Positions 1-64,000 of a stretch of DNA of 64,000 nucleotides are shown one piece after another (within the stretch, counting starts at the first letter, position 1; every line of letters starts with the position of its first letter). The position numbers were made by a program, and so were the translations under genes. The notes beneath the pieces were generated by a model that ran no database searches, was not told the origin of the DNA, and worked only from the letters and a program-made list of their open reading frames with translations. The DNA lies in contig CAZRVD010000002.1 of NCBI GenBank assembly GCA_964603545.1, positions 46,854 to 110,853 of the forward strand, written 5' to 3'. The DNA is from an uncultured Candidatus Saccharibacteria bacterium (GTDB taxonomy: Bacteria > Patescibacteriota > Minisyncoccia > Phycocordibacterales > DATDWN01).

Positions 1-8401: not shown

Positions 8402-9613
8402 CTACAATGCGTCTGCCAGGGAGTAAGTAGGACCGAGCATACTAATTGCAAAAAATCCAACACCCACACCGATGAGTATCATAAGCACTGGCTCTATGAT
8501 AGACGACATGTCTTTTGTTTTCTGGTCTACTTCTTCTTCATAAAAAGTCGCCACTCCTAGAAGCATCTCCCCTATCTTTCCCGTTTCTTCCCCCACAGCG
8601 ACCATCTCACCAACAAAAAGCGGGTAGAGTTTGGTGTTTGTATTAAATACTCCAGAAATCGGTTCCCCCTTCTGAATTACATCTTGAATCTTTTCCAAAA
8701 CAGCTTTGTAGTAGGAGTTTTGTATAACATCTTTAGTTATTCCTATAGCTAAAACTATATCTACTCCCGAAGAAAGTAATGAGGAGAGCGTTCGAGCTGT
8801 TCTGGCAGAATTTACCTGTTTTACAATTTCCTTAACGACTGGAATATGCAAGAAAACATAGTCTGACATTCTCTGACCTTTTCTTGTTCTGTAACCTATT
8901 ACTAATAGAAATACGGAAAGAATAGTTCCAAAAATAACAAAAACAAAATAGGACTTTAAGAAACTACTAATGGCGATAATAATACGAGTAGAAAGAGGGA
9001 GTTTTATTCCAAGCCCTATAAACGTAGCGGTGAGAGTTGGCACCATGTATACCATCATCAAAACTCCAATAACTATCATAAGTGAAAAGATGACAGCTGG
9101 GTACATCATCGCTCCTCTTATTTTTTTTGTCAGCAGATATGCTTTCTCCATTTGCACACCAACATTTAGAAGTGACGTAGATAGATTTCCGGACTCTTCT
9201 CCGGCCTTAACCATCGACACAAAAAGAGTAGAAAAAACTTTTGGATAGTTTTTCATTGAGTCACTCAGAGTATTTCCCTTTGTTAGAGACTCATTTAAAC
9301 CAATTAAAACTTTTTTGAAAGCTCCTTTAGATTGACGCTCCAATATGGACAAAGCACGAGTAATAGGAAGACCGGCTTCTGTCATTTTAGAGAGATTTTT
9401 GGCAAAAACGATTTTATCTCGAGTTTTAACCCCTCCAAAAATTGAAGACAGAAATGGGATTGAGAATTCTCTCCTTCCTTTTATTTCCTCAGCGGAAATA
9501 ACTGTAGAGCCATCTTGTTTAAGAGTGTGATAAAGGGCAAATTTATCTTTTGCTTCTAAATCCCCCTCAACAACCTTTCCCTCTTTATTTAAAATTTTGT
9601 AGTGAAATAACAT
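8402..9613 (-). CDS. pilC: Type IV pilus assembly platform protein PilC (GspF family)
   Basis: 403-aa polytopic membrane protein with two GspF-like repeats, directly downstream of the pilB ATPase. Confidence 0.9.
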   Translation of the reverse strand: MLFHYKILNKEGKVVEGDLEAKDKFALYHTLKQDGSTVISAEEIKGRREFSIPFLSSIFGGVKTRDKIVFAKNLSKMTEAGLPITRALSILERQSKGAFKKVLIGLNESLTKGNTLSDSMKNYPKVFSTLFVSMVKAGEESGNLSTSLLNVGVQMEKAYLLTKKIRGAMMYPAVIFSLMIVIGVLMMVYMVPTLTATFIGLGIKLPLSTRIIIAISSFLKSYFVFVIFGTILSVFLLVIGYRTRKGQRMSDYVFLHIPVVKEIVKQVNSARTARTLSSLLSSGVDIVLAIGITKDVIQNSYYKAVLEKIQDVIQKGEPISGVFNTNTKLYPLFVGEMVAVGEETGKIGEMLLGVATFYEEEVDQKTKDMSSIIEPVLMILIGVGVGFFAISMLGPTYSLADAL

Positions 9614-9617
9614 ATTT

Positions 9618-11375
9618 TTATTCGGAAACTACCCGGAGGACTTCTTCGATCGTGGTATAACCCTGCACCGCTTGGAAAATCCCATCCTCTATCATAGTCA
9701 GCATTCCCTCTGCTTCTGCCACTTTTTGTATCTCATCAGATGTCCCGGACTTCAAAATAACCTCTTTAATAGCTGGAGAAACTTTTAAAATCTCGTGGAT
9801 ACCACTTCTTCCTGAAAAAGCCTCGTTTACTGGAACATCTTTTTTGACTCTCCAAAAAGGAACATCTTCCCATTTGTCACTTTTGCCAACAATTTTTTCT
9901 GCTTTTAGTGCATCTAGAACTTTGTCTAGATTGATTGATTTACCAAGGGTGTCGATTTCAGATTTTGTCAGGAAATATTTTTCTTTAAATTCGTTTGTTA
10001 GTTTTCTAACCAGTCTTTGTCCAATAATAATGTTTACGGTAGAAACAATAAGAAAAGGCTCCACTTTCATATCTATAAGTCTCGGTACTGCACCAGCTGC
10101 AGAGTTTGTGTGGAGTGTAGAGAGCACTACATGTCCAGTAAGAGACGCGTTTATCGCCAAACTAGCCGTCTCGTTATCACGAATCTCCCCCACCATGATA
10201 ATATCTGGGTCTTGTCGAACTAAAGTTCGCAGTCCCGATGCAAAAGTAAAACCTATCTCGGGACGAACCTGAGTTTGATTTATTCTTTTCATTTGGTACT
10301 CAATAGGATCTTCAATCGTTGAGATATTTACGTCTGGTGTATTTAATATGTCGAGTACAGTATATAGTGTGGTTGTCTTTCCCGATCCTGTAGGACCTGT
10401 TGTCAAAATCATCCCAGTTGTTGACTTTACCGCTCTATGAATTCTGTCTAAGCCCTCCCCATGAAAAGCCAAGGACTCTAGTGTAAAGCCAGAGACATTT
10501 TCTCGGAGTAATCTCATAACAATTTTCTCACCGTAGTAAGTAGGAAGAGAAGAAACACGGAATGAAACTTTTTCTCCATCTGAATCTATTTTAAATCTTC
10601 CGTCTTGAGGAAGTCTTTTTTCATCAAGTTTAAGTGAGGACAGAACTTTAATACGAGCAGCGATACTTGGCGCCATATTTTTTGGCAAAATCATAGCGTC
10701 GTGAAGTAAACCGTCTATTCTATATCTCACGAGAAGTTCTGCTTCCTGTGGCTCTATATGAATGTCAGAGGCGTTTTGCAAAATTGCATGTTTAAGTAAA
10801 GTATCCACGATTCTAATCATCGGGATATCATCTGCCATCTTCTTCAAATCTTGCTCGTTTAGCTCAGCGCCGTCTGTATTTGAAGGAATACTTTTTATAT
10901 TACTGACATCCTCTGCAATCAAATCACCAAACTCTGCCTTCAAACTTTTTTGATACTGCAAAATTGCACTCTTCATTGAATCGTCATCGGTAAGACGAGG
11001 TAAAATCTTAAGTCCCGTTTTCTTTTTTATAAAATCAATCGCAGTTAAATCTTCGGTATCTAGCATGGCAACTTCCAAACTATTGTCTGACTTTTTGAAA
11101 GCAACAACATTATGATTTCTAGCAATAGGTTCTGGAATAAGAGAGAGAACTTCAAAAGGAAGTTTTTCTTTCTTTAGGTCCACAAAAGGAATACCAAGTA
11201 TGTACGCCTGCATTCTACGAAGATCGTCTTCTGTCAGTTTGCCTTTATTTACCAAAGTTTTACCAATATTCCCCCCTTTTTCTTTGGTTTCTTTTTCGGC
11301 GACCTCAATATCAGCCTTGGAAACAAGACCCGAGTCTAGAATAAAATCTTTTAATTGTTTTTCTTCAATGTGCAT
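9618..11375 (-). CDS. pilB: Type IV pilus assembly ATPase PilB (GspE family)
   Basis: 585 aa. Walker A GPTGSGKTTTLY, GspE N-terminal domain and the conserved His-box region. Confidence 0.9.
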   Translation of the reverse strand: MHIEEKQLKDFILDSGLVSKADIEVAEKETKEKGGNIGKTLVNKGKLTEDDLRRMQAYILGIPFVDLKKEKLPFEVLSLIPEPIARNHNVVAFKKSDNSLEVAMLDTEDLTAIDFIKKKTGLKILPRLTDDDSMKSAILQYQKSLKAEFGDLIAEDVSNIKSIPSNTDGAELNEQDLKKMADDIPMIRIVDTLLKHAILQNASDIHIEPQEAELLVRYRIDGLLHDAMILPKNMAPSIAARIKVLSSLKLDEKRLPQDGRFKIDSDGEKVSFRVSSLPTYYGEKIVMRLLRENVSGFTLESLAFHGEGLDRIHRAVKSTTGMILTTGPTGSGKTTTLYTVLDILNTPDVNISTIEDPIEYQMKRINQTQVRPEIGFTFASGLRTLVRQDPDIIMVGEIRDNETASLAINASLTGHVVLSTLHTNSAAGAVPRLIDMKVEPFLIVSTVNIIIGQRLVRKLTNEFKEKYFLTKSEIDTLGKSINLDKVLDALKAEKIVGKSDKWEDVPFWRVKKDVPVNEAFSGRSGIHEILKVSPAIKEVILKSGTSDEIQKVAEAEGMLTMIEDGIFQAVQGYTTIEEVLRVVSE

Positions 11376-11380
11376 GAGAT

Positions 11381-11480
11381 ACGAAAATTATTCGAACATT
11401 ACGAATGGCTACGAATAATGCGTTTGGCTTTTTCCATTCGCAATCATTCGTTGATTTAAATTATTCGTATATTCGTATGT
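11381..11480. repeat. Array of TACGAA(T)/ATTCGTA heptamer repeats upstream of pilB; shares a 21-mer with the 19625-19760 array
   Basis: GATACGAAAATTATTCGAACATTACGAATGGCTACGAATAATG...CATTCGCAATCATTCGTTG...ATTCGTATATTCGTATG. The string ATTACGAATGGCTACGAATAAT recurs inverted at 19696-19717. Confidence 0.7.
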
Positions 11481-11540
11481 TTATCTTAATTATACCAAAA
11501 TTAAAATCTTATTTCACAAAAAATGTGTAAAAGATTATTA

Positions 11541-11569
11541 TTGACTAAATTTGTAAATTAGATTAGACT
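11541..11569 (+). promoter_or_regulatory. Sigma70-like promoter (TTGACT-17-TAGACT) driving the downstream structured RNA
   Basis: -35 TTGACT at 11541-11546, a 17-bp spacer, then -10 TAGACT at 11564-11569. Confidence 0.45.
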
Positions 11570-11576
11570 CATTTAT

Positions 11577-11878
11577 GAAACAGTTCTTGGTTCGCCGGCG
11601 ATGGGTCTGCCAACTCAGGTGTGGTGGCTCACCCTGGCCACCGTGAGCGACTAACCGCTCAAAACAGGATCAAAATCTTGAACAGACCCATCGCTTTCCG
11701 CCCGCAAGTTTCAAGCGGGTGGGTCCGACCGGTTCATGGTTTCCAGATCTATGGGTAAAAGTCCGGGTCGACATTGTGTCGTCGCCCCGGCTTTTCGTTT
11801 ATTTGACAAAAAGATTGCTTGGGTGTATTATGGTGTTATTGAAGTTCGCCCACCAGGGCGGGCTCGTTTTTTTACCGG
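11577..11878 (+). ncRNA. Structured GC-rich RNA with own promoter and intrinsic terminator; candidate nusA leader/attenuator or unassigned ncRNA
   Basis: ~300 nt markedly GC-rich. Long-range complement GATGGGTCTG (11601-10) / CAGACCCATC (11682-91). Hairpins CCCGC-AAGTTTCAA-GCGGG and GGTGGC-TCACCCTG-GCCACC with an alternative GCTCAC/GTGAGC pairing. It ends in the terminator GCCCACCAGGGCGGGCTCGTTTTTTT. Only random-looking ORFs overlap it. Confidence 0.4.
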
Positions 11879-11953
11879 AGGTAAAAAAACAATTAAACAG
11901 CTTTACCTAAGCCCTGTTTAGGTAGAAATAAATTAAAATTAAATATAACTAAT

Positions 11954-13105
11954 ATGATTGATTTAAAAGTGGTCAGTTCAGTACTAGCCCAATTAGAAGA
12001 AGAACGAGGAATACCTAAGGAGAAAATTCTTGAGGCTATTGAACTTGCCCTAGCTACTGCGTACAAAAAAGAGTACGGTAAAAAAGGGCAAATAATCCGA
12101 GCGAAATTCGATGTGAATTCTGGAAAAACTGAAATGTTTCAGGTTAAAAAGGTAGTGGATGACACTACTGTTGTTATGGACGAAGACGACCTTCCTGAAT
12201 TTGATCCTTTGACAGCAGAGACAGAAGCTACGATCGAACTGTACAACCCTGAACATCATATAATGATAGACAATGCTAGAAAGATAAAGAAAAACGTGGC
12301 TCTAGGAGAAGAAATGATTTTTCCTCTTGAAGCTCAAGACGACTACAGTAGAATTGCCGCTCAAACAGCTAAGCAGGTCATTATGCAGAAAATCCGCGAA
12401 GCGGAGAAAGTCTCTATTATGTCTCAATACGGACAACGTGAGGGAGAAATAGTCACTGGTACAGTACAAAGAATAGAGAGAGGAAATATATTTATAGACA
12501 TGGGACGAGCTACAGGACTTTTGCCTTATGAAGAGCAAATCCCTGGAGAGAGGTTCGGTCAAGGAGAAAGGGTTCGAGCATACCTATATAGAGTAGAAGA
12601 GTCTGGGAAGGGCGTATTCCTGCGACTTTCTCGCTCACATCCAAAGTTTCTAGAAAAACTTTTTGAAGCAGAGGCACCAGAAATAGCAAACGGCACTGTA
12701 ATAGTAAAATCTGTTGCCAGAGAAGCAGGATCACGAACAAAAATCGCGGTTAGTTCTGTTGATTCACACATAGACCCTGTAGGTTCTATGGTTGGCCAGC
12801 GTGGTGTTCGTGTTTCAACTGTTATGTCTGAACTCGGTGGAGAGAAAATAGATATTATAGAATGGAACGAAGACCCAAAGAAATTTATTGAAGACGCACT
12901 TTCCCCTGCTAAAACATTGGAAGTAAAAGTGAACGAAGCAGAAAAACAAGCGACAGTTACAGTATCTGAAGACCAACAGTCACTAGCCATTGGTAAGGGA
13001 GGACAAAATGTTCGCCTAGCTGCAAAACTAACTGGTTGGAAAATAGACATCCAATCTGCACAAAAAGATGAGTCAGCAACATCTGAGGAAGTTTCTGCTG
13101 AATAA
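11954..13105 (+). CDS. nusA: Transcription termination/antitermination factor NusA
   Basis: 383 aa. NusA N-terminal domain (EALELALATAYKK), S1 domain and KH domains. Confidence 0.95.
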   Translation: MIDLKVVSSVLAQLEEERGIPKEKILEAIELALATAYKKEYGKKGQIIRAKFDVNSGKTEMFQVKKVVDDTTVVMDEDDLPEFDPLTAETEATIELYNPEHHIMIDNARKIKKNVALGEEMIFPLEAQDDYSRIAAQTAKQVIMQKIREAEKVSIMSQYGQREGEIVTGTVQRIERGNIFIDMGRATGLLPYEEQIPGERFGQGERVRAYLYRVEESGKGVFLRLSRSHPKFLEKLFEAEAPEIANGTVIVKSVAREAGSRTKIAVSSVDSHIDPVGSMVGQRGVRVSTVMSELGGEKIDIIEWNEDPKKFIEDALSPAKTLEVKVNEAEKQATVTVSEDQQSLAIGKGGQNVRLAAKLTGWKIDIQSAQKDESATSEEVSAE

Positions 13106-13149
13106 TTGTGATAGTATTAATTCAATATTTAATAAAACAAAAAAATAAT

Positions 13150-13671
13150 ATGAATTTGATAAAGGAGATAGATCCAGGAACAGCCGATAAAATAAATGTC
13201 ATTATTGAAATAAATAAAGGCTCAAAAAATAAGTATGAAATAGACAAACAGACTGGCCTTATTATGTTAGATAGAGCTATGCACACTACCCAAGACTACC
13301 CTTTTGACTATGGTTTCGTTCCTCAAACACTCTGGGATGATGGAGACCCTCTTGATGTCCTAGTTCTTACTACTTACCCACTATTTCCAGGTATTTTAGT
13401 GAAAGTTAGACCTGTTGCAATAGTAAACATGGTGGATGATGGAGAATCAGATGCAAAAATCATTGCTGTACCAGTAAAGGACCCTCGTTTTGATGAGATA
13501 AAAGATATTGGAGATATAAACAAACATACACTAAAAGAAATTGAACACTTCTACAAAACCTACAAAGATTTACAAAATAAAGTTGTAGTGATAAATGGAA
13601 TAGACGGAGCGGATAAAGCGAAAGAAGCTTTTGAAAAAGCCCTGGCTAACTATAAAAAGGCCGGGAAATAA
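13150..13671 (+). CDS. ppa: Inorganic pyrophosphatase (family I)
   Basis: YEIDKQTGLIMLDR, DYGFVPQT and DGDPLDVLVL motifs. The track ORF starts at 13108, but the conserved N-terminus begins at the ATG at 13150. Confidence 0.9.
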   Translation: MNLIKEIDPGTADKINVIIEINKGSKNKYEIDKQTGLIMLDRAMHTTQDYPFDYGFVPQTLWDDGDPLDVLVLTTYPLFPGILVKVRPVAIVNMVDDGESDAKIIAVPVKDPRFDEIKDIGDINKHTLKEIEHFYKTYKDLQNKVVVINGIDGADKAKEAFEKALANYKKAGK

Positions 13672-13693
13672 TAAGCACTCCAGTAATTAACAT

Positions 13694-13740
13694 AACAAAA
13701 TTCTGTACTATGTTGTAGTACAGGATTTTGTTATATACTT
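13694..13740 (+). terminator. Rho-independent terminator after ppa
   Basis: 18-bp near-perfect stem AACAAAATTCTGTACTAT / GTAGTACAGGATTTTGTT with loop GTT, followed by a T-rich tail. Confidence 0.7.
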
Positions 13741-13778
13741 ATATCTATAATAATTATTAAGAATAATAATCAACATAG

Positions 13779-14567
13779 ATGAAAAAATTTATATTAAATT
13801 CTCTAGTAATTGCAGTTGCTCTAAGTGGAGCCGTCACTGCCTTTGCAGAAGAAACGAGTAATACTTCTGTCAGACCTAATCCATTAAAGGCATTGATGGA
13901 GGCTCAAAAAAATACCAGGGAAGAAACCAGGGAGAAAATGCAAGACGTAAGAGAAAATCGTGCCAGCACAACTAAGGCTATTAAAGATGATGCCAAAGAA
14001 AGAATGTTGGATCTAAAAGCTAAAATGGCCAGTTCATCTACTGAAAGAAAAGAGGATAGGGAAGAAAAAATGGAAGAAAGACGAGAAGATAGAATAGAAC
14101 TCATAAAAAGAATGATCGGAGATCGTTTTAGAAAAATGTTCATGCGCTTCCAGGCAACAATAGACCGAGAGACTAAGATTATGACAAAGATTAACACTCG
14201 AATAGAAAAGGTTAAGACAGCAGGAGGAAATACAACAAATGCAGAAAAATTCACAGCTGAAGCAAAAGTTCATCTTGGTGAAGCTCAAACCGCTCTTGAT
14301 ATGTTAAAAGTTATGGCCACAAGTACTGCAGAGATTGACGCTCAACTACTAGCAACGACTACAAGTCCAGGAACAGTAACAAAAGGAACTTTGCAGAAAA
14401 TGAAAGGTGTAACAGAACAAATAGAAAAACATTTAAAAGAAGCTCATAAAGCTCTGGAAAATGCTCTGAAAAATCTACGAGGAATGTCATCCGTTAACGC
14501 AAATGCAACCACAACTACTCCCGCAAACACAGGAACATCAACAACCGCGACAACAACAAATAATTAA
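13779..14567 (+). CDS. Hypothetical secreted coiled-coil protein (K/E/R-rich) with signal peptide
   Basis: 262 aa. Signal peptide LVIAVALSGAVTAFA, a highly charged heptad-like middle, and a Thr-rich C-terminus. Confidence 0.5.
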   Translation: MKKFILNSLVIAVALSGAVTAFAEETSNTSVRPNPLKALMEAQKNTREETREKMQDVRENRASTTKAIKDDAKERMLDLKAKMASSSTERKEDREEKMEERREDRIELIKRMIGDRFRKMFMRFQATIDRETKIMTKINTRIEKVKTAGGNTTNAEKFTAEAKVHLGEAQTALDMLKVMATSTAEIDAQLLATTTSPGTVTKGTLQKMKGVTEQIEKHLKEAHKALENALKNLRGMSSVNANATTTTPANTGTSTTATTTNN

Positions 14568-14587
14568 AAAAATAATAATAAAATAAT

Positions 14588-14941
14588 ATGAACGAAAACA
14601 TGCAACCAAACAACGCACCATTAAACAATATGCCGGTAGATAACGTATCCGTAAATAATTCACCTGAAAATAAGTCATCAATAGGCTCTATAATAGGAAC
14701 GATAATAGTAATCGCTATTATTATCTTGGGTGGACTTTATTTCTGGGGTAAAAGAATAGATGAAGCAAAAATGACTCAGGATTTAGTTACGGGTGAAAAT
14801 GCAGATACCGTGGTGAATGAATCTAATGACAACTTGGAAGCAAATTCAATAAAGAGTGTTAGTGGTGCGGATGATTTAAACTCAATAGAAGCAGACTTAA
14901 AAGGAACTAATACTACTAACCTTGCTCCAGAATTAGAGTAA
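14588..14941 (+). CDS. Hypothetical small membrane protein
   Basis: 117 aa with a single TM helix (IGSIIGTIIVIAIIILGGLYFWG). Confidence 0.45.
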   Translation: MNENMQPNNAPLNNMPVDNVSVNNSPENKSSIGSIIGTIIVIAIIILGGLYFWGKRIDEAKMTQDLVTGENADTVVNESNDNLEANSIKSVSGADDLNSIEADLKGTNTTNLAPELE

Positions 14942-14990
14942 AACTTCCAAATTTGGCTGATTGTTAAAAACCACTTATAGTGGTTTTTGC
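14942..14990 (+). repeat. Minimal version of the post-stop element: AACTTCCAAATTTGGC palindrome box plus terminator hairpin
   Basis: TAA-AACTTCCAAATTTGGCTGATTGTTAAAAACCACT-TAT-AGTGGTTTTTGC. The first 16 nt are identical to copy A in sense. The hairpin AAAACCACT/AGTGGTTTT is followed by a U-run. Confidence 0.7.
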
Positions 14991-15026
14991 ATTATATTTG
15001 CTAAAATACGCCTAATAATATAGACT

Positions 15027-16103
15027 TTGCTCATGTCAAAACACTATAAAGATGTAAAGATTACTCCTCTTCCAGAGAGAGAACTTGAAATAATAGGAAC
15101 AATTACTGCTGAGAAAATGAGTTTAATGCGAGAAAAAGCTTTAAAAAAACTCAAAGAATCTGTGGAACTCCCTGGGTTTAGAAAAGGAAACGCTCCCGAT
15201 AGTTTGGTGGCACAGAAAATAGGTGAGGGAACGCTCTTGGAAGAAGCTGCGGAAATAGCTCTTACGGAGGAATACCCGAGTATTTTAGAAGAACACAAAA
15301 TAGATGCTATTGGCAGACCAGAAATCACAATTACTAAAATTGGGCTTGGAAGTGATATGGAGTTTAAAATAAAAACTTCACTTATGCCAGAAGTTAAACT
15401 TGGAAATTACAAAAAAGTAGCTAGTAACCAGAATCTAGCATCTGGGGAAGAAAAGATTATAGTTCTAGATAAAGAAGTAGAGGACGTCATTGAGAATATT
15501 AGACAAAACCTGGCTCACGAAAAAGTTCACGCTGAGGCTGGTGGAGGCCATGAGCATAAGCACAGAAAAATTGAAGACAGTGACTTGCCTGAGGTAAATG
15601 ACGAGTTTGCAAAAATGCTTGGAAACTTTGAAAGTTTGGATGAAATGAAATCTAAAATCAAAGAAAATATTGTTAAAGAGAAAGAACTTAAGGCCAAAGA
15701 CAAAAGACGAACAGATATTTTGGAAAAAATAATGTTGGACTCAAAAATAGACCTGCCTAAAATTATTGTAGAAGGTGAAATGGAAAAAATGCTAGCACAG
15801 TTTAAGGACGACATTGCAAAAAGTGGAATCTCTTACGAAGATTATTTGAAACATATAAAGAAAACCGAGAATGACCTAAGAGCTGAATGGAAAGAACCTG
15901 CCCTGAAACGTGCAAAGTCCCAAGTAATACTAAACACGATTGCAAAAGAAGAAGGTATTGCTCCTAAAGAAGAAGACATCAAGAGAGAAATGGAAAACAT
16001 CCTAGCAAACTACAAAGAAGCAGATCGTTTCCGAGTGAGAATGTATGTGGAGACTTTTCTGACGAACGAACTAGTATTCCAATTTCTGGAAACACAAGTT
16101 TAA
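15027..16103 (+). CDS. tig: Trigger factor (short form)
   Basis: 358 aa. N-terminal ribosome-binding motif PGFRKGNAP. It sits upstream of clpP, the usual tig-clpP synteny. Confidence 0.8.
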   Translation: MLMSKHYKDVKITPLPERELEIIGTITAEKMSLMREKALKKLKESVELPGFRKGNAPDSLVAQKIGEGTLLEEAAEIALTEEYPSILEEHKIDAIGRPEITITKIGLGSDMEFKIKTSLMPEVKLGNYKKVASNQNLASGEEKIIVLDKEVEDVIENIRQNLAHEKVHAEAGGGHEHKHRKIEDSDLPEVNDEFAKMLGNFESLDEMKSKIKENIVKEKELKAKDKRRTDILEKIMLDSKIDLPKIIVEGEMEKMLAQFKDDIAKSGISYEDYLKHIKKTENDLRAEWKEPALKRAKSQVILNTIAKEEGIAPKEEDIKREMENILANYKEADRFRVRMYVETFLTNELVFQFLETQV

Positions 16104-16258
16104 AATCTCTTTCTCACCAAAACCTTTTCAGAGACATAAATTTTTCCAGCGAAAAATTTATTCTAGTCCTCGGTCTTGATTCGTCAAGAACGGGGTGCCT
16201 TGACGAAACCAGCTCAAGACCTGTGGATGCTCTAAAAAGGTTTTGGTTCAACGAGATT

Positions 16259-16963
16259 TTAAAGAATCAGCAGTGAAGAAATAGCGATTGCAGCTGTTTC
16301 TGCGCGGAGGATTTGGGAGCCGAGGGAGATGGCTGGAACATTGTAGGATTTAAAAAGAGCAATTTCTTTTGGGCTAAATCCCCCTTCTGGACCAACAAAA
16401 ACAGCAAAGGAATGAACACTACTTAGTCCTGAAATGTATTTGTGAAAGGAATCTCCTTCTGGGTGAAGAACTATTTTTTCTTGTGGGAGAATTCCTTTTT
16501 GAAAAACTTCTTCGATTTTCATAACTTCATGTAAAACAGGAACATCTCCCCTACCGGACTGCTCTGAAGCTTCCACCAAAATTTTATTTAATCTCTCCAT
16601 ATTTAATTTTCTTTTTTCACTGTGTTCACAGAGAATCGGAATGATACCGTTTACACCAAGCTCAGTAACCTTTTGAGCGATAAGTTCAAAATTATCTTTC
16701 TTGACTAGTGCCATGCAAAGCCAGACATTTTTTCTCGGAGCAGAGTCTGTTTTCTTTTCTTTAAACACTTCAAGAGTTGCACCAAGATTTCGTAAAGATG
16801 TGATCATGCACAGATAGTCAGTCCCAGAGCCGTCAAAAAGAATAACCTGACTTCCAACATTGTAACGAAAAACGCTTTTCCATTGGTGAATAAGATCCCG
16901 ATCGGTGAGATCAAATGATTTGCTCCCTATTGGAGTATTTGTATAAAACCTATGCAACCTCAT
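16259..16963 (-). CDS. rsmE: 16S rRNA (uracil1498-N3)-methyltransferase RsmE
   Basis: 234 aa. MRLHRFY N-terminus, PUA-like N-domain and SPOUT C-domain (LCMALVKKDNFELIAQKVTELGVNGIIPI). Confidence 0.75.
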   Translation of the reverse strand: MRLHRFYTNTPIGSKSFDLTDRDLIHQWKSVFRYNVGSQVILFDGSGTDYLCMITSLRNLGATLEVFKEKKTDSAPRKNVWLCMALVKKDNFELIAQKVTELGVNGIIPILCEHSEKRKLNMERLNKILVEASEQSGRGDVPVLHEVMKIEEVFQKGILPQEKIVLHPEGDSFHKYISGLSSVHSFAVFVGPEGGFSPKEIALFKSYNVPAISLGSQILRAETAAIAISSLLIL

Positions 16964-17010
16964 AAAAATAATTATATATTAAAACGATGGGGATGGCTTG
17001 TGGCCATCCC

Positions 17011-17247
17011 CTAGTCTTCTTCGTGCTTGTGATGTTGTCCACCGTGTGTTCTACCAACCGTTCTGTGTTCACCATTTCCCTCTGGTGTCCAGTGACTTCG
17101 ACACTGACCACTCATATTAGAATCCGAAAGCTTTCTCCCGCAAATAGTACAATGGGTTAGCCGAGGAGCTCCTTCTGGAGGCCTGGGCATTTCGGTTTCT
17201 CTTGGTTTACGCATGAACCCATCCTCCAGAATTACTCTATAAAACAT
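17011..17247 (-). CDS. Possible small Cys-containing (zinc-ribbon-like) protein
   Basis: 78-aa ORF with HCTICGRK...GQCRSH. Its GC is somewhat elevated. A hairpin GGGGATGGC-TTGT-GGCCATCCCC (16990-17012) follows its stop. Low confidence. Confidence 0.3.
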   Translation of the reverse strand: MFYRVILEDGFMRKPRETEMPRPPEGAPRLTHCTICGRKLSDSNMSGQCRSHWTPEGNGEHRTVGRTHGGQHHKHEED

Positions 17248-17311
17248 AGATAATTAAGTCAATCTAAGAAGGTAGATTTACAAAAAGGCACTTTCTGGTA
17301 TACTCTAGCTC

Positions 17312-17884
17312 ATGTTAATACCAACCGTTATAGAAAAATCTCAATTCGGTGAGAGAGCTTATGACATCTTTAGCCGACTTTTGCGTGATAATATTATTTT
17401 CCTGGATGGTCCTATCGACGACCATGTAGCTAATCTTATTATTGCCCAAATGCTGTTTCTACAGTCTGAAGACCCAAAAAAGGACATTTCTTTCTATGTA
17501 AACTCTCCTGGAGGATCAGTCACAGCAGGACTGGCAATTGTTGACACCATGAATCATATTAAAAACGACGTCTCTACTGTTTGTGTTGGAATGGCAGCAT
17601 CAATGGGGGCAATAATTTTATCTGCTGGTAAAAAAGGTAAGAGATTTGCCCTGCCAAATGCAGAGATAATGATCCATCAACCATGGCAGGGAGGAATTGA
17701 GGGCCAAGCGTCTGACATCGAAATATCTGCTAAAAGAATAATAAAAAATAAGGAGGAGCTTAGTAAAATGCTAGCTAAAAATACTGGCCAGAGCTTAGCT
17801 AAAATTGAAAAAGACTCTGATAGAGATTTTTTCATGTCAGCAGAAGAGGCTAAAAAGTATGGTCTCGTAGACAAAGTTCTGTAA
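17312..17884 (+). CDS. clpP: ATP-dependent Clp protease proteolytic subunit
   Basis: 190 aa with the catalytic region [11 protein letters not shown] and HQP. Confidence 0.95.
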
Positions 17885-18101
17885 CGACTCTCGAATTTTG
17901 ACTTATTCCCCCCTTTCTTATATAGTACGGGTATTATTTATATTAATTGTAAGTAACCAATTGTTCTTGTTTTTCTTGATTTTTACCGATTATTTCCGAA
18001 TTACCGAAAGAAAATTCAAATTAAATCATAAAATTCTTAAAAGAAAGTATTAACTTTTCAGGCAAGTCTAGAGAAAAAGAGGAAGGGGTTTCGATAAAAA
18101 A

Positions 18102-19631
18102 ATGTCATTAAAAATTGTAGCTCTACTTTTGAGCACAGCATCACTAACATCGTTAGTGATCGGTTATTATCTGCGTATTTTGGTTGCAAAAAGTAAGAAG
18201 GGTTCGATGGAGCTTGATATTCAGAAGATGATGCTTGTGGCTAAAGACAAAGAGCAAAAGATAATAGACGAAGCAAGTATTAAAGCTGAAGAAATATTAA
18301 ATACTGCGCGAGTTGAGATAAAACAAAAAGAGGAAGACAATAAAAAAACAGAGGAAAGATTGGTGAAAAAAGACGAACTACTCCTCCAACGTCAGTCTGA
18401 TATGGATAAAGAAGTAGAAGAAGTTAAAAAGAGAATTCAGGAAATTAAACAGATCAGAGAAAATGCTGAAAAAATAGAGCAAGAAAAGAAAGAAGAGTTA
18501 CAAAAAATTGCAGGGCTTTCGAAAGAGGAAGCGAAGAAAGAAATAATGAAAACAGTTGAGAGAGAATCTGAAGAAGATATTTTGGTTAGGATGAAGAAAT
18601 TGGAAATGGATGGTAGCGAAAAAATAGAAGAAAAAGCAAAAGGAATTTTAGCTAGCTCCATACAAAGACTTTCAAACTCAGTGACTTCAGATATGCTTAC
18701 AACAAACGTTGCGATACCAAGTGACGAAATAAAAGGGAAAATAATTGGAAAAGAGGGCCGAAATATAAAGGCTTTTGAGAGATGTACTGGAGTTGAGGTG
18801 ATTGTTGACGATACTCCGGGCTCTATTACCATCTCCTCTTTTGACCCAGTGAGACGCCAGATAGCTAAAACTGCCCTAGAGAAACTTATAGCAGATGGAA
18901 GAATACAACCTGCAAAAATCGAGGATATGGTGAAACTAGCAGAGGAGGAAATAAATAAAATAATAAAAGAGAAGGGTGAAGAAGCTGTATATGAAACAGG
19001 TGTACTTGGTCTTGATCCAAAAGTAATTTCTATTTTAGGAAGACTACACTTTAGAACAAGTTACGGACAAAATGTTTTGGCACACTCAATAGAAATGACT
19101 CATATAGCTGGAATGCTTGCCGAAGAAATTGGTGCGAACGTTGCTGTAGCAAAAGCTGGAGCGCTTGTCCACGACATTGGAAAAGCACTTGATCATGAAG
19201 TAGTTGGTACACACGTTGAGATAGGAAGAAGAATACTTCAAAAATTTGGCACGGACGAAAATATTATTAAAGCAATGCAGGCACACCATGAGGAATACCC
19301 TTATGAAACTGTAGAATCTATGATCGTGCAGTCAGCAGATGCAATATCTGGCGGAAGACCTGGGGCAAGACGAGACAGTATTGAAAACTATTTGAAGAGA
19401 TTAAAAGATTTGGAAGCTGTGGCAAATTCATTTAACGGCGTAGAAAAGTCTTACGCACTACAGGCAGGAAGAGAAATAAGAATATTTGTAACACCAACAG
19501 AAGTGACGGACCTAGAAGCCAAGAAAATGGCGAGAGATATAGCCCTAAGGATAGAATCGGAGTTAAAATACCCAGGAGAGATAAAGGTTTCAGTCATCCG
19601 GGAGTCCCGAACCATCGAGTTCGCCCGTTAA
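18102..19631 (+). CDS. rny: Ribonuclease Y
   Basis: 509 aa. N-terminal TM, coiled-coil, KH domain (GKIIGKEGRNIK) and HD domain (HSIEMTHIAGMLAEEIG...VHDIGKA). Confidence 0.9.
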   Translation: MSLKIVALLLSTASLTSLVIGYYLRILVAKSKKGSMELDIQKMMLVAKDKEQKIIDEASIKAEEILNTARVEIKQKEEDNKKTEERLVKKDELLLQRQSDMDKEVEEVKKRIQEIKQIRENAEKIEQEKKEELQKIAGLSKEEAKKEIMKTVERESEEDILVRMKKLEMDGSEKIEEKAKGILASSIQRLSNSVTSDMLTTNVAIPSDEIKGKIIGKEGRNIKAFERCTGVEVIVDDTPGSITISSFDPVRRQIAKTALEKLIADGRIQPAKIEDMVKLAEEEINKIIKEKGEEAVYETGVLGLDPKVISILGRLHFRTSYGQNVLAHSIEMTHIAGMLAEEIGANVAVAKAGALVHDIGKALDHEVVGTHVEIGRRILQKFGTDENIIKAMQAHHEEYPYETVESMIVQSADAISGGRPGARRDSIENYLKRLKDLEAVANSFNGVEKSYALQAGREIRIFVTPTEVTDLEAKKMARDIALRIESELKYPGEIKVSVIRESRTIEFAR

Positions 19632-19760
19632 AGATACGAATGGACAAGTAATTCTCAAACTTACGAATCTATACGAATGAAATACTAAAACAGGTTGATT
19701 TATTCGTAGCCATTCGTAATAATCGTCCAATCTTTATTCGTATCTGTCAATCTATTGCGT
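19625..19760. repeat. Imperfect ~110-bp palindrome built from 3x TACGAAT then 3x ATTCGTA units, between rny and hup
   Basis: Left arm GATACGAATGG...TTACGAATC-TA-TACGAATGA. The reverse complement of the right arm, GATACGAAT...TTACGAATGGCTACGAATAA, aligns with the left arm. Confidence 0.7.
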
Positions 19761-19831
19761 CAGAAAAGCCTTACTGTATACTAATTACATAGTAGATAGT
19801 AGGTTTATTAGTGGCTTAATCATTTTAAATT

Positions 19832-20104
19832 ATGAATAAAGCAGGCATTGTAGACGCAGTACATGAAAAATTAGGTGGTACAAAGGTCCAAGCTGAGGAA
19901 GTTGTAGATTTGGTAATAGATTCAATAGTTAATACTCTTAAGAAGGGTGGAGAAGTTTCTGTGGCAGGTCTAGGAATCTTCTCAACTAAGACAAGAGCAG
20001 CTAGACAAGCTAGAAACCCAAGAACAGGGGCTTCAATTTCAGTTCCTGCAATGAGGGTTCCAAAATTCCGTGCAGCTAAGGCACTTAAGGAAGCGGTCAA
20101 ATAG
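19832..20104 (+). CDS. hup: DNA-binding protein HU
   Basis: 90 aa with the HU arm region ARQARNPRTGASISVPA. Confidence 0.95.
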   Translation: MNKAGIVDAVHEKLGGTKVQAEEVVDLVIDSIVNTLKKGGEVSVAGLGIFSTKTRAARQARNPRTGASISVPAMRVPKFRAAKALKEAVK

Positions 20105-20142
20105 TCACATTCGCAATCATTCTTTTGCAAAAGAAATCAAAA

Positions 20143-20168
20143 AGCACCCAATCGGGTGCTTTTTGATT
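20143..20168 (+). terminator. Rho-independent terminator after hup
   Basis: AGCACCC-AATC-GGGTGCT followed by TTTTGATTT. Confidence 0.75.
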
Positions 20169-20189
20169 TGAGTAATTTTATACACAAAC

Positions 20190-20575
20190 GAAAACCGCCA
20201 CCGTTCCCCTGCGTCACAGACGACTTACAGGGAAACGGGGCGGTGGGGTGCGGGCTGGCCAAACTAGAGGTCCGGTCGAAAACTTTATCGAGGTTCACTC
20301 GCCTACTAAAGCCCGTAGAAGATATGCGGGGGCATGCTCAGCGTGCCTACTCGATCAAGGGTTCGTGTGTAGACTTAGAGGTCAACCGTTCCGTATTAAA
20401 TCCTACTCCTGTGAATAAAATTGTAAAGTGGATAAGTGTGTGGGATACGTGGGCTGGGAAACCGGGGGTTTTCCAGTCTATCTGGTTCGATCCCGGGTTC
20501 ATCGGCCACGGATATTTTACTCGTCGAAACAGAAGAAGTTCCGAATCACCTCTTGGTCAGGAATAGTTTTTTGCT
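20190..20575 (+). ncRNA. GC-rich, hairpin-dense noncoding segment with a tRNA-like 3' element (T-arm + acceptor + encoded CCA); family unassigned (tmRNA-like?)
   Basis: A ~16-bp imperfect hairpin CCGCCACCGTTCCCCTG...CAGGGAAACGGGGCGGTGG lies at 20198-20250. Hairpin CTGGGAAA-CCGGGGG-TTTTCCAG. At 20481-20508 sits TCTGG-TTCGATC-CCGGG-TTCATCG-G-CCA (T-stem, T-loop, acceptor 3' strand, discriminator, CCA). It ends in a U-run at 20567-20573. The overlapping ORFs look random. Confidence 0.35.
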
Positions 20576-20630
20576 AAAAACTTTCCCGACCCGACCTCGT
20601 GCCGTCGCACTCCGGTTCACACACGTACGA

Positions 20631-20657
20631 AAAAACCTCCATTCAGGAGGTTATTTT
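20631..20657. terminator. Bidirectional intrinsic terminator (CCTCC-ATTCA-GGAGG flanked by A-run/T-run)
   Basis: AAAAAACCTCCATTCAGGAGGTTATTTT. On the minus strand it follows tRNA-Gly(UCC). Confidence 0.7.
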
Positions 20658-20666
20658 CGTCGTGTG

Positions 20667-20737
20667 TGCGGGATAGCGGAATCGAACCGCTCTCCACAGT
20701 TTGGAAAACTGTTGTTTTACCGATAAACTAATCCCGC
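20667..20737 (-). tRNA. tRNA-Gly (anticodon UCC)
   Basis: Minus strand reads GCGGGAT-TA-GTTT-ATCGGTA-AAAC-A-ACAGT-TTTCCAA-ACTGT-GGAG-AGCGG-TTCGATT-CCGCT-ATCCCGC-A. All four stems pair. CCA is not encoded. Confidence 0.9.
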
Positions 20738-20805
20738 GATACTTAACAAAACCATGTTATCAGAAAAATTACTCCTCGGCAATTTTTAAATGTTATAATT
20801 CCACT

Positions 20806-21906
20806 ATGTTTTTAAAGGCTATTGCCAGTATTTTAATATCACCAATATTTCTTTTAAGTGAGCTTTTTAATCTGTCTACACCAGAAGTCTATATCGCTCC
20901 AAAAGAACCAGCTGTCATAGTTAAGGAAGAACCAAAGACATCATCTAGCACAGTGGCAAAAATTGTTACAAAAACTGCTACGACAACAAAAAAACAAACA
21001 AAACCAGCAACAAAAAATATTCAAAAACCTGTTGCTGTAGTCCCTCCTATACCACTTCCACCACCAGATTTTGAAACTATAAACACAAATGCAAGAAAAA
21101 CCTTGGTAAACATTTTCTGTACTACAAAGAATAATGATCTCTCCCCCATCTCGGGTACGGGAGTAATAATAAGTAATGATGGACTGATTTTAACCAACGC
21201 CCACATTGGTCAATATTTTTTACTAAAAGATTTTAAAGAAAAAGATTATTTAAAATGTATTGGTAGAGTCGGAAGTCCAGCCTACCCGAAATATAATTTA
21301 GAGTTAGTTTATATTTCTCCAAACTGGGTCAAGGCCAACAAAACACTTTTAAAAGAACAGAACCCCAAGGGCACAGGTGAAGATGACTTTGCATTTCTCA
21401 GAGTTACAGACATGGTAGACGGTTCACAGTTACCTATATTTACATTCATTGAACCAAATATAAATGAAGCTATAAACGTTGGTGAACCAGTCCTACTCGC
21501 CTCTTATCCAGCTGGTTTCCTGGGAGGTCTCTCTATCATCAAGGATTTAAATGTAACAAGTGCCATAACAAACATTCAGGACGTTTTTACTTTTAAAGAT
21601 GGAGAGATAGATGTCATATCTATTGGAGGCACAGTAGTTTCTCAAAAAGGTTCTTCTGGTGGACCTGTTGTCGACAGAAATACATCTCTTATTGGAATTA
21701 TCACTACAAGCTCTGATGGCACCACCACAAGTAGCAGAGGATTAAACGCTATAACACTTGCGTACATAAACAGGACACTTCAAAGTGAACTTGGTATAAA
21801 ACTTCGAGAATTTTTATCTCTTGACCACAGCCAATTTGCAAAAACATTCGCAAACACTACCGGGACAACACTAACCAAACTTATTACCGACGAACTATTG
21901 AGATAA
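20806..21906 (+). CDS. Secreted trypsin-like serine protease (S1 family)
   Basis: His motif ILTNAHIG and Ser motif GSSGGPVV, plus an N-terminal signal/TM. The track ORF starts at 20701 and overlaps the tRNA. The ATG at 20806 is preceded by TGnTATAAT (20791-20799). Confidence 0.8.
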   Translation: MFLKAIASILISPIFLLSELFNLSTPEVYIAPKEPAVIVKEEPKTSSSTVAKIVTKTATTTKKQTKPATKNIQKPVAVVPPIPLPPPDFETINTNARKTLVNIFCTTKNNDLSPISGTGVIISNDGLILTNAHIGQYFLLKDFKEKDYLKCIGRVGSPAYPKYNLELVYISPNWVKANKTLLKEQNPKGTGEDDFAFLRVTDMVDGSQLPIFTFIEPNINEAINVGEPVLLASYPAGFLGGLSIIKDLNVTSAITNIQDVFTFKDGEIDVISIGGTVVSQKGSSGGPVVDRNTSLIGIITTSSDGTTTSSRGLNAITLAYINRTLQSELGIKLREFLSLDHSQFAKTFANTTGTTLTKLITDELLR

Positions 21907-21944
21907 TAGAAAAATTAGAGGTTCCGAGATACAATTAGAATGTA

Positions 21945-24881
21945 ATGACTTCTGCTAATAAAATGATAAAAAAGGTTAGTAAAAAAAGTGTTTTAAAAAT
22001 ATTTTTGTTTTTTTTCGTTTTTATTTCTCTATTACTTGTTAAACCGGATGTAGTTTCTGCTGCGGTTGAAATCTACCCTGGACCGGGTGGTAATGCTTAC
22101 AAGTCAGACCTATATAATGTTGAAGTTTGGGATGGTTCTGCTTGGATTCCAGCTTATGTATATAAGCGAAGTAGAATAAGTACTATGCACTGGCATGTTG
22201 GAACAGTTACTAGTGTGAACTTTCTTACATTTGGTACAACTGGGCCAGTAAATGTAAGAATTAGCAAAGTAAGTGGTCCTATAACTTCAATAGCTGTTAG
22301 TCCAAAGAGTAAAAATATTCAAAACTCAATTAGTGGCGGGCTAGCAACTCTCACTCTAAATATAAACGATAAAACATGGATTACAATTGATGGGGATGAT
22401 GCTAATCCACTGTTTATTTTTGCTGATGCATTCAAACCAGCAGTTCCAGCACCTGGTGCGGGAGTAAAATATTTTGGACCCGGAGTTCAAGATATTTCAC
22501 CTGGAACAGGTAACCACTACTATCCCTCTGATAATGAAATCATTTACCTTGATGGAGGAGCTTGGGTTAGAGGAAACATAATCTTAACTGGCAAGAGTAA
22601 CGTCAAAATAATGGGTCCTGGAATATTATCTGGGGATCTTTGGGATTCGCAAACTATCCAAAACCTTGGATGGAATGGGATGCAAGATTATTTCATGATA
22701 TACGGGGGATCATATGGAACTTTAAATAGTAGCACCGTGAGTGGAATAACCTTGGTGGATTCTCCTGTTTTCAATATTTATAGTATGTCTAGCGCATATA
22801 GTGTGAAAATATTATCTCCATGGTATGCACAAACTGATGGATTCAGTGTGGTTGACGTAGATCAAGTTTTTATTTTCAACGGTGATACCACATTTAATCC
22901 ATATTTAAACTTTTGGTCACCAATAACAAATGGCTATACTGTTAATCTTCGAATAACAAATTCATTTGGAGGTACAGCAAATAATGCTGTTTTTCTAGGT
23001 GGTTTTTATGGAAATCCCCCAGGTGCAAATTTCACATCGCTTGTAGATAATGTTGATATTAAAACTTTTAATGACAACAGCTTTGTCCAATGGGGAGCAC
23101 CACATGAGCCAGCAGTATTTCAAATTTGGGTGGATAATGACAATAGTGGCTATGGTTATAGAAATCAAACATATCAAAACATTCGCATAGAAGGGAATGT
23201 TAATGCTCCTTTAATGCAGTTACAAAATAGAGTCTACCCATCTTATGCTTGGGGAGGTATATCCTATGATCCTCCACTGGGTAATACCGAGAATATTGTA
23301 TTTAAAAACATTACTTTGGAAGGAACACAATCAGATGTCAGTGGACAAAAAAGTGAAATTAAAGGTTGGGATGCTAATAATGGTTTTCGTAACATCATTT
23401 TGGAAAACTTCAGTATGGGTGGAACAGTTCTAAATCAATCTAATATAAGTAACTATATTGATGTAAATAGTTATGTTTGGGGGCTTGGTTTTTCACCGGC
23501 TCCAACAATAGATTCACTATCAGCAAATCCGACTACTATTGTTCAAGGGTCATCATCCACTCTTTCTTGGTCAACAACAAACGCATCTTCGTGTACAGGA
23601 AGCGGATCTTGGACTGGATCTAAGGGAATTTCTGGTAGCCAAACTGTTTTTCCAACAACAAATTCTACATACACATTAACCTGTACTAATTCTGGAGGAG
23701 GAACAGTAAGTAAATCAGTGAGTGTTAGCGTTGCACAAACGAGCCCAATTGGACTCTGGACTCTTGACCAAACTTCAGGCACTACTGCCTCAGACACATC
23801 TGGAAGTGGGTATAATGGCACCTTAATAAACTACACGGGTACTAGTTGGACTACAGGAAAGGTCTCTAATGGTTTGAATTTTGATGGAGTTGATGACCAA
23901 GTTAAAATTAGTGGAGCAACAACTCTGAATAAACTTACTGGTATGACACTATCAGCTTGGGTTAATCCTAGAAGCTCTGGTGGTAATGGTAGTGGTGCTG
24001 GAACAATTTTTACTAAAAGTGGTATCGTGGGTTCTTCTGCAAGATTCCGTATTTTAATGGGAAGTGATGGTTCTAGTATTCAACTTACAGCAAATTACAC
24101 TATTACTTCTGCTGGATGGAAAACACCCACAGGAAGTCTGCCTCTAAATTCTTGGCATCATGTTGTAGTTACTTACACACATGACAATGTAAATAGCATT
24201 CCTAAAATTTACATAGATGGTGTACTTCAGACACTGACCACACTGGGGACTGCATCAGGCGTTGGATTAAATGACGACGACATTCTATACATTGGTAGTA
24301 GAGGTACAAGTGCAACTGGAGTCTTTGATGGAGTTATTGATCAAGCGAGAATATACAACAGAGAATTAAGTTCTGGAGAAGTTACGACTTTGTACAATTC
24401 AGAGAGCTCTCCTCCTCCCATCGACTTCTCCCTTTCCTCTTCCCCATCAACCGTCAAAGTAATGCAAGCAAAGTCAGTTACTAACACTGTTACAGCTACA
24501 CTTGTAAGTGGAACATCTGGAGCGGTGTCATTTAGTGCTAGTGGATTGCCTACTGATGCTACTGCATCATTTTCTCCTACATCCTGTAGTCCAACCTGTA
24601 CTACAACCCTCACCATTGATTCTCTTTCTTCTACCCCAGTGGGTAATTCTACAATTACTGTTACTGGAACAGCTGGAACAGTCACTCGAACAAGTACTTT
24701 TACATTAGATATGAACTACAGGGGTGATATTAACAACGATGGGACTGTAAACTCCATAGACTGGTCCTTAATGAATTTCAAGTGGAACACAAGTGATGTT
24801 TCGACTGACTTAAATAGTGATGGTAATGTAAACTCTGTAGACTTCTCCCTACTTAACGCTAATTGGTTTAAAAGTGGGTAA
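21945..24881 (+). CDS. Large secreted multidomain protein: beta-helix-like region + Ig-like + ConA/LamG-like lectin domain + C-terminal type I dockerin
   Basis: 978 aa with signal/TM. LamG-like LNFDGVDDQVKISG...LSAWVNPRS. C-terminal duplicated Ca-loop repeats DINNDGTVNSIDWSLMN and DLNSDGNVNSVDFSLLN. Confidence 0.75.
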   Translation: MTSANKMIKKVSKKSVLKIFLFFFVFISLLLVKPDVVSAAVEIYPGPGGNAYKSDLYNVEVWDGSAWIPAYVYKRSRISTMHWHVGTVTSVNFLTFGTTGPVNVRISKVSGPITSIAVSPKSKNIQNSISGGLATLTLNINDKTWITIDGDDANPLFIFADAFKPAVPAPGAGVKYFGPGVQDISPGTGNHYYPSDNEIIYLDGGAWVRGNIILTGKSNVKIMGPGILSGDLWDSQTIQNLGWNGMQDYFMIYGGSYGTLNSSTVSGITLVDSPVFNIYSMSSAYSVKILSPWYAQTDGFSVVDVDQVFIFNGDTTFNPYLNFWSPITNGYTVNLRITNSFGGTANNAVFLGGFYGNPPGANFTSLVDNVDIKTFNDNSFVQWGAPHEPAVFQIWVDNDNSGYGYRNQTYQNIRIEGNVNAPLMQLQNRVYPSYAWGGISYDPPLGNTENIVFKNITLEGTQSDVSGQKSEIKGWDANNGFRNIILENFSMGGTVLNQSNISNYIDVNSYVWGLGFSPAPTIDSLSANPTTIVQGSSSTLSWSTTNASSCTGSGSWTGSKGISGSQTVFPTTNSTYTLTCTNSGGGTVSKSVSVSVAQTSPIGLWTLDQTSGTTASDTSGSGYNGTLINYTGTSWTTGKVSNGLNFDGVDDQVKISGATTLNKLTGMTLSAWVNPRSSGGNGSGAGTIFTKSGIVGSSARFRILMGSDGSSIQLTANYTITSAGWKTPTGSLPLNSWHHVVVTYTHDNVNSIPKIYIDGVLQTLTTLGTASGVGLNDDDILYIGSRGTSATGVFDGVIDQARIYNRELSSGEVTTLYNSESSPPPIDFSLSSSPSTVKVMQAKSVTNTVTATLVSGTSGAVSFSASGLPTDATASFSPTSCSPTCTTTLTIDSLSSTPVGNSTITVTGTAGTVTRTSTFTLDMNYRGDINNDGTVNSIDWSLMNFKWNTSDVSTDLNSDGNVNSVDFSLLNANWFKSG

Positions 24882-24948
24882 ATGGTGAGACAGATGATTG
24901 TTACTATGTTATTATTTATTCAATAATAATTAATTTTTTATTAAAAAC

Positions 24949-25599
24949 ATGGATTACATACATAATAAAATCTCTGAAAACGTTAATTGGTATCGAAAGT
25001 GGCATGACATGGATGGCCCAGATTTAATCCACTGGCTCTTGTTCATTTTAGTTGCAGTACTTGCTTGGTCTTCTATAAATGGACAGGTCTATTTGTGGTT
25101 AAATGAAATTAGTGAACAGGAAATTGTAGTTAAGCTACCAAATAGTAATGCCACTCTTTCCCTAGACCCACAAACAAGCACAGTAAGAGTTGGTGATGTG
25201 TTTACTGTTAACGTTATTTTAAATACAAATGAAGGGTCTGTAGATGGTGTAGATATATATGGTCTACATTATGACCCAAGCATACTGGAGGTTATAGACG
25301 ACATATCAAAACAAAAAGGTGTGCAAATAGAACCTGGCAAAATCTTGCCAAACAACGCCGTAAACAGCGTAAACCCATCCACTGGTACAATAAAATTAGG
25401 TCAACTTTCATACGGTGGTGAAAAATTCACAGGCAGAGGCACACTAGCCACAATTCATTTCAAGGCCGTCGGTGTCGGAAGCTCATTTTTGAAATTTGAT
25501 TTTGAAAAAGGAAGCACAATAGACACAAACGCTGCGTACAAAGGTAGAGACAAATTAGCAAAGGTTGTGGATGCAATTTATACAGTTACAGAAAAATAA
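24949..25599 (+). CDS. Membrane-anchored cohesin-domain protein
   Basis: 216 aa. TM LIHWLLFILVAVLAW, then a cohesin-like beta-sandwich signature VGDVFTVNVILNT...VDGVDIYGLHYDPSILEV...GTLATIHFKAVGVGSS. Confidence 0.65.
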   Translation: MDYIHNKISENVNWYRKWHDMDGPDLIHWLLFILVAVLAWSSINGQVYLWLNEISEQEIVVKLPNSNATLSLDPQTSTVRVGDVFTVNVILNTNEGSVDGVDIYGLHYDPSILEVIDDISKQKGVQIEPGKILPNNAVNSVNPSTGTIKLGQLSYGGEKFTGRGTLATIHFKAVGVGSSFLKFDFEKGSTIDTNAAYKGRDKLAKVVDAIYTVTEK

Positions 25600-25602
25600 C
25601 AT

Positions 25603-27189
25603 ATGAAAAAATATCTAAAAATTACTGCCCTTTCTATATTTGTAATGACGGGCTTAGTCCTTGGTCTATCAAGCAAAAATGTTACGGAAGCAGCAACCAC
25701 AGCTACATTAAGTTTGTCCCCCACATCTTCTAGTATTATTTTAAATCAAAACTTTACAGTTAATATTCTACTGGACACTGTTGGTAATGCCACTGACGGT
25801 GTTGATGTTTTTTCACTCCACTTCAATCCAGCAATTCTACAAGTTGTAGACAGTAACGCATCTGTGGCTGGGGTGCAGATTGCTCCTGGATCTCTTATGC
25901 CAGCAACCACAGCAAATGTTGCAGATAACACAGCTGGAACAATACAATTCTCCCAAGCATCATCTGGAGGTAGTAATTTCACTGGAAGTGGAATTTTGGC
26001 CACAATCACTTTTAGAGCCAACGCTGTTGGCTCTAGCGCGGTTACTATGGACTTTACTCCAGGAAACACAGCTGATACTAATGTAGCTTTCCAAGGAACT
26101 GATCTTTTGCTTTCCGTTACTAATGGTACTTATACGGTTGTTAATCCTTTTGATTTCTCCGTAACTACAACAGGTGGTCCCAAATCTGTAACTCAAGGAT
26201 CATCTGTAACTCAAGCTGTTAGCTCAACTCTTATATCTGGTACAGCGGCGTCTGTGACATTTTCAGCGTCAGGACTACCAACTGGAGCTACAGCTTCTTT
26301 TTCACCCGCCTTATGTACTCCTACTTGTACAACAACAATGACTATTACTACTACAGGTTCTACACCAGTAGGAACTTCTAATGTAGTAGTTACGGGAACA
26401 TCAGGAGCAACAGTTCGAAACGCTACAGCTTTCGTTTTGACGGTGAACGCGGTGCCTCTAGATTTCTCCGTAACTACAACAGGTGGTCCCAAATCTGTAA
26501 CTCAAGGATCATCTGTAACTCAAGCTGTTAGCTCAACTCTTATATCTGGTACAGCGGCGTCTGTGACATTTTCAGCGTCAGGACTACCAACTGGAGCTAC
26601 AGCTTCTTTTTCACCCGCCTTATGTACTCCTACTTGTACAACAACAATGACTATTACTACTACAGGTTCTACACCAGTAGGAACTTCTAATGTAGTAGTT
26701 ACGGGAACATCAGGAGCAACAGTTCGAAACGCTACAGCTTTCGTTTTGACGGTGAACTTAGCTAATTATAATCGTACAATCCAAATAGACCCGGAAGGTA
26801 TTTCAAACAAAATACTATCTGGGACACTCGATGTTTTAAACCCCTCAAAAGTTTCGATCAAGACTTATCCATTTACCACAAACTCATCTGGACAAGCTAC
26901 AATTTCATTTGATATTTCTCCTCAAGTTGTGTATTTGAAACTTAACCCCACACCATTCCTTGCAAGACTGATTAGTTTAGATTTAAACACAAATACTACA
27001 TACGTATTTCCAAAACTTCTAACTGGAGATCTTAATAATGACAACTTAATTAACTCTGTAGATTACTCTGTGTTAAATGGAAACTGGTTTACCTCTAACG
27101 CCACGTCAGACCTAAACAAAGATGGTTTGGTTAACTCTATAGACTTCTCATTTATGAATCAACACTGGTTAGTAAATGGTGATGCGTAA
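25603..27189 (+). CDS. Secreted cohesin + 2x Ig-like repeat + C-terminal dockerin protein (adaptor scaffoldin-like)
   Basis: 528 aa. Signal peptide, cohesin-like TDGVDVFSLHFNPAILQV, two identical 103-aa repeats, and dockerin DLNNDNLINSVDYSVLN...DLNKDGLVNSIDFSFMN. Confidence 0.7.
   Translation: MKKYLKITALSIFVMTGLVLGLSSKNVTEAATTATLSLSPTSSSIILNQNFTVNILLDTVGNATDGVDVFSLHFNPAILQVVDSNASVAGVQIAPGSLMPATTANVADNTAGTIQFSQASSGGSNFTGSGILATITFRANAVGSSAVTMDFTPGNTADTNVAFQGTDLLLSVTNGTYTVVNPFDFSVTTTGGPKSVTQGSSVTQAVSSTLISGTAASVTFSASGLPTGATASFSPALCTPTCTTTMTITTTGSTPVGTSNVVVTGTSGATVRNATAFVLTVNAVPLDFSVTTTGGPKSVTQGSSVTQAVSSTLISGTAASVTFSASGLPTGATASFSPALCTPTCTTTMTITTTGSTPVGTSNVVVTGTSGATVRNATAFVLTVNLANYNRTIQIDPEGISNKILSGTLDVLNPSKVSIKTYPFTTNSSGQATISFDISPQVVYLKLNPTPFLARLISLDLNTNTTYVFPKLLTGDLNNDNLINSVDYSVLNGNWFTSNATSDLNKDGLVNSIDFSFMNQHWLVNGDA
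26152..26769 (+). repeat. Perfect tandem duplication (2 x 309 bp) inside the cohesin-dockerin gene
   Basis: 26152-26448 and 26461-26757 are identical by direct comparison (GATTTCTCCGTAACTACAACAGGTGGTCCC...TTGACGGTGAAC). Each encodes one Ig-like module. Confidence 0.85.
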
Positions 27190-27203
27190 TTAAATAAAAA
27201 TAA

Positions 27204-28469
27204 ATGAAAAAATTCTTCATAGTAATAATCTTAGTTATTGGTTTTTCAATTTTTGCCCCACAGGCTTCAGCTGCCACCTTAATTCTATCTCCCTCTTCGG
27301 GAAATGTTACTGCTGGTCAGACTATTACTGTCGATATAATGCTTGATACTAAAAATGCAGATATTGATGGTGTTGATGTTTATTCTCTACACTACAATCC
27401 AGCTATTTTAGAGGTAGTAGACAGTAGTTCATCTGCTTCTGGAATACAAATAACCCCAGGAAGTTTGTTCCCTATCACCTTAACTAACAAAGTTACAAGT
27501 GGTGTGGTTCAATTTTCTCAAGTAACAAGTGGAGGAACCTCCTACAAGGGTGCTGGCAAACTAGCTACTATTACATTTAAAGGATTATCAAACGGAACTT
27601 CTGCGGTCACTTTTGATTTTACACCAGGAAGCACTTCAGATACTAACGTAGCGGGAGGAGGTAAGGATGAATTAACAAGTGTGGGTAGTGGTAGTTATAC
27701 GGTAACCGGCGGAGGTGTTACCCCGCCCCCACCACCACCAGTTGATACTACAGCACCAGTTATATCTGCAATTAGTTCTTCGGGGATTAAATCAAGTAGT
27801 GTAAATATTGTGTGGACAACAGATGAATCTTCTGACACGGTAGTTGAGTATGGTCTCACTACATCATATGGATCTCTGAGTACAAACTCTTCTCTACTAA
27901 CTCTTCACTCAAGGTCATTAGTTAATCTAAAATCAAACACTCTTTACCACTTCCGAGTAAAATCAAAAGATGCTGCAGGAAACCTGGCTGTCTCTACTGA
28001 TAAAACATTCACTACTCTGGCTGGTTCCTCCACTCCTCCTCCACCACCAACTCCTACCCCGACACCTACACCTGGTCCAGGTCCAGCTCCTAGACCAACA
28101 CCTACACCGTCTCCAACATCTAGTGGTACTGGCCCTAGACTCTCTTCAATATACGCCTTAGAGATTTCTGATAGTTCCGCAATAATTTCATGGAAAACAG
28201 ACAGGCCATCTGATTCCAAAGTGGAATACGGCAAAACAGATAGCTATGAATCAAGTACGGAAGTTAATTCATCTTTTGTCACTTCACACTCATTTAATTT
28301 ATCAAACCTTTCATCGGGCACAACATACCACTACCGTGTAAGATCAATTGATGAATCAGGTAATTTAACTTTTTCTGGCGACAGAACTTTTACAACAATT
28401 AATGTTATTGAAAATGACATGAACTTCTTTGAAAGAATTTGGGATTGGTTTATCTCTCTATTTGTTTAG
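27204..28469 (+). CDS. Secreted cohesin + Pro-rich linkers + 2x fibronectin-III-like domains, C-terminal hydrophobic tail
   Basis: 421 aa. Cohesin-like IDGVDVYSLHYNPAILEV. Linkers PPPPPP and PTPTPTPTPGPGPAPRPTPTPSP. Two FN3-like modules (SS..I.W.TDE.SD..VEYG). Tail FERIWDWFISLFV. Confidence 0.7.
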   Translation: MKKFFIVIILVIGFSIFAPQASAATLILSPSSGNVTAGQTITVDIMLDTKNADIDGVDVYSLHYNPAILEVVDSSSSASGIQITPGSLFPITLTNKVTSGVVQFSQVTSGGTSYKGAGKLATITFKGLSNGTSAVTFDFTPGSTSDTNVAGGGKDELTSVGSGSYTVTGGGVTPPPPPPVDTTAPVISAISSSGIKSSSVNIVWTTDESSDTVVEYGLTTSYGSLSTNSSLLTLHSRSLVNLKSNTLYHFRVKSKDAAGNLAVSTDKTFTTLAGSSTPPPPPTPTPTPTPGPGPAPRPTPTPSPTSSGTGPRLSSIYALEISDSSAIISWKTDRPSDSKVEYGKTDSYESSTEVNSSFVTSHSFNLSNLSSGTTYHYRVRSIDESGNLTFSGDRTFTTINVIENDMNFFERIWDWFISLFV

Positions 28470-28470
28470 C

Positions 28471-28773
28471 CTACTGCTTTATACCTTCTGCTGAAATCTG
28501 GATTATCACATCAAAGCTGTCAGAAGTGACAGCTTTGTTCGTTTTAGAAAAGCCACATCTAATACATTTGTGAGTAATTATATATTCACTTCCCTTTTTG
28601 CTAACTCCTACTGGCTCCATCATACCCTCGCATTTCTCTGCCCTATCTCCAGGAAAAATATCCAAGTGTTTTGACCACAGACAATGTGGGCAATGATTTG
28701 TGTATCCATTCCCCTTCACTACTGTCCCACATTTCTCACAAACAAAATTTTCCTTATTTTTTATGAAAGTCAT
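28471..28773 (-). CDS. RNHCP-domain zinc-ribbon protein
   Basis: 100 aa. CEKCG...YTNHCPHCLWSKH...CIRCG matches the RNHCP signature. Confidence 0.7.
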   Translation of the reverse strand: MTFIKNKENFVCEKCGTVVKGNGYTNHCPHCLWSKHLDIFPGDRAEKCEGMMEPVGVSKKGSEYIITHKCIRCGFSKTNKAVTSDSFDVIIQISAEGIKQ

Positions 28774-29364
28774 TTATTTTTTAACAACTTCATCAAAATT
28801 AATTGTCCAATATTCCTCAGTATTTATTCCATAAATTTTCAAAAGCTGATTTGCTGAACAAATTTTTCTATCCTTTTCCTCTAAACTAAGTTCTCTCGCA
28901 ACATCATCTATATCTTTCCAGCTCTCAGCTTCTATTTCTAGATAAGTAGGTACCATGGCAATTGTATCTATATCAAACTCAATACTTCCTTTTTTCCACT
29001 TACTTCTTTTTTTCTGCGCCTCTCCGTGTTTTTCTATAAAACCAATCTTTTTAAGAAAAAGTTTTGTCTCTTCATATGAGTCAACCCTAATTTCTATCTC
29101 TTCCATCCCCTCATCATTTGTACTACCATCTTGTGAAGTTACCCCTAAACGCTTCTTAAAAGCTAGAACGATTTTATCCCCCTCATCGCGCAATCTTATC
29201 CAGCTATTGTCTTTATCCAATCGATAATCCGGATAATCAAAAGCAACATGACGAAGAAATACATCCCCCATTTTCTGTGCGCCAATATCCAAAAGTTTTT
29301 GTTCTAATTTTTCTTTATCTATATTCAAATATTTAACTTCAATTTCTTCTTTTGAATTAGTCAT
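28774..29364 (-). CDS. CYTH-domain protein (triphosphate tunnel metalloenzyme / CyaB-like)
   Basis: 196 aa. N-terminal EIEVKYL (the ExExK motif of CYTH) and a charged beta-barrel pattern. Abuts the RNHCP gene with no gap. Confidence 0.65.
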   Translation of the reverse strand: MTNSKEEIEVKYLNIDKEKLEQKLLDIGAQKMGDVFLRHVAFDYPDYRLDKDNSWIRLRDEGDKIVLAFKKRLGVTSQDGSTNDEGMEEIEIRVDSYEETKLFLKKIGFIEKHGEAQKKRSKWKKGSIEFDIDTIAMVPTYLEIEAESWKDIDDVARELSLEEKDRKICSANQLLKIYGINTEEYWTINFDEVVKK

Positions 29365-29915
29365 TAAAATTCATTAATTAGCTCTGGCAAACTTATAAAA
29401 CCATCATCTTCCGTAATGTGCCCAGCATTATGCAATACTACAATTTTTGAACCAATTTCCAAAAACTTATTTTTATTTTCTTCAAAAAACCCGTATGGAT
29501 CGTTATCAGAAATTATTAAGGTAGATTTAGGAAGAACTCTTTTAACCTTTTCTAAATCTATCGGAGTTTTTATCCAAGGTTTAGCGATTTCTCTTATCTC
29601 TTCGTCCTCAAGATTATTCAGGTTAAACCATCCTGAAACAAAAACTGCCCCACCCACTATACTATTTGTCTTTTCTAAATACCTCAAAATTGCTTGGCAC
29701 CCGATACTGTGTCCAACAAAATATGTTTGAGAGTCAGATAAACCAACCACTTCTATAAGTTTATTTACCCATTTATCAATATTCGGCACCTCTGTGTCAG
29801 GCATTTCCGGTACAATTACTTGATACCCCCTCTTTTCGAGCTCTACTTTTAACCATGGTCGCCAATCATCATTTGAACCGCCAGACCATCTGTGAATAAC
29901 AAATACCCGTTTCAT
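29364..29915 (-). CDS. Alpha/beta hydrolase, RBBP9/YdeN-like serine hydrolase
   Basis: 183 aa. Nucleophile elbow GHSIG and a C-terminal HNAGH motif. Overlaps the CYTH gene start by 1 nt. Confidence 0.7.
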   Translation of the reverse strand: MKRVFVIHRWSGGSNDDWRPWLKVELEKRGYQVIVPEMPDTEVPNIDKWVNKLIEVVGLSDSQTYFVGHSIGCQAILRYLEKTNSIVGGAVFVSGWFNLNNLEDEEIREIAKPWIKTPIDLEKVKRVLPKSTLIISDNDPYGFFEENKNKFLEIGSKIVVLHNAGHITEDDGFISLPELINEF

Positions 29916-29918
29916 TTG

Positions 29919-29991
29919 TCGGGGTGCCGGGATTCGAACCCGGAGTCGCTTGTTCCCAAAACAAGAATGTTAGCCGTTACACTACACCCCG
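29919..29991 (-). tRNA. tRNA-Pro (anticodon UGG)
   Basis: Minus strand reads CGGGGTG-TA-GTGT-AACGGCTA-ACAT-T-CTTGT-TTTGGGA-ACAAG-CGACT-CCGGG-TTCGAAT-CCCGG-CACCCCG-A. Confidence 0.9.
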
Positions 29992-30049
29992 AAAATACAT
30001 AAATACAAAATGAAGTCTAACACAAAAATACTAATTCACAAATAAATGG

Positions 30050-30610
30050 CTATAGGACAAGGTCTTCAAGTAAAAAGACCTGCGATGATTGTGTGTTTGG
30101 ATCAAGATGAACAGTTACAACATCAAACTGCCAATCAACATTATCTGGGACATTTCTGTCTAGTAAATATGACTGCACTGCCCTACTTAGCCTCTGTAGT
30201 TTCCAAGGATGCATATTATCCTCTGGACGGTAATCGTCCTGGTGGCGCATTTCTTTGTTGGAATAAGAAATGTTCTCGTCATCGTAATTTTTTACGTCTC
30301 CTCGCCTATTCCTTATTCCGCCTCGAACTGCATCCATCAGGCCGTTTACCCAGCCCTTATTGGTTTCACGAGTAACATTACTTAAGTCTCTTGAAACACT
30401 TTTAACCTCTACAAAGTGAAGCTTATTCCCTTTCTTCACAACAATATCTATCTCTCCCCATTTCTTTAGGTAATTACGTTCAATTACTTTATAGCCAAGT
30501 CCTGTTAAGTACTTACAAGCATCATCCTCCCCTATCTGGCCAATTTTCTGTTTATCCGTAGGCTCTTTTGAGAAATTCTTGTTATACATATCTAAAATAT
30601 ACTCCGACAT
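30050..30610 (-). CDS. YraN-family (UPF0102) predicted endonuclease with ~65-aa internal insertion
   Basis: IGQIGEDDACKYLTGLGYKVIERNYLKKWGEIDIVVKKGNKLHFVEVK is the YraN core. At 186 aa it is longer than typical, with a GC-richer insert in the middle. Confidence 0.7.
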   Translation of the reverse strand: MSEYILDMYNKNFSKEPTDKQKIGQIGEDDACKYLTGLGYKVIERNYLKKWGEIDIVVKKGNKLHFVEVKSVSRDLSNVTRETNKGWVNGLMDAVRGGIRNRRGDVKNYDDENISYSNKEMRHQDDYRPEDNMHPWKLQRLSRAVQSYLLDRNVPDNVDWQFDVVTVHLDPNTQSSQVFLLEDLVL

Positions 30611-30628
30611 TTTAAAAAGTAAATCACA

Positions 30629-30710
30629 GTTACATCTGTAATGGCAATTTGTCTTGGAAATGTTACATATGTAACACGCTGTCTTATTGTAGGTAGTTAC
30701 ACATGTAACT
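30629..30710. promoter_or_regulatory. Three GTTACA-N2-TGTAAC palindromic operator-like sites at ~33-bp spacing upstream of the yraN-like gene
   Basis: AGTTACATCTGTAAT (30629-43), TGTTACATATGTAACA (30661-76, a perfect 16-bp palindrome) and AGTTACACATGTAACT (30695-710). Confidence 0.55.
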
Positions 30711-30971
30711 ATCTATATCATTTCACGTGAAACATATTATATAAATGATCAAAAACAGACACCTAATGGCCATGTCTGATTAAAAATAACCATACTTTAA
30801 GCCATATATTACCAATGGACATAATAAAGTCCCTAAACTTGACCAAAGTCAAAGACTTGTCTTTAATACACATGTCCCCAGACTTATCCACATTTTAACC
30901 ATAATTATGTCTGATAAATTTTACCCTTTTATTTTTTATGGCTTTGTTATATGATGATATTTGTTAAGTTA

Positions 30972-31042
30972 GCGGGTATGGTTTAATGGTAGAACACGTC
31001 CTTGCCAAGGACGAGATCCGGGTTCGATTCCCGGTACCCGCA
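30972..31042 (+). tRNA. tRNA-Gly (anticodon GCC)
   Basis: GCGGGTA-TG-GTTT-AATGGTA-GAAC-A-CGTCC-TTGCCAA-GGACG-AGAT-CCGGG-TTCGATT-CCCGG-TACCCGC-A. Confidence 0.9.
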
Positions 31043-31070
31043 CAAATTTTAACGCAGTGAAATCACTTTG

Positions 31071-31142
31071 TGCTCCCGGCAGGAATCGAACCCACATCCA
31101 CGGTTCCGAAGACCGGTACTCTATCCGTTGAGCTACGGGAGC
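31071..31142 (-). tRNA. tRNA-Arg (anticodon UCG; one C-U mismatch at 27-43)
   Basis: Minus strand reads GCTCCCG-TA-GCTC-AACGGATA-GAGT-A-CCGGT-CTTCGGA-ACCGT-GGAT-GTGGG-TTCGATT-CCTGC-CGGGAGC-A. Its overall similarity is to enterobacterial tRNA-Arg. Confidence 0.7.
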
Positions 31143-31217
31143 AAACTAACAAACTCATAATACAGATAAAAATTGGTTGTGTCCATGTTAAACATTGAAT
31201 GATATAATAAAACCAAC

Positions 31218-32681
31218 ATGAATTTATCTATTCCAAGTGAGGTTTCATATGTAACAAACAAACTCGAAGAGGGAGGCTTTGAGGCTTTTTTGGTTGGTGG
31301 GTGTGTAAGGGATCTAGTACTAAACAAGACTCCAAAAGACTGGGATGTCACGACAAATGCCACCCCAGACCAGATTATAGCCTTATTTACCAAGACATTT
31401 TATGAAAATGAGTTTGGAACAGTAGGAGTAGTAAACGAGGAGACAGAAGATGAAAGTTTAAAGGTAATAGAGGTAACCCCATATAGACTAGAGGGGAACT
31501 ACTCTGACAACAGGCACCCAGATAGCGTTACTTTTAGCCAAAAAATAGAGGACGATTTGAAAAGAAGAGACTTCACAATGAACTCACTGGCATATTCTGT
31601 ATCTAAAAAAGAAATAATTGACCTTTACGGTGGAGAAAAAGATATAAAGGACAAAATTATTAGAACAGTCGGGGAACCAGCAGATCGTTTCAAGGAAGAC
31701 GGACTTAGAATACTAAGAGCTGTGCGTCTTAGCACAGAATTAGAGTTTGAAATAGAGCGTAAAACTGAAAAAGCTATACTTGAAAACCAAAACCTGCTCC
31801 AAAACATATCAAAGGAGAGAATAAGAGATGAGTTTACAAAGATAATTATGTCAAATAAACCGATGGATGGACTTTTGGCTATGAAAAAGCTTGGACTTTT
31901 AGTCTCTGTAGTACCTGAATTAGAGGAAACTATTGGAATAGAGCAAGGGGGAATACACACCTTTGATGTATGGGAACACTTGCTTCGCTCACTACAGCAT
32001 TCCTCAGACAAAAAATACCCTTTAGAAATAAGGCTTTCTGCGCTTTTTCATGATATTTCCAAACCAGAGTCTCGAAGAGGAGGAAAGAATAAACAATGGA
32101 CTTTTTACGGTCATGAAGTGCTTGGAGCAAGAAAAACTAAAAGAATTCTTACAAACTTAAAATACTCAACGAAAATTATTGAAAAAGTTGTTTCAATGAT
32201 CAGATGGCATATGTTTTTTTCTGACACAGAGCAAATTAGCCTCTCAGCGGTCCGTAGAATGATCGTAAATGTTGGACGAGAGAATATATGGGATCTCATG
32301 AATCTACGCATATGCGACCGTATAGGAACTGGTAGACCTAAAGAAGACCCTTACCGTCTCCGAAAATATCACGCAATGATAGAAGAAGCACTTCGAGACC
32401 CTATTTCTGTTGGAATGCTTAAGATTGATGGTAAAAAAATAATGGAAATTACAAAAATAACTCCTGGACCTAAGGTTGGTTTCACGTTACACGCACTTTT
32501 AGAAGAAGTTTTGGATGATCCTACAAAAAATACGGAAGAATACCTTGAAAACAGAGCAAAAGAGCTTATTTTGCTTCCTGAAAATGAATTAAAAGCCTTA
32601 GGGGAAGAAGGAAAAATGTCAAAAGAGGAAGCAGATGAGATGGAAATAAAGAAAATCCGCTCTACTCACCGCGTCAAATAA
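31218..32681 (+). CDS. cca: CCA-adding tRNA nucleotidyltransferase with HD domain
   Basis: 487 aa. Pol-beta-type NTase motif GGCVRD...DWD, a tRNA-NT head, and a C-terminal HD region (HD...H). Confidence 0.85.
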   Translation: MNLSIPSEVSYVTNKLEEGGFEAFLVGGCVRDLVLNKTPKDWDVTTNATPDQIIALFTKTFYENEFGTVGVVNEETEDESLKVIEVTPYRLEGNYSDNRHPDSVTFSQKIEDDLKRRDFTMNSLAYSVSKKEIIDLYGGEKDIKDKIIRTVGEPADRFKEDGLRILRAVRLSTELEFEIERKTEKAILENQNLLQNISKERIRDEFTKIIMSNKPMDGLLAMKKLGLLVSVVPELEETIGIEQGGIHTFDVWEHLLRSLQHSSDKKYPLEIRLSALFHDISKPESRRGGKNKQWTFYGHEVLGARKTKRILTNLKYSTKIIEKVVSMIRWHMFFSDTEQISLSAVRRMIVNVGRENIWDLMNLRICDRIGTGRPKEDPYRLRKYHAMIEEALRDPISVGMLKIDGKKIMEITKITPGPKVGFTLHALLEEVLDDPTKNTEEYLENRAKELILLPENELKALGEEGKMSKEEADEMEIKKIRSTHRVK

Positions 32682-32704
32682 AAATTCCAAATTTTAATAT
32701 AAAA

Positions 32705-32763
32705 AACCGCCCAATGATCAAGGTCCATGGGGGAGTGTCATGGGCACTAATCATTGAGCGGTT
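32705..32763 (+). terminator. Long interrupted hairpin after cca (possible terminator or structured RNA)
   Basis: AACCGC-CCAATGATC-AAG-GTCCATG-[GGGGAGTGT]-CATGGGC-AC-TAATCATTG-A-GCGGTT, then TTGG. Further hairpins GGGAGTCGGCCGACTCCC (32888-32905) and GTCCTTTA-TAAGATACTG-TAAAGGAC (32993-33018). Confidence 0.4.
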
Positions 32764-33061
32764 TGGAGAGAAGACCCACACAGCATCCGTGAAGCTAGAT
32801 GTTGTAACTGAACTCCAAAAATATAAGTAGATAGCGAGGGTTCGTTTACACCTATTTCTTGATAAGAAACCAAGTGGTCTTCTGAGGGGAGTCGGCCGAC
32901 TCCCAAAATGGGTCGCACGACGAAGAACAAATTGCAAATGTCGTGTTCAGGGTTTATTGGACACTCTAATTGCGGTTCCTTAATTAGTGTATGTCCTTTA
33001 TAAGATACTGTAAAGGACATAAGCCAGAAAATTGTGGATAACTTAGATTAAGTTTCGATTT

Positions 33062-33856
33062 CTAGAGGGTAATATCAATAGAAATAGGGCAGTGGTCGGA
33101 GCCAAGGACATCGGGATGAATGCGTGCTTGTTTTACTTTTTCTTTTAGTTTTTTACTTACAAAAATGTAATCGATTCTCCAACCAATATTTCTTTCTCTG
33201 GCATTTGCAAAATGACTCCACCAAGTGTAAAAACCGTTTCCTTTTGAAAAAAGTCTGAATGTATCGATGAAACCTACGTCAATAAAATTTTGTATACCCT
33301 CACGTTCTTCCGAAGTAAAACCTTTTTTACCAACATTTTCTTTTGGTCTAGCTAGATCGTCTTCCGTGTGTGCAACATTTAAATCTCCACAGAAAATAAC
33401 TGGTTTTTTCTTCTCAAGTTTTTGAGCATACTCAAGAAATGCCTTATCCCAACCCTTGTGTCGTAGGGGAATACGAGAAAGGTCATCTTTCGCATTAGGA
33501 GTATAAACAGTTATCAGATAGAAAACTGAAAACTCAGCAACAATTACTCTTCCTTCTGTATTTGGATCACCATATTTATCTTCAAGTTTGTATTTTTTTA
33601 AAATATCTTCTGGAAAATCTAGTTGAACTGATATGGGTTTTTCTTTGGTAAAAATAGCAGTACCGCTATAACCCTTCTTCTTTGCCGAGTTCCAATACTC
33701 TTCATAGTCTGGTAAATCTACCTCGCTTTGGTGCTGTTCTGCCTTTGTTTCCTGTAAACACAAAATATCCGGCTTGTATTTTTCTATAAAAGGCACAAGC
33801 AGTCCCTTTTTATGCACTGCTCGTATACCGTTTACATTCCAAGAGATTATTTTCAT
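33062..33856 (-). CDS. xth: Exodeoxyribonuclease III
   Basis: 264 aa. ISWNVNGIRA...LCLQETK...SDHCPI are ExoIII/APE signatures. Confidence 0.9.
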   Translation of the reverse strand: MKIISWNVNGIRAVHKKGLLVPFIEKYKPDILCLQETKAEQHQSEVDLPDYEEYWNSAKKKGYSGTAIFTKEKPISVQLDFPEDILKKYKLEDKYGDPNTEGRVIVAEFSVFYLITVYTPNAKDDLSRIPLRHKGWDKAFLEYAQKLEKKKPVIFCGDLNVAHTEDDLARPKENVGKKGFTSEEREGIQNFIDVGFIDTFRLFSKGNGFYTWWSHFANARERNIGWRIDYIFVSKKLKEKVKQARIHPDVLGSDHCPISIDITL

Positions 33857-33878
33857 ACTGAATTATATTAACATTCCA

Positions 33879-34820
33879 CTATCTATTATGAAACTTTTTA
33901 TGAATATCCCTCAGATGTTTATCTGTTACGTGTGTGTATATTTGAGTAGTAATGATACTTGAATGACCTAAAAGAGCTTGCACGGAACGAAGATCTGCAC
34001 CGTTGGAGAGTAGATCGGTAGCAAAAAGGTGTCGCATTGTATGAGGAGTAACTTTTTTGGAAATACCCGCTTTTGTAGCGTGTTTTTTAATTATTCTTTC
34101 AATTGACCTGTTTGTTAGAGGTTTAGCCTCTTTTGTTGCGATTTTCCCATCATTTGATTTTTTATTTTTAGATTCTTTGGCTATTTGAACAAAAAGAGCA
34201 TCGCTCATATCCTTACGAGCCGAAAGGTAAGCCCTGACACTTTTTTTTGCTTCATCTGAAATAAAAACCACGCGAACTTTACCTCCTTTTCCTCGAATAG
34301 AAAGTTCATCTGTACTTAAATCTATGTCTGAAGTTAGAGAACAAAGTTCAGAAACACGCAGTCCTGTAGAAAATAGGAGTTCTAGTACAGCCTTATCTCT
34401 CAAGTCTCTTAAGTCATTGCCATCTGGAGACTGTAACAGACGAGTTAGTTCTGCATGGGTAATAAGGTCAAGAGAACGCTCTCCGACTTTGGCCAATTCT
34501 ATACGTTCTGCTGATAAAGACTTTATTTCTTGCCTTGCTAGATATTTTAAAAATGCCCTTAGAGCAATTAGATAATAATTTTGGGTCTTTTTTGAAAGTG
34601 TTTCGGTTTTTATTTTACTCTGGCCAGTTAGTTGCCTGTTAAGCCACAAACGAAACTCACGAACTGAGTCTCCGGTAATTTTAGCGGGGTCGTCATTTTT
34701 GGAATAATCTAAAAATCGAGTCAAATAATGGTCATAATTCTCAACTGTTTTCAGGGATCGACCTCTTTCTATCTCAATATATTCCAGAAACTGCTGTTTT
34801 AGTTGTTTTAGGGAAGCCAT
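33879..34820 (-). CDS. Tyrosine site-specific recombinase XerC/XerD-like
   Basis: 313 aa. C-terminal catalytic motifs HTMRHLFATDLL...LLGHSSIITTQIYTHV. Confidence 0.85.
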   Translation of the reverse strand: MASLKQLKQQFLEYIEIERGRSLKTVENYDHYLTRFLDYSKNDDPAKITGDSVREFRLWLNRQLTGQSKIKTETLSKKTQNYYLIALRAFLKYLARQEIKSLSAERIELAKVGERSLDLITHAELTRLLQSPDGNDLRDLRDKAVLELLFSTGLRVSELCSLTSDIDLSTDELSIRGKGGKVRVVFISDEAKKSVRAYLSARKDMSDALFVQIAKESKNKKSNDGKIATKEAKPLTNRSIERIIKKHATKAGISKKVTPHTMRHLFATDLLSNGADLRSVQALLGHSSIITTQIYTHVTDKHLRDIHKKFHNR

Positions 34821-34910
34821 TTAAACAAAATTATAACATAGTATGTCGCACAATATCGAACACTGGAACCCCTTGCAAATGGCTGTCTTTTGTGATATCC
34901 TGTTGGGACA

Positions 34911-35180
34911 ATGCTTACAAAGACAAAGAAATCAAAAATCGTCAAAGAGGTACAAGTACACGCAACTGACACTGGTTCTCCAGAGGTTCAGATCGCTATT
35001 TTGACTAAAAGGATTGACGAATTAGCAAGCCACCTTAAGAAAAATGCAAAAGATAATCACTCTCGAAGAGGATTACTACAAATGGTTGCAAGTCGAAAGA
35101 CTCACATGAAGTATCTAGAGAAAAAGAATCCAAAGAGATTCAACGCCCTAAACAAGAAACTAGGTTTGAAGAGCAAGTAA
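34911..35180 (+). CDS. rpsO: 30S ribosomal protein S15
   Basis: 89 aa. The motif DNHSRRGLLQMVASRK is typical of S15. Confidence 0.9.
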   Translation: MLTKTKKSKIVKEVQVHATDTGSPEVQIAILTKRIDELASHLKKNAKDNHSRRGLLQMVASRKTHMKYLEKKNPKRFNALNKKLGLKSK

Positions 35181-35395
35181 AATAAACCCATCTGCGTTGT
35201 TGTGTTTCAATTTTGCTCGTTCACCGTACTAGATGTACGACTCACTCACAAAATCTCACACGCCTAGCACCTGGGCTTATTTTCCTCACTCTTAGAAACT
35301 TATCTCCTTCAATTTTTGGTTTTGAATATACTAGTAAGCATTGTGATACAATTAAGGAAGGTCGAATTTTAATAATTTAGAAATAATTTTTACAT

Positions 35396-35950
35396 ATGTC
35401 AGTTATAAAACACAAAGATCAACGAGTTGGTATTTTTATCGATACACAGAACCTATACCATTCAGCAAAAAACATTTACAACACTAGAGTAAACTTTGAC
35501 CAGGTGGTTAAAGACGGTCTAGCGGGAAGACAACTTATTCGTGCGGTAGCTTATGTTATCACTACAGAAGCAGGGGATGAGAAAAACTTTTTCGAAGCTC
35601 TGGGAAAAATGGGGATTGAAACAAAAACAAAAAACCTTCAGATTTTTTCTGGAGGAGCTAAAAAGGCAGACTGGGATGTCGGGCTTGCGGTAGATGCCAT
35701 AAAACTTGCCCCAAAACTAGATGCAATAATTTTAGTCACGGGAGATGGAGATTTCGTACCACTAGTAGAATACCTTCAAGTAAACGAAGGTTGCCAAGTA
35801 GAAGTAATGTCCTTTGGTAAATCTTCCTCAAGTAGACTAATAGAAGTCTGTGATGATTTTATTGATCTCGATCTACACCCAGAAAAATATCTCCTAGGTT
35901 TCGGTGGGGGCAAAAGAAATCGCAGAGTACCAAGAACCATTCCGAAATAG
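35396..35950 (+). CDS. NYN/LabA-like domain protein (PIN-like nuclease fold)
   Basis: 184 aa. RVGIFIDTQNLYHS...ILVTGDGDFVPLV matches LabA/NYN (DUF88). Confidence 0.7.
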   Translation: MSVIKHKDQRVGIFIDTQNLYHSAKNIYNTRVNFDQVVKDGLAGRQLIRAVAYVITTEAGDEKNFFEALGKMGIETKTKNLQIFSGGAKKADWDVGLAVDAIKLAPKLDAIILVTGDGDFVPLVEYLQVNEGCQVEVMSFGKSSSSRLIEVCDDFIDLDLHPEKYLLGFGGGKRNRRVPRTIPK

Positions 35951-35969
35951 TTTTTAAATCAAGGGGATT

Positions 35970-36884
35970 TTGTTACAATGTGTAAGAATGAATCCTGAAG
36001 AAAATTTAAAAAATAATACGGAGAAAAGTAAACCGGAAGAAAGAGTGCCTATTAAATCCCTACGAACTTATCAGGGGGATGTGCAAGAAGCCATAGAAAA
36101 AAACAAATATTCCTCAACAACAATTCTAGTTTCTGAGCAAAAAAGAAAACTAGAAAGTCCCATTGATCCAGAGAAAGCAAATCAAATTAATAAAAACAGA
36201 AATAAAACTTTTGTTCTGTTGGGTGTAGCTTTTATAGTGCTAGGTTTAGTTTCCATCTCAACTCTTTATTACATCAAATCAAACGAAAAAGTTAATATAG
36301 AAAAACAAACAAAAAGCATAATAACTTTTTCTGAAGAAAGAACCGTAGAGACAACAAACCAGACCAAGGAAGATTTTATAAATAAAATATTGGAAGATAA
36401 AAGTAGTTGGAATATGGCGGTTAATTCTGTCCTATATTTAAATATACTGTCAGAAACAACGGAAGCAAGAATTGAAAATGTTTTATCTCTCTTATCACCA
36501 AATATGCCGCCGTCTTTAGTAAGATCTTTTGGAGAGAAATATATGTTCGGAGTTTATTCTTTTGATACAAACGAGCCGTTTATAATTTTAAATGTTAATG
36601 ATTTTTCACTAGCTTATCCAGGAATGCTGAAATGGGAAAAAGATATGGTAACAGACTTGGGAGGTTTGTTCGGCGTAATTGATAGTGGGAACGCTAGCAC
36701 AAGTGTTCCTGTATTTACAGATGAAACTATAAAAAACAAGGACATTAGAATAGCCAAGGATTCTTCAGGAAATCCTCTCTTCCTTTACTCTTTTGTGGAC
36801 AGAAAAACACTAATAATTACCAAAAATCAAAACATCTTGTCAGCTCTGGTTGATAAATTAATCATAAACAAGCAGGTAAGATAG
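35970..36884 (+). CDS. Hypothetical membrane protein
   Basis: 304 aa with a single TM (TFVLLGVAFIVLGLVSISTLYYI). No recognisable domain. Confidence 0.45.
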   Translation: MLQCVRMNPEENLKNNTEKSKPEERVPIKSLRTYQGDVQEAIEKNKYSSTTILVSEQKRKLESPIDPEKANQINKNRNKTFVLLGVAFIVLGLVSISTLYYIKSNEKVNIEKQTKSIITFSEERTVETTNQTKEDFINKILEDKSSWNMAVNSVLYLNILSETTEARIENVLSLLSPNMPPSLVRSFGEKYMFGVYSFDTNEPFIILNVNDFSLAYPGMLKWEKDMVTDLGGLFGVIDSGNASTSVPVFTDETIKNKDIRIAKDSSGNPLFLYSFVDRKTLIITKNQNILSALVDKLIINKQVR

Positions 36885-36922
36885 ACGATTGCATATAAGA
36901 CCATTTTTGCTACAATGGACTT

Positions 36923-37279
36923 ATGACAATAGACACAAACTACTTCAAAAGTTTACTTGCGAAAGAAGCTTCTGACCTGGAAAGCCAGTTGGCGAATTTA
37001 GGTAGAAAAAATCCAGACCGCGCTGGAGACTGGGAAACTATTAGAAAGGCAAATGGATTAGACAAGGCAGATGACTTAGAAGTTGCAGATGGAATTGAAG
37101 AGTTTGAAAACAACAACGCGGTGTTGGGACAACTAGAATTAAAATTAGTGGATGTTAAAGAAGCCTTGGCTAAAATAGAAGCAGGAACGTATGGAAATTG
37201 TGGTGTTTGTGGGAAGGAAATAGAAGAGGACAGACTAGAAGCGAACCCTTCCGCTAAAACTTGCAAATTACATATGTAA
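36923..37279 (+). CDS. DksA/TraR-family C4 zinc-finger protein
   Basis: 118 aa. Coiled-coil N-terminus plus C-terminal CGVCGKEI...CKLH. Confidence 0.7.
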   Translation: MTIDTNYFKSLLAKEASDLESQLANLGRKNPDRAGDWETIRKANGLDKADDLEVADGIEEFENNNAVLGQLELKLVDVKEALAKIEAGTYGNCGVCGKEIEEDRLEANPSAKTCKLHM

Positions 37280-37298
37280 GGGTTAGAGTACCTGCCAT

Positions 37299-38846
37299 AT
37301 GGCGGTATCTAAAATATACTCAGCTCAGGCAACACTACTTTCGGCTCAAATCATAGATTTAGAGGTGGATCTCTCTCGAGGGCTCCACTCTTTTTCTATA
37401 GTAGGACTTGGGGACAAGTCCGTGGATGAGGCAAAGGACCGAGTATCATCGGCCATTAAAAACTCTGGATGGAAATCGCCGAAAAATAAAAACCAGAAAG
37501 TTGTAGTGTCTCTTGCCCCAGCAGATGTTAAAAAAGAAGGTCCAATTTTTGACCTACCTATTGCACTGGCATACCTCATTGCCTCAGAAGACATAAAAGC
37601 AGAAACGGAAAATAGACTTTTTATTGGAGAGTTATCACTAGACGGAAAGCTTCGACCAGTAAAAGGGGTCCTCCCTATAACACAAAAAGCAAAGAAAAAT
37701 GGATTTAAAGAAATATTCTTACCTGTCGAAAACGCTGAAGAAGCTGGGAATATCGAGGGTATAAAAGTTTTTGGTGCAGAAAGTTTACTTGATGTTGTTA
37801 AACATATAAATATAAAAGAAATTGAAATGGAGGGTTTTTCTAAAACTGAATTGATTGAACACATAAACAAAAAAGTAAAGAAGGTTAAAAAAGAAATAGA
37901 AATAGACTTTGCAGATATAAAAGGTCAAGAATCTGCAAAAAGGGGGCTAGAAATCGCTGCAGCTGGTGGACACAACATCATAATGTATGGACCACCGGGA
38001 ACAGGAAAGACTATGCTAGCTAAAGCATTCTCGCATTTACTACCCGATCTTTCTTTTGAAGAAAAACTGGAAGTAACTTCTATTTATTCTATTGGTGGAA
38101 TGCTTATGGATGGAATAATAAATGAGGCACCCTTTCGTTCGCCACACCACACTGCGTCATATGTATCTCTTGTTGGTGGTGGAGCAAATTTAAAACCCGG
38201 TGAAGTAACCTTGGCACATAAGGGAGTTTTGTTTATGGATGAATTTCCAGAATTTGATAAAAAAGTTTTGGAATCTTTGAGACAACCACTTGAAGATAGG
38301 GTTGTTACGGTATCTCGGGCAAAAGGTTCTGTGCGTTATCCTGCGCATTTTATACTAGTAGCAACAATGAATCCTTGTCCCTGCGGAAATTATGGAGTGA
38401 AAGGTAAGGAGTGTGTCTGCTCAGCGCCCGCAATAGAGAAATATAGAAGAAAACTTTCTGGGCCGATAATGGACAGAATTGACTTGTGGGTAGAGGTTTC
38501 AAAAGTTGAGTATGAAAAATTAACAGATGGCAGAGAACTTCACGAAGGAACAGAAAAAATAAAACCAAGAGTAGAGAAGGCTCGAAAACTCCAAGAAAAA
38601 AGATTTTCTAAACTTAAAATCAAAACAAATGCGGAGCTTTCCTCAAAAGATTTAGTGAAGACGGTTCCACTTTCAGAAAAAGTTAAAGAATTACTAAATG
38701 AATCAGCAAAAAAGTTAGATCTCTCTGCTCGTTCCTACCACCGCATTATAAAACTTGCCAGAACAATCGCCGACCTAGAAGGCGTTCCTAATATTTCCGA
38801 AAATCACATACTCGAAGCTCTACAATACAGACCTAAAAAATACTAA
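37299..38846 (+). CDS. comM: YifB/ComM-family Mg-chelatase-like AAA+ ATPase
   Basis: 515 aa. N-terminal Lon-like domain, Walker A GPPGTGKTMLAK, and the Cys cluster CPCGNYG...C. Confidence 0.85.
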   Translation: MAVSKIYSAQATLLSAQIIDLEVDLSRGLHSFSIVGLGDKSVDEAKDRVSSAIKNSGWKSPKNKNQKVVVSLAPADVKKEGPIFDLPIALAYLIASEDIKAETENRLFIGELSLDGKLRPVKGVLPITQKAKKNGFKEIFLPVENAEEAGNIEGIKVFGAESLLDVVKHINIKEIEMEGFSKTELIEHINKKVKKVKKEIEIDFADIKGQESAKRGLEIAAAGGHNIIMYGPPGTGKTMLAKAFSHLLPDLSFEEKLEVTSIYSIGGMLMDGIINEAPFRSPHHTASYVSLVGGGANLKPGEVTLAHKGVLFMDEFPEFDKKVLESLRQPLEDRVVTVSRAKGSVRYPAHFILVATMNPCPCGNYGVKGKECVCSAPAIEKYRRKLSGPIMDRIDLWVEVSKVEYEKLTDGRELHEGTEKIKPRVEKARKLQEKRFSKLKIKTNAELSSKDLVKTVPLSEKVKELLNESAKKLDLSARSYHRIIKLARTIADLEGVPNISENHILEALQYRPKKY

Positions 38847-38918
38847 AAATTTAAAATCTGAGTGAATCCGAAATGAAAATGCTGAGTATTTCTGAGAATT
38901 TTTGTTCGAGTTGTAATA

Positions 38919-39040
38919 AAACTTTCACAATTTGTGCTAAATCCGATGTGAGAAATTAAAAATGTGAGAAGCCTTATTAGACATAAGGTGACGAGTATTT
39001 TTAATTTTGGAACGAGGAGTTAGCCAAATTTGAAAATTTT
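38919..39040 (-). repeat. Post-stop structured repeat, copy B (begins at stop of M23 peptidase gene)
   Basis: Sense strand reads TAA-AATTTTCAAATTTGGCTAACTCCTCGTTCCAAAATTAAAAATACTCGTCACC-[CCTTAT GTCTA ATAAGG]-CTTCTCACATTTTTAATTTCTCACATCGGATTTAGCACAAATTGTGAAAGTTT. Confidence 0.85.
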
Positions 39041-40136
39041 AGAATGGGTTGCGGGCGCCACGAATCTCAAAATGTACATGCACCCCAGTACTCTTACCTG
39101 TTGATCCCATCTTTCCTATGATCTGACCTTGATTGACTCTGTCTCCAGGACTAACTGCTAAGCTACTCAAGTGTCCGTACAATGTTTGTGTACCGTTTCC
39201 ATGTTTAATAACTACATAGGTACCATAACCGCCATTCCAACCAACTCTAGCAATAATAACTTCGCCAGAAGCTGAAGCTAGAACATTCGCACCATAGCTG
39301 GATGCTAAATCTACTCCGTTATGACCATGGATACCTTGAGTTTTAATACCACCGACAATCGGTCTCATGTAATAACCGCTGTATGTTGGCCCCCCACTAG
39401 TTCCCGCACTAGTCCTTCTTGTTCCAGCTGAAACAGGGGCAGCCTCGCCATCTGGAACTACAATCACATCTCCAACAACAAGCTTGGAATTTTTGGTTAA
39501 GTTATTGTACTGCATTATTTCGTCCAAATCTCCCTTGTGCAGTTTTGCAATAGCTTGAAGGGTATCGCCCGATTTTACAACGTGTTGTACTCCTGAAATA
39601 GGTAAAATTACTAGAGTTTGCCCTAAAGTAAGTTTGTCACTTTTTAAATCATTGCCCCATTTAATAGTATTTACAGAAACTCCGAACATTTTAGCAATAA
39701 TTGGTAATGTATCTCCCTGGCGAACAACATAAACACTAATCTGCTCATCGTCTATAGTTTTGGAGTCTGCAATTGCCTGAGTTTCGGAAGAAATATAAAC
39801 ATCGTCAACAATAGAAAGCTCTCCCGTGGTAGAAGATGAGTTTTGGTTTGGAGAAAGTGTTGCCTGAAGTAGAGCAATATTCTGTGAGTTTGAAGAAACG
39901 ATCTCTTCAGCCTCTGCTTTGCTCCCCCCAGAAAAACAAGATTTTATATCAAAAATCCCACAAGCAGAAGCTGTGAGTGGAAATAGAAACAAAGACAAAA
40001 TAGCCGGATTAATGGCTAAAACAGACACTATTTTCACCACATTCTTAGTAGATCCCACCTGACGACACTTTTTGTAAAATGTTGACGAGGTGATTTTAAG
40101 ACCTGACTGGGAATGAGGATCTTGTGTAGACCTCAA
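39039..40136 (-). CDS. M23-family metallopeptidase with two LysM domains
   Basis: LysM repeats YVVRQGDTLPIIAKMFGVSVNTI and HVVKSGDTLQAIAKLH. M23 catalytic region HNGVDLA...GTYVVIKHGNG..TLYGHL...GSTGKSTGVHVHFE. The start is uncertain; the N-terminal 50 aa look atypical and a downstream GTG may be the true start. Confidence 0.85.
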   Translation of the reverse strand: MRSTQDPHSQSGLKITSSTFYKKCRQVGSTKNVVKIVSVLAINPAILSLFLFPLTASACGIFDIKSCFSGGSKAEAEEIVSSNSQNIALLQATLSPNQNSSSTTGELSIVDDVYISSETQAIADSKTIDDEQISVYVVRQGDTLPIIAKMFGVSVNTIKWGNDLKSDKLTLGQTLVILPISGVQHVVKSGDTLQAIAKLHKGDLDEIMQYNNLTKNSKLVVGDVIVVPDGEAAPVSAGTRRTSAGTSGGPTYSGYYMRPIVGGIKTQGIHGHNGVDLASSYGANVLASASGEVIIARVGWNGGYGTYVVIKHGNGTQTLYGHLSSLAVSPGDRVNQGQIIGKMGSTGKSTGVHVHFEIRGARNPF

Positions 40137-40314
40137 AATAAGCTAAAATTTAATTTAAATTCAGAACTCCTGTATTATTATATGGCTTAACAAAGCCATA
40201 TAATTCGGCAACATTTCCGTACTAATTTATTATATATCCTGCAAAGACCTGGTCAATAGAGGTTATGAACAGGTCACAAATCTAGGTTTTTAACAAATGC
40301 TATAATCAGACCCA

Positions 40315-42255
40315 ATGGATTATTTAAAAACTCTTAATTCCGAGCAGAAAAAAGCTGTTTTGGCGACTGAAGGACCCGTTCTCATCGTTGCAGGAGCTGG
40401 GGCGGGCAAAACAAAAACCATAACCCATCGTATTTTACACCTTATTTATAGCGGGGTAAGACCAGAAAACGTACTGGCTATTACCTTTACAAACAAAGCT
40501 GCTAGGGAAATGCGAGAGAGAGTTCTTGATTTAATGAAAATAGACCCAAAACTTTCACACTTACGAAGTGGGATACCTTTTATGAGCACTTTTCACTCAC
40601 TTGGTGTGCAAATAATAAAAGAAAACGCTGAACTTCTAAAACTGCCTAGACATTTTACTATTTTTGATACTGCCGACTCCAAAAAAGCCTTAAAAGAGTC
40701 CATAATCTCGGTTGGTGTTGACCCAAAAGAGTATTTAGATAAAGTCAGACACGTAATATCAAAGGAAAAAGGCAGAGGGGTTGATTTTTCTGAATATTCG
40801 GAGAAAGGAAGTTTTGATTTTACCTCGGAGTTAACAAAAAAGGCTTGGGAAAAATACGAGGAGACACTTAAAAGGGAAAAAGCCCTAGATTTTGATGATT
40901 TACTACTTAAAACATTAAAACTCTTAAAAAAATACCCTGATGTTTTAGAAAAGTATCAAAACCGCTTCCAATATATCCACGTAGATGAATACCAGGACAC
41001 AAACAAGGTTCAAAACGATATTGTAGAGTTTTTGACAGACAAACATCAAAACATATGCGTGGTGGGAGATACCGACCAAAATATATACAGCTGGAGAGGA
41101 GCAGAAATAAAAAACATGCTCCATTTTGAAAAGACATACCCAAACACTCAAACTTTTTTCCTTGAACAGAATTACCGTTCAACTAAAAACATTCTGGCTG
41201 TTGCAAATGAAATAATAGAAAAAAACAATTTTCGTATACCAAAAAAACTTTTTACTGAAAACAAGGATGGAGAAAAAATTTCTGTGTTTGAAGGTAGAAG
41301 TGAAGTAGATGAAGCTCAGTTTATAGCCTTAAAATCAAAAAATTTGATAGAAAGTGGAGTAAAACCTGAAGATATTGCGGTGTTATATAGAGCCAACTTC
41401 CAATCTAGGGTCTTGGAAGATGCCTTTTTAGCCTTTGGAGTAAGCTACCAGATGCTCGGAACAAAGTTTTTTGAAAGAAAAGAGGTTAAGGATGTTATTA
41501 GTTTTATAAAAGCTTCACTAAACACAGACTCCACGACCGACTTACTGCGAATTATAAATATCCCGCCCAGAGGAATAGGTAAAACAACGATTCAGAAAAT
41601 AATTGAAGGAAGAGAAGCTGAACTACCAGAAAAAACTAAAGAAAAAATTTTGGAATTTAAAAAACTTCTATCTAGAATAAAAAACGCTCTGCTTACCCAA
41701 AAAACTAGCGAGGCAGTAAAGTTTGTTATTAAAACAACTGGCATGGAAGACCTTTATAATACTGGGTTAGAAGAGGACACGGAAAGATTAGAGAACATTA
41801 TGGAACTTGTCTCTCTTGCTTCTGGTTATGATGAGAACTCCCCTGAAGATGGTGTTGAAAAATTTTTAACAGATAGTAGTTTGGCATCTGACCAAGATTC
41901 ACTGGATGGAGAAAAAAGTGGTGTAAAACTTATGACGGTACACTCTTCCAAGGGATTAGAATTCGATTATGTATTCGTATCTGGCCTGGAAGCAGATCTT
42001 TTTCCACACAGAAGAATGGGAGAAAAAAAATCTGGAGAAGACAATGAGGAAGAAAGAAGACTTTTTTATGTTGCTATAACTCGAGCAGGTAAAAAACTTT
42101 TTTTGACTTGGGCTGTCACACGTACTATATTTGGGACAAGAGAAATCAATTCTCCTTCTGAGTTCTTAGATGATATTCCAGAAAAGTACACAGAAAAAGA
42201 GTCGTATGAAGGAAGTGAAGCTCCTAGAAAACCGTTATTCAGCATAGATTTCTGA
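40315..42255 (+). CDS. pcrA: ATP-dependent DNA helicase, UvrD/PcrA family
   Basis: 646 aa. Motif I AGAGAGKTKT, motif II VDEYQDTN, motif VI VAITRAGKKL. Confidence 0.9.
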   Translation: MDYLKTLNSEQKKAVLATEGPVLIVAGAGAGKTKTITHRILHLIYSGVRPENVLAITFTNKAAREMRERVLDLMKIDPKLSHLRSGIPFMSTFHSLGVQIIKENAELLKLPRHFTIFDTADSKKALKESIISVGVDPKEYLDKVRHVISKEKGRGVDFSEYSEKGSFDFTSELTKKAWEKYEETLKREKALDFDDLLLKTLKLLKKYPDVLEKYQNRFQYIHVDEYQDTNKVQNDIVEFLTDKHQNICVVGDTDQNIYSWRGAEIKNMLHFEKTYPNTQTFFLEQNYRSTKNILAVANEIIEKNNFRIPKKLFTENKDGEKISVFEGRSEVDEAQFIALKSKNLIESGVKPEDIAVLYRANFQSRVLEDAFLAFGVSYQMLGTKFFERKEVKDVISFIKASLNTDSTTDLLRIINIPPRGIGKTTIQKIIEGREAELPEKTKEKILEFKKLLSRIKNALLTQKTSEAVKFVIKTTGMEDLYNTGLEEDTERLENIMELVSLASGYDENSPEDGVEKFLTDSSLASDQDSLDGEKSGVKLMTVHSSKGLEFDYVFVSGLEADLFPHRRMGEKKSGEDNEEERRLFYVAITRAGKKLFLTWAVTRTIFGTREINSPSEFLDDIPEKYTEKESYEGSEAPRKPLFSIDF

Positions 42256-42270
42256 AATAAGCCTAAAAAC

Positions 42271-43062
42271 ATGTTAAAAAAGAAATCACTTGGTCAAAAT
42301 TTTCTAAAATCTCCTAAAGTGGTTAGTGATATTATTTCTGCTGGAAAAGTAAAGGGTAATGACACAGTACTCGAGATAGGTCCAGGTGAAGGAGTAATGA
42401 CCACCGAACTTTTAAAAACTGGAGCAAACGTGATTTGTATTGAGAAAGACGATAGATTAATACCAATACTTCAAAACAAATTTTCAAAAGAAATAGCTTT
42501 AGGACAACTTATACTTATTCACGAAGATATCTTAAAACTTAATCTCCCGAAATCCGACTTCAGTAAAAAAGGGGGATATAAAGTAGTAGCTAATATTCCT
42601 TACTACATTACAGGACAAATAATTCGAATGTTTCTAGAAAGTGAGAATAAACCGACTTCAATGACTCTACTGGTTCAAAAAGAAGTTGCGGAAAGAATTG
42701 TTGCGAGAGATAAAAAGGAAAGCTTACTCTCTCTTTCTGTAAAAGTTTTTGGTGATCCAAAAATTATAAGAGTTGTGGGTAGGGGCGCATTTAATCCAGC
42801 GCCGAATGTAGACTCAGCTGTGATAAACATAGAAAATATTTCGAAAGAAAAACTTGATAAACTTAATCCAAAATTTTTCTTTGAAGTTATTCATGCTGGA
42901 TTTGCTCATAAAAGAAAACAGCTACTGCCAAACCTCGCAAATAATTTTGAAAAAGAAAAAATCGTAAAGGCTTTTGAAGATTTGGAAATGGATTTGAAAA
43001 TACGTGCAGAAGATGTTTCATTAGAGAAATGGATAAAACTCGCCAAATTACTTACAAAATAA
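42271..43062 (+). CDS. rsmA: 16S rRNA (adenine1518/1519-N6)-dimethyltransferase
   Basis: 263 aa. LGQNFL...VLEIGPGEG...ANIPYYIT are the KsgA/Dim1 signatures. Confidence 0.9.
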   Translation: MLKKKSLGQNFLKSPKVVSDIISAGKVKGNDTVLEIGPGEGVMTTELLKTGANVICIEKDDRLIPILQNKFSKEIALGQLILIHEDILKLNLPKSDFSKKGGYKVVANIPYYITGQIIRMFLESENKPTSMTLLVQKEVAERIVARDKKESLLSLSVKVFGDPKIIRVVGRGAFNPAPNVDSAVINIENISKEKLDKLNPKFFFEVIHAGFAHKRKQLLPNLANNFEKEKIVKAFEDLEMDLKIRAEDVSLEKWIKLAKLLTK

Positions 43063-43063
43063 T

Positions 43064-44722
43064 ATGAAAATGATAAATAAGATTTTGGATAATATAAAAA
43101 ATCAAGAAATAACCATAGCTGGATGGGTTTACAGTTTCATAGGAATACTTTTTGTGCGTTTTATATTCGAATCACTGTCGAGTCCATCAATTTCTGGGAT
43201 AATTCCTTCCGACCCTTACACTTTAGTACACATTGGTATGTATTTTCTTGCTGTCACCTTGGGAACAATATTAATTTTTGGTCACTTCACGAACGACTAC
43301 AAAAATTCTTCCAAAATAATTCTCTTTGGACTGCCTCTACTTTGGTTAGCCCCTATCATAGATATTTTAATAAGTAAGGGAGAAGGTTTTAGGATGTCTT
43401 ATGTATTTGATAGTGGCAGAGATTTAATTTTTGATTTTCTAACTTTTTTTGGACCGAACCTCACACAAGGTGCGACTGTGGGAATCCGCATTGGCATAGC
43501 ACTTTCACTTTTAGGAATTGGGTATTTGATTTGGCTTAAAAATAACAGTTGGAAGAGAACTTTGTCAGGAGTTTTCTTAATATATTTATTTGTATTTTTT
43601 ATGGCTGTTTTACCTGGATTTGTATACACACTCACACATCTTGGATATTCACCAGCACAGGGGACTGAAATAATAGATTATCTAGAGAAAAATATTTTAA
43701 AATCAACCATTTCTCACAACACATTACGAGAAGGTTTTTCATCTGTACCAACTATAAGATTTTTAGAACTTGGTTTTGACAAGCTTTTGTCACAAATTCT
43801 ATTTATCCTATCAAGCATACTTGGAATTTTACTTTTTTGGAAAATAGACCGAACAAAATTTTGGGCAGTTATAAAAAACTCACGTCCAGAAAGAATAAAC
43901 TTTTATACAGCATCACTTTTTTGTGGAATTGGATTTGCTTATATAAATAGATTGGGAAACCCTTTTGTTTGGATGGATATTTTTGGAATTGTCTGTCTAC
44001 TTATTTCTTGGACAGCACTCTGGATGCATGCTGTACACCTAAACGACGTAAATGATGTTGAGATAGACAAAATATCAAACAAGGAAAGGCCTCTCATAAA
44101 AAATGATTTGAGCGTAAGTAATATGAAAGAGACTGGTAAACTGTGGCTCTGGGTTGCTCTACTTGGTGCTTGGTCTGCCGGGTTTTATCCATTTTTCATG
44201 GCACTAGTTTACGTCGCTTGCTCATACATATATTCATCTCCTCCACTCCGGCTTAGAAGACTGCCACTGGTGCCGTCATTTCTCATAGGAGTCGCTTGTC
44301 TTGCAACCATTCTTGCTGGTTTCTTTTTTGTCTCTACAAACAAAGAGATAGAAACTTTTCCAACATTTTTGGCCGTAGGAATAGTGATTATGGTTACTTT
44401 AGCTATAAACTTTAAGGATATAAAGGACGTAGAGGGCGATAAGGCGAGTGGGATAATGACCATACCAACACTTTTTCCAAAAAAAGGAGTGAGGATTGTT
44501 GCCTTACTTTTTGCTATTAGTATTCTACTTGTGCCAGTTTTTCTGCACTTTTACCTCCTTTATATAATTTCTATACCTTGCGCTGTTATTGGATACAAAC
44601 TCGTAACGAGACAGCCTTATGTTGAAAAATATATTTTCGTTCTTCGATTCTTTTTCTTAGCAGGAATAGCTATTTCGTACCTCATAATTTTCTGGTTGGC
44701 AGATGTTTATAACTTACTCTAG
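43064..44722 (+). CDS. Polytopic membrane protein with C-terminal UbiA-family prenyltransferase domain
   Basis: 552 aa with more than 10 TM helices. It carries two Asp-rich UbiA motifs, NDVNDVEIDK and DIKDVEGDK. Confidence 0.65.
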   Translation: MKMINKILDNIKNQEITIAGWVYSFIGILFVRFIFESLSSPSISGIIPSDPYTLVHIGMYFLAVTLGTILIFGHFTNDYKNSSKIILFGLPLLWLAPIIDILISKGEGFRMSYVFDSGRDLIFDFLTFFGPNLTQGATVGIRIGIALSLLGIGYLIWLKNNSWKRTLSGVFLIYLFVFFMAVLPGFVYTLTHLGYSPAQGTEIIDYLEKNILKSTISHNTLREGFSSVPTIRFLELGFDKLLSQILFILSSILGILLFWKIDRTKFWAVIKNSRPERINFYTASLFCGIGFAYINRLGNPFVWMDIFGIVCLLISWTALWMHAVHLNDVNDVEIDKISNKERPLIKNDLSVSNMKETGKLWLWVALLGAWSAGFYPFFMALVYVACSYIYSSPPLRLRRLPLVPSFLIGVACLATILAGFFFVSTNKEIETFPTFLAVGIVIMVTLAINFKDIKDVEGDKASGIMTIPTLFPKKGVRIVALLFAISILLVPVFLHFYLLYIISIPCAVIGYKLVTRQPYVEKYIFVLRFFFLAGIAISYLIIFWLADVYNLL

Positions 44723-44742
44723 TAGTGTGATATTATTTACGC

Positions 44743-45585
44743 ATGCCTAGTAATAGAACTCTTGCTGTTTTGGTACTCTGCCTTGGTATTGTCGTATCTG
44801 TATGGTTGTTTTCTAAAAAATCTACATTTACAAATCAAGATGTTGTATTAAAAAACACACAACCTGTCTCTGTAGATTCTATTATAAAGATAGAAGGTGA
44901 AAAAAATGATGATTGGAAAAAAATCCTCGTAAACGTTGATCCAAAAAACCAAAAGGTTATAGACCTTACAAAAAACAATACCGTTAGAGAAGACGACACG
45001 ACTCTAACAGACCAGATGTCTAGAGATTTTCTATCTCAATATCTAATGGCAGTTAAGGAAGGGATAGATGTCACCCCAGAAGTTGCCTCGCAAATAGCCC
45101 AAAACACTCTTTCCCTGCCTGGATACAAACAAGGTGCCGTTGTTTATATAAAAGAAAATCTAAGGGTGAGTACCAAAACTGACCCAGAAAGCATGAGAAT
45201 ATACAGAGAAAAAATAAACCAGGCTATGATATCAGTATATTTCAACGTAAAAGATGACCCAATAGCAATCGTGGTTAAAGCGCTTCAGGAGGAAAATGAA
45301 AACGAGTTAAAAAAATTTGACCCTATTATAACAATAAACAAAGATGCTATAAAAAGCTTGCTGGATATGGAGGTACCCCCAAGCGCCGTAAAGGTTCACT
45401 TAGACCTATTGAATACATCTTCATTAATACTTTCTGACTTAGAATCCATGAGAGTCGCTATTTCTGACCCTGTTAAAGTTTTTTCCGCTATAGGAAGTTA
45501 TTCGACGCACATAAGTAGTTTTAGTACCGCTCTCTCAAATATGAGTCTCTACCTAACAAAGAATACTCAGATCTTATTGTTTTAG
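44743..45585 (+). CDS. Hypothetical membrane-anchored protein
   Basis: 280 aa with an N-terminal TM (LAVLVLCLGIVVSVWLF). Confidence 0.45.
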   Translation: MPSNRTLAVLVLCLGIVVSVWLFSKKSTFTNQDVVLKNTQPVSVDSIIKIEGEKNDDWKKILVNVDPKNQKVIDLTKNNTVREDDTTLTDQMSRDFLSQYLMAVKEGIDVTPEVASQIAQNTLSLPGYKQGAVVYIKENLRVSTKTDPESMRIYREKINQAMISVYFNVKDDPIAIVVKALQEENENELKKFDPIITINKDAIKSLLDMEVPPSAVKVHLDLLNTSSLILSDLESMRVAISDPVKVFSAIGSYSTHISSFSTALSNMSLYLTKNTQILLF

Positions 45586-45674
45586 TTTTCAACATAATTC
45601 CTAGTTTTACAAAGCTTTCTTTAATATAATAGTATACAATTAGTGTGTAGATTTGTTTTTCTAATACATTCCTT

Positions 45675-47330
45675 ATGAAGAAATATTTGATAGTGATAAT
45701 AATGCTCTCGTTATTGTCATTTTCTGTCCCAAATAAGACCTATGCAGTGTATACCGATGTGGCAAACACATTAAAAGAGTACGGGCTTGACTCTGTTGCC
45801 TATATGGTTGCAAAAACAGTTACAAGAAAACTTACAACTAAGACGGTAAACTGGATAAACTCTGGATTTAAAGGAAATCCTGGATATATTCAAAACCCAG
45901 ACCAATTTTTCCTTGATGTTGGAGATGACTTGGCATCACAATTCCTGTCACAAGCTGGGGTGAATAAATTATGTAGCCCATTTAAAGCTCAGGTGCGTCT
46001 AGCTTTGGTAAAAAACTATATTGATGACAGTAAGAACTACTCTTGTACATTAAGTATTTTAAAAAACAATTACGATGCTTTCACTAGAGATTTTAGTCAA
46101 GGTGGATGGGAAGGTTGGTTTGAAGTAAGTCAAAATAGTCAAAATAATCCTTATGGTGCCTATCTTGATACAAAAAATGAATTATCTATTAGAATAGGAA
46201 CGGAGAGAGAACAGAAGCAGAAACAAATAGACTTAAGTGGAGGATTTCTAAATCTTCAAAGATGCCCAAAGGGTATGGAGTTCGTTGATCCAGTATCACT
46301 AAAAAAAATTTGTGGAACCAAAGAGGAAACTGTCACTCCAGGAACTGTTATAAGTGACCAACTCAAGGAGACTTTAGGTACTAAGTGGGGAGAACTTGTA
46401 GCTGCAGATGAATTCAATGAAATAATTACTGCTCTTGTTTCACAACTTATAGGACAAGTTGCTGGTGCAACCGGAGGTCTTTTTGGAGCAAGTGAGAAAA
46501 CTATTTCGGCTTCTGGTGCAGTCCAACCATCTTTAGTAGATCAAATAGGAGCAGAGGCACAACCTCTCGTAAATTACCAAATAGGCGCAACAGATCCAAC
46601 GCTTAACTGTACATCCACTGGAGGCGGAACCGACCAGTATGGCAATACCACCGGAGGAACAACGGACTGCCAGTCCACCCCTGGGGGAGTGAGTGGCCTA
46701 CCTGCATGGCCTATAGGTTCTGGGGGAAGTGGAGGAGGATCTTGTCCAGCATACACACCGAATCCGAGTCACGATTGTACTAAAGTAGATAGTGGAGCTG
46801 TCCTTGCAATATTAAATAAATATCCACCTTCAAACGCAGGGATCACCCAAGCTGAAGTTGAGGTAAAACAACTATACCCTTGGGCATTTGTTATACCTCA
46901 TGCAAGACTTGATAAATTTGATTTTGGTAACGGAATGGGTGTTGATGTGATTGTCGGTGCCGTTGCTAATGGGGTTGGTAAGAGTTGGACATGGAATGTC
47001 GAGTGCGCTTGCAACAGAAACCCTTCCGGAAGCCCCGCAACAAATCCACCAATACCACTTCCTGGAGTGGGAACATACCTGCTGACCGTGGATATTGGTG
47101 GAGCTGGATCTGTCACAGACAATGTTGACACATGTCAGAATTTATCTGGAATTGCCACAACAACATGTAGCAAACCTTATCCGATAGACTCCTTTGTTTC
47201 AGTAACTGCAATCCCTGCCGTAGGAAGAACATTTGTTGGTTGGAGTGGGGCATGTGCGGTATTCAATCCAAGTAATGTTTGTTACGGAAACATAACCATG
47301 AGTGGAACAATCGGTGCGACTTTCAGATAG
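45675..47330 (+). CDS. Hypothetical secreted protein with Gly/Thr-rich region and C-terminal bacterial repeat domain
   Basis: 551 aa. Signal peptide, and a C-terminus GGAGSVT...C...YP.DS.VSVTAIPAVGRTFVGWSGAC that resembles the Listeria-Bacteroides / InlB B-type repeat. Confidence 0.5.
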   Translation: MKKYLIVIIMLSLLSFSVPNKTYAVYTDVANTLKEYGLDSVAYMVAKTVTRKLTTKTVNWINSGFKGNPGYIQNPDQFFLDVGDDLASQFLSQAGVNKLCSPFKAQVRLALVKNYIDDSKNYSCTLSILKNNYDAFTRDFSQGGWEGWFEVSQNSQNNPYGAYLDTKNELSIRIGTEREQKQKQIDLSGGFLNLQRCPKGMEFVDPVSLKKICGTKEETVTPGTVISDQLKETLGTKWGELVAADEFNEIITALVSQLIGQVAGATGGLFGASEKTISASGAVQPSLVDQIGAEAQPLVNYQIGATDPTLNCTSTGGGTDQYGNTTGGTTDCQSTPGGVSGLPAWPIGSGGSGGGSCPAYTPNPSHDCTKVDSGAVLAILNKYPPSNAGITQAEVEVKQLYPWAFVIPHARLDKFDFGNGMGVDVIVGAVANGVGKSWTWNVECACNRNPSGSPATNPPIPLPGVGTYLLTVDIGGAGSVTDNVDTCQNLSGIATTTCSKPYPIDSFVSVTAIPAVGRTFVGWSGACAVFNPSNVCYGNITMSGTIGATFR

Positions 47331-47352
47331 TAAACGTTGAAGACAAAAAGAA

Positions 47353-49356
47353 ATGAAAAGATTTTTTCCTTACATACTAATAATTACAATACTGACAGTA
47401 TTTTTTAATGTAACTCCAACAGTGGAAGCTCAGGCGGCAGTACCAAACCTACCCGCTTGTCAGTACATTGATTATATCGTTTATGTTCAAATAACAAATA
47501 AACCTTGTATTGGAACAGGAGTTTTTGATAAGGGAGTGGTGTACCAAGTTGATCCACCTGGATCAACTAGTTGGTTAGGATGTCTTACATTTGGCAGTTT
47601 CTCTAGCTGTCTTGTAAACGGCGCCACAAATGTACTAGCTAGTTTGCTATACACAGTGCTGACCATGGTATCGGCACTTTTGTGGATTGCGGGAACGCTT
47701 CTGGATTTTGTCCTGCGGTATACGATTGTCGACATGAAAAAACACCTGGATATGCTTACCGGCATAAACACCGCCTGGAAAGTTATAAAAGATTTGATGA
47801 ATATGGCCTTCATATTTATTTTAGTATATGAAGGAATAAAACTAATTATTGGACAGGGGAGTAGAGAGACCATTAAAAATTTTATTGTGGCAGTTGTTAT
47901 CGCTTCACTTCTGGTAAACTTCAGTTTGTTTTTTACAAAAGTACTTATAGATGCGTCTAACGTAGTGACTCTTGGTTTTTATGATTCAATTATAGACAAC
48001 ACGGCAATAACTGTTGGTGGTGGAACAACAGGCGGTGGCACAGGGGCCTCCAGATCTATAAGTGGTCTCTCAGTACCATTTATGAACGCTCTTGGTCTTT
48101 CTAGTTTTTGGTCTGGGGTGTCGTTTGATGCGATAAGAAGTCAGACTGGAGGAAATTTAAATATGATGATACTCCCACTTATGGGAATAATTCTGTTTCT
48201 AATAGTATCTTTTGTATTTTTTGCTGTAGCAATAATGTTCACTATTAGATATCTGACACTCATAATACTTCTCATCCTTTCACCAGTTGCATACATGGGA
48301 GCGGCTCTGCCTTTTATGAAAACCTATGCAGATGATTGGTGGAAATCACTTAACGGCCAACTTCTCTTCGGTCCAATATATATGGTAATGACTTGGGTTG
48401 TTCTACTTCTCATGTCTAGTTCTGGTTTTATAGTTAAGGGAAGTTGGGGAGATGTATTAAGTGGAGTAAACAACATTGGAACACCCTATGACCAACAGCC
48501 TATCAGTTTAGTTTTCAACTTCGTAATTATTATCGGACTTGTTATCGCATCACTGACAATCGCAAAAAGCACAGCAACCAAAGGTTCAAAACATATTGGA
48601 GAAGCAACAAAGAGACTGACCGCATTTGCGGGTGGAGCAGTGATGGGTGCGGGAGCTTCAGGTTTTAGAAGCACTATTGGACGTGCTGGCCAAGCTGTCG
48701 CTAGTAATCAATGGCTTCGTGATAGAGTACCTGATAGTCGAATAGCAAGAACATTAGTAAAAGCTGGTGAAAAAACTGGGGCTGCGAGTTTTGATGTTAG
48801 AGCTACTGAAATTGGTAAGGCAACTGGAACTGGTAAGGCAGGTGGCAAAGGTGGTTACCAAGCAGAAAGGGAGAAAAAAATTAATGAGAGAATGAAATTT
48901 GCTGAACAACTTTCAGACACCGTAACAGGAGCTGACGTTGAGGCGGAAATGGAGAGAAGGGGCTACGATAAAGTATCCAATGAAGGAAGGGTTAACGCAT
49001 ATGTTGTGGCTGGAAGATCAAGAGCTGACGCAACCGCTCTTGTTGCAAGAGAGGCAGAACGTGAAAGACGTGCAGCTCAAGTACAATTAATAGGTGACGC
49101 GGCTCAAAATACAACACTAAGACAGGAGCGATATTTACACAATCTAAGCCAAACAAGATGGTATACTCCAAATCTATATAGTGGAGTTTCTGAAGATGCA
49201 GAAGCGGCAAGAAGAATGCGCGAAGGTAAGAAAGCTAAAAAAGGAGGTGTAGCTAAACTAATAGCTGATTTTGCAGCAGCAGCCAAAGAAGAAGAGGGTG
49301 AGCAATCAGCAACAACCCCCGCTACACCTGCCACAGGAACACCACCAACACCATAA
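47353..49356 (+). CDS. VirB6/TrbL-like polytopic membrane protein (T4SS-like cluster)
   Basis: 667 aa. Signal peptide, at least 6 TM helices, and a C-terminal charged/Pro-Thr tail. It lies next to the VirB4 ATPase. Confidence 0.5.
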   Translation: MKRFFPYILIITILTVFFNVTPTVEAQAAVPNLPACQYIDYIVYVQITNKPCIGTGVFDKGVVYQVDPPGSTSWLGCLTFGSFSSCLVNGATNVLASLLYTVLTMVSALLWIAGTLLDFVLRYTIVDMKKHLDMLTGINTAWKVIKDLMNMAFIFILVYEGIKLIIGQGSRETIKNFIVAVVIASLLVNFSLFFTKVLIDASNVVTLGFYDSIIDNTAITVGGGTTGGGTGASRSISGLSVPFMNALGLSSFWSGVSFDAIRSQTGGNLNMMILPLMGIILFLIVSFVFFAVAIMFTIRYLTLIILLILSPVAYMGAALPFMKTYADDWWKSLNGQLLFGPIYMVMTWVVLLLMSSSGFIVKGSWGDVLSGVNNIGTPYDQQPISLVFNFVIIIGLVIASLTIAKSTATKGSKHIGEATKRLTAFAGGAVMGAGASGFRSTIGRAGQAVASNQWLRDRVPDSRIARTLVKAGEKTGAASFDVRATEIGKATGTGKAGGKGGYQAEREKKINERMKFAEQLSDTVTGADVEAEMERRGYDKVSNEGRVNAYVVAGRSRADATALVAREAERERRAAQVQLIGDAAQNTTLRQERYLHNLSQTRWYTPNLYSGVSEDAEAARRMREGKKAKKGGVAKLIADFAAAAKEEEGEQSATTPATPATGTPPTP

Positions 49357-49360
49357 AACC

Positions 49361-50260
49361 ATGGATACAGAAATAAAAAAAATCATTGAGGAAAGAATAA
49401 AAAAATTACCACCCAGTGTAGCGAAAGCTATTAGGGGTATCCCTTGGTTAGAGACAATAAAAAATATTGCAAAAAATAATAACCTTAGTGAAGATAAAGA
49501 AATATCATTAATAATTGAAACGACTATTTTAGTATACGGGATTGAATCTCCAAAAAAATATGCCGAAGATTTAATTGTAAACCTTGGGGTGGGGGATGAT
49601 TTAGCTGAAAAAATACTAAAGGAAATAGAAACTCAAATCCTTATTCCAATACAAACCCTTACTGGTGGTGTTGGCCCCACAGAAGAGCAGAAAAACTCAC
49701 TATCTATCTCGTCAGCAGAGACACGAGCCCGTGAAACAGCAAACAAATATAGCTTAACCAGTAGCCAAACAAATACTTTAGTAAATAATACACTCTCTTC
49801 AATTAGAAATGGCCAAAAAGTCTCTCCGGAACAGTTAGTAACAAATTTAAACATATCCAAACTCCTCGCTGAACAAATTACCTTAGACCTAGAAAAAAGA
49901 GTTTTTGAACATGCTGTCAAACAAGTTTCACCAGAAAAAAGAGAGGTAGAAAAACCCAAACCGGAAACTCCCTCAAAAATTCCAGAGATCAGGCCAGATA
50001 ACCTTCCTATGCAGGGCAGTAACTTTATCCCAACACCAAAACCAGCATTTCAAAACGAGACTTTGGATAAACAAAGGGTCGGAAACTCTTCTGGTATTGG
50101 AGTACCAAGATACGCGACAGACAACACTCCACCAATAGCTACTTCTCCAGCACCGAGTGCAAGAAATATTATAGAAAAGAAACTAAATGATATTACCGTT
50201 GGCAACAAACCACCAGAGACAAAGTACGAGAAGGATCCGTATAGAGAACCGTTAGGGTAA
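49361..50260 (+). CDS. Hypothetical protein
   Basis: The track ORF begins at 49271 and overlaps the preceding gene. The ATG at 49361 directly follows that gene's stop. Confidence 0.45.
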   Translation: MDTEIKKIIEERIKKLPPSVAKAIRGIPWLETIKNIAKNNNLSEDKEISLIIETTILVYGIESPKKYAEDLIVNLGVGDDLAEKILKEIETQILIPIQTLTGGVGPTEEQKNSLSISSAETRARETANKYSLTSSQTNTLVNNTLSSIRNGQKVSPEQLVTNLNISKLLAEQITLDLEKRVFEHAVKQVSPEKREVEKPKPETPSKIPEIRPDNLPMQGSNFIPTPKPAFQNETLDKQRVGNSSGIGVPRYATDNTPPIATSPAPSARNIIEKKLNDITVGNKPPETKYEKDPYREPLG

Positions 50261-50283
50261 ATAAAATGCTTTAAAATTTAACA

Positions 50284-50721
50284 ATGCGTTACCAAATACC
50301 ACAATTTATTGATGTAGAAGACAAAATCATTGGGCCCTTAACCCTAAAGCAATTCGTGTATCTTGCTGGTGGAGCTGGAATGGCTTTTGTTATTTATACT
50401 TATATACCTATATACATAGCTGTGATACTAATAGCTGTAGTGATACCGCTCTCTATTGCTCTAGCTTTTTATAAAATAAATAACAAACCATTCGTAGATT
50501 TTCTTGAATCTGCTTTCATGTTTTATACAAAACAAAACCTTTATATATGGAGAAAAGAGCAAAAGAAGATAGTAAAATCAGAAGCAGATGTGGCCAAAGA
50601 ATCTGCTCAAGTGTATGTACCAAGACTTTCCGATAGTAAACTGAAAGAATTGTCGTGGACCTTAGACATAAATGAAAATCTTAATCCATTAACCGGACAA
50701 AGTGGCAAAAATACAAAGTAA
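50284..50721 (+). CDS. Small two-TM membrane protein, PrgI/VirB3-like by context
   Basis: 145 aa with a hairpin TM pair (LAGGAGMAFVIYTYIPIYIAVILIAVVIPLSIALAFY), immediately upstream of the VirB4 pieces. Confidence 0.4.
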   Translation: MRYQIPQFIDVEDKIIGPLTLKQFVYLAGGAGMAFVIYTYIPIYIAVILIAVVIPLSIALAFYKINNKPFVDFLESAFMFYTKQNLYIWRKEQKKIVKSEADVAKESAQVYVPRLSDSKLKELSWTLDINENLNPLTGQSGKNTK

Positions 50722-50759
50722 CTTAAAGTTTTCTATTATAATTCTGATATAATAATGGC

Positions 50760-51392
50760 ATGGCTGTAAATTCTAAAGCAACACAAGAATTCGTTCCGAT
50801 AAAAGAAGTCAGAGATGGTATTGCTGTGCTCAAAGATGGCTCCATGCGAGGTATTGTTTTGTCTTCTTCTCTAAACTTTAGCCTAAAATCGGAAGACGAG
50901 AGAAAAGCTATTGTTCTACAGTTTCAAGACTTTTTGAATTCTCTAGACTTCAGCGTACAGATATCTATTCAATCAAGAAGACTGGATATACGGCCATACA
51001 TAGCCCTTTTAGAGGACAGGTACAAGGAACAAACCAATGACTTAATGAAAATTCAGACCAGAGAATACATTGATTTCATAAGAAAGTTTACAGAAACAAC
51101 AAACATAATGACCAAAAGTTTCTTTGTCGTTGTGCCATATGATCCAGCTCTTATAAATATAAAAAGTGGTACTGGATTTTTCAAAAAAACATCTGTAAGT
51201 GAAGATCAGATTAAAAAAGAAGCTTCTTTTGAAGAAAACCGGACTCAGTTAGAGCAAAGAGTCTCTGTTGTAGAACAAGGTCTCTCAAGATGTGGAATAA
51301 GAGTAATAAGACTGGGAACAGAAGAAGTTATTGAGCTTTTCTATAAGATATTTAATCCAGGGGATACAGAAAAACCAATTAAATCATCATAA
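50760..51392 (+). CDS. VirB4/TrsE-family conjugation-type ATPase, N-terminal fragment (separated from remainder by one in-frame TAA)
   Basis: 210 aa. EFVPIKEVRDGIAVLKDGSMRGIV resembles the VirB4 N-terminus. It is in the same frame as 51399-53210. Confidence 0.6.
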   Translation: MAVNSKATQEFVPIKEVRDGIAVLKDGSMRGIVLSSSLNFSLKSEDERKAIVLQFQDFLNSLDFSVQISIQSRRLDIRPYIALLEDRYKEQTNDLMKIQTREYIDFIRKFTETTNIMTKSFFVVVPYDPALINIKSGTGFFKKTSVSEDQIKKEASFEENRTQLEQRVSVVEQGLSRCGIRVIRLGTEEVIELFYKIFNPGDTEKPIKSS

Positions 51393-51398
51393 AAAAAC

Positions 51399-53210
51399 AT
51401 GGGAATATTTGATTTTTTAAAAAAGAAAAAAGAGGAGCAGGAAATTTCAACAATTCTCCCACAAGAGATATATGATTCTAGTACTCTTGAATTGAAAGAC
51501 GTCATTGCTCCAAGCGCTCTAAAGGTTACCCCGAAAGAAATCAACCTTGGTGAAAAAGTTTTACGAAGTTTCTTTGTTATCTCATACCCAAGATACCTTT
51601 CTGATAGTTGGTTTTCTCCAATAATTAACTTGGATAAGATATTCGATATTTCAATATTTGTTAAACCCATAGATACGGCGGGAGTTCTGCGCACCTTTCA
51701 AAAAAAAGTGGCTGAGGTCCAGAGTCAGATAAATACCAGAGAAGCAAAGGGGTTAGTTAGAGACCCGATGCTAGATACTGCCTACCAAGATCTTGAGAAC
51801 CTTCGAGACAACCTCCAGCAGGCTCAGGAAAGACTTTTTGACGTCGGGCTTTATATTACGATGTACGCAGATTCTAGTGAAGAATTGGACAAAGTAGAGT
51901 CAGAAATAAAATCAATACTAGAAGCAAAACTTGTATATCTCAAACCCGCACTTTTCCAACAAGAACAAGCTTTTAAAGCTGCAATACCAATAGCCACAGA
52001 TGGACTCGAGGTTTACAGCAAATTAAACTCTTCACCATTATCTAGTTTGTTTCCATTTGTTTCATTTGATCTTACTTCTGACAAGGGGATTCTTTACGGA
52101 ATAAATCGTCACAACTCATCCCTTGTTTTGTTCGATAGGTTTTCTTTGGAAAACTATAACTCCATAACATTTGCAAAATCTGGTGCAGGAAAATCCTACA
52201 TGACTAAGATAGAAATTCTTAGAACATTAATGTTTGATACTGATGTTATGGTGTTGGACCCTGAAAGAGAGTACGAATACCTAGCAGAAGCTGTTGGGGG
52301 AAGATATTTTAATATTTCTCTAAACTCTGAACACCACATAAATCCTTTTGAACTTCCAACTCCTGGAGAAGACGAGTCATTCGCAAACGTACTTCGCTCA
52401 AATATCATAAACCTTGTCGGTCTTTTCCGTATCATGATGGGAGGACTGACCCCAGAAGAAGACGCTATTATAGACAGAGCAATAACAGAAACTTATGCAC
52501 TTAAAGACATTACAGCAGACTCAAACTTTGAAAATGTAGAGCCCCCACTACTTTCAGACTTTGAACTCGTTCTTTCTGGAATGGAGGGGGGAGACTCTCT
52601 AGCACAGAGACTAACAAAATATACTAGAGGTACTTGGGCAGGGTTTATAAACAGACCGAGTAATGTTGATATAAATAAAAGATTTATCGTCTTTTCTCTT
52701 CGCGACATGGAAGATGAGCTCAAGCCTATCGCCATGTACATCATAATGCACTATATATGGAACATGATAAGAAAGAAGTTAAAGAAGAGACTTCTTGTTA
52801 TAGATGAGGCTTGGTGGATGATGAAATCCGAAGACACAGCTTCTTTCCTTCTCTCTCTTGCAAAAAGAGGAAGAAAATACTATCTAGGACTTGCTACAAT
52901 AACCCAAGACGTTGATGACTTCTTAAAATCCCCTTATGGATTGCCCATTATAACAAACTCTTCTATTCAAATACTTTTGAAACAATCCCCAACAGCTATA
53001 GACAAACTACAACAAGCCTTTAGTTTAACTGATGAAGAAAAATATCTGTTATTAGAATCTGATGTTGGAGAGGGAATATTCTTTGCTGGATTAAAACACG
53101 TAGCTATAAAGGTTATCGCTTCATATACTGAGGATCAAATAATAACATCAGACCCTTCACAAATTTTATCGATTAAAAAGGCTAGGGTTGATTTAGAAAA
53201 TAGTAAATAA
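51399..53210 (+). CDS. VirB4/TrsE-family conjugation-type ATPase, C-terminal portion
   Basis: 603 aa. Walker A FAKSGAGKSYMTK and Walker B LLVIDEAWWMM. Confidence 0.8.
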   Translation: MGIFDFLKKKKEEQEISTILPQEIYDSSTLELKDVIAPSALKVTPKEINLGEKVLRSFFVISYPRYLSDSWFSPIINLDKIFDISIFVKPIDTAGVLRTFQKKVAEVQSQINTREAKGLVRDPMLDTAYQDLENLRDNLQQAQERLFDVGLYITMYADSSEELDKVESEIKSILEAKLVYLKPALFQQEQAFKAAIPIATDGLEVYSKLNSSPLSSLFPFVSFDLTSDKGILYGINRHNSSLVLFDRFSLENYNSITFAKSGAGKSYMTKIEILRTLMFDTDVMVLDPEREYEYLAEAVGGRYFNISLNSEHHINPFELPTPGEDESFANVLRSNIINLVGLFRIMMGGLTPEEDAIIDRAITETYALKDITADSNFENVEPPLLSDFELVLSGMEGGDSLAQRLTKYTRGTWAGFINRPSNVDINKRFIVFSLRDMEDELKPIAMYIIMHYIWNMIRKKLKKRLLVIDEAWWMMKSEDTASFLLSLAKRGRKYYLGLATITQDVDDFLKSPYGLPIITNSSIQILLKQSPTAIDKLQQAFSLTDEEKYLLLESDVGEGIFFAGLKHVAIKVIASYTEDQIITSDPSQILSIKKARVDLENSK

Positions 53211-53221
53211 AAACGAACAAA

Positions 53222-53647
53222 ATGGACAAAGAACCTCAAATCAAAGACACTGTAGCGTTTCTAATGATATTTACCGCTCTTTTTTTTGATGCCTTACAAG
53301 CTTTAATTGGATGGATACCCATGGTCGGAAACGTCATTTCTGATGTGATTAGTATATTTGTATTTATGACTTTTTTGTTGTGGTTCCACATGTATGGGGT
53401 AAAAATGATGACCCCAAAAAGATTCACGTCCCTAGGACTAGGAGGTGTCATTGAAATGATTCCTTATGTAAACCTACTTCCGGCATGGACTCTTGTCGTT
53501 ATTTACCTTATTGGAACAACCAAAATTAAAGAGTTGTTTGAAAAAAACCCAGGAGTGGCTGGTTCGATATTTAGGCTTGGTGAAAAAATAAAAAACCTGA
53601 ACAAAACCGGGGAGCCACCACACGTACCGCTCATAGACGAGCGTTAA
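53222..53647 (+). CDS. Hypothetical membrane protein
   Basis: 141 aa with 3 TM helices. Confidence 0.45.
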   Translation: MDKEPQIKDTVAFLMIFTALFFDALQALIGWIPMVGNVISDVISIFVFMTFLLWFHMYGVKMMTPKRFTSLGLGGVIEMIPYVNLLPAWTLVVIYLIGTTKIKELFEKNPGVAGSIFRLGEKIKNLNKTGEPPHVPLIDER

Positions 53648-53709
53648 TTGTCGAGAACTTTGTGAATAACAAAAGGCCACTAAAAAATGATTATGGTATT
53701 ATTATAAAG

Positions 53710-54729
53710 ATGAGATATCTTATTGTTATATCACTATTTATTATAACTTTACTATTTGTTGGTTTTTTTGATTACTCTAGTACAGCATCGGCTCAAGGTC
53801 TTGGAATGAATGATGTTATAAACATTGATTTGGTACCTGCGGTACCAAAGGCAAACGAAACTGTATATGTATTTCTAACTAGTTATGCAACAAATATAGA
53901 CGCTGCCAGTATAACCTGGAGAGTTAATGGAAAAACAATTAAATCTGGCGTTGGAGAAAAAACTTTTAATTTCTCTATGGGAGACGTTGGTAAAATCACA
54001 ACTCTTAGTGTTACAGTAAAAACAACTGATGGTTCCGTAATTGAAAGATCAATCCCCTTAAAACCAATAAGTGTTGATCTTGTGTGGCAAAGTAACGGTT
54101 TTGTCCCGCCGTTTTATAAAGGAAAAGCCCTTTTTAGTCATCAAAATCAAGTGACTGTGATAGCCTCACCACACATACCTAATTCAAGCGGTGGAGAAGT
54201 AAGTCCTAAAAATATCATATATAAGTGGAGGAAGAATGGCTCAGTAGATGAAGGTGCTTCTGGGTTTGGTAAAAACACCTACACTTTTGAAGGATCGCTT
54301 ATATCAAGACCTGTTACTATTGGAGTTGAAGTAACCGCCACTGGTGGAGAAGGAATTGGTTACGCAACCATAAATTTAACCCCAAATGAGCCTGCTATAA
54401 TTTTTTATAAAAAAGACCCTATCTATGGAATAGAATTCCAAAGAGCCTTAGCTGGAACAGTTGAACTAAGTAATTCAAACGAAATCAATATTATTGGCGC
54501 ACCTTTCTTTTATAGTACGGATGACTATTTATCTGAAAAACTAATCTATAAATGGTCAATTAATGGGTCTCCAATAAATAATGCGGTCAGTCAAAGAAAT
54601 CAAGTGCTTAGACAAAAAGAGGGAACTAGTGGGTCATCCAATATTTCCTTGTCTATAGAAAATCCAGGTAAAATACTACAATACTCTTCTTCTAATTTCT
54701 ATCTGCAATTCAAGGACAATAATCAATAA
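53710..54729 (+). CDS. Hypothetical secreted protein
   Basis: The signal peptide MRYLIVISLFIITLLFVGFF starts at the ATG at 53710. The track start at 53662 is probably too early. Confidence 0.5.
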   Translation: MRYLIVISLFIITLLFVGFFDYSSTASAQGLGMNDVINIDLVPAVPKANETVYVFLTSYATNIDAASITWRVNGKTIKSGVGEKTFNFSMGDVGKITTLSVTVKTTDGSVIERSIPLKPISVDLVWQSNGFVPPFYKGKALFSHQNQVTVIASPHIPNSSGGEVSPKNIIYKWRKNGSVDEGASGFGKNTYTFEGSLISRPVTIGVEVTATGGEGIGYATINLTPNEPAIIFYKKDPIYGIEFQRALAGTVELSNSNEINIIGAPFFYSTDDYLSEKLIYKWSINGSPINNAVSQRNQVLRQKEGTSGSSNISLSIENPGKILQYSSSNFYLQFKDNNQ

Positions 54730-54740
54730 TGTAGTAAAAA

Positions 54741-55607
54741 ATGAAAAAAAATATAAAAAAAATAATACCCATAATTACACTGATCATCATGTTAGTGCCA
54801 GGATTTTTTGGAGTGTACGCCCAAACTCCACCACCGAACAACCCGACCCCTTATACCGTACTAACAACACTACCAGGAATAGGGACCCAAACAACACTAA
54901 CTAGTTATCTGCCAGCGGCCTTTAATTTAGCTATTGGTATAGCTGTTGCTCTCGCTTTCGTTATGATTACTTTTGGTGGAGTAACTTACGCCACATCGGA
55001 CGCAATAACAGGCAAGGCAAAAGGAAGGGAGTATATTGAAGATGCATTATGGGGATTGCTTTTAGTAATTGGATCATATGTAATATTAAACACCTTAAAT
55101 CCGCAAATTCTTAACTTTAGTCTGCGTTTTGACAGACCAACTGTACCAGTCTCTAGCGTAACTTTAATCGCAGGAACTCCACTAGACCCCGCAGCCAGAG
55201 CTGATGATGCCTCTGTTAGAGCTACTCTGGTTGGCATAGGAATAAATCACCCCCCTTGTCTTGCTGGAGAAACACAAGGATGTACAAACGTTAACGGACT
55301 TCCAGCTGGGGCTGTTACTGGCCTCTTAACACTGAAGAAGGCATGCAATGGCTGTACTATTATGATAACTGGTGGAACTGAAGGTGGACATGCAACTCAC
55401 GGGCCAGGAAAGCAAATCGTAGACCTAAGGCCTGAAAACGCTTTAAATTATTATATTTGGGGGGATGGCAACACCCCGCCAGACGGAACAACAAGAACAA
55501 AAAACTTACCTAACGGTCAGTCAATAAAGTTTGTTTATGAAACGGCAGGAGGAAATGTCAGGGGAACTTCAACGGGAGCGCATTGGCATACTGTAATATC
55601 AAATTAA
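54741..55607 (+). CDS. T4SS pilin-like (signal peptide + two TM) protein fused to a C-terminal Gly/His-rich domain
   Basis: 288 aa. The N-terminal half has a signal peptide, a Pro-rich linker, and AIGIAVALAFVMITFGG...ALWGLLLVIGSYVILN. Confidence 0.4.
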   Translation: MKKNIKKIIPIITLIIMLVPGFFGVYAQTPPPNNPTPYTVLTTLPGIGTQTTLTSYLPAAFNLAIGIAVALAFVMITFGGVTYATSDAITGKAKGREYIEDALWGLLLVIGSYVILNTLNPQILNFSLRFDRPTVPVSSVTLIAGTPLDPAARADDASVRATLVGIGINHPPCLAGETQGCTNVNGLPAGAVTGLLTLKKACNGCTIMITGGTEGGHATHGPGKQIVDLRPENALNYYIWGDGNTPPDGTTRTKNLPNGQSIKFVYETAGGNVRGTSTGAHWHTVISN

Positions 55608-55608
55608 T

Positions 55609-56829
55609 ATGTCAAAAAAAACCATATTTACGATAACGTTTATTATTCTCCTAATAGTCCTGGCTGGACTAGTAGGATACTACCTAAATAAAAATGATGA
55701 GAGTACTCCTAATGGAACTCCAAGTATTTTTAGAAATTTTTTCCCTTTTGGTGGAAACGACCTTCCAGACAATAACGACACAACCACACCAGAGGATGAC
55801 GGTGATGTAGTAGAAGAACCTGTAGATTTTATACAAAAACTAAGGAGAATCTCTGGAGAGCCTGTGGCTGGAGCAGGACTCCTTGATGTTAAAGCAGGAA
55901 CTATTGTACGTTATATAGAAAAAGCTACAGGGCACATCTTTGAAGTGGAGCTGTTCTCTCCAAGACAAGGTAGAATATCGAACACAACAATTCCACAAGT
56001 GTATGATGCTGTTTGGGGCAACAAAAATGAATCCTTGATGGCTAGATATTTAAAAGAAGATGACCAAACAATAGACACTTATTCACTTTCTATAAAAGAT
56101 ACCAGTACTACAACGGAAAACACGATTTCAGGGATCGCATTTCCGGTAAATCTTAGCGATGTTTCGGTTTTTGGAAATAGTGTTTTTTATCTAGAGAAAA
56201 ATAGTAATTCATCGTACGGCTATATCTCCACATTTAGTGGTTCTGGTAAAAGACTTATTTGGAACTCTCCTCTTACTGAACTTACATCTCAATACGTAAA
56301 TGCAAAAACTGTAGCGCTTACTACAAAACCAGAAGAGAGCACCCCGGGATTCCTATATTTTGTTGACACTAGTACCGGATCAATTCGAAATATCCTTCAA
56401 AACATACTTGGACTTTCTGCTCTTGTTAATGACAATGCTACTGAAGTGTTGTATCTAAACCAAGGAGGTAGATCAGATTTATATTTATATAATTTAAGCA
56501 CTAGAGCAAACTTGAAACTAACGCCCTCTACTTTCCCAGAGAAATGCGTGTGGAGTAAAAAAGATAGAACTGTAGTATATTGTGCCGTACCGAGAGAATC
56601 TGTGGAAACAAATAGTCTAACCTTATGGTATAAAGGTCAAATTCAACTAACGGATGATATTTGGAAATTTGATTTAAAAAATAACTCATCAAGTATTACT
56701 CTGGACCTTAGCAAGGAGTCTGGGGAAACGATAGATGTAATAAAACCTATCTTGTCAGATAGCGAACAGTATTTGGTATTTGTAAATAAAAGAAACAACT
56801 CTCTATGGAGTTTGGACTTGAGTAAATAA
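55609..56829 (+). CDS. Hypothetical membrane-anchored protein
   Basis: 406 aa with an N-terminal TM (IFTITFIILLIVLAGLVGYYL). Confidence 0.45.
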   Translation: MSKKTIFTITFIILLIVLAGLVGYYLNKNDESTPNGTPSIFRNFFPFGGNDLPDNNDTTTPEDDGDVVEEPVDFIQKLRRISGEPVAGAGLLDVKAGTIVRYIEKATGHIFEVELFSPRQGRISNTTIPQVYDAVWGNKNESLMARYLKEDDQTIDTYSLSIKDTSTTTENTISGIAFPVNLSDVSVFGNSVFYLEKNSNSSYGYISTFSGSGKRLIWNSPLTELTSQYVNAKTVALTTKPEESTPGFLYFVDTSTGSIRNILQNILGLSALVNDNATEVLYLNQGGRSDLYLYNLSTRANLKLTPSTFPEKCVWSKKDRTVVYCAVPRESVETNSLTLWYKGQIQLTDDIWKFDLKNNSSSITLDLSKESGETIDVIKPILSDSEQYLVFVNKRNNSLWSLDLSK

Positions 56830-57549
56830 TTAAACTACTGCGATGGATTTATGATATTTTCTCTTTATGTAGAGCTCTTGAACAATAGAAAATAAGTTAC
56901 TGACAAAGAGATATAGGGCAACGGCAGAGGAGATGTTATATATAATAATTGTTATAAATGGTGGTAGAAAATATTTCATTTGGAAAGACATAGCCTTTGC
57001 CATTTCACTCTGTTTACTTTTGTCTTGTGACTCTGTCTGACCAGAAGTAGCTATGCTTGTTTGAAAGTAAGTAGTAATACCAACAAGGAGAGCCAGGATT
57101 AGACTTTTTTCTGCCATATTTATAAGTCCTAAGAACATCATATCTACAGAAGGTGGAATAGAAATAAAACTATATAGAAGACTTGTGTTTATTTCCGGTA
57201 GTCCTATAAATACCCTATAAAGACCAATAAGAATTGGTATTTGAATAAGAATAATAAAAATACCAGTGAATGGATTCATCCCTTTTTCCTTATAGTACTC
57301 CATTATCTTCACCCCTTGTTCGTTTTTGTCTTTATATTTTTCCTTAATAAGAGCAAGATCTTTTTCTGCACTCTTCATCTCGAGTTGGGACCTGGAAGCC
57401 TTGATGGAGAGGGGAAGTAGTACAAGTTTGGTAATGATAGTAAATATAATAATCACCACACCAACATCAAAAAATGGTAGTAGGTTTATTAAAAATACAA
57501 GGCCACTATATAGTGGCTCGGATATGATGGTGTGAAATATTGATGTCAT
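56830..57549 (-). CDS. yidC: Membrane protein insertase YidC (short form)
   Basis: 239 aa with 5 TM helices, in the rpmH-rnpA-yidC synteny. Confidence 0.85.
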   Translation of the reverse strand: MTSIFHTIISEPLYSGLVFLINLLPFFDVGVVIIIFTIITKLVLLPLSIKASRSQLEMKSAEKDLALIKEKYKDKNEQGVKIMEYYKEKGMNPFTGIFIILIQIPILIGLYRVFIGLPEINTSLLYSFISIPPSVDMMFLGLINMAEKSLILALLVGITTYFQTSIATSGQTESQDKSKQSEMAKAMSFQMKYFLPPFITIIIYNISSAVALYLFVSNLFSIVQELYIKRKYHKSIAVV

Positions 57550-57553
57550 TTGA

Positions 57554-57901
57554 CTATATTATCACAAGAGTAGAAGAAAGTAATCCGTTGATCTCTTTCT
57601 CTAACAGAGAATAGTCCTTTTCAAAACCCTTTTTATATAAAAAGAACACAAAAAACCCAGGTTTAATCTTTTTCAAATTTCTGCTAATCACAGAATATCC
57701 TCGCCTTCTAAGTTTATTTCTGTCTACTGCTCTTTTTAAAACCTTTTTAGAAACCGAAAAGGAGAACTTGCTGTCTGGCAAACCATTGCCTACATCCATT
57801 TTAGCTAAATAAAGGGTAAAGGAAGGAGAATTATACCTCTTTCCTTGGCTCATTATTTGACCAAAATATTTTCTCTCTATTCTTCTTTTTTTAGGCAACA
57901 T
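57554..57901 (-). CDS. rnpA: Ribonuclease P protein component
   Basis: 115 aa with the basic RNR motif KKVLKRAVDRNKLRRR. Confidence 0.85.
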   Translation of the reverse strand: MLPKKRRIERKYFGQIMSQGKRYNSPSFTLYLAKMDVGNGLPDSKFSFSVSKKVLKRAVDRNKLRRRGYSVISRNLKKIKPGFFVFFLYKKGFEKDYSLLEKEINGLLSSTLVII

Positions 57902-57933
57902 TTTGTATAGAAGTATAGTGGGTCTAAGGAGAA

Positions 57934-58071
57934 TTAGACGGTAGAAAGTTTAGTCCGACCCTTTCTTCTTCTTCTAAGGAGTGTGTTTTGCCCTGTTTTT
58001 GACTTACTTCTGGTTAGAAATCCGTGAGCTCTTGCTCTTTTTCTCTTTTTCGGTTGATATGTTTGCGACAT
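57934..58071 (-). CDS. rpmH: 50S ribosomal protein L34
   Basis: Minus strand reads [45 protein letters not shown]. It is below the ORF-track cutoff. Confidence 0.9.
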
Positions 58072-58182
58072 GTTTTAATGTTTAAAATTTATTGTTATTA
58101 ACACCTTGTACACACATTATTAACATAAATGAATGTATTTAACAAGTGCTATCTTTTTTTCTTTTCTATATAATATGAAACT

Positions 58183-59523
58183 ATGATGGAAAACAAAAAG
58201 CTTTGGGATGGTGTCTTGGTTGAAATGGAGTTAAATCTATCCAAACCAAACTTCAATACTTGGTTCAAAGACACATTTATAGTTAAACAAGAGAACGGCG
58301 CGGTTCACCTTGGAGTCCCAAACACTTTTGTACAAGACTGGCTCAGTAGTAAATTCCACAACACCATCCTAAAAGCCTTAAGAAACATCTCCAGTAACGT
58401 CCAATCACTACACTACACTATCTCTAGGGAAGACATGAAAGAGAGAGCTTTATCAGAGAAACCCCAACAAACCACAAGGGAGTTACCGATCGCAGATACC
58501 TATATAAATAAGGAAGACAATCTTAACCCTAGATACACCTTTGATACTTTTGTGGTCGGGCCATTTAATGAATTTGCCCACGCAGCCAGCCAAGCAGTAA
58601 TTAAAAAACCTGGAATAGTTTACAACCCGCTATTTGTTTATGGGGGAACTGGACACGGAAAAACTCACCTTATACAAGCCATGGGTAATTACTTAAAAAG
58701 TTCTGGGAATAGAAAAGTTTTTTATACTACTTCAGAAAAGTTTTCTCAGGAACTCGTTAATGCCATACAAGCAAACAGGCCAAACTTTTTTAAGGAGAAA
58801 TACAGAAAATATGATGTTTTAATAATGGATGATGTTCAGTTTTTCTCTGGAAAAATGAAAACCCAGGAAGAGTTGTTCCATTTGTTTAATCATTTATACG
58901 AGAACAACAAACAGATAATCTTCTCCTCAGATAAGCACCCAGCCCTGATCCAAGACCTTGAAGATCGCCTCAAATCCAGATTTAGTGCTGGAATGACTGT
59001 AGACATACCCACACCAGACAATGAGTCCAGAATTGCCATTATTAGAGCTAAATTGAACAGTAGTGAGTATCCGCTGTCTAAAGAGGTTATTGAGTATCTA
59101 GCATACTCAATAAATGGAAACATTAGGGAACTAGAAGGAATAATAAACTCAATAACCTGCCAGTCACAACTTAAAGGTAGAGAACTTTCACTTTCAGAGG
59201 TTAAAAATTTTGTTAAAAACAACACTAGACCTAAAAAAATAATTTCAATAAAAGAGGTTGTCAAAACTGTTTCTGATTTTTATAACATAGAAGAACAATT
59301 AATTTACGACAAGACTCGCAAAAAAGAGATTATAAAACCTCGACAAATAATCATGTATATCTTACGTGAAGATTTTAACATCTCTTTCCCTGCAATAGGG
59401 GAAAAACTTGGTGGAAGAGATCATACAACCGTTATGCACTCGTGTGAAAAAATTAAAAATGATGTAAAAACAGACGAACTTTTACTACAAGAGATAAACC
59501 AACTGCGGTCTATCTTTGTGTAA
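58183..59523 (+). CDS. dnaA: Chromosomal replication initiator DnaA
   Basis: 446 aa. Walker A GGTGHGKTHL, box VII, and the C-terminal DNA-binding HTH (GGRDHTTVMH). Confidence 0.95.
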   Translation: MMENKKLWDGVLVEMELNLSKPNFNTWFKDTFIVKQENGAVHLGVPNTFVQDWLSSKFHNTILKALRNISSNVQSLHYTISREDMKERALSEKPQQTTRELPIADTYINKEDNLNPRYTFDTFVVGPFNEFAHAASQAVIKKPGIVYNPLFVYGGTGHGKTHLIQAMGNYLKSSGNRKVFYTTSEKFSQELVNAIQANRPNFFKEKYRKYDVLIMDDVQFFSGKMKTQEELFHLFNHLYENNKQIIFSSDKHPALIQDLEDRLKSRFSAGMTVDIPTPDNESRIAIIRAKLNSSEYPLSKEVIEYLAYSINGNIRELEGIINSITCQSQLKGRELSLSEVKNFVKNNTRPKKIISIKEVVKTVSDFYNIEEQLIYDKTRKKEIIKPRQIIMYILREDFNISFPAIGEKLGGRDHTTVMHSCEKIKNDVKTDELLLQEINQLRSIFV

Positions 59524-59734
59524 AAGATTGTGTATAGTGTGTATATAAGTTCTTGGTAATATTGTAAAAAGTGTTAATTGTTTAAGTAGATTTATAGGTT
59601 TTATATCTTTATATATAACTTATTAACATTTCAAATCATATAAAATGGCTAATATTAAGGATATATTAATCTTTTCCAGTTTTACACAGGATATATAATA
59701 ATTAATCTTAAAAGAAATAAATTAAACTAATACT
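59524..59734. other. Candidate oriC / DNA unwinding region (dnaA-dnaN intergenic, extremely AT-rich)
   Basis: By position, between rpmH-rnpA-yidC, dnaA and dnaN. Only degenerate DnaA-box-like 9-mers are present: TGTGTATAG, TGTGTATAT and TTTTACACA, each 2 mismatches from TTATCCACA. Confidence 0.45.
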
Positions 59735-60835
59735 ATGAACATAGAATGTATTAAGGACAAACTTTCATACGCTATTGGAAAAGCTGAAAAAATTACAGGT
59801 AAAAATATTACACTACCTATATTAGGTTGTGTACTCCTTGAGGCTGACAAATCAACATTAACAATAAAAGCTACAAATTTAGATTTAGGTATAGAGATAA
59901 ATATTCCTGTAAAGGTAATAAAACCAGGAAAAGTAGCTGTTTCTGGTTCGGTTTTGTATAATTTTATATCAAACATAATTACTGATAAAAATGTTTCTTT
60001 GGAGGTTGTAGATGGAAATTTAAAAGTGTCAACAAAACATTCAGAATCAACAATAAAATCATTCCCAATTGATGATTTTCCAAATATTCCAAAAGTGTCT
60101 AGTGATAATCCTTTTACATTTAACGCTCCAAATTTAATAAAAGGATTAAAATCTGTAATGTATAGTTCTTCCGTTTCAACAATAAGGCCGACACTTTCTA
60201 GTGTTTTGGTTTTATCTGAAGACGAAGAGGTTGTTTTTGTCGCAACAGACTCCTTTAGGTTGGGAGAAAAGAAGATTGGAGTAAAAAAACACAAAGATTT
60301 TAATCAAATTCTTATACCCTTTAAAAACATAGGGGAGATTATAAGAGTTTTAGAAGATATAAAAGATGATGTTTTGGTTTTTCTAAATGAAAATCAAATA
60401 GCTTTTTCTTACGGAGATATATATATTACATCGAGGGTAATAGACGGTGTTTTTCCTGATTACAAACAAATAATTCCAAAAGATACAAAAACTGAGGTTA
60501 TAGTTTTAAAACAGGATTTCATAAGCTCTCTGAAAATATCAAACATTTTCGCTGATAAATTTAGTCAAGTCACTTTCTTTATCTCTCCCAAAAATAACCT
60601 TTTTAAAGTTTCAACAAAAAATATGGATGTAGGAGAAAGTATAAGTAATATAGATGCGGTTTTAAAAGGGGAAGAATTATCTATAAGTTTTAACTATAAA
60701 TATATAGTAGACTGTTTTCAATCTATAGACAGCGATAGCATCTCTCTTTCTTTTTCTGACGCAAACAAACCAATGGTAATAAGAGGGGTTTCGGATAAAT
60801 CATTTCTCTACCTGGTTATGCCGATGAATAAATAA
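59735..60835 (+). CDS. dnaN: DNA polymerase III beta sliding clamp
   Basis: 366 aa with the three-domain beta-clamp pattern, downstream of dnaA. Confidence 0.9.
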   Translation: MNIECIKDKLSYAIGKAEKITGKNITLPILGCVLLEADKSTLTIKATNLDLGIEINIPVKVIKPGKVAVSGSVLYNFISNIITDKNVSLEVVDGNLKVSTKHSESTIKSFPIDDFPNIPKVSSDNPFTFNAPNLIKGLKSVMYSSSVSTIRPTLSSVLVLSEDEEVVFVATDSFRLGEKKIGVKKHKDFNQILIPFKNIGEIIRVLEDIKDDVLVFLNENQIAFSYGDIYITSRVIDGVFPDYKQIIPKDTKTEVIVLKQDFISSLKISNIFADKFSQVTFFISPKNNLFKVSTKNMDVGESISNIDAVLKGEELSISFNYKYIVDCFQSIDSDSISLSFSDANKPMVIRGVSDKSFLYLVMPMNK

Positions 60836-60958
60836 AGACTTCCAAATCCGGCGAACTCCTGGTTTCAAATTTAAAAATACTCATCATCTTACTGTTTGTA
60901 AGGCTCCTCTCATTTTTAAATTCTCAACTTCGGATTTCATCCAAATTATGAAAGTCTT
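60836..60958 (+). repeat. Post-stop structured repeat, copy E (sense with dnaN, begins at its stop codon)
   Basis: TAA-AGACTTCCAAATCCGGCGAACTCCTGGTTTCAAATTTAAAAATACTCATCATC-[CTTAC TGTTT GTAAG]-GCTCCTCTCATTTTTAAATTCTCAACTTCGGATTTCATCCAAATTATGAAAGTCTT. Aligns with revcomp of copy A. Confidence 0.85.
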
Positions 60959-60969
60959 AACAAAAAACA

Positions 60970-61224
60970 ATGTTAAATATATCTAAATTTTTAGAAAAAT
61001 TTAAAAAAAATATTGAAACTGGAGAGTTGTTGAATAGTAGAATTATTGAGATTGTTAAAAATAAAACTGGGATAGTTTTAAATATTGGTGATTTTGAAAT
61101 AAAAGAAGGTGTGCTCTATTTTAAAACATCACCTATGGTTAGAAACAAACTTTTTATTTATAAAGACGATCTAATAAGAGAAACAAATCTTTTAAGTGGA
61201 TTAAAAATAGTAGATATTAGGTAG
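60970..61224 (+). CDS. Small protein downstream of dnaN, DUF721/DciA-like by position
   Basis: 84 aa. The assignment rests only on size and location. Confidence 0.35.
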   Translation: MLNISKFLEKFKKNIETGELLNSRIIEIVKNKTGIVLNIGDFEIKEGVLYFKTSPMVRNKLFIYKDDLIRETNLLSGLKIVDIR

Positions 61225-61475
61225 GGTTATTGTAAACCCTGACTCATTGCCCAAAGCCTAATAGGGTATTCCCATCTTTCAAATTGAGGATCGCTCTCAG
61301 GAATAATCTCTAAGTTATCTCTAGGAGCATCCTTGTTGAGCCAGTATAAAATAGAATGGACTCCTCCAGAGAGTGTTTCCTGAACTGAATCGTAAGGAAT
61401 ATCACCACCTGTTCCATTTGGAATTACACTAGATATTCCACCTTGCCATTTACCCCTGAGAACTGGTTTTAAGTC

Positions 61476-63404
61476 CTAATAGTCTTCTTTTTGGGGCTTT
61501 GTGAAGGACTCTGGTGGTATTGTTTTCAATACTTCATCCATAAAAGCTCTCCACATAGGGGCAACTATAAGCCCAGAGACCTTCTTTGCCATTGGCGTGT
61601 TGTCGTTATTTCCTGCCCAAGTTCCCACTACAACACTTGGTGTGTATCCAATAGTCCAAGCATCCTTATAGTCGTTTGTTGTTCCTGTTTTTACAGCAAC
61701 TTCTCTGTCTCCAAAATATATAATAGAATTAGCCCCATATAGCGGTGTTCTTGCCACGTTGTCTGAGAGGATATCCGTTATTTTTCTGGCCACTTCTGCA
61801 TCTAACACCACAGAGGGTTTCATTTTTGCCTCTTCCAAAACTTTTCCATTCCTGTCTTCAACTTTAAGTATGCTTATATAAGGGTTTCTGACTCCTTCTG
61901 TGGCAAATACTCCATAGGCTGATGTCATATCAAGGAGAGAAACTTCACCACCTCCCAAAACCAAAGTTAATCCATACTGATTTGCATTTCCAAGTTTTCC
62001 GATTCCCATATTTTGTGCGAGATTAATAGACTCTGATATACCAGCAAGATACAAAGTTTTAACGGCTGGAATGTTTATAGATTGTGCTAAGGCTTCTCTT
62101 AGCGTTATTGGACCTCTAAATTTGTCGTCATAGTTTCCTGGAGAATAACAGTCACCCTCACTTGTCATATCTTCTTTTGGACACCTCGTCGAGAATTGAG
62201 TTTTTAGATCAAACAAAACCGTGTCCGGAGTATAGCCTTTTATAAAAGCTTGTGCGTATACAAACGGTTTGAAGGTTGATCCTGGTTGTCTGTGGGCGGT
62301 GGTTACATTAAAGTTTCCATCCATTTTTGTTTCAAAGTAGTTACGAGAACCAACCATAGTAAGTATTCCTCCCGTTTTTGGGTCTAAAGCAATAAAAGCA
62401 TCATTTGTTCCATTGAAGTTTTTTTCATTTATCTCAGCATATTTTAGAGCAATGGCCTCAGCCTTAGCTTGCAGATCGTAGTTTAAGGTTGTAGTTACTC
62501 GTAATCCTCCTTGCTCTAAAACATCTTTGCCGTATTTTTTCTCCAAATAATCTTTTACAAACATTACAAAATGAGGAGCTTTTATGCCGGTAGAACTCTT
62601 GGGTAAGAAATTTACCTGCTCTTTTGTTGCCTCATCAAACTGTTCCTTGCTAATTTTTCCATCTTCCAACATTTCCTCTAAAACAACATCTTTTCTATCA
62701 TCCAGGTCTTTTTTGTGGGTTCCGTACGGGGAATAGTAAGATGGGGCCTGCGGGAGTGCAGCTAAGTACGCTGCTTCAGCCAAAGTAACCTCTTCTGATG
62801 ATTTTCCAAAAAAGGCCTGACTAGCTTCTTCTACACCGTAGATTGTTCCTCCAAAAGGGTTTTCATTTAAATACATACTGAGTATCTGGTCCTTTGAAAT
62901 TAATTTTTCCAGCTTTAAAGCAAGAACAATTTCCTTTAACTTTCTAATTGGTCCACCAAGAAACGACTTATCTCCTGTTAAAATTGAATTTTTAACAACT
63001 TGTTGAGTTATTGTTGATCCACCTTGTGAGTATTCTCCACTAACGGCGTTAACTATGATAGCTCTTAAAAAAGACGTCGGCTTGAAACCTTTGTGTGTGT
63101 AAAAATCTTTATCTTCTATTGATATCGTGGCATCTTTAATGTTTTTTGAAATATTTTCAATCGGAACTATTGTTCTCTTTGTTTTGTTGTATACATCGTA
63201 CAGAAGCACCTCACCTGTATTGTCATATATTTTTGTAGATTGGCTTACTTTTCTCTCCTCAATAGTGTCTAAAGAGGGGATTTTGAAGGTGGATGCCCAA
63301 ATAGTCATTAACCCCACAAGTATGATACCTGAGGACAATAGAAAAATAACAACATTTCTAACCCCGTGTTTTTGTATGGGATTTGTATACCTTTTTTGAG
63401 ACAT
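61476..63404 (-). CDS. Class A penicillin-binding protein (transglycosylase + transpeptidase)
   Basis: 642 aa. GT51 motifs EDKDFYTHKGF and GGSTITQQ. Transpeptidase motifs STFKP, SIN and KTGT. Confidence 0.9.
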   Translation of the reverse strand: MSQKRYTNPIQKHGVRNVVIFLLSSGIILVGLMTIWASTFKIPSLDTIEERKVSQSTKIYDNTGEVLLYDVYNKTKRTIVPIENISKNIKDATISIEDKDFYTHKGFKPTSFLRAIIVNAVSGEYSQGGSTITQQVVKNSILTGDKSFLGGPIRKLKEIVLALKLEKLISKDQILSMYLNENPFGGTIYGVEEASQAFFGKSSEEVTLAEAAYLAALPQAPSYYSPYGTHKKDLDDRKDVVLEEMLEDGKISKEQFDEATKEQVNFLPKSSTGIKAPHFVMFVKDYLEKKYGKDVLEQGGLRVTTTLNYDLQAKAEAIALKYAEINEKNFNGTNDAFIALDPKTGGILTMVGSRNYFETKMDGNFNVTTAHRQPGSTFKPFVYAQAFIKGYTPDTVLFDLKTQFSTRCPKEDMTSEGDCYSPGNYDDKFRGPITLREALAQSINIPAVKTLYLAGISESINLAQNMGIGKLGNANQYGLTLVLGGGEVSLLDMTSAYGVFATEGVRNPYISILKVEDRNGKVLEEAKMKPSVVLDAEVARKITDILSDNVARTPLYGANSIIYFGDREVAVKTGTTNDYKDAWTIGYTPSVVVGTWAGNNDNTPMAKKVSGLIVAPMWRAFMDEVLKTIPPESFTKPQKEDY

Positions 63405-63441
63405 TCTTCATATTCTAACACATTTATGATAAAGTGATTAA

Positions 63442-64000
63442 ATGTTTAGTTTACTAAAACCTAAAATCGTGGCCAGTGAGTCCGAGATAGAAGAGCTGCT
63501 TTCTCGTGGTATTGAAAATATTTTTCCCAATAAGGACTTTTTAAAATCAAAAATGATGAGAGGGGAAAGGGTTACCTTGTACCTAGGAATAGATCCAACT
63601 GGTCCAAATCTCCACCTAGGACACGTTATACCAATGCTTAAGCTCAGTGGGTTCCAGAAAATGGGGCATCAAATAATTTTACTCATGGGAGATTTTACTG
63701 CCATGATAGGAGATCCAACGGATAAAACCGCAACGCGTAAAAAATTAACAAGAGCAGAAGTTTTGAAGAATTTAAAAAATTATAGGAGACAAGCTTCTAA
63801 GTTTATAAATTTTTCTGGAGGAAACAAGGCGGAGTTCAAATTTAATTCAAAATGGCATGATAAATTAAAGTTTTCTGATGTGCTTGAGTTGTCTTCAAAT
63901 TTTACCGTTCAGCAAATGCTTGAAAGAGAGATGTTTTCTCAAAGAATGAAGGAAGGAAAACCAATAAACCTTTCAGAGTTTATGTACCCTCTCATGCAAG
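63442..64000 (+). CDS. tyrS: Tyrosine--tRNA ligase (3' end beyond window)
   Basis: HIGH-class motif GPNLHLGH. The pattern GDFTAMIGDPTDKTATRK is typical of TyrRS. Confidence 0.8.
   Translation, partial: MFSLLKPKIVASESEIEELLSRGIENIFPNKDFLKSKMMRGERVTLYLGIDPTGPNLHLGHVIPMLKLSGFQKMGHQIILLMGDFTAMIGDPTDKTATRKKLTRAEVLKNLKNYRRQASKFINFSGGNKAEFKFNSKWHDKLKFSDVLELSSNFTVQQMLEREMFSQRMKEGKPINLSEFMYPLMQ

Follow-up and report, generated by a model that had tools for sequence, protein, structure and literature searches.

A conserved cluster of parS-like palindromes at the yraN-tRNA-cca locus of CPR bacteria, a candidate centromere

What are the palindromes ahead of the yraN-like gene for, and which kind of protein would bind them? 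In the 64-kb window (the whole stretch of DNA analysed here) three GTTACAnnTGTAAC-type palindromes start at 30629, 30662 and 30696, upstream of a gene for a YraN-like nuclease. An earlier note on the same DNA had placed them in the stretch 30629-30710, about 33 bp apart and on the same face of the helix. It had read them as three operators of a cooperative repressor, resembling LexA boxes and, as a speculation, putting the nuclease gene under damage-inducible control. All three palindromes are present, including the perfect 16-mer at 30661-30676, and their start-to-start distances are 33 and 34 bp. The end given for the stretch, 30710, is one base off, the third core ending at 30709. The same-face geometry holds only roughly, as 33-34 bp corresponds to ∼3.2 helical turns and the 24 bp from A3 to the neighboring site B to ∼2.3 turns. 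Three further members of the same site family, at 30363, 30720 and 31242, had been missed (Table 1).

Table 1. Palindromic sites of the cluster and genes mentioned in the text, with their positions in the window (a dot marks features listed without a strand).
Feature	Position	Strand	Remarks
Degenerate site GTTTCACGAGTAAC	30363-30376	.	Inside yraN CDS; 1 mismatch to GTTWCANNTGWAAC
Site A1 GTTACATCTGTAAT (AGTTACATCTGTAATg)	30629-30642	.	1 mismatch to GTTACANNTGTAAC
Site A2 TGTTACATATGTAACA, perfect 16-bp palindrome	30661-30676	.	Exact core GTTACATATGTAAC at 30662-30675
Site A3 GTTACACATGTAAC (within aGTTACACATGTAACt)	core 30696-30709	.	Exact core
Site B CATTTCACGTGAAACA (cATTTCACGTGAAACA; core ATTTCACGTGAAAC at 30720-30733)	30719-30734	.	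Centre 24 bp from A3 centre
Site A4 GTTTCATATGTAAC	31242-31255	.	cca codons 9-13, peptide VSYVT; A-type/B-type half-site hybrid
yraN-like gene (UPF0102, PD-(D/E)XK nuclease)	30050-30610	-	Pfam E = 7e-18; hosts/flanks sites
tRNA-Gly(GCC)	30972-31043	+	Inside cluster; tRNA pair also in relatives' clusters
tRNA-Arg(TCG)	31070-31142	-	Inside cluster; tRNA pair also in relatives' clusters
cca (CCA-adding tRNA nucleotidyltransferase)	31218-32681	+	Pfam; 1 site here, up to 5-6 in relatives
comM	37299-38846		Window gene

Four places in the window match the GTTACAnnTGTAAC-type motif with at most one mismatch, against 0.21 expected from shuffles. These are A1, A2, A3 and A4, all within 630 bp, and none of 100 shuffles reached four matches. 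With the relaxed motif GTTWCAnnTGWAAC (GTTWCANNTGWAAC) there are eight matches (1.05 expected), six of which lie between 30363 and 31255, i.e., within 900 bp of the 64 kb. The other two are one-mismatch matches outside the cluster, at chance level. The palindromes are genuine, selected sites of the protein-binding type.

The window is part of a metagenomic contig from a bacterium of the candidate phyla radiation (CPR), and its closest named relatives are metagenome-assembled genomes of Zambryskibacteria and Nomurabacteria. A scan of species-representative genomes for two GTTACAnnTGTAAC-type sites close together returned more than 119 loci from many phyla. Three Parcubacteria loci among them (L057, L067 and L090) share the layout of the window, with yraN, one to three A-type sites and then a TTTCAnnTGAAA palindrome, and this last palindrome was not part of the pattern that had retrieved them. 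Scanning metagenomes for an A site followed after 4-30 nt by TTTCAnnTGAAA gave 117 stretches in 103 unique contexts, and the same module is thereby seen on more than 100 related CPR (Parcubacteria-type) contigs. The tie of the sites to the yraN-like gene, as proposed earlier, is borne out across very divergent relatives: 73 of the 103 unique module instances lie directly at the YraN N-terminus, with protein identities to the YraN of the window of 31-66%. Most of the remaining matches at yraN-type loci either adjoin yraN with the pair in reversed order or lie inside cca or yraN.

The number of sites was counted in 41 non-redundant loci with complete yraN and cca. Their yraN-tRNA-cca regions (2.5-3.4 kb each, 115 kb altogether) hold 4-8 sites per locus, with a median of 6 and a total of 260, whereas the flanking DNA of the same loci has 3 sites in 309 kb. 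How the sites are divided between yraN CDS, intergenic DNA and cca CDS varies from 0/0/6 to 5/2/0, the window having 1/4/1. In several lineages cca carries 4-5 sites at homologous positions (+0, about +210-300 and about +1330), and the farthest of these intragenic sites are 1.3 kb away from any start. In close relatives between one and three sites are intergenic, at spacings of 27-48 bp. Among neighboring sites a spacing of 24-25 bp is preferred (58 adjacent pairs), with lesser groups at 27, 33-38 and 45-48 bp. Of 53 lineages in which the yraN start could be located, 28 have a site whose end is 2-15 nt ahead of the start codon.

Conservation is accordingly seen at the level of the cluster: the total is kept, while positions turn over between intergenic and coding DNA. 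By this comparison of loci, three sites at 33-34 bp are a species-level detail. The proposed layout of three cooperative operators does not hold, as the three sites belong to a cluster of 4-8 extending across yraN and cca, coding sequence included, and neither the number nor the spacing of the intergenic sites is conserved.

The sites inside genes offer a view of what is being conserved. At the N-terminal position of cca an exact site is present in 25 of 42 relatives, and a site with ≤1 mismatch in 33 of 42. It is always in one frame, encoding V-[ST]-[RHYC]-V-T with the codons GTT-(A/T)CA-YRT-GTA-ACN, and the central residue is confined to R, H, Y and C, the amino acids with YRT codons. VTRVT is always written GTT ACA CGT GTA ACN. 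Its Arg codon is CGT in 12 of 12 cases, against 15% of the Arg codons in the window. The expected frequency of coding the cca site in this way is 0.8-2.7%, and that of the exact VTRVT coding about 0.8%. Judged from codon use, the sites in coding sequence are held by selection at the DNA level, and the peptide V-[ST]-[RHYC]-V-T would exist because the DNA has to read GTTWCAYRTGTAAC. The yraN-cca locus would then be a clear case of predicted binding sites written into protein-coding sequence.

Similar peptides are encoded elsewhere. The degenerate site of the window reads GTT ACT CGT GAA ACC on the gene strand (VTRET). The YraN-like protein has an insert of ∼60 residues (about 75-140) beyond the UPF0102 core, Pfam covering residues 27-74 only, and the VTRVT repeats that relatives have in this insert (two in L057, three in L216) are encoded by exact sites. 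In a Saccharibacteria genome (L047, 119-171) a gene for a RarA/MgsA-like ATPase has two perfect TGTTACACGTGTAACA at its 3' end, 39 bp apart, and the C-terminus of its product is NVTRVTK.

The gene next to the intergenic sites is yraN-like, as the earlier note had it (UPF0102, Table 1). The start it gave, 30610, is probably not the true one. YraN homologs begin MFGKKFSKEPTEKQ, and in an N-terminus comparison this aligns with MYNKNFSKEPTDKQ of the window (30587-30610), so the start is more likely the second ATG, at 30589. A promoter-like match, TTTACT-16-TATATT, runs from 30623 to 30596 ahead of yraN; a transcript from it would be leaderless and begin with the second ATG. Site A1 is the nearest to this putative promoter and lies 5 bp upstream of its -35-like TTTACT hexamer. 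Both dnaA and cca likewise have a TATAAT-like box 8-10 nt ahead of the ATG, which suggests leaderless mRNAs.

According to a recent report, YraN is the partner nuclease of ComM and resolves the D-loop of transformation (bioRxiv 10.1101/2024.02.06.579203). The gene order around it is kept across CPR contigs (28471-42255 in the window): an RNHCP-domain gene, yraN, tRNA-Gly, tRNA-Arg, cca, xth, xerC, rpsO, NYN, a membrane ORF, a DksA-type zinc finger, comM and uvrD. The region 21945-28469 encodes large surface proteins carrying cohesin, dockerin, Laminin_G and fibronectin-type domains. Further along, 44743-56829 holds genes resembling type IV secretion or conjugation genes (PrgI, a TraG/VirB4-like P-loop ATPase and T4SS pilin) together with unknown ORFs, and adjoins yidC-rnpA-dnaA. 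Among the ∼38 ORFs of the window examined with Pfam no candidate DNA-binding protein for the sites was found, and three unknown ORFs judged by eye are of membrane or secreted types.

The sequence of the sites themselves points to a known family. The half-site logo of 314 unique sites is T(62%)-G-T-T-W-C-A-Y(95%), and the resulting consensus TGTTWCAY (palindrome TGTTWCAY/RTGWAACA) matches parS (TGTTNCAC). The conserved chromosomal parS is TGTTNCACGTGAAACA (PMC7022226; PMC4368675). Site B, with 14 of 16 positions, is the only place in the 64 kb with ≤2 mismatches to the canonical parS TGTTTCACGTGAAACA. Against the parS consensus TGTTNCACGTGNAACA, A2 agrees at 14 of 16 positions, A3 and A4 at 13 and A1 at 11, A2 departing only in the centre, where it has TA instead of CG. 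In the standard in silico definition a parS site has ≤2 mismatches to TGTTNCACGTGNAACA, and within the window the 16-bp palindromes B and A2 come this close to parS.

The counterparts of B in relatives are closer still in some cases. The perfect parS 16-mer TGTTTCACGTGAAACA occurs in 15 of 102, and 70 of 102 have ≤2 mismatches. At the six positions of B that were not fixed by the search, 43-79% of the relatives agree with parS. By the standard definition (≤2 mismatches to TGTTNCACGTGNAACA) there are 340 unique sites within 3 kb of the clusters, against 7 elsewhere in 824 kb, 4 of these 7 being in non-CPR loci. Within the sequence examined the sites thus have the few copies and near absence elsewhere that are typical of parS. 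The centre of the A-type sites is CA/TG in 101, CG in 42 and TA in 22, so most are without the central CG; the CACGTG core is important for the affinity of ParB in Pseudomonas (PMC4368675). A-type, B-type and hybrid half-sites swap at the same homologous position across lineages, and the simplest reading of this interchange is one binder that ignores the base in question; parS, too, is degenerate there.

The location also resembles that of parS. The cluster of the window lies 27.5 kb from dnaA/dnaN, with dnaA at 58183 behind yidC-rnpA, and in a second lineage (L170) dnaA is 8.8 kb from the cluster, so that the cluster is origin-proximal in both lineages checked. The density of DnaA-box-like sequences is highest around dnaA. 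Upstream of the gene (58095-58125) are the DnaA-box-like repeats TTATTAACA, TTGTACACA and TTATTAACA in 11-bp steps, and the top box density of the window, at ∼59.2-59.8 kb (the 59500-59700 region), extends over the dnaA 3' end and the spacer between dnaA and dnaN. The repeats and the downstream boxes together suggest a bipartite oriC.

A non-coding block next to site B (30735-30895) is conserved in the aligned relatives (16 sequences with YraN 47-66% identical, 14 of them reaching the far end). It has a hairpin-like AAAAACAGACAy...CATGTC followed by TCAAAGACyTGTCyTTAATACACATGTCCmCAGAnTTATCCACAnTTT. Within it an invariant perfect DnaA box (30884-30892), 150 bp from B, is present in all 14 relatives that cover this point. 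The block could be a DnaA-controlled tRNA promoter or a DnaA titration site. The cluster itself was considered as oriC in view of this perfect box and rejected, since the box density peaks at dnaA instead.

On balance we lean toward the reading that the palindromes are part of an origin-proximal, centromere-like cluster of parS or parS-like sites for a ParB-type protein, where we infer both the identity of the binding protein and the function in segregation. ParB-family dimers would recognize each 16-bp TGTTWCAY/RTGWAACA palindrome through a helix-turn-helix. The ParB-type protein would load at the sites and build there a complex for partition and SMC loading, by which the origin region is marked for segregation, and several neighboring sites would raise the rate of loading. 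Such an effect of adjacent sites would explain why their number is conserved without their positions. A loading platform fits better than promoter operators, because the number of sites is kept while they turn over between intergenic and coding DNA, and because they occupy a single locus within the sequence examined. As one or two sites overlap or abut the start region of yraN in many lineages, the bound protein may in addition damp the gene, lowering its transcription as a side effect; from the site positions, such a repressive effect is plausible.

Several observations count against a centromere. Neither ParB nor ParA was found in the 64-kb window, in the ∼6 kb beyond its end (L241) or in ∼830 kb of related contigs, ParB having been searched with a GERRxRA regular expression and by tblastn with B. 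subtilis Spo0J. The Spo0J query sequence was 100% correct, and the ParB/ParA search covers ∼70 kb of this genome, roughly 10% of it. In a database search Spo0J matched Bacillus proteins only, which is uninformative for CPR bacteria. Most A-type sites are without the central CG. The spacing of 24-25 bp and the site 2-15 nt before the yraN start resemble a two-operator repressor arrangement, and BlaI/MecI/CopY operators have the very sequence of the A core, TTACAnnTGTAA. Both the centromere-type and the repressor-type facts would be accounted for by a ParB-family protein with a second role in silencing a neighboring promoter. We found no literature on parS, ParB or chromosome segregation sites in CPR/Patescibacteria.

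If the preference for a centromere is right, the 3-kb cluster of relaxed parS sites at yraN-tRNA-cca would be a concrete and widely conserved CPR centromere. It might be used to locate the origin in fragmented metagenome-assembled genomes, to search for the cognate ParB, and for segregation tests in CPR organisms that are now becoming genetically tractable.

A possible but doubtful alternative is an operator array for a dedicated repressor encoded elsewhere, of the BlaI/MecI/CopY winged-helix type or another dimeric helix-turn-helix type. The targets of this repressor would be the A/B pair, lying over the core promoter of yraN, and the site just inside cca, with the other intragenic sites serving as auxiliary looping operators. 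It would co-repress yraN and perhaps cca and the tRNAs. The A core is the TACA/TGTA operator of BlaI/MecI/CopY (PMC7253601). In Firmicutes and Planctomycetes GTTACAnnTGTAAC pairs 24-29 bp apart lie between a TTGACA -35 element and a BlaI-family (BlaI/MecI/CopY) repressor gene, which identifies the A-type core as the known operator of that family. The A-B pair of the CPR relatives has the same spacing (24-25 bp), and both its end just before the yraN ATG in 28 of 53 lineages and the 73 of 103 module instances at the YraN N-terminus agree with a repressor.

Several findings speak against it. The core TACAnnTGTA is necessary for binding by BlaI/MecI/CopY (PMC7253601), and it is present in the A-type sites and missing from B and the hybrids, which have TTCA for the essential TACA, yet occupy homologous positions. 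TTCA in one or both halves is found in 141 of 314 sites, including B and A4 of the window. Searches by tblastn with CopY and four proteins of the BlaI type detected no BlaI-family gene in the window, its extension or 830 kb of related loci, and no cognate repressor gene adjoins the sites there. Four to six sites lie deep in cca, up to 1.3 kb from any start, and site positions turn over while the total is kept. Relative to yraN the A-B pair can have either orientation; three or four loci with the flipped order have it ∼60-110 nt away from the start. Consensus promoter scans placed no promoter above chance over the pair in the two loci scanned (L177 and L161), and the 309 kb of flanking DNA offers no other targets.

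A dual use of the sites, combining the two functions, seems to us rather unlikely. Here a ParB-type sliding clamp or, if ParAB has been lost from the genome, a non-ParB substitute would load at 4-8 relaxed parS sites within the cca and yraN coding sequences, both marking the origin and silencing the yraN promoter. If true, recombination competence would be coupled to the state of replication and segregation in these ultra-small CPR bacteria.

We regard as improbable a centromere or organizing site bound by a non-ParB protein, in which ParAB would have been lost from the reduced genome and a new DNA-binding protein would recognize the parS-like sequence and load SMC or tether the origin region. 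The cluster-level evidence for it is the same as for ParB, ParA and ParB are absent from all sequence examined, and the relaxed central dinucleotide is unusual for a canonical ParB. Against this, the absence of ParAB covers only ∼70 kb of this genome, the parS agreement at 16 of 16 positions in 15 relatives most simply means ParB itself, and according to a review that does not cover CPR, par genes are lacking in only three bacterial families (PMC7022226).

The interpretation in the earlier note is as a whole partly supported, and its SOS part has no support. That the palindromes are LexA boxes giving damage-inducible control of a nuclease gene is an attractive idea that is corrected here; we consider it highly implausible, its only support being the palindromic TGTT-N8-AACA outline and the nuclease neighbor. 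LexA motifs are CTGT-N8-ACAG in the E. coli type and GAAC-N4-GTTC in the Gram-positive type, and TGTTWCAY/RTGWAACA matches the parS consensus and neither of these. Bacteroidetes LexA motifs are GGA-N5-TCC and CTAA-N5-TTAG (PMC8565304). There is no S24/LexA gene among the annotated genes of the window (Pfam), neither lexA nor recA being present in it. In the window uvrD, xth, comM, dnaA and dnaN have no site ahead of them, and instead of the dispersed pattern of a regulon there is a single cluster, partly inside coding sequences, with just the 3 sites in 309 kb of relatives' flanks.

Other explanations were rejected. For structured RNA, a search of the complete 64 kb with Rfam at the gathering threshold returned only tRNAs, and the region 30300-31400, searched with E values up to 1, gave the two tRNAs and weak matches overlapping them. 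A hairpin or terminator is disfavored by the palindromes, which extend past the core in only ∼21% of B and ∼13% of A sites. As a mobile element, 30560-30980 had no match by blastn in plasmid and phage collections. A dif/Xer site was rejected by reasoning only, from the 2-bp centre, which is incompatible with a tyrosine recombinase site, and the origin-proximal position; a DNA uptake sequence was rejected as the sites are not dispersed. In some lineages, for instance at L177 (9277-9302), L137 and L143, B lies in the middle of a much longer perfect palindrome (26-54 bp) that is terminator-like by scan, most lineages being without it.

The scan also returned arrays of another kind. Two rumen/gut Bacteroidaceae MAGs (RGIG3223 and Tb.RUG.104) have many arrays of 3-5 copies of GTGTTACAnnTGTAACA with a strict 23-bp period, and GTGTTACAnnTGTAACA arrays make up L012, L019, L035, L053, L058, L068, L070-L072, L076, L078, L080, L084, L097, L098, L102, L109, L111 and L119.

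Among the known systems compared with the cluster are the SOS boxes of LexA, which are likewise ∼16-bp A/T-rich palindromes upstream of a DNA-metabolism gene. Unlike these, the sites have another sequence and form a clustered, partly intragenic set at a single locus, with no lexA seen. The two-operator promoters of BlaI/MecI/CopY (TACAnnTGTA "cop box"; RNYKACANNTGTMRNY) have the identical A-type core TTACAnnTGTAA (PMC7253601) and two dyads ∼24-29 bp apart around the start region. They differ in that B-type and hybrid sites of the cluster break the TACA core, most sites are intragenic, count rather than position is conserved, and a BlaI-family gene is neither adjoining nor detectable.

The ParB-parS centromeres of B. 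subtilis (Spo0J/parS TGTTNCACGTGAAACA), M. xanthus and P. aeruginosa (four oriC-proximal parS) share with the cluster the 16-bp palindrome with the half-site TGTTNCA(C), one canonical copy per locus and several copies within a few kb, close to the origin (PMC7022226; PMC3899335; PMC4368675). Sites are tolerated in coding sequence, and are nearly absent elsewhere in the sequence examined. In Myxococcus xanthus 22 parS sites form a 3-kb cluster near the origin (PMC3899335). Unlike in these centromeres, the central CG of the cluster is relaxed to YR in most copies, neighboring sites prefer a spacing of 24-25 bp, and the cluster is anchored in yraN-tRNA-cca and not near parAB, with no parAB seen nearby.

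Promoter-silencing ParB systems have a partition-type site beside a promoter, as at yraN, where the site position suggests a similar effect. KorB-OB of plasmid RK2 is an example of a ParB-family protein that also silences promoters. In S. pneumoniae ParB spreads from parS onto comCDE and silences the promoter (PMC4488948). With the yraN product as a ComM-partner transformation nuclease, the CPR cluster would have a link to natural transformation, as in the pneumococcus.

Follow-up and report, generated by a model that had tools for sequence, protein, structure and literature searches.

The system discussed here has already been published (Wang 2023, Cell; Quinonero-Coronel 2025, Microb Genom), and these two papers cover its split TrsD/VirB4, its pilins, the missing relaxase and the chromosomal site near dnaA. 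In Paceibacteria, a T4SS of the same clade has the same parts, is without a relaxase and lies near dnaA, dnaN, rnpA and ksgA (PMC12102498; Quinonero-Coronel 2025). The homologue in Southlakia epibionticum (SEML1_0006-0019) has pilins and is essential for epibiotic growth, and the Saccharibacteria homologue is without a recognisable coupling protein or relaxase (PMC10633639; Wang 2023). The essentiality of the Saccharibacteria T4SS is independent of ComEC-dependent competence (PMC12857230).

A block of genes at 45675 to 56829 of the window (the whole 64,000-nucleotide stretch that was analysed) is compared here with these systems. With a probability of roughly 0.85, it represents a chromosomal T4SS of Patescibacteria (CPR) that derives from monoderm MPF_FATA systems, is without the DNA-processing half and serves exchange with a host. 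Its components, the conserved gene order and the literature agree with the initial annotation, which had proposed that a CPR bacterium here encodes reduced, T4SS-like machinery.

Gene layout and putative translocon genes

The block consists of ten intact ORFs, all on the + strand, separated by gaps of 1-38 nt (Table 1). Its boundaries and ORFs match those given in the initial annotation exactly and agree with the gene calls made independently for the public contig; the description of the genes as co-directional is likewise correct, although their number, given as eleven, is ten. The stop codon of the last gene, g10, abuts that of the convergent yidC.

Table 1. Features of the block and its surroundings (window positions).
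Feature	Coordinates	Strand	Basis or remark
comM-like	37299-38846	+	Pfam
LysM-peptidase M23	39039-40136	-	Pfam
Xer-like recombinase, ~11 kb from block	33879-34820		
uvrD/pcrA	40315-42255	+	Pfam
ksgA	42271-43062	+	Pfam
p280, membrane-anchored, 280 aa, directly upstream of block	44743-45585	+	1 TM segment
g1, secreted protein, 551 aa	45675-47330	+	public gene call start 45702
g2, polytopic membrane protein, extended VirB6/TrbL-like, 667 aa	47353-49356	+	hydropathy, AF2/Foldseek
g3, soluble protein, Pro-rich tail, 299 aa	49361-50260	+	no TM segment
g4, PrgI/VirB3-like membrane protein, 145 aa	50284-50721	+	PF12666
g5, TrsD-like, free-standing VirB4 N-terminal domain, 210 aa	50760-51392	+	NF041427
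g6, VirB4 ATPase, CD1110/MPF_FATA type, 603 aa	51399-53210	+	NF045971, PF19044
g7, small membrane protein, 3-4 TM segments, 141 aa	53222-53647	+	hydropathy
g8, N-terminal anchor/signal and beta-rich Ig-like domains, 355 aa	53662-54729	+	1 TM segment
g9, VirB2-type pilin module and Cys-rich C-terminal domain, 288 aa	54741-55607	+	PF18895 in orthologues
g10, N-terminal TM anchor and large extracytoplasmic domain, 406 aa	55609-56829	+	1 TM segment
yidC	56830-57549	-	Pfam
rnpA	57554-57901	-	Pfam
rpmH	57934-58071	-	read from translation
dnaA	58183-59523	+	Pfam
dnaN	59735-60835	+	Pfam

The ATPase g6 scores 376 bits against NCBIfam NF045971 (cutoff 325), matches PF19044 (E=4.5e-29) and carries the Walker A motif AKSGAGKS and the Walker B motif LLVIDE. 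Its best plasmid relatives reach at most 36% identity, and the closest among the matches listed are all monoderm. The gene directly upstream, g5, matches TrsD (NF041427, E=3.8e-6) and, in the VirB4 models NF045975 and NF045971, the N-terminal portion; it is called PF26593 TraC-like in the public annotation, and aligns with a full-length VirB4 of 797 aa from Clostridium over residues 23-197 of the latter (E=4e-9). The TrsD match together with this N-terminal alignment therefore shows that VirB4 is indeed split, as had been proposed; g5 is a separate ORF in 68-70 of 80 related loci.

A partial match of g6 to CedB (NF041017, 32.7 bits) is one of the observations favouring a machine that takes up DNA, comparable to Helicobacter ComB or Sulfolobales Ced, either to supply a cell poor in nucleotides or for competence; the others are the reported inability of CPR cells to make nucleotides and the comM-like gene ~7 kb upstream. 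However, the CedB score is far below the 700-bit cutoff and covers the P-loop region only, and the window encodes, at another place, a full set of type IV pilus genes. In S. epibionticum competence requires ComEC and type IV pili and a comEC deletion is viable, whereas the T4SS is essential (PMC12857230, citing Wang 2023). DNA uptake, which the initial annotation had offered as a possible function, is thus very unlikely to be what this machine does.

The assignment of g4 as a small PrgI/VirB3-like protein is borne out by its score against PF12666 (42.7 bits, cutoff 27); it also matches TcpE weakly and is found in 74 of the 80 loci. For g2, hydropathy indicates a signal or TM segment plus six more hydrophobic stretches, and the C-terminal tail of ~200 aa is charged. 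Searches of Pfam, NCBIfam and the PDB, and a comparison with the Gram-positive VirB6 CD1112, gave no sequence-level match for the window protein, and about one third of the orthologues listed match TrbL_3 (PF19590) weakly. An AlphaFold (AF2) model of residues 1-480 (pLDDT 77.8) gave, as the top six Foldseek matches in the PDB, exclusively TrwI/VirB6 of R388 (probability 0.51-0.98, E 0.04-0.6), with marginal TM-scores of 0.33-0.47 normalized by the shorter TrwI target and 0.19-0.30 by the query. Its place upstream of PrgI and VirB4 is the same as in the Clostridium plasmid pCDC3875. The earlier VirB6/TrbL-like designation is thus supported at the fold level only, by a predicted model, and g2 is best described as a putative extended VirB6/TrbL-like translocon subunit. 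The protein is 100% identical to one from 'Parcubacteria group bacterium Gr01-1014_46'.

Chromosomal site and conservation

Directly downstream of the block lie yidC-rnpA-rpmH and then dnaA-dnaN, which supports a core-chromosome location next to dnaA. The origin itself, next to which the block had been put, was not located: E. coli-type DnaA boxes occur at chance level only, and GC skew tracks the gene strand. The reported lack of VirD4, relaxase and integrase genes in the block was confirmed and extends, with the exception of the Xer-like recombinase, to all window ORFs of at least 120 aa on the gene-dense strand. No att-like flanking repeats above chance were found, the sole exact 17-mer pair being inside coding regions, and the flanks showed no oriT-like or mobile-element features. 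The combination of relaxase, VirD4 and flanking att sites, named beforehand as counter-evidence, was therefore not found in or beside the block. Its GC content (0.36-0.41, window mean ~0.37) is not anomalous.

Relatives of g2 occur in the genomes of at least 340 species, and 80 other Paceibacteria-type genomes were fetched from among these for a synteny comparison with related CPR loci. The same order recurs in the 80 loci, uvrD-ksgA-(x)-g1-g2-(g3)-PrgI-TrsD-VirB4-g7-g8-g9-g10-yidC(-)-rnpA(-)-dnaA, with the same flanks: uvrD in 63, ksgA in 68, the LysM-M23 gene in 58 and comM in 45 on the left, and yidC in 50, rnpA in 23 and dnaA in 25 on the right, where most loci end before dnaA. Median identity is 82% for VirB4 (62 orthologues), 69% for TrsD and 54% for PrgI, compared with 56% for uvrD, 52% for ksgA and 47% for yidC among the neighbours and 33-42% for g1, g2, g7, g8, g9 and g10; the ATPase is very strongly conserved and the surface-exposed parts diverge fast. 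The recurrent order in 80 genomes and a VirB4 more conserved than its housekeeping neighbours thus identify the locus, as judged by sequence comparison, as a vertically inherited core locus and not an integrated element.

The ancestry of T4SS genes in plasmids and integrative conjugative elements (ICEs) could suggest such an element, or its decayed remnant, that landed beside dnaA by chance. Against this stand the identical genes, order and core flanks in 80 species-level genomes, the intact ORFs with an 82% conserved VirB4, the missing integrase, relaxase and att repeat, and the unremarkable GC content; the conserved site, intact ORFs and missing mobility features effectively refute this reading.

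A working conjugation system, with a coupling protein and relaxase encoded elsewhere and transferring DNA between cells, is highly improbable. VirB4 and the core gene order do derive from conjugative MPF_FATA systems, most Patescibacteria genomes encode VirD4 homologues, usually a long way from virB4 (PMC12102498), and a coupling protein could lie outside the 64 kb inspected. However, a survey of 3,035 Patescibacteria genomes found relaxases in only 103 (PMC12102498), and in S. epibionticum a distant T4CP homologue is non-essential whereas the T4SS genes are essential. The fixed core address, the housekeeping-like conservation and the featureless flanks also argue against conjugation. The initial view that this is not a canonical conjugative element is thus upheld by the lack of relaxase, VirD4 and att repeats and by the fixed gene order across genomes.

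Surface-exposed and accessory proteins

The secreted protein g1, orthologues of which are present in 74 of the 80 loci, has a signal peptide and a conserved N-terminal domain of ~270 aa; a Gly/Thr-rich linker joins this domain to a C-terminal region, which varies between genomes. It had been described as a secreted repeat protein; the signal peptide agrees with secretion, but a search for tandem repeats found none, only the linker. The N-termini of its orthologues match PF13605 (DUF4141; best E=3.8e-8, four of ten above the 30-bit cutoff), and the motif AQWVV.DP.N..QN of one orthologue (P0296) retrieves from plasmids almost only trbJ and DUF4141 genes, which sit between VirB4 and VirB6. Profile comparison of the family with TrbJ/DUF4141 gives a probability of 96.4% (hhalign, E=1.1e-9) over only 28 columns. 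The C-terminal parts, which are swapped between genomes, include Ig-like, InlB B-repeat, F5/8-C, PKD and Metallophos domains.

The g1 family is therefore read as a putative VirB5/TrbJ-motif protein with an adhesin-like tail, a combination for which no earlier report was found. VirB5 has a homologue in TraI of CTnDOT (PMC4027160). With VirB5/TrbJ (MPF_T) and the DUF4141 protein TraI of Bacteroidetes conjugative transposons (MPF_B), the family shares AQWVV.DP.NL.QN after the signal peptide and a gene position adjoining the VirB6 homologue. The likeness ends after ~28 residues, and the window g1 keeps only a shortened, degenerate form of the motif (VYTDVANT). Whereas TrbJ and TraI are helical and ~210-245 aa long, the remainder of g1 consists of an unrelated conserved domain of ~220 aa and variable adhesin-like domains.

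The description of g9 as a pilin-like protein with an extra C-terminal domain also proved apt. Residues 1 to ~125 form a signal peptide and a VirB2-type two-helix pilin module, which matches PF18895 in 42 of 44 orthologues (best E=1.6e-10) and in the window protein scores 20.2 bits, below the 26.6 cutoff. Residues ~140 to 288 (nucleotides 55158-55607) form a Cys-rich domain that carries a predicted zinc site of the Hedgehog/DD-peptidase (LAS) type; E214, H217, H220, D228, E267, H281 and H283 are invariant and four Cys are nearly so (>=90%). The AF2 model (pLDDT 87.9) consists of a helical hairpin and an alpha/beta domain, although two fold searches with the full-length model were dominated by matches to the helical hairpin and left the hydrolase fold unconfirmed.

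The link to Hedgehog is significant only for a sister subfamily of this domain, the top 19 PDB matches of which are the N-domains of Sonic, Indian and fly Hedgehog (best E=1.7e-5; hhalign probability 87%, E=3.7e-6). The subfamily of the window protein is connected by weaker profiles, to the sister subfamily (hhalign E=4.6e-4) and to Shh (E=0.012, on the segment TE..H..H..VD), and three of its 39 members weakly match VanY (E=0.031) and Peptidase_M15_4 (E=0.0017). The Hedgehog N-domain zinc core aligns with the strand-TE..H....H..G..VD and the C-terminal H(W)H of g9, and the His, Asp and Glu positions are invariant in the g9 family, which differs from Hedgehog N-domains and LAS (MEROPS M15-like) zinc hydrolases in its fusion behind a T4SS pilin hairpin and in its Cys-rich N-terminal lobe. 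The extra domain thus looks like a zinc hydrolase of Hedgehog/DD-peptidase type, with an activity predicted from sequence. Among protein-cluster representatives, 868 relatives of the domain were counted; of the 150 listed, almost every one is 270-330 aa long and carries the domain at its C-terminus. No earlier report of such a hydrolase-like domain on this pilin was found.

The soluble protein g3 is detectable in 39-52 of the 80 loci at ~32% identity and has no match in Pfam or NCBIfam. A search of Pfam, NCBIfam and the PDB gave no match for g7 (49 loci), which is read as a lineage-specific accessory protein; a relationship to the pilin as a paralogue was ruled out (hhalign probability 0.4%). 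Only weak matches to Ig_3, BiPBP_C and GldM were obtained for g8 (61 loci), which is read as an extracytoplasmic accessory protein, and g10 (55 loci) matches neither family models nor the PDB. The upstream p280 has no family match and holds its position in only 38 of the 80 loci; it may be an accessory gene of the system, its membership being uncertain.

The pilin gene, the VirB5-motif family of g1 with its variable adhesin-like domains, the missing coupling protein and the role of VirB4 as a pilus-biogenesis ATPase in known systems (PMC4027160) could all fit a purely adhesive pilus that attaches to the host and passes no substrate. This is unlikely, given that type IV pili are already encoded and mediate host adhesion in Saccharibacteria (PMC12857230), and that the extreme conservation of VirB4 and the retention of an extended channel protein, VirB6, hint at a role beyond adhesion; the sequence data fit this reading and the preferred one alike.

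Proposed mechanism and comparison with known systems

In the preferred reading as a T4SS serving host exchange, the membrane translocon would consist of PrgI, both pieces of VirB4 and the VirB6-like protein, and VirB4 would power the building of the g9 pilin into a filament or stalk outside the cell. The g1 protein could be a stalk or tip subunit that displays a species-variable binding domain, and the zinc-hydrolase-like domain on the pilin may open peptidoglycan, either of the cell's own wall or of the host's. Lineage-specific parts of the envelope would be provided by g7, g8 and g10. Such a machine would carry out contact-dependent exchange with the host cell, either protein export or import of host molecules, and not conjugation.

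Among Firmicutes MPF_FATA systems (CD1110/CD1112/CD1115), the locus of C. botulinum pCDC3875 has the order VirD4 - VirB6 - PrgI - x - VirB4 - x - wall hydrolase, and the core order VirB6-PrgI-(small ORF)-VirB4-(small ORF)-cell-wall hydrolase matches that of the block, the VirB4 of which passes the CD1110 family cutoff. The pGO1 subclass (TrsD-TrsE) also has a free-standing TrsD (PMC12102498). In contrast to these systems, the block is without VirD4 (CD1115) and relaxase, its VirB4 is at most 36% identical, and sequence similarity of VirB6 is undetectable. The Gram-positive systems are without a pilin and a VirB5-motif protein, both of which the block has. The plasmid pCDC3875 encodes a separate SLT transglycosylase, whereas in the block the wall-hydrolase role would fall to a different, pilin-fused fold.

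The Patescibacteria-clade T4SS is the closest match, with an MPF_FATA-type VirB4 and TrsD-like gene directly upstream, PrgI/VirB3, VirB6-like and VirB2-like pilin genes near virB4, a cluster free of relaxase and coupling-protein genes and, in Paceibacteria, a site near dnaA/dnaN/rnpA/ksgA, all as in the block. GCA_007376085.1 was not found in the accessible part of the genome table of Quinonero-Coronel 2025. Saccharimonadia and Microgenomatia have arrays of 2-11 short pilins, whereas the block has a single pilin gene, to which the hydrolase-like domain is fused; and the papers on this clade report no VirB5 homologue or adhesin, whereas the g1 family carries the TrbJ/VirB5 motif.

Organization and chromosomal site of the locus

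The T4SS block consists of ten ORFs (g1–g10, numbered in order) of 551, 667, 299, 145, 210, 603, 141, 355, 288 and 406 aa, with intergenic gaps of 1–38 nt. Public gene calls on the same DNA contain the identical ten genes, in place of the eleven counted in the initial annotation. The stop codon of g10 abuts that of the convergent yidC, beyond which lie rnpA and rpmH on the minus strand and then dnaA and dnaN; rpmH, which is under the size limit of the ORF list, completes the canonical rpmH-rnpA-yidC/dnaA-dnaN arrangement. Upstream, in the same direction as the block, are uvrD/pcrA, ksgA, a UbiA-like membrane protein and a 280-aa anchored protein (p280). The GC content of the block (0.36–0.41) is the same as that of its surroundings. 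The remaining window contains the core genes pgk, tpi, nusA, ppa, tig, clpP and rny, four tRNAs, a type IV pilus gene set and a Xer-like recombinase 11 kb from the block. A scan for promoters and terminators was uninformative because it returned fewer sites than in shuffled sequence.

The proposed location next to oriC is supported by the dnaA-dnaN and rpmH-rnpA-yidC context and not by DnaA boxes, which, searched for as the E. coli type, occur at chance level in the window with no cluster at dnaA. GC skew tracks gene orientation, with no switch marking an origin within the window, and the GC content reaches a minimum near dnaN. The T4SS operon, compared over window positions 40315–56829, is transcribed towards dnaA and would be head-on to replication if the origin adjoins dnaA.

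Scanning a single genome for each species revealed relatives of the g2 protein in at least 340 genomes, and 80 of the loci were fetched with 10 kb flanks. Their common order is uvrD-ksgA-(UbiA-like, p280)-g1-g2-(g3)-PrgI-TrsD-VirB4-g7-g8-g9-g10, followed by yidC and rnpA on the opposite strand and then dnaA. The left context is also kept, with comM in 45 and the LysM-M23 hydrolase in 58 of the 80 loci; the M23 protein may act together with the secretion system as an additional wall hydrolase. The chromosomal site is the same in all 80 genomes, in place of the variable site of a conjugative element. No relaxase or VirD4 was found among ORFs of at least 120 aa on the gene-dense strand of the 64-kb window and no integrase in or adjacent to the block, the Xer-like recombinase being the sole candidate in the window. 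A search for att-like direct repeats flanking the block gave none above chance, only short chance-level matches inside genes. The scans thus bear out the earlier statement that the block contains no relaxase, VirD4 or integrase. An integrated conjugative element with relaxase, VirD4 and att sites, the arrangement named in advance as contradicting a reduced T4SS, is not present within the 64 kb, since these genes and repeats are lacking and the site is fixed; the lack of an adjacent integrase and of flanking repeats, together with the shared site in 80 genomes, likewise disfavours a remnant of such an element. Conjugation in trans is also disfavoured, by the fixed core site, by the conservation pattern and by the near absence of relaxases from surveyed Patescibacteria genomes (PMC12102498).

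Dozens of third-party MAG records among the related loci (L003–L077) are titled 'uncultured Candidatus Saccharibacteria bacterium'. Their loci are collinear with, and 40–55% identical to, the Parcubacteria/Zambryskibacteria-type locus of the window, and the labels look like placeholders. Elsewhere in the window, the modules of a run of large secreted proteins suggest that it may form a cohesin-dockerin surface assembly; in Southlakia epibionticum, a cultivated saccharibacterium, a dockerin protein is among the essential envelope proteins (PMC10633639).

Features of the window, and two VirB4 genes of related loci (positions in the loci named)
Feature	Coordinates	Strand	Details
Type IV pilus gene set	4367-11375	-	~35 kb from the T4SS; PilB-like ATPase (T2SSE plus MshEN), PilC (T2SSF), unannotated 489-aa ORF, two prepilin-type proteins with N-methylation motifs, one of 600 aa with a CarboxypepD_reg domain
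Large secreted proteins with cellulosome-type modules	21945-28469	+	978-aa Laminin_G_3 plus dockerin protein, 216-aa cohesin protein, 528-aa dockerin protein, 421-aa fn3/purple-acid-phosphatase-N protein
comM-like Mg-chelatase ATPase and LysM-plus-peptidase-M23 hydrolase	37299-40136	+ and -, respectively	Directly left of uvrD
UbiA-family prenyltransferase	43064-44722	+	552 aa, with N-terminal membrane extension of ~300 aa; between ksgA and the T4SS; found there in only 17 of the 80 loci
T4SS block (g1-g10)	45675-56829	+	
rpmH	57934-58071	-	Ribosomal protein L34, 45 aa; between rnpA and dnaA
dnaA	58183		
GC minimum	59-61 kb		0.29; around dnaN
VirB4 with insertion, locus L020	15272-19075		
VirB4 with insertion, locus L052	9515-13309		

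Proposed translocation core and its ancestry

The g6 protein scores 376 bits (cutoff 325) with the VirB4 model NF045971 (CD1110 family) and contains Walker A and Walker B motifs. The g5 protein, encoded by its own ORF 6 nt upstream of g6, matches TrsD (NF041427, E=3.8e-6) and the N-terminal parts of VirB4 models and aligns to residues 23–197 of a 797-aa Clostridium VirB4. VirB4 is therefore encoded in two pieces, with g5 as the N-terminus and g6 as the ATPase, and the split described previously is genuine; a frameshift is ruled out as its cause, the separation being the normal state in 68–70 related loci. Identity to the nearest plasmid VirB4s does not exceed 36%, and among the matches listed the closest are all from monoderms (Streptomyces, Clostridium, Bacillus etc.); its sequence affinities assign g6 to MPF_FATA ancestry. 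In two related loci, L020 and L052, VirB4 has 1264–1267 aa and a ~660-aa insertion inside Walker A (GAGK/S...VHN/S) with LAGLIDADG-type motifs. It resembles an intein carrying a homing endonuclease, which fits the extreme conservation of the insertion site.

The interpretation of the block as a T4SS was to be weakened if models of VirB6 and VirB3 failed to match. The PrgI/VirB3 half of this test was positive, with g4 scoring 42.7 bits against PF12666 (cutoff 27); for g2, no curated or sequence model passed in Pfam, NCBIfam and PDB searches. The g2 protein has seven hydrophobic segments and a charged tail. The six best PDB matches of its AlphaFold model (53 homologues, pLDDT 77.8) are all TrwI/VirB6 of R388, with marginal E-values, and many orthologues show a weak match to TrbL_3 (PF19590), a name taken from a contig annotation; neither PF19590 nor TrbL_3 gave a match in the literature searched. 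The position of the gene is as expected for VirB6 by comparison with Clostridium botulinum pCDC3875, and g2 is probably VirB6-like. Single-sequence PDB searches with g1, g2 and g9 gave nothing above chance, and hhalign detected no similarity between the g2 family and the CD1112 VirB6 of Gram-positive bacteria. Matches of the g2 family profile to PDB entries such as huntingtin polyQ involved only the low-complexity tail and were rejected. The g2 protein is 100% identical to one of 'Parcubacteria group bacterium Gr01-1014_46' (assembly GCA_007376085.1). The order in pCDC3875 (VirD4 - x - VirB6 - PrgI - x - VirB4 - x - SLT hydrolase) is alike in its core to that of the window, in which, however, VirD4 is missing and the wall hydrolase is solved differently.

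For g3, g7, g8, g10 and p280, searches of families and of the PDB were uninformative; extending the Pfam scan to 145 orthologues added only scattered matches to Ig, PKD and TSP3 domains. The g3 protein is soluble, g7 has 3–4 TM segments, g8 is anchored and Ig-like and g10 is anchored. Neither g7 nor the g10 family profile matched the PDB, and comparison with the pilin family led to rejection of the idea that g7 is another pilin. A VirB8-like protein was not identified, in agreement with the literature.

Median identity of orthologues to the window protein is 82% for VirB4 (62 Patescibacteria orthologues of g6), 69% for TrsD and 54% for PrgI, compared with 56% for uvrD, 52% for ksgA and 47% for yidC, and is 33–42% for the membrane and surface parts (g1, g2, g7, g8, g9 and g10). 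The motor is under stronger constraint than the sampled neighbouring housekeeping genes and the exposed parts evolve fast, a pattern that fits an essential machine touching a variable partner. DNA uptake, one of the functions initially suggested, is disfavoured: the CedB model NF041017 reaches only 32.7 bits (cutoff 700) over the P-loop region alone, Pfam and NCBIfam scans of the block identified no CedA or ComB partners, and a 2025 review describes the essentiality of the Saccharibacteria T4SS as independent of ComEC-mediated competence (PMC12857230).

The pilin fusion and the VirB5-type motif

The g9 protein, which contains a signal peptide and two hydrophobic helices, reaches 20.2 bits against T4SS_pilin (PF18895, cutoff 26.6), a family matched by 42 of 44 orthologues (best E=1.6e-10), and its AlphaFold model (pLDDT 87.9 overall and ~95 in the C-domain) shows a helical hairpin, upholding the earlier description of a pilin-like protein with an extra C-terminal domain. 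Residues E214, H217, H220, D228, E267, H281 and H283 are invariant in the C-domain family and are carried by strands in the model; four Cys are also conserved. In 14 of 57 orthologues a sister version of the domain is present (VTEAWPPT..H..CH..G.CVD ... HFSVY), the profile of which ranks Sonic, Indian and Drosophila Hedgehog N-terminal signalling domains in the first 19 places among PDB matches (best E=1.7e-5 over ~95 residues; hhalign 87%, E=3.7e-6). The Hedgehog N-terminal signalling domain has a zinc DD-peptidase (LAS) fold. By hhalign, the window's own subfamily aligns to the sister version with E=4.6e-4 and to Shh with E=0.012, over the segment ITGG-TEGGH..HGPG..VDL, and three of its 39 members show weak VanY or Peptidase_M15_4 matches; PDB matches of its profile to Nse1 are spurious. 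Two structure searches with the full-length g9 model did not confirm a Hedgehog/DD-peptidase fold because helical-hairpin matches swamped them. The window C-domain may carry Hedgehog/LAS-type zinc ligands on a conserved core, and a peptidoglycan peptidase standing in for VirB1 is a rather likely identity for it. The domain has 868 relatives among 1.84 billion cluster representatives; among the 150 of these listed, nearly all are 270–330 aa in length with the domain C-terminal, which makes fusion to a pilin the normal arrangement.

The g1 family combines a conserved N-terminal domain of ~270 aa with C-terminal domains that vary from genome to genome, including Ig-like surface domains, InlB B-repeats, discoidin, PKD and, in one case, a metallophosphatase. 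A tandem-repeat search found no repeats in g1, which had been termed a secreted repeat protein. Many orthologues carry the motif AQWVV(T/W)DP.N..QN directly after the signal peptide, shortened and degenerate in the window protein (VYTDVANT), and in the family the motif segment matches Pfam DUF4141 with up to 33 bits (cutoff 30). Searched against 72,556 plasmids, the motif of one orthologue (P0296) was found in 21 places, all N-terminal, of which 11 are annotated as trbJ and five as DUF4141 proteins, the only annotations among them. The matched genes lie between VirB4 and a VirB6 homologue (TrbL, TraJ) in T4SS loci of Pseudomonas, Bacteroides and Paraburkholderia, and TraI of CTnDOT, a DUF4141 protein, is homologous to VirB5 (Guglielmini et al., 2014; PMC4027160). 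Alignment of the g1 family with TrbJ/DUF4141 by hhalign (96% probability, E=1.1e-9) covers only 28 columns and does not reach the helical body of ~200 aa, and the family profile has no PDB match; membership of g1 in the VirB5 family was therefore rejected. As far as sequence comparison goes, g1 has in common with VirB5 only the N-terminal motif and the place beside VirB6. A 2025 survey of the Patescibacteria clade reports neither a VirB5 homologue nor an adhesin in it (PMC12102498).

Proposed mechanism and relation to published systems

Beyond the observed parts list, fixed core address, absence of DNA-processing genes and conservation pattern, a mechanism can be outlined. The VirB6-like protein, PrgI and the TrsD–VirB4 pair would form a membrane translocon, VirB4 would power a stalk or filament of g9, and g1 would cap or seat this filament. 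The hydrolase fused to the pilin would open peptidoglycan, the variable g1 tail would bind the partner cell, and the machine could then export protein to the host or import molecules from it. In a further reading, given a probability of roughly one in five, the Paceibacteria T4SS may assemble a VirB2/VirB5-style extracellular filament in which each copy of the main subunit bears a zinc hydrolase of Hedgehog/DD-peptidase fold, and a stalk or tip protein docking by its TrbJ/VirB5 N-terminal motif displays interchangeable host-binding domains; that such a filament forms a wall-cutting, host-specific conduit tapping another cell is similarly doubtful. Judged from sequence, a purely adhesive organelle is unlikely, but less so than conjugation in trans, DNA uptake or a remnant of a conjugative element. 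To our knowledge, an extracellular filament of the VirB2/VirB5 style is known from no other single-membrane bacterium, and neither a hydrolase-pilin fusion nor a VirB5-motif protein is described in the literature searched. The new interest of the locus comes mainly from these two proteins, which are leads rather than findings; should both be borne out, they would indicate the part of the machine that meets the host and hint at how it crosses cell walls.

Few systems have been shown to be indispensable to the epibiotic lifestyle of a CPR bacterium in culture, and the T4SS is one of them. The apparent T4SS of S. epibionticum (SEML1_0006-0019) is essential for growth on the host, resembles Gram-positive conjugative systems, has essential pilins and contains no recognisable coupling or relaxase proteins (Wang et al., 2023; PMC10633639). 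The survey of 3,035 Patescibacteria genomes by Quinonero-Coronel et al. (2025; PMC12102498) places their VirB4 in a monophyletic clade nested in MPF_FATA, with TrsD as the commonest partner, mostly beside virB4, with PrgI, VirB6 and VirB2-like pilins nearby and relaxases almost absent; in Paceibacteria, dnaA, dnaN, rnpA, ksgA and rpmH are found near virB4. One part of the genome table of this survey does not contain GCA_007376085.1. With all of its parts mapped, the locus can serve as a concise reference for the T4SS of Paceibacteria, and nothing in it is categorically new. With the probable VirB6-like protein counted in, it agrees with the published Patescibacteria-clade T4SS feature for feature, sharing the cluster without relaxase or coupling protein and the chromosomal site near dnaA/rnpA/ksgA, and the kind of system is therefore already known. 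The initial observation is confirmed with small corrections, its reading as a reduced T4SS-like machine of a CPR bacterium is supported, and the block is a further member of the published kind of system.

What the first reader, a model, noticed from the sequence alone, without database searches (positions are those of the whole stretch)
50760..53210. VirB4-family ATPase interrupted by a single in-frame TAA inside an A7 run
ORFs 50760-51392 (VirB4-like N-terminus, EFVPIKEVRDGIAVLKDG) and 51399-53210 (Walker A GAGKSYMTK, Walker B VIDEAWW) are in the same reading frame. Only TCA-TCA-TAA-AAA-AAC-ATG separates them. Joined, they give ~815 aa, the usual VirB4 length. Four explanations are possible: a fresh nonsense mutation (pseudogene in the making), a sequencing or assembly error at the homopolymer, programmed stop-codon readthrough, or a genuinely split two-chain VirB4 with translational coupling through the ATG 2 codons after the stop.
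Basis: seen in the sequence. Interest (0 to 1): 0.6.

Follow-up and report, generated by a model that had tools for sequence, protein, structure and literature searches.

The report
Naturally two-gene VirB4 secretion ATPase
The "interrupted" VirB4 ATPase is the normal two-gene form of this secretion motor (a small TrsD-like N-terminal protein plus the ATPase) found across Patescibacteria, so the in-frame stop is a real gene end and the shared reading frame is a coincidence.

Summary
ORF 50760-51392 (210 aa) and ORF 51399-53210 (603 aa) share a frame and are separated only by TAA + AAAAAC, and joined they match full-length VirB4 profiles collinearly.

It is not an interruption. In 78 of 78 informative orthologous loci from different Patescibacteria species, the first gene ends with a stop at the same place and the second starts with ATG (MGIFD...). 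The spacers run from -1 to 523 nt. Only 18 of 78 pairs are in frame, against the one in three expected by chance. Six loci have a whole extra gene inserted between the halves.

Of the 150 best distant cluster representatives of the N-piece, 149 are stand-alone proteins. One, from Ca. Colwellbacteria, is a natural fusion. Two independent assemblies reproduce the junction base for base.

The same order (VirB3-like, TrsD, VirB4) and the same break point occur in Staphylococcus plasmid pSK41. A 2025 paper already reports TrsD, a remote homologue of the VirB4 N-terminus, as the commonest type IV secretion component of Patescibacteria, usually next to virB4.

Pseudogene, assembly error and readthrough are rejected. 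Translational coupling is plausible but unproven. Ordinary and already known.

The parts
50284..50721 (+). PrgI/VirB3-like small membrane protein gene, directly upstream of the pair
   Evidence: Pfam PF12666 PrgI, E 8.4e-11, 42.7 bits against a cut-off of 27. The gene calls in independent contigs L082 and L083 agree.
50745..50753 (+). Extended -10-like box TGATATAAT ending 6 nt before the ATG of the N-piece gene. It is a candidate promoter for a leaderless trsD-like/virB4 transcript.
   Evidence: The sequence was read directly. A -10-like box ends 6-9 nt (12 nt in one locus) upstream of the orthologous ATG in 57 of 77 loci, 28 of them with TGn. The rate is 3.6% at random positions and 7 of 78 at the virB4 start. 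The generic promoter scan did not flag it because there is no -35 hexamer. Function is inferred.
50760..51392 (+). TrsD-like gene: a stand-alone protein (210 aa) homologous to the first ~200 residues of fused VirB4 proteins
51390..51398 (+). Genuine stop codon TAA plus a 6-nt untranslated spacer AAAAAC. The A7 run lies at 51391-51397.
   Evidence: The junction is identical in ENA and Logan assemblies. Spacer length and sequence vary freely among orthologues, from -1 to 523 nt.
51399..53210 (+). virB4 ATPase chain (603 aa): the second half of the VirB4 N-terminal domain plus the C-terminal ATPase domain. Conserved N-terminus MGIFDFLKKKKEEQ (51399-51440), Walker A at 52182-52196, Walker B at 52797-52817.
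   Evidence: NF045971 conju_CD1110 at 376 bits (cut-off 325), profile positions 180-733 of 752. Pfam P-loop_TraG at 4.5e-29. In the PDB search with the joined sequence, residues 441-797 (about 228-584 of this chain) match VirB4 CTD 4ag5_A at 7.3e-39. The chain aligns from residue 3 with residue 2 of pSK41 TraE/VirB4.

Best explanation
These are two real, separately translated genes of a chromosomal type IV secretion system in a Parcubacteria/Paceibacteria-type Patescibacterium. The first gene (50760-51392) encodes a TrsD-like protein that corresponds to the first ~200 residues of the N-terminal domain of single-chain VirB4 ATPases. The second gene (51399-53210) encodes the rest of that domain plus the Walker A/B ATPase domain.

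The split is old. It is shared across Patescibacteria, and it falls at the same break point as in the staphylococcal pGO1/pSK41-type conjugation system. That the two ORFs share a frame in this genome is a one-in-three coincidence created by a 6-nt spacer.

The following steps are inferred, not shown. The two chains assemble non-covalently into a VirB4 equivalent, with the TrsD-like piece supplying the part of the N-terminal domain that, in solved Gram-negative systems, mediates VirB4 dimer contacts and contacts to VirB3 and VirB8. The pair is transcribed from a -10 box that ends 6 nt before the first ATG, which would make the mRNA leaderless. The second cistron has no Shine-Dalgarno sequence and starts 6 nt after the stop, so it is probably often translated by re-initiating ribosomes, giving roughly equal amounts of the two chains.
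For: 1. A stop at the homologous position and a downstream ATG start occur in 78 of 78 informative loci from distinct GTDB species (65-91% identity). Spacers run from -1 to 523 nt and the stop is TAA, TAG or TGA. The N-piece is 205-223 aa. The complete C-pieces are 599-634 aa, apart from three that carry an intein and one that is frameshifted.
2. Only 18 of 78 pairs are in frame.
3. Six loci carry a complete extra gene between the halves: five a 23S_rRNA_IVP gene and one a PDDEXK_3 gene.
4. Of the 150 best 50%-identity cluster representatives, 149 are stand-alone proteins of 146-443 aa, and some have long disordered tails.
5. One natural fusion, a 797-aa protein from Ca. Colwellbacteria in three MAGs, is collinear with the joined window sequence at 50% identity. 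It keeps the 'MG' of the former start, so the two pieces work as one unit.
6. The two pieces cover VirB4 profiles in order and without overlap.
7. pSK41 has the order trsC, trsD, VirB4 with a 14-nt spacer, and its VirB4 N-terminus IMAFLKKKKQEQ aligns with IFDFLKKKKEEQ here.
8. The junction is identical in ENA and Logan assemblies.
9. PMC12102498 reports TrsD as the most abundant T4SS component in Patescibacteria: 2,272 homologues, 1,664 of them associated with VirB4, and essential in S. epibionticum.
10. For coupling and a leaderless mRNA: the spacer is at most 6 nt in 46 of 78 loci. SD-like motifs occur upstream of only 2 of 78 virB4 starts and 2 of 40 long window ORFs. A -10 box ends 6-9 nt (12 nt in one locus) before the first ATG in 57 of 77 loci, against 3.6% at random positions.
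Against: Nothing contradicts the two-gene reading. The mechanistic parts are weaker.

- No physical interaction between the two chains was tested.
- The direct BLASTP comparison of the N-piece with pSK41 TrsD is not significant. The NCBIfam TrsD score of 26.9 bits is far below the curated cut-off of 200.
- The local Pfam copy gave no hit for the N-piece, although precomputed tables list PF26593.
- Coupling cannot be obligatory, because 17 of 78 loci have spacers of 24-523 nt. A 6-nt spacer is also ordinary for this operon, where neighbouring spacers are 1-38 nt.
- SD motifs are rare genome-wide, so their absence here is not specific to this gene.
Confidence: 0.93

Rival explanations
1. Recent nonsense mutation: a single VirB4 gene that is turning into a pseudogene.
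For: The two ORFs are in frame, and joined they give a collinear protein of VirB4 length.
Against: The stop is at the same position in 78 of 78 orthologous loci, and 149 of 150 distant cluster representatives are stand-alone. Both pieces are highly conserved: the listed N-piece homologues are 80-100% identical, and 91 positions are invariant among 33 of them. The downstream piece always begins with its own ATG and a conserved MG(I/L)FD N-terminus. The TrsD homologue is reported as essential in S. epibionticum.
Confidence: 0.01
2. Sequencing or assembly error in the A7 homopolymer that creates a false stop.
For: Homopolymers are error-prone. One related long-read-style contig (L022) does show frameshifts inside virB4.
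Against: The stop arises from the T-A-A sequence, and an indel in the A-run would shift the frame rather than create this stop. Three assemblies (the window, ENA ERZ27284378 and Logan SRR8863434) are identical across the junction. All relatives have the stop.
Confidence: 0.01
3. Programmed stop-codon readthrough or other recoding that makes a fused 816-aa VirB4 in addition to the two chains.
For: The pair is in frame here, and a natural fused homologue in Colwellbacteria shows that a fusion can be functional.
Against: The pairs are in frame in only 18 of 78 orthologous loci, at or below the chance rate, and the two closest relatives are out of frame. The spacer carries no conserved sequence or structure. 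TAA, the commonest stop here, is an efficient terminator; this last point rests on established knowledge and was not tested.
Confidence: 0.02
4. The 210-aa protein is an independent accessory factor, not a detached VirB4 sub-domain. It would have its own function and only ancestral similarity to the VirB4 N-terminus.
For: [quoted passage not shown] Some homologues carry 100-230-aa disordered tails.
Against: The two pieces cover VirB4 profiles collinearly and without overlap. The genes are adjacent in all 78 loci examined. The Colwellbacteria protein is a natural fusion.
Confidence: 0.1

Closest known systems
TrsD + VirB4 pair of Patescibacteria T4SS (Quinonero-Coronel et al. 2025, Microb Genom, PMC12102498)
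   Same: The organism group, the gene pair and the context all match. The context here is a PrgI/VirB3-like gene upstream, a pilin-like gene downstream, and a cluster next to dnaA/dnaN. The paper reports 2,272 TrsD homologues, 1,664 of them associated with VirB4, and describes TrsD as remotely homologous to the VirB4 N-terminal portion.
   Different: Nothing substantive differs; this locus is one instance. The details added here were not found in the passages of that paper that I read: the spacer and frame statistics, the break point shared with pSK41, the Colwellbacteria re-fusion, the cassettes inserted at the junction, and the leaderless-type -10 box.
TrsD/TraD + TrsE/TraE (VirB4) of staphylococcal conjugative plasmids pGO1/pSK41 (MPF_FATA, pGO1 subclass)
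   Same: The order is a small upstream gene (trsC position), then TrsD (227 aa), then VirB4 (672 aa), with a 14-nt spacer. The VirB4 chains align from their very N-termini at 24% identity, E 1e-35. The N-pieces align over their full length by profile comparison, E 5.2e-5.
   Different: The N-piece is very divergent: BLASTP is not significant and the NCBIfam score is far below the cut-off. The pSK41 system is a plasmid conjugation system, whereas this one is chromosomal, sits next to the origin, and belongs to a type reported as essential for the epibiotic lifestyle. The pSK41 gene in the trsC position showed no BLASTP similarity to the window PrgI-like protein.
Single-chain VirB4 ATPases (CD1110 family, TraC of F, TrwK of R388)
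   Same: Domain order and motifs match. The joined sequence matches TIGR00929 from positions 4 to 724 of 792. The CTD matches 4ag5 and TrwK.
   Different: Those proteins are one polypeptide of about 750-890 aa. Here the first ~200 residues are a separate chain.

Membership tests
VirB4-like conjugal transfer ATPase, CD1110 family (NF045971) | Score above the curated cut-off (325 bits) | tested here: met
   The C-ORF alone scores 376.1 bits and the joined sequence 397.2 bits.
VirB4-like conjugal transfer ATPase, CD1110 family (NF045971) | Walker A and Walker B motifs of the ATPase domain | tested here: met
   GAGKS at 52182-52196 and VIDEAWW at 52797-52817. The CTD matches 4ag5_A at 7.3e-39.
VirB4-like conjugal transfer ATPase, CD1110 family (NF045971) | N-terminal domain and ATPase in one polypeptide (profile positions 1-752) | tested here: not met
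   The C-ORF covers profile positions 180-733. Positions 2-119 are on the separate 210-aa protein. The split is conserved in 78 of 78 loci.
VirB4-like conjugal transfer ATPase, CD1110 family (NF045971) | T4SS gene context (VirB3/PrgI-like neighbour) | tested here: met
   A PrgI gene lies at 50284-50721 (PF12666, above the cut-off). There is a weak T4SS_pilin hit at 54741-55607.
TrsD/TraD family conjugative transfer protein (NF041427) | Score above the curated cut-off (200 bits) | tested here: not met
   26.9 bits, E 3.8e-6, covering only residues 7-127. The homology is remote, not membership by NCBI's threshold.
TrsD/TraD family conjugative transfer protein (NF041427) | Full-length similarity to a prototype (pSK41 TrsD) | tested here: inconclusive
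   BLASTP is not significant. hhalign with a shallow alignment gives E 0.083. With a 61-sequence alignment it gives probability 67%, E 5.2e-5, over 173 columns (8-201 against 34-217).
TrsD/TraD family conjugative transfer protein (NF041427) | A ~200-230-aa protein encoded immediately upstream of virB4 | tested here: met
   The window protein is 210 aa with a 6-nt spacer. The pSK41 protein is 227 aa with a 14-nt spacer.
Pfam PF26593 (TraC-like) | Pfam match | tested here: inconclusive
   Precomputed tables list PF26593 for the identical protein P0001 and for all 120 listed homologues. The local Pfam-A scan returned no family at E <= 0.01.
Programmed readthrough / recoding site | In-frame relation and a recoding signal conserved among orthologues | tested here: not met
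   18 of 78 pairs are in frame. The spacer varies in sequence and in length from -1 to 523 nt.
Pseudogene (nonsense-disrupted gene) | Orthologues carry an uninterrupted gene | tested here: not met
   0 of 78 species loci are uninterrupted. Only 1 of 150 distant cluster representatives is fused.

The most novel reading that the evidence does not exclude
The detached TrsD-like chain could be a deliberately separate subunit rather than a passive fragment. It would be made from a leaderless mRNA, with virB4 translated by re-initiation 6 nt downstream. The conserved N-terminal peptide of the ATPase chain (MGIFDFLKKKKEEQ, shared with pSK41 TraE and deleted in the Colwellbacteria fusion) would act as the docking element that re-joins the two chains. 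This would give an experimentally tractable function to TrsD, which has none assigned. A far less likely variant is that low-level readthrough of the in-frame TAA in this strain yields a minor fused isoform.
Probability: 0.3. Interest if true: 0.35.

Novelty: already known. Interest (0 to 1): 0.12.

Why it matters
For the scan, this removes a false alarm. An in-frame stop between two halves of a familiar protein looks like a pseudogene, an error or recoding, but here it is the conserved native architecture. Annotation pipelines that flag it as a "disrupted VirB4" would be wrong.

Biologically, the Patescibacteria T4SS is reported to be essential for the epibiotic lifestyle, and TrsD has no assigned function. 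The evidence gathered here gives a concrete hypothesis: TrsD is the detached first half of the VirB4 N-terminal domain. That evidence consists of collinear complementary coverage of VirB4 profiles, a break point shared with pSK41, and a natural re-fusion. The locus itself adds no new kind of system.

Tried and rejected
- Sequence search of the N-piece against PDB chains found nothing relevant, either as a single sequence (only chance-level hits, E about 0.5) or as a 61-sequence profile (no hits).
- BLASTP of the N-piece against pSK41 TrsD, and of the PrgI-like protein against the pSK41 gene in the trsC position, was not significant.
- hhalign with the shallow (>80% identity) alignment was uninformative. 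The diverse alignment was needed.
- The generic sigma-70 and terminator scan of 49300-53700 found no more sites than shuffles and no terminator between the two ORFs. It missed the -10-only box that the orthologue comparison revealed.
- The absence of a Shine-Dalgarno sequence before virB4 was considered as evidence for coupling. It was discounted because SD-like motifs are rare throughout the window, in 2 of 40 long ORFs.
- Guglielmini 2014 (PMC4027160) was checked for an explicit TrsD statement, and the name is not in its main text.
- A first version of the junction script mis-called L052 (spacer -71). This was corrected by inspection to a 10-nt spacer.
- A structure prediction of a joined or fused protein was not attempted, because only window or homologue-search sequences may be submitted.

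Full report
**1. Observation**

The window holds an ORF from the ATG at 50760 to the TAA at 51390-51392 (210 aa). A second ORF runs from the ATG at 51399 to 53210 (603 aa) in the same frame. They are separated by TAA AAA AAC, and an A7 run starts at 51391. The quoted peptides and the Walker A (GAGKS, 52182-52196) and Walker B (VIDEAWW, 52797-52817) motifs are present. Sharing a frame carries no statistical weight by itself, since it happens by chance one time in three.

**2. What the two ORFs are**

- The 603-aa ORF scores 376 bits on NCBIfam NF045971 (VirB4-like conjugal transfer ATPase, CD1110 family; cut-off 325). It covers only profile positions 180-733 of 752.
- The 210-aa ORF matches positions 2-119 of the same profile (E 3.6e-7) and positions 101-233 of the mycoplasma VirB4 profile (E 3.9e-11). 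It also matches the stand-alone TrsD/TraD family, at E 3.8e-6 and 26.9 bits, far below that model's cut-off of 200.
- With the stop replaced by X, the joined sequence aligns to TIGR00929 VirB4_CagE as one stretch (4-764 to 4-724 of 792). Its matches to the TraC and VirB4_plasma profiles also cross the junction. The two ORFs are therefore complementary, collinear pieces of a VirB4.
- In a PDB sequence search with the joined sequence, only residues 441-797 match solved VirB4 C-terminal domains (4ag5, 7.3e-39; TrwK, 8e-9). The 603-aa chain therefore still holds the second half of the N-terminal domain, and the 210-aa chain is the first half.

**3. Context**

- Upstream lies a PrgI/VirB3-like gene (50284-50721, PF12666). 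Downstream are small and medium ORFs, one with a weak T4SS-pilin hit.
- yidC and rnpA (56830-57901, minus strand), dnaA (58183-59523) and dnaN (59735-60835) follow.
- The identical 210-aa protein is deposited as a hypothetical protein of "Parcubacteria group bacterium Gr01-1014_46".
- This is the chromosomal, origin-proximal T4SS described for Patescibacteria in PMC12102498.

**4. Is the split conserved?**

The 210-aa protein has at least 8000 homologues (the scoring limit). The best 120 (80-100% identity) are 210-216 aa long, apart from one of 254 aa.

I fetched 80 loci from distinct GTDB species (65-91% identity) and located the end of the first gene and the start of the second in each. Two loci end too early to be informative. 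The other 78 show the following:

- Every locus has a stop at the homologous position (59 TAA, 15 TAG, 4 TGA), and each has a downstream ATG, most opening with MG(I/L)FD or a close variant (MSxxD/G).
- The spacers run from -1 to 523 nt. The commonest lengths are 1 nt (14 loci), 4 nt (13) and 5 nt (7).
- Only 18 of 78 pairs are in frame (23%; binomial p 0.055 against one third, so there is no enrichment).
- The two nearest relatives (91% and 88% identity) have 5-nt spacers and are out of frame.
- Six loci carry a complete extra gene between the halves. Five carry a 23S-rRNA-intervening-sequence protein gene (PF05635 confirmed for the three scanned) and one a PDDEXK_3 gene. Each insert is flanked by inverted repeats.
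- At least one locus with a 97-nt spacer (L058) retains the 3' end of such a cassette, and three others with 97-122-nt spacers may be similar remnants.

At greater distance, 149 of the 150 best 50%-identity cluster representatives (37-93% identity) are stand-alone proteins of 146-443 aa. Some have long Pro/Gln/Ala-rich tails. The single exception, P0198 (797 aa), comes from Ca. Colwellbacteria and is seen in three MAGs. It is a natural fusion, collinear with the joined window sequence at 50% identity. It retains the "MG" of the former start codon and lacks about 25 residues of the ATPase chain's N-terminus. This looks like a secondary re-fusion, and it is Rosetta-stone-type evidence that the two chains act together.

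**5. Artefact check**

An ENA assembly (ERZ27284378) and a Logan assembly (SRR8863434) carry the identical junction, with the same two gene calls.

**6. Comparison with known systems**

Staphylococcus aureus plasmid pSK41 has the same order: a small gene in the trsC position, trsD (227 aa), then the VirB4 gene (672 aa), with a 14-nt spacer. The window ATPase chain aligns with pSK41 VirB4 from the very N-terminus (IFDFLKKKKEEQ against IMAFLKKKKQEQ; 24% identity, E 1e-35). The break point is therefore shared, which argues for one ancient fission rather than independent events.

The N-pieces are very divergent. BLASTP is not significant. Profile-sequence hhalign with a 61-member alignment gives E 5.2e-5 and probability 67% over nearly the full length.

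[quoted passage not shown] It counts 2,272 homologues in 2,221 assemblies, 1,664 of them associated with VirB4. It also states that no function is assigned, and that the homologue in S. epibionticum ML1 is essential. A 2025 review (PMC12857230) summarises that VirB4 N-terminal domains link the protomers of VirB4 dimers, embed in the membrane, and contact VirB3 and VirB8. By inference, that is the role the TrsD-like chain would contribute to.

**7. Expression**

- SD-like motifs are almost absent: 2 of 40 long ORFs in the window, 3 of 77 trsD-like starts, and 2 of 78 virB4 starts. The lack of an SD before virB4 is therefore not informative on its own.
- A -10-like box ends 6-9 nt (12 nt in one locus) before the trsD-like ATG in 57 of 77 loci, 28 of them with an extended TGn. 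The rate is 3.6% at random positions and 7 of 78 at virB4 starts.
- In the window the box is TGATATAAT at 50745-50753, 6 nt before the ATG. This suggests a leaderless transcript that begins at the first gene of the pair, with virB4 as an internal cistron.
- No terminator-like site lies between the two ORFs.
- With spacers of at most 6 nt in 46 of 78 loci, termination-reinitiation coupling is plausible. But 17 of 78 loci have spacers of 24-523 nt, and the 6-nt spacer is unremarkable within this operon (1-38 nt). Coupling remains an inference.

**8. Verdict**

The feature is real, but it is the ordinary, previously described TrsD-like + VirB4 two-gene architecture of Patescibacteria T4SSs. Pseudogene, assembly error and programmed readthrough are rejected. 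Novelty is "already known" and interest is low.

Noticed in passing
L016:4644-8441, L021:4709-8509, L025:4652-8443 (related loci, not the window): In three related species the VirB4 ATPase chain is 1264-1267 aa. A ~663-aa intein sits inside the Walker A motif (GAGK|S...VHN|S), with Pfam Intein_splicing and LAGLIDADG_3 hits.
   Followed up: partly
L006:4640-5060, L024, L027, L056, L075, L079 (between the trsD-like stop and the virB4 start); remnant in L058, possibly also L010, L023, L026: The trsD/virB4 junction is a recurrent insertion site for small cassettes of 411-523 nt, flanked by 12-17-nt inverted repeats. They encode 23S-rRNA-intervening-sequence proteins (PF05635) or a PDDEXK_3 protein. 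L058 (97-nt spacer) keeps the 3' end of such a gene, and three other 97-122-nt spacers may be remnants. Whether the stems are RNase III sites that would cut the mRNA between the two cistrons is unknown.
   Followed up: partly
window 50745-50753, and the equivalent position in 57 of 77 related loci: A conserved (TGn)TATAAT box ends 6-9 nt (12 nt in one locus) before the ATG of the trsD-like gene, which implies a leaderless mRNA. SD-like motifs precede only 2 of 40 long ORFs in the window, so this lineage seems to initiate translation largely without Shine-Dalgarno pairing.
   Followed up: partly
window 56830-60835: yidC and rnpA (minus strand), then dnaA and dnaN (plus strand), lie directly downstream of the T4SS cluster. 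The cluster therefore sits next to the replication-origin region, as PMC12102498 reports for many Patescibacteria.
   Followed up: partly
P0198 / MBI3088895.1 / MBI2506916.1 (Ca. Colwellbacteria): This is a natural single-chain (797 aa) version of the pair. It keeps the Met-Gly of the former virB4 start and lacks about 25 residues of the ATPase chain's N-terminus, so it is probably a secondary re-fusion.
   Followed up: partly
P0185, P0209, P0219 (distant homologues of the N-piece): Some TrsD-like proteins carry low-complexity Pro/Gln/Ala/Gly-rich C-terminal tails of about 200 residues after the conserved domain.
   Followed up: no
L022:4625-6445: virB4 in this related contig is broken by frameshifts (tblastn matches fall in three frames). 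The contig name suggests a long-read assembly, so this is probably homopolymer error. It is a contrast to the clean junction in the window.
   Followed up: no
window 49271-50260 vs 49361-50260: The mechanical ORF list starts this gene at a TTG that overlaps the upstream gene by 86 nt. Gene calls on the independent contig L082 start it at 49361 (299 aa), 4 nt after the upstream stop. Neither this protein nor the upstream 667-aa protein matches any Pfam or NCBIfam family, although both sit inside the T4SS cluster.
   Followed up: no
window 50760-51389: The local Pfam-A scan gave no hit for the 210-aa protein, yet precomputed tables assign PF26593 (TraC-like) to the identical sequence. This may be a release or threshold difference.
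   Followed up: no
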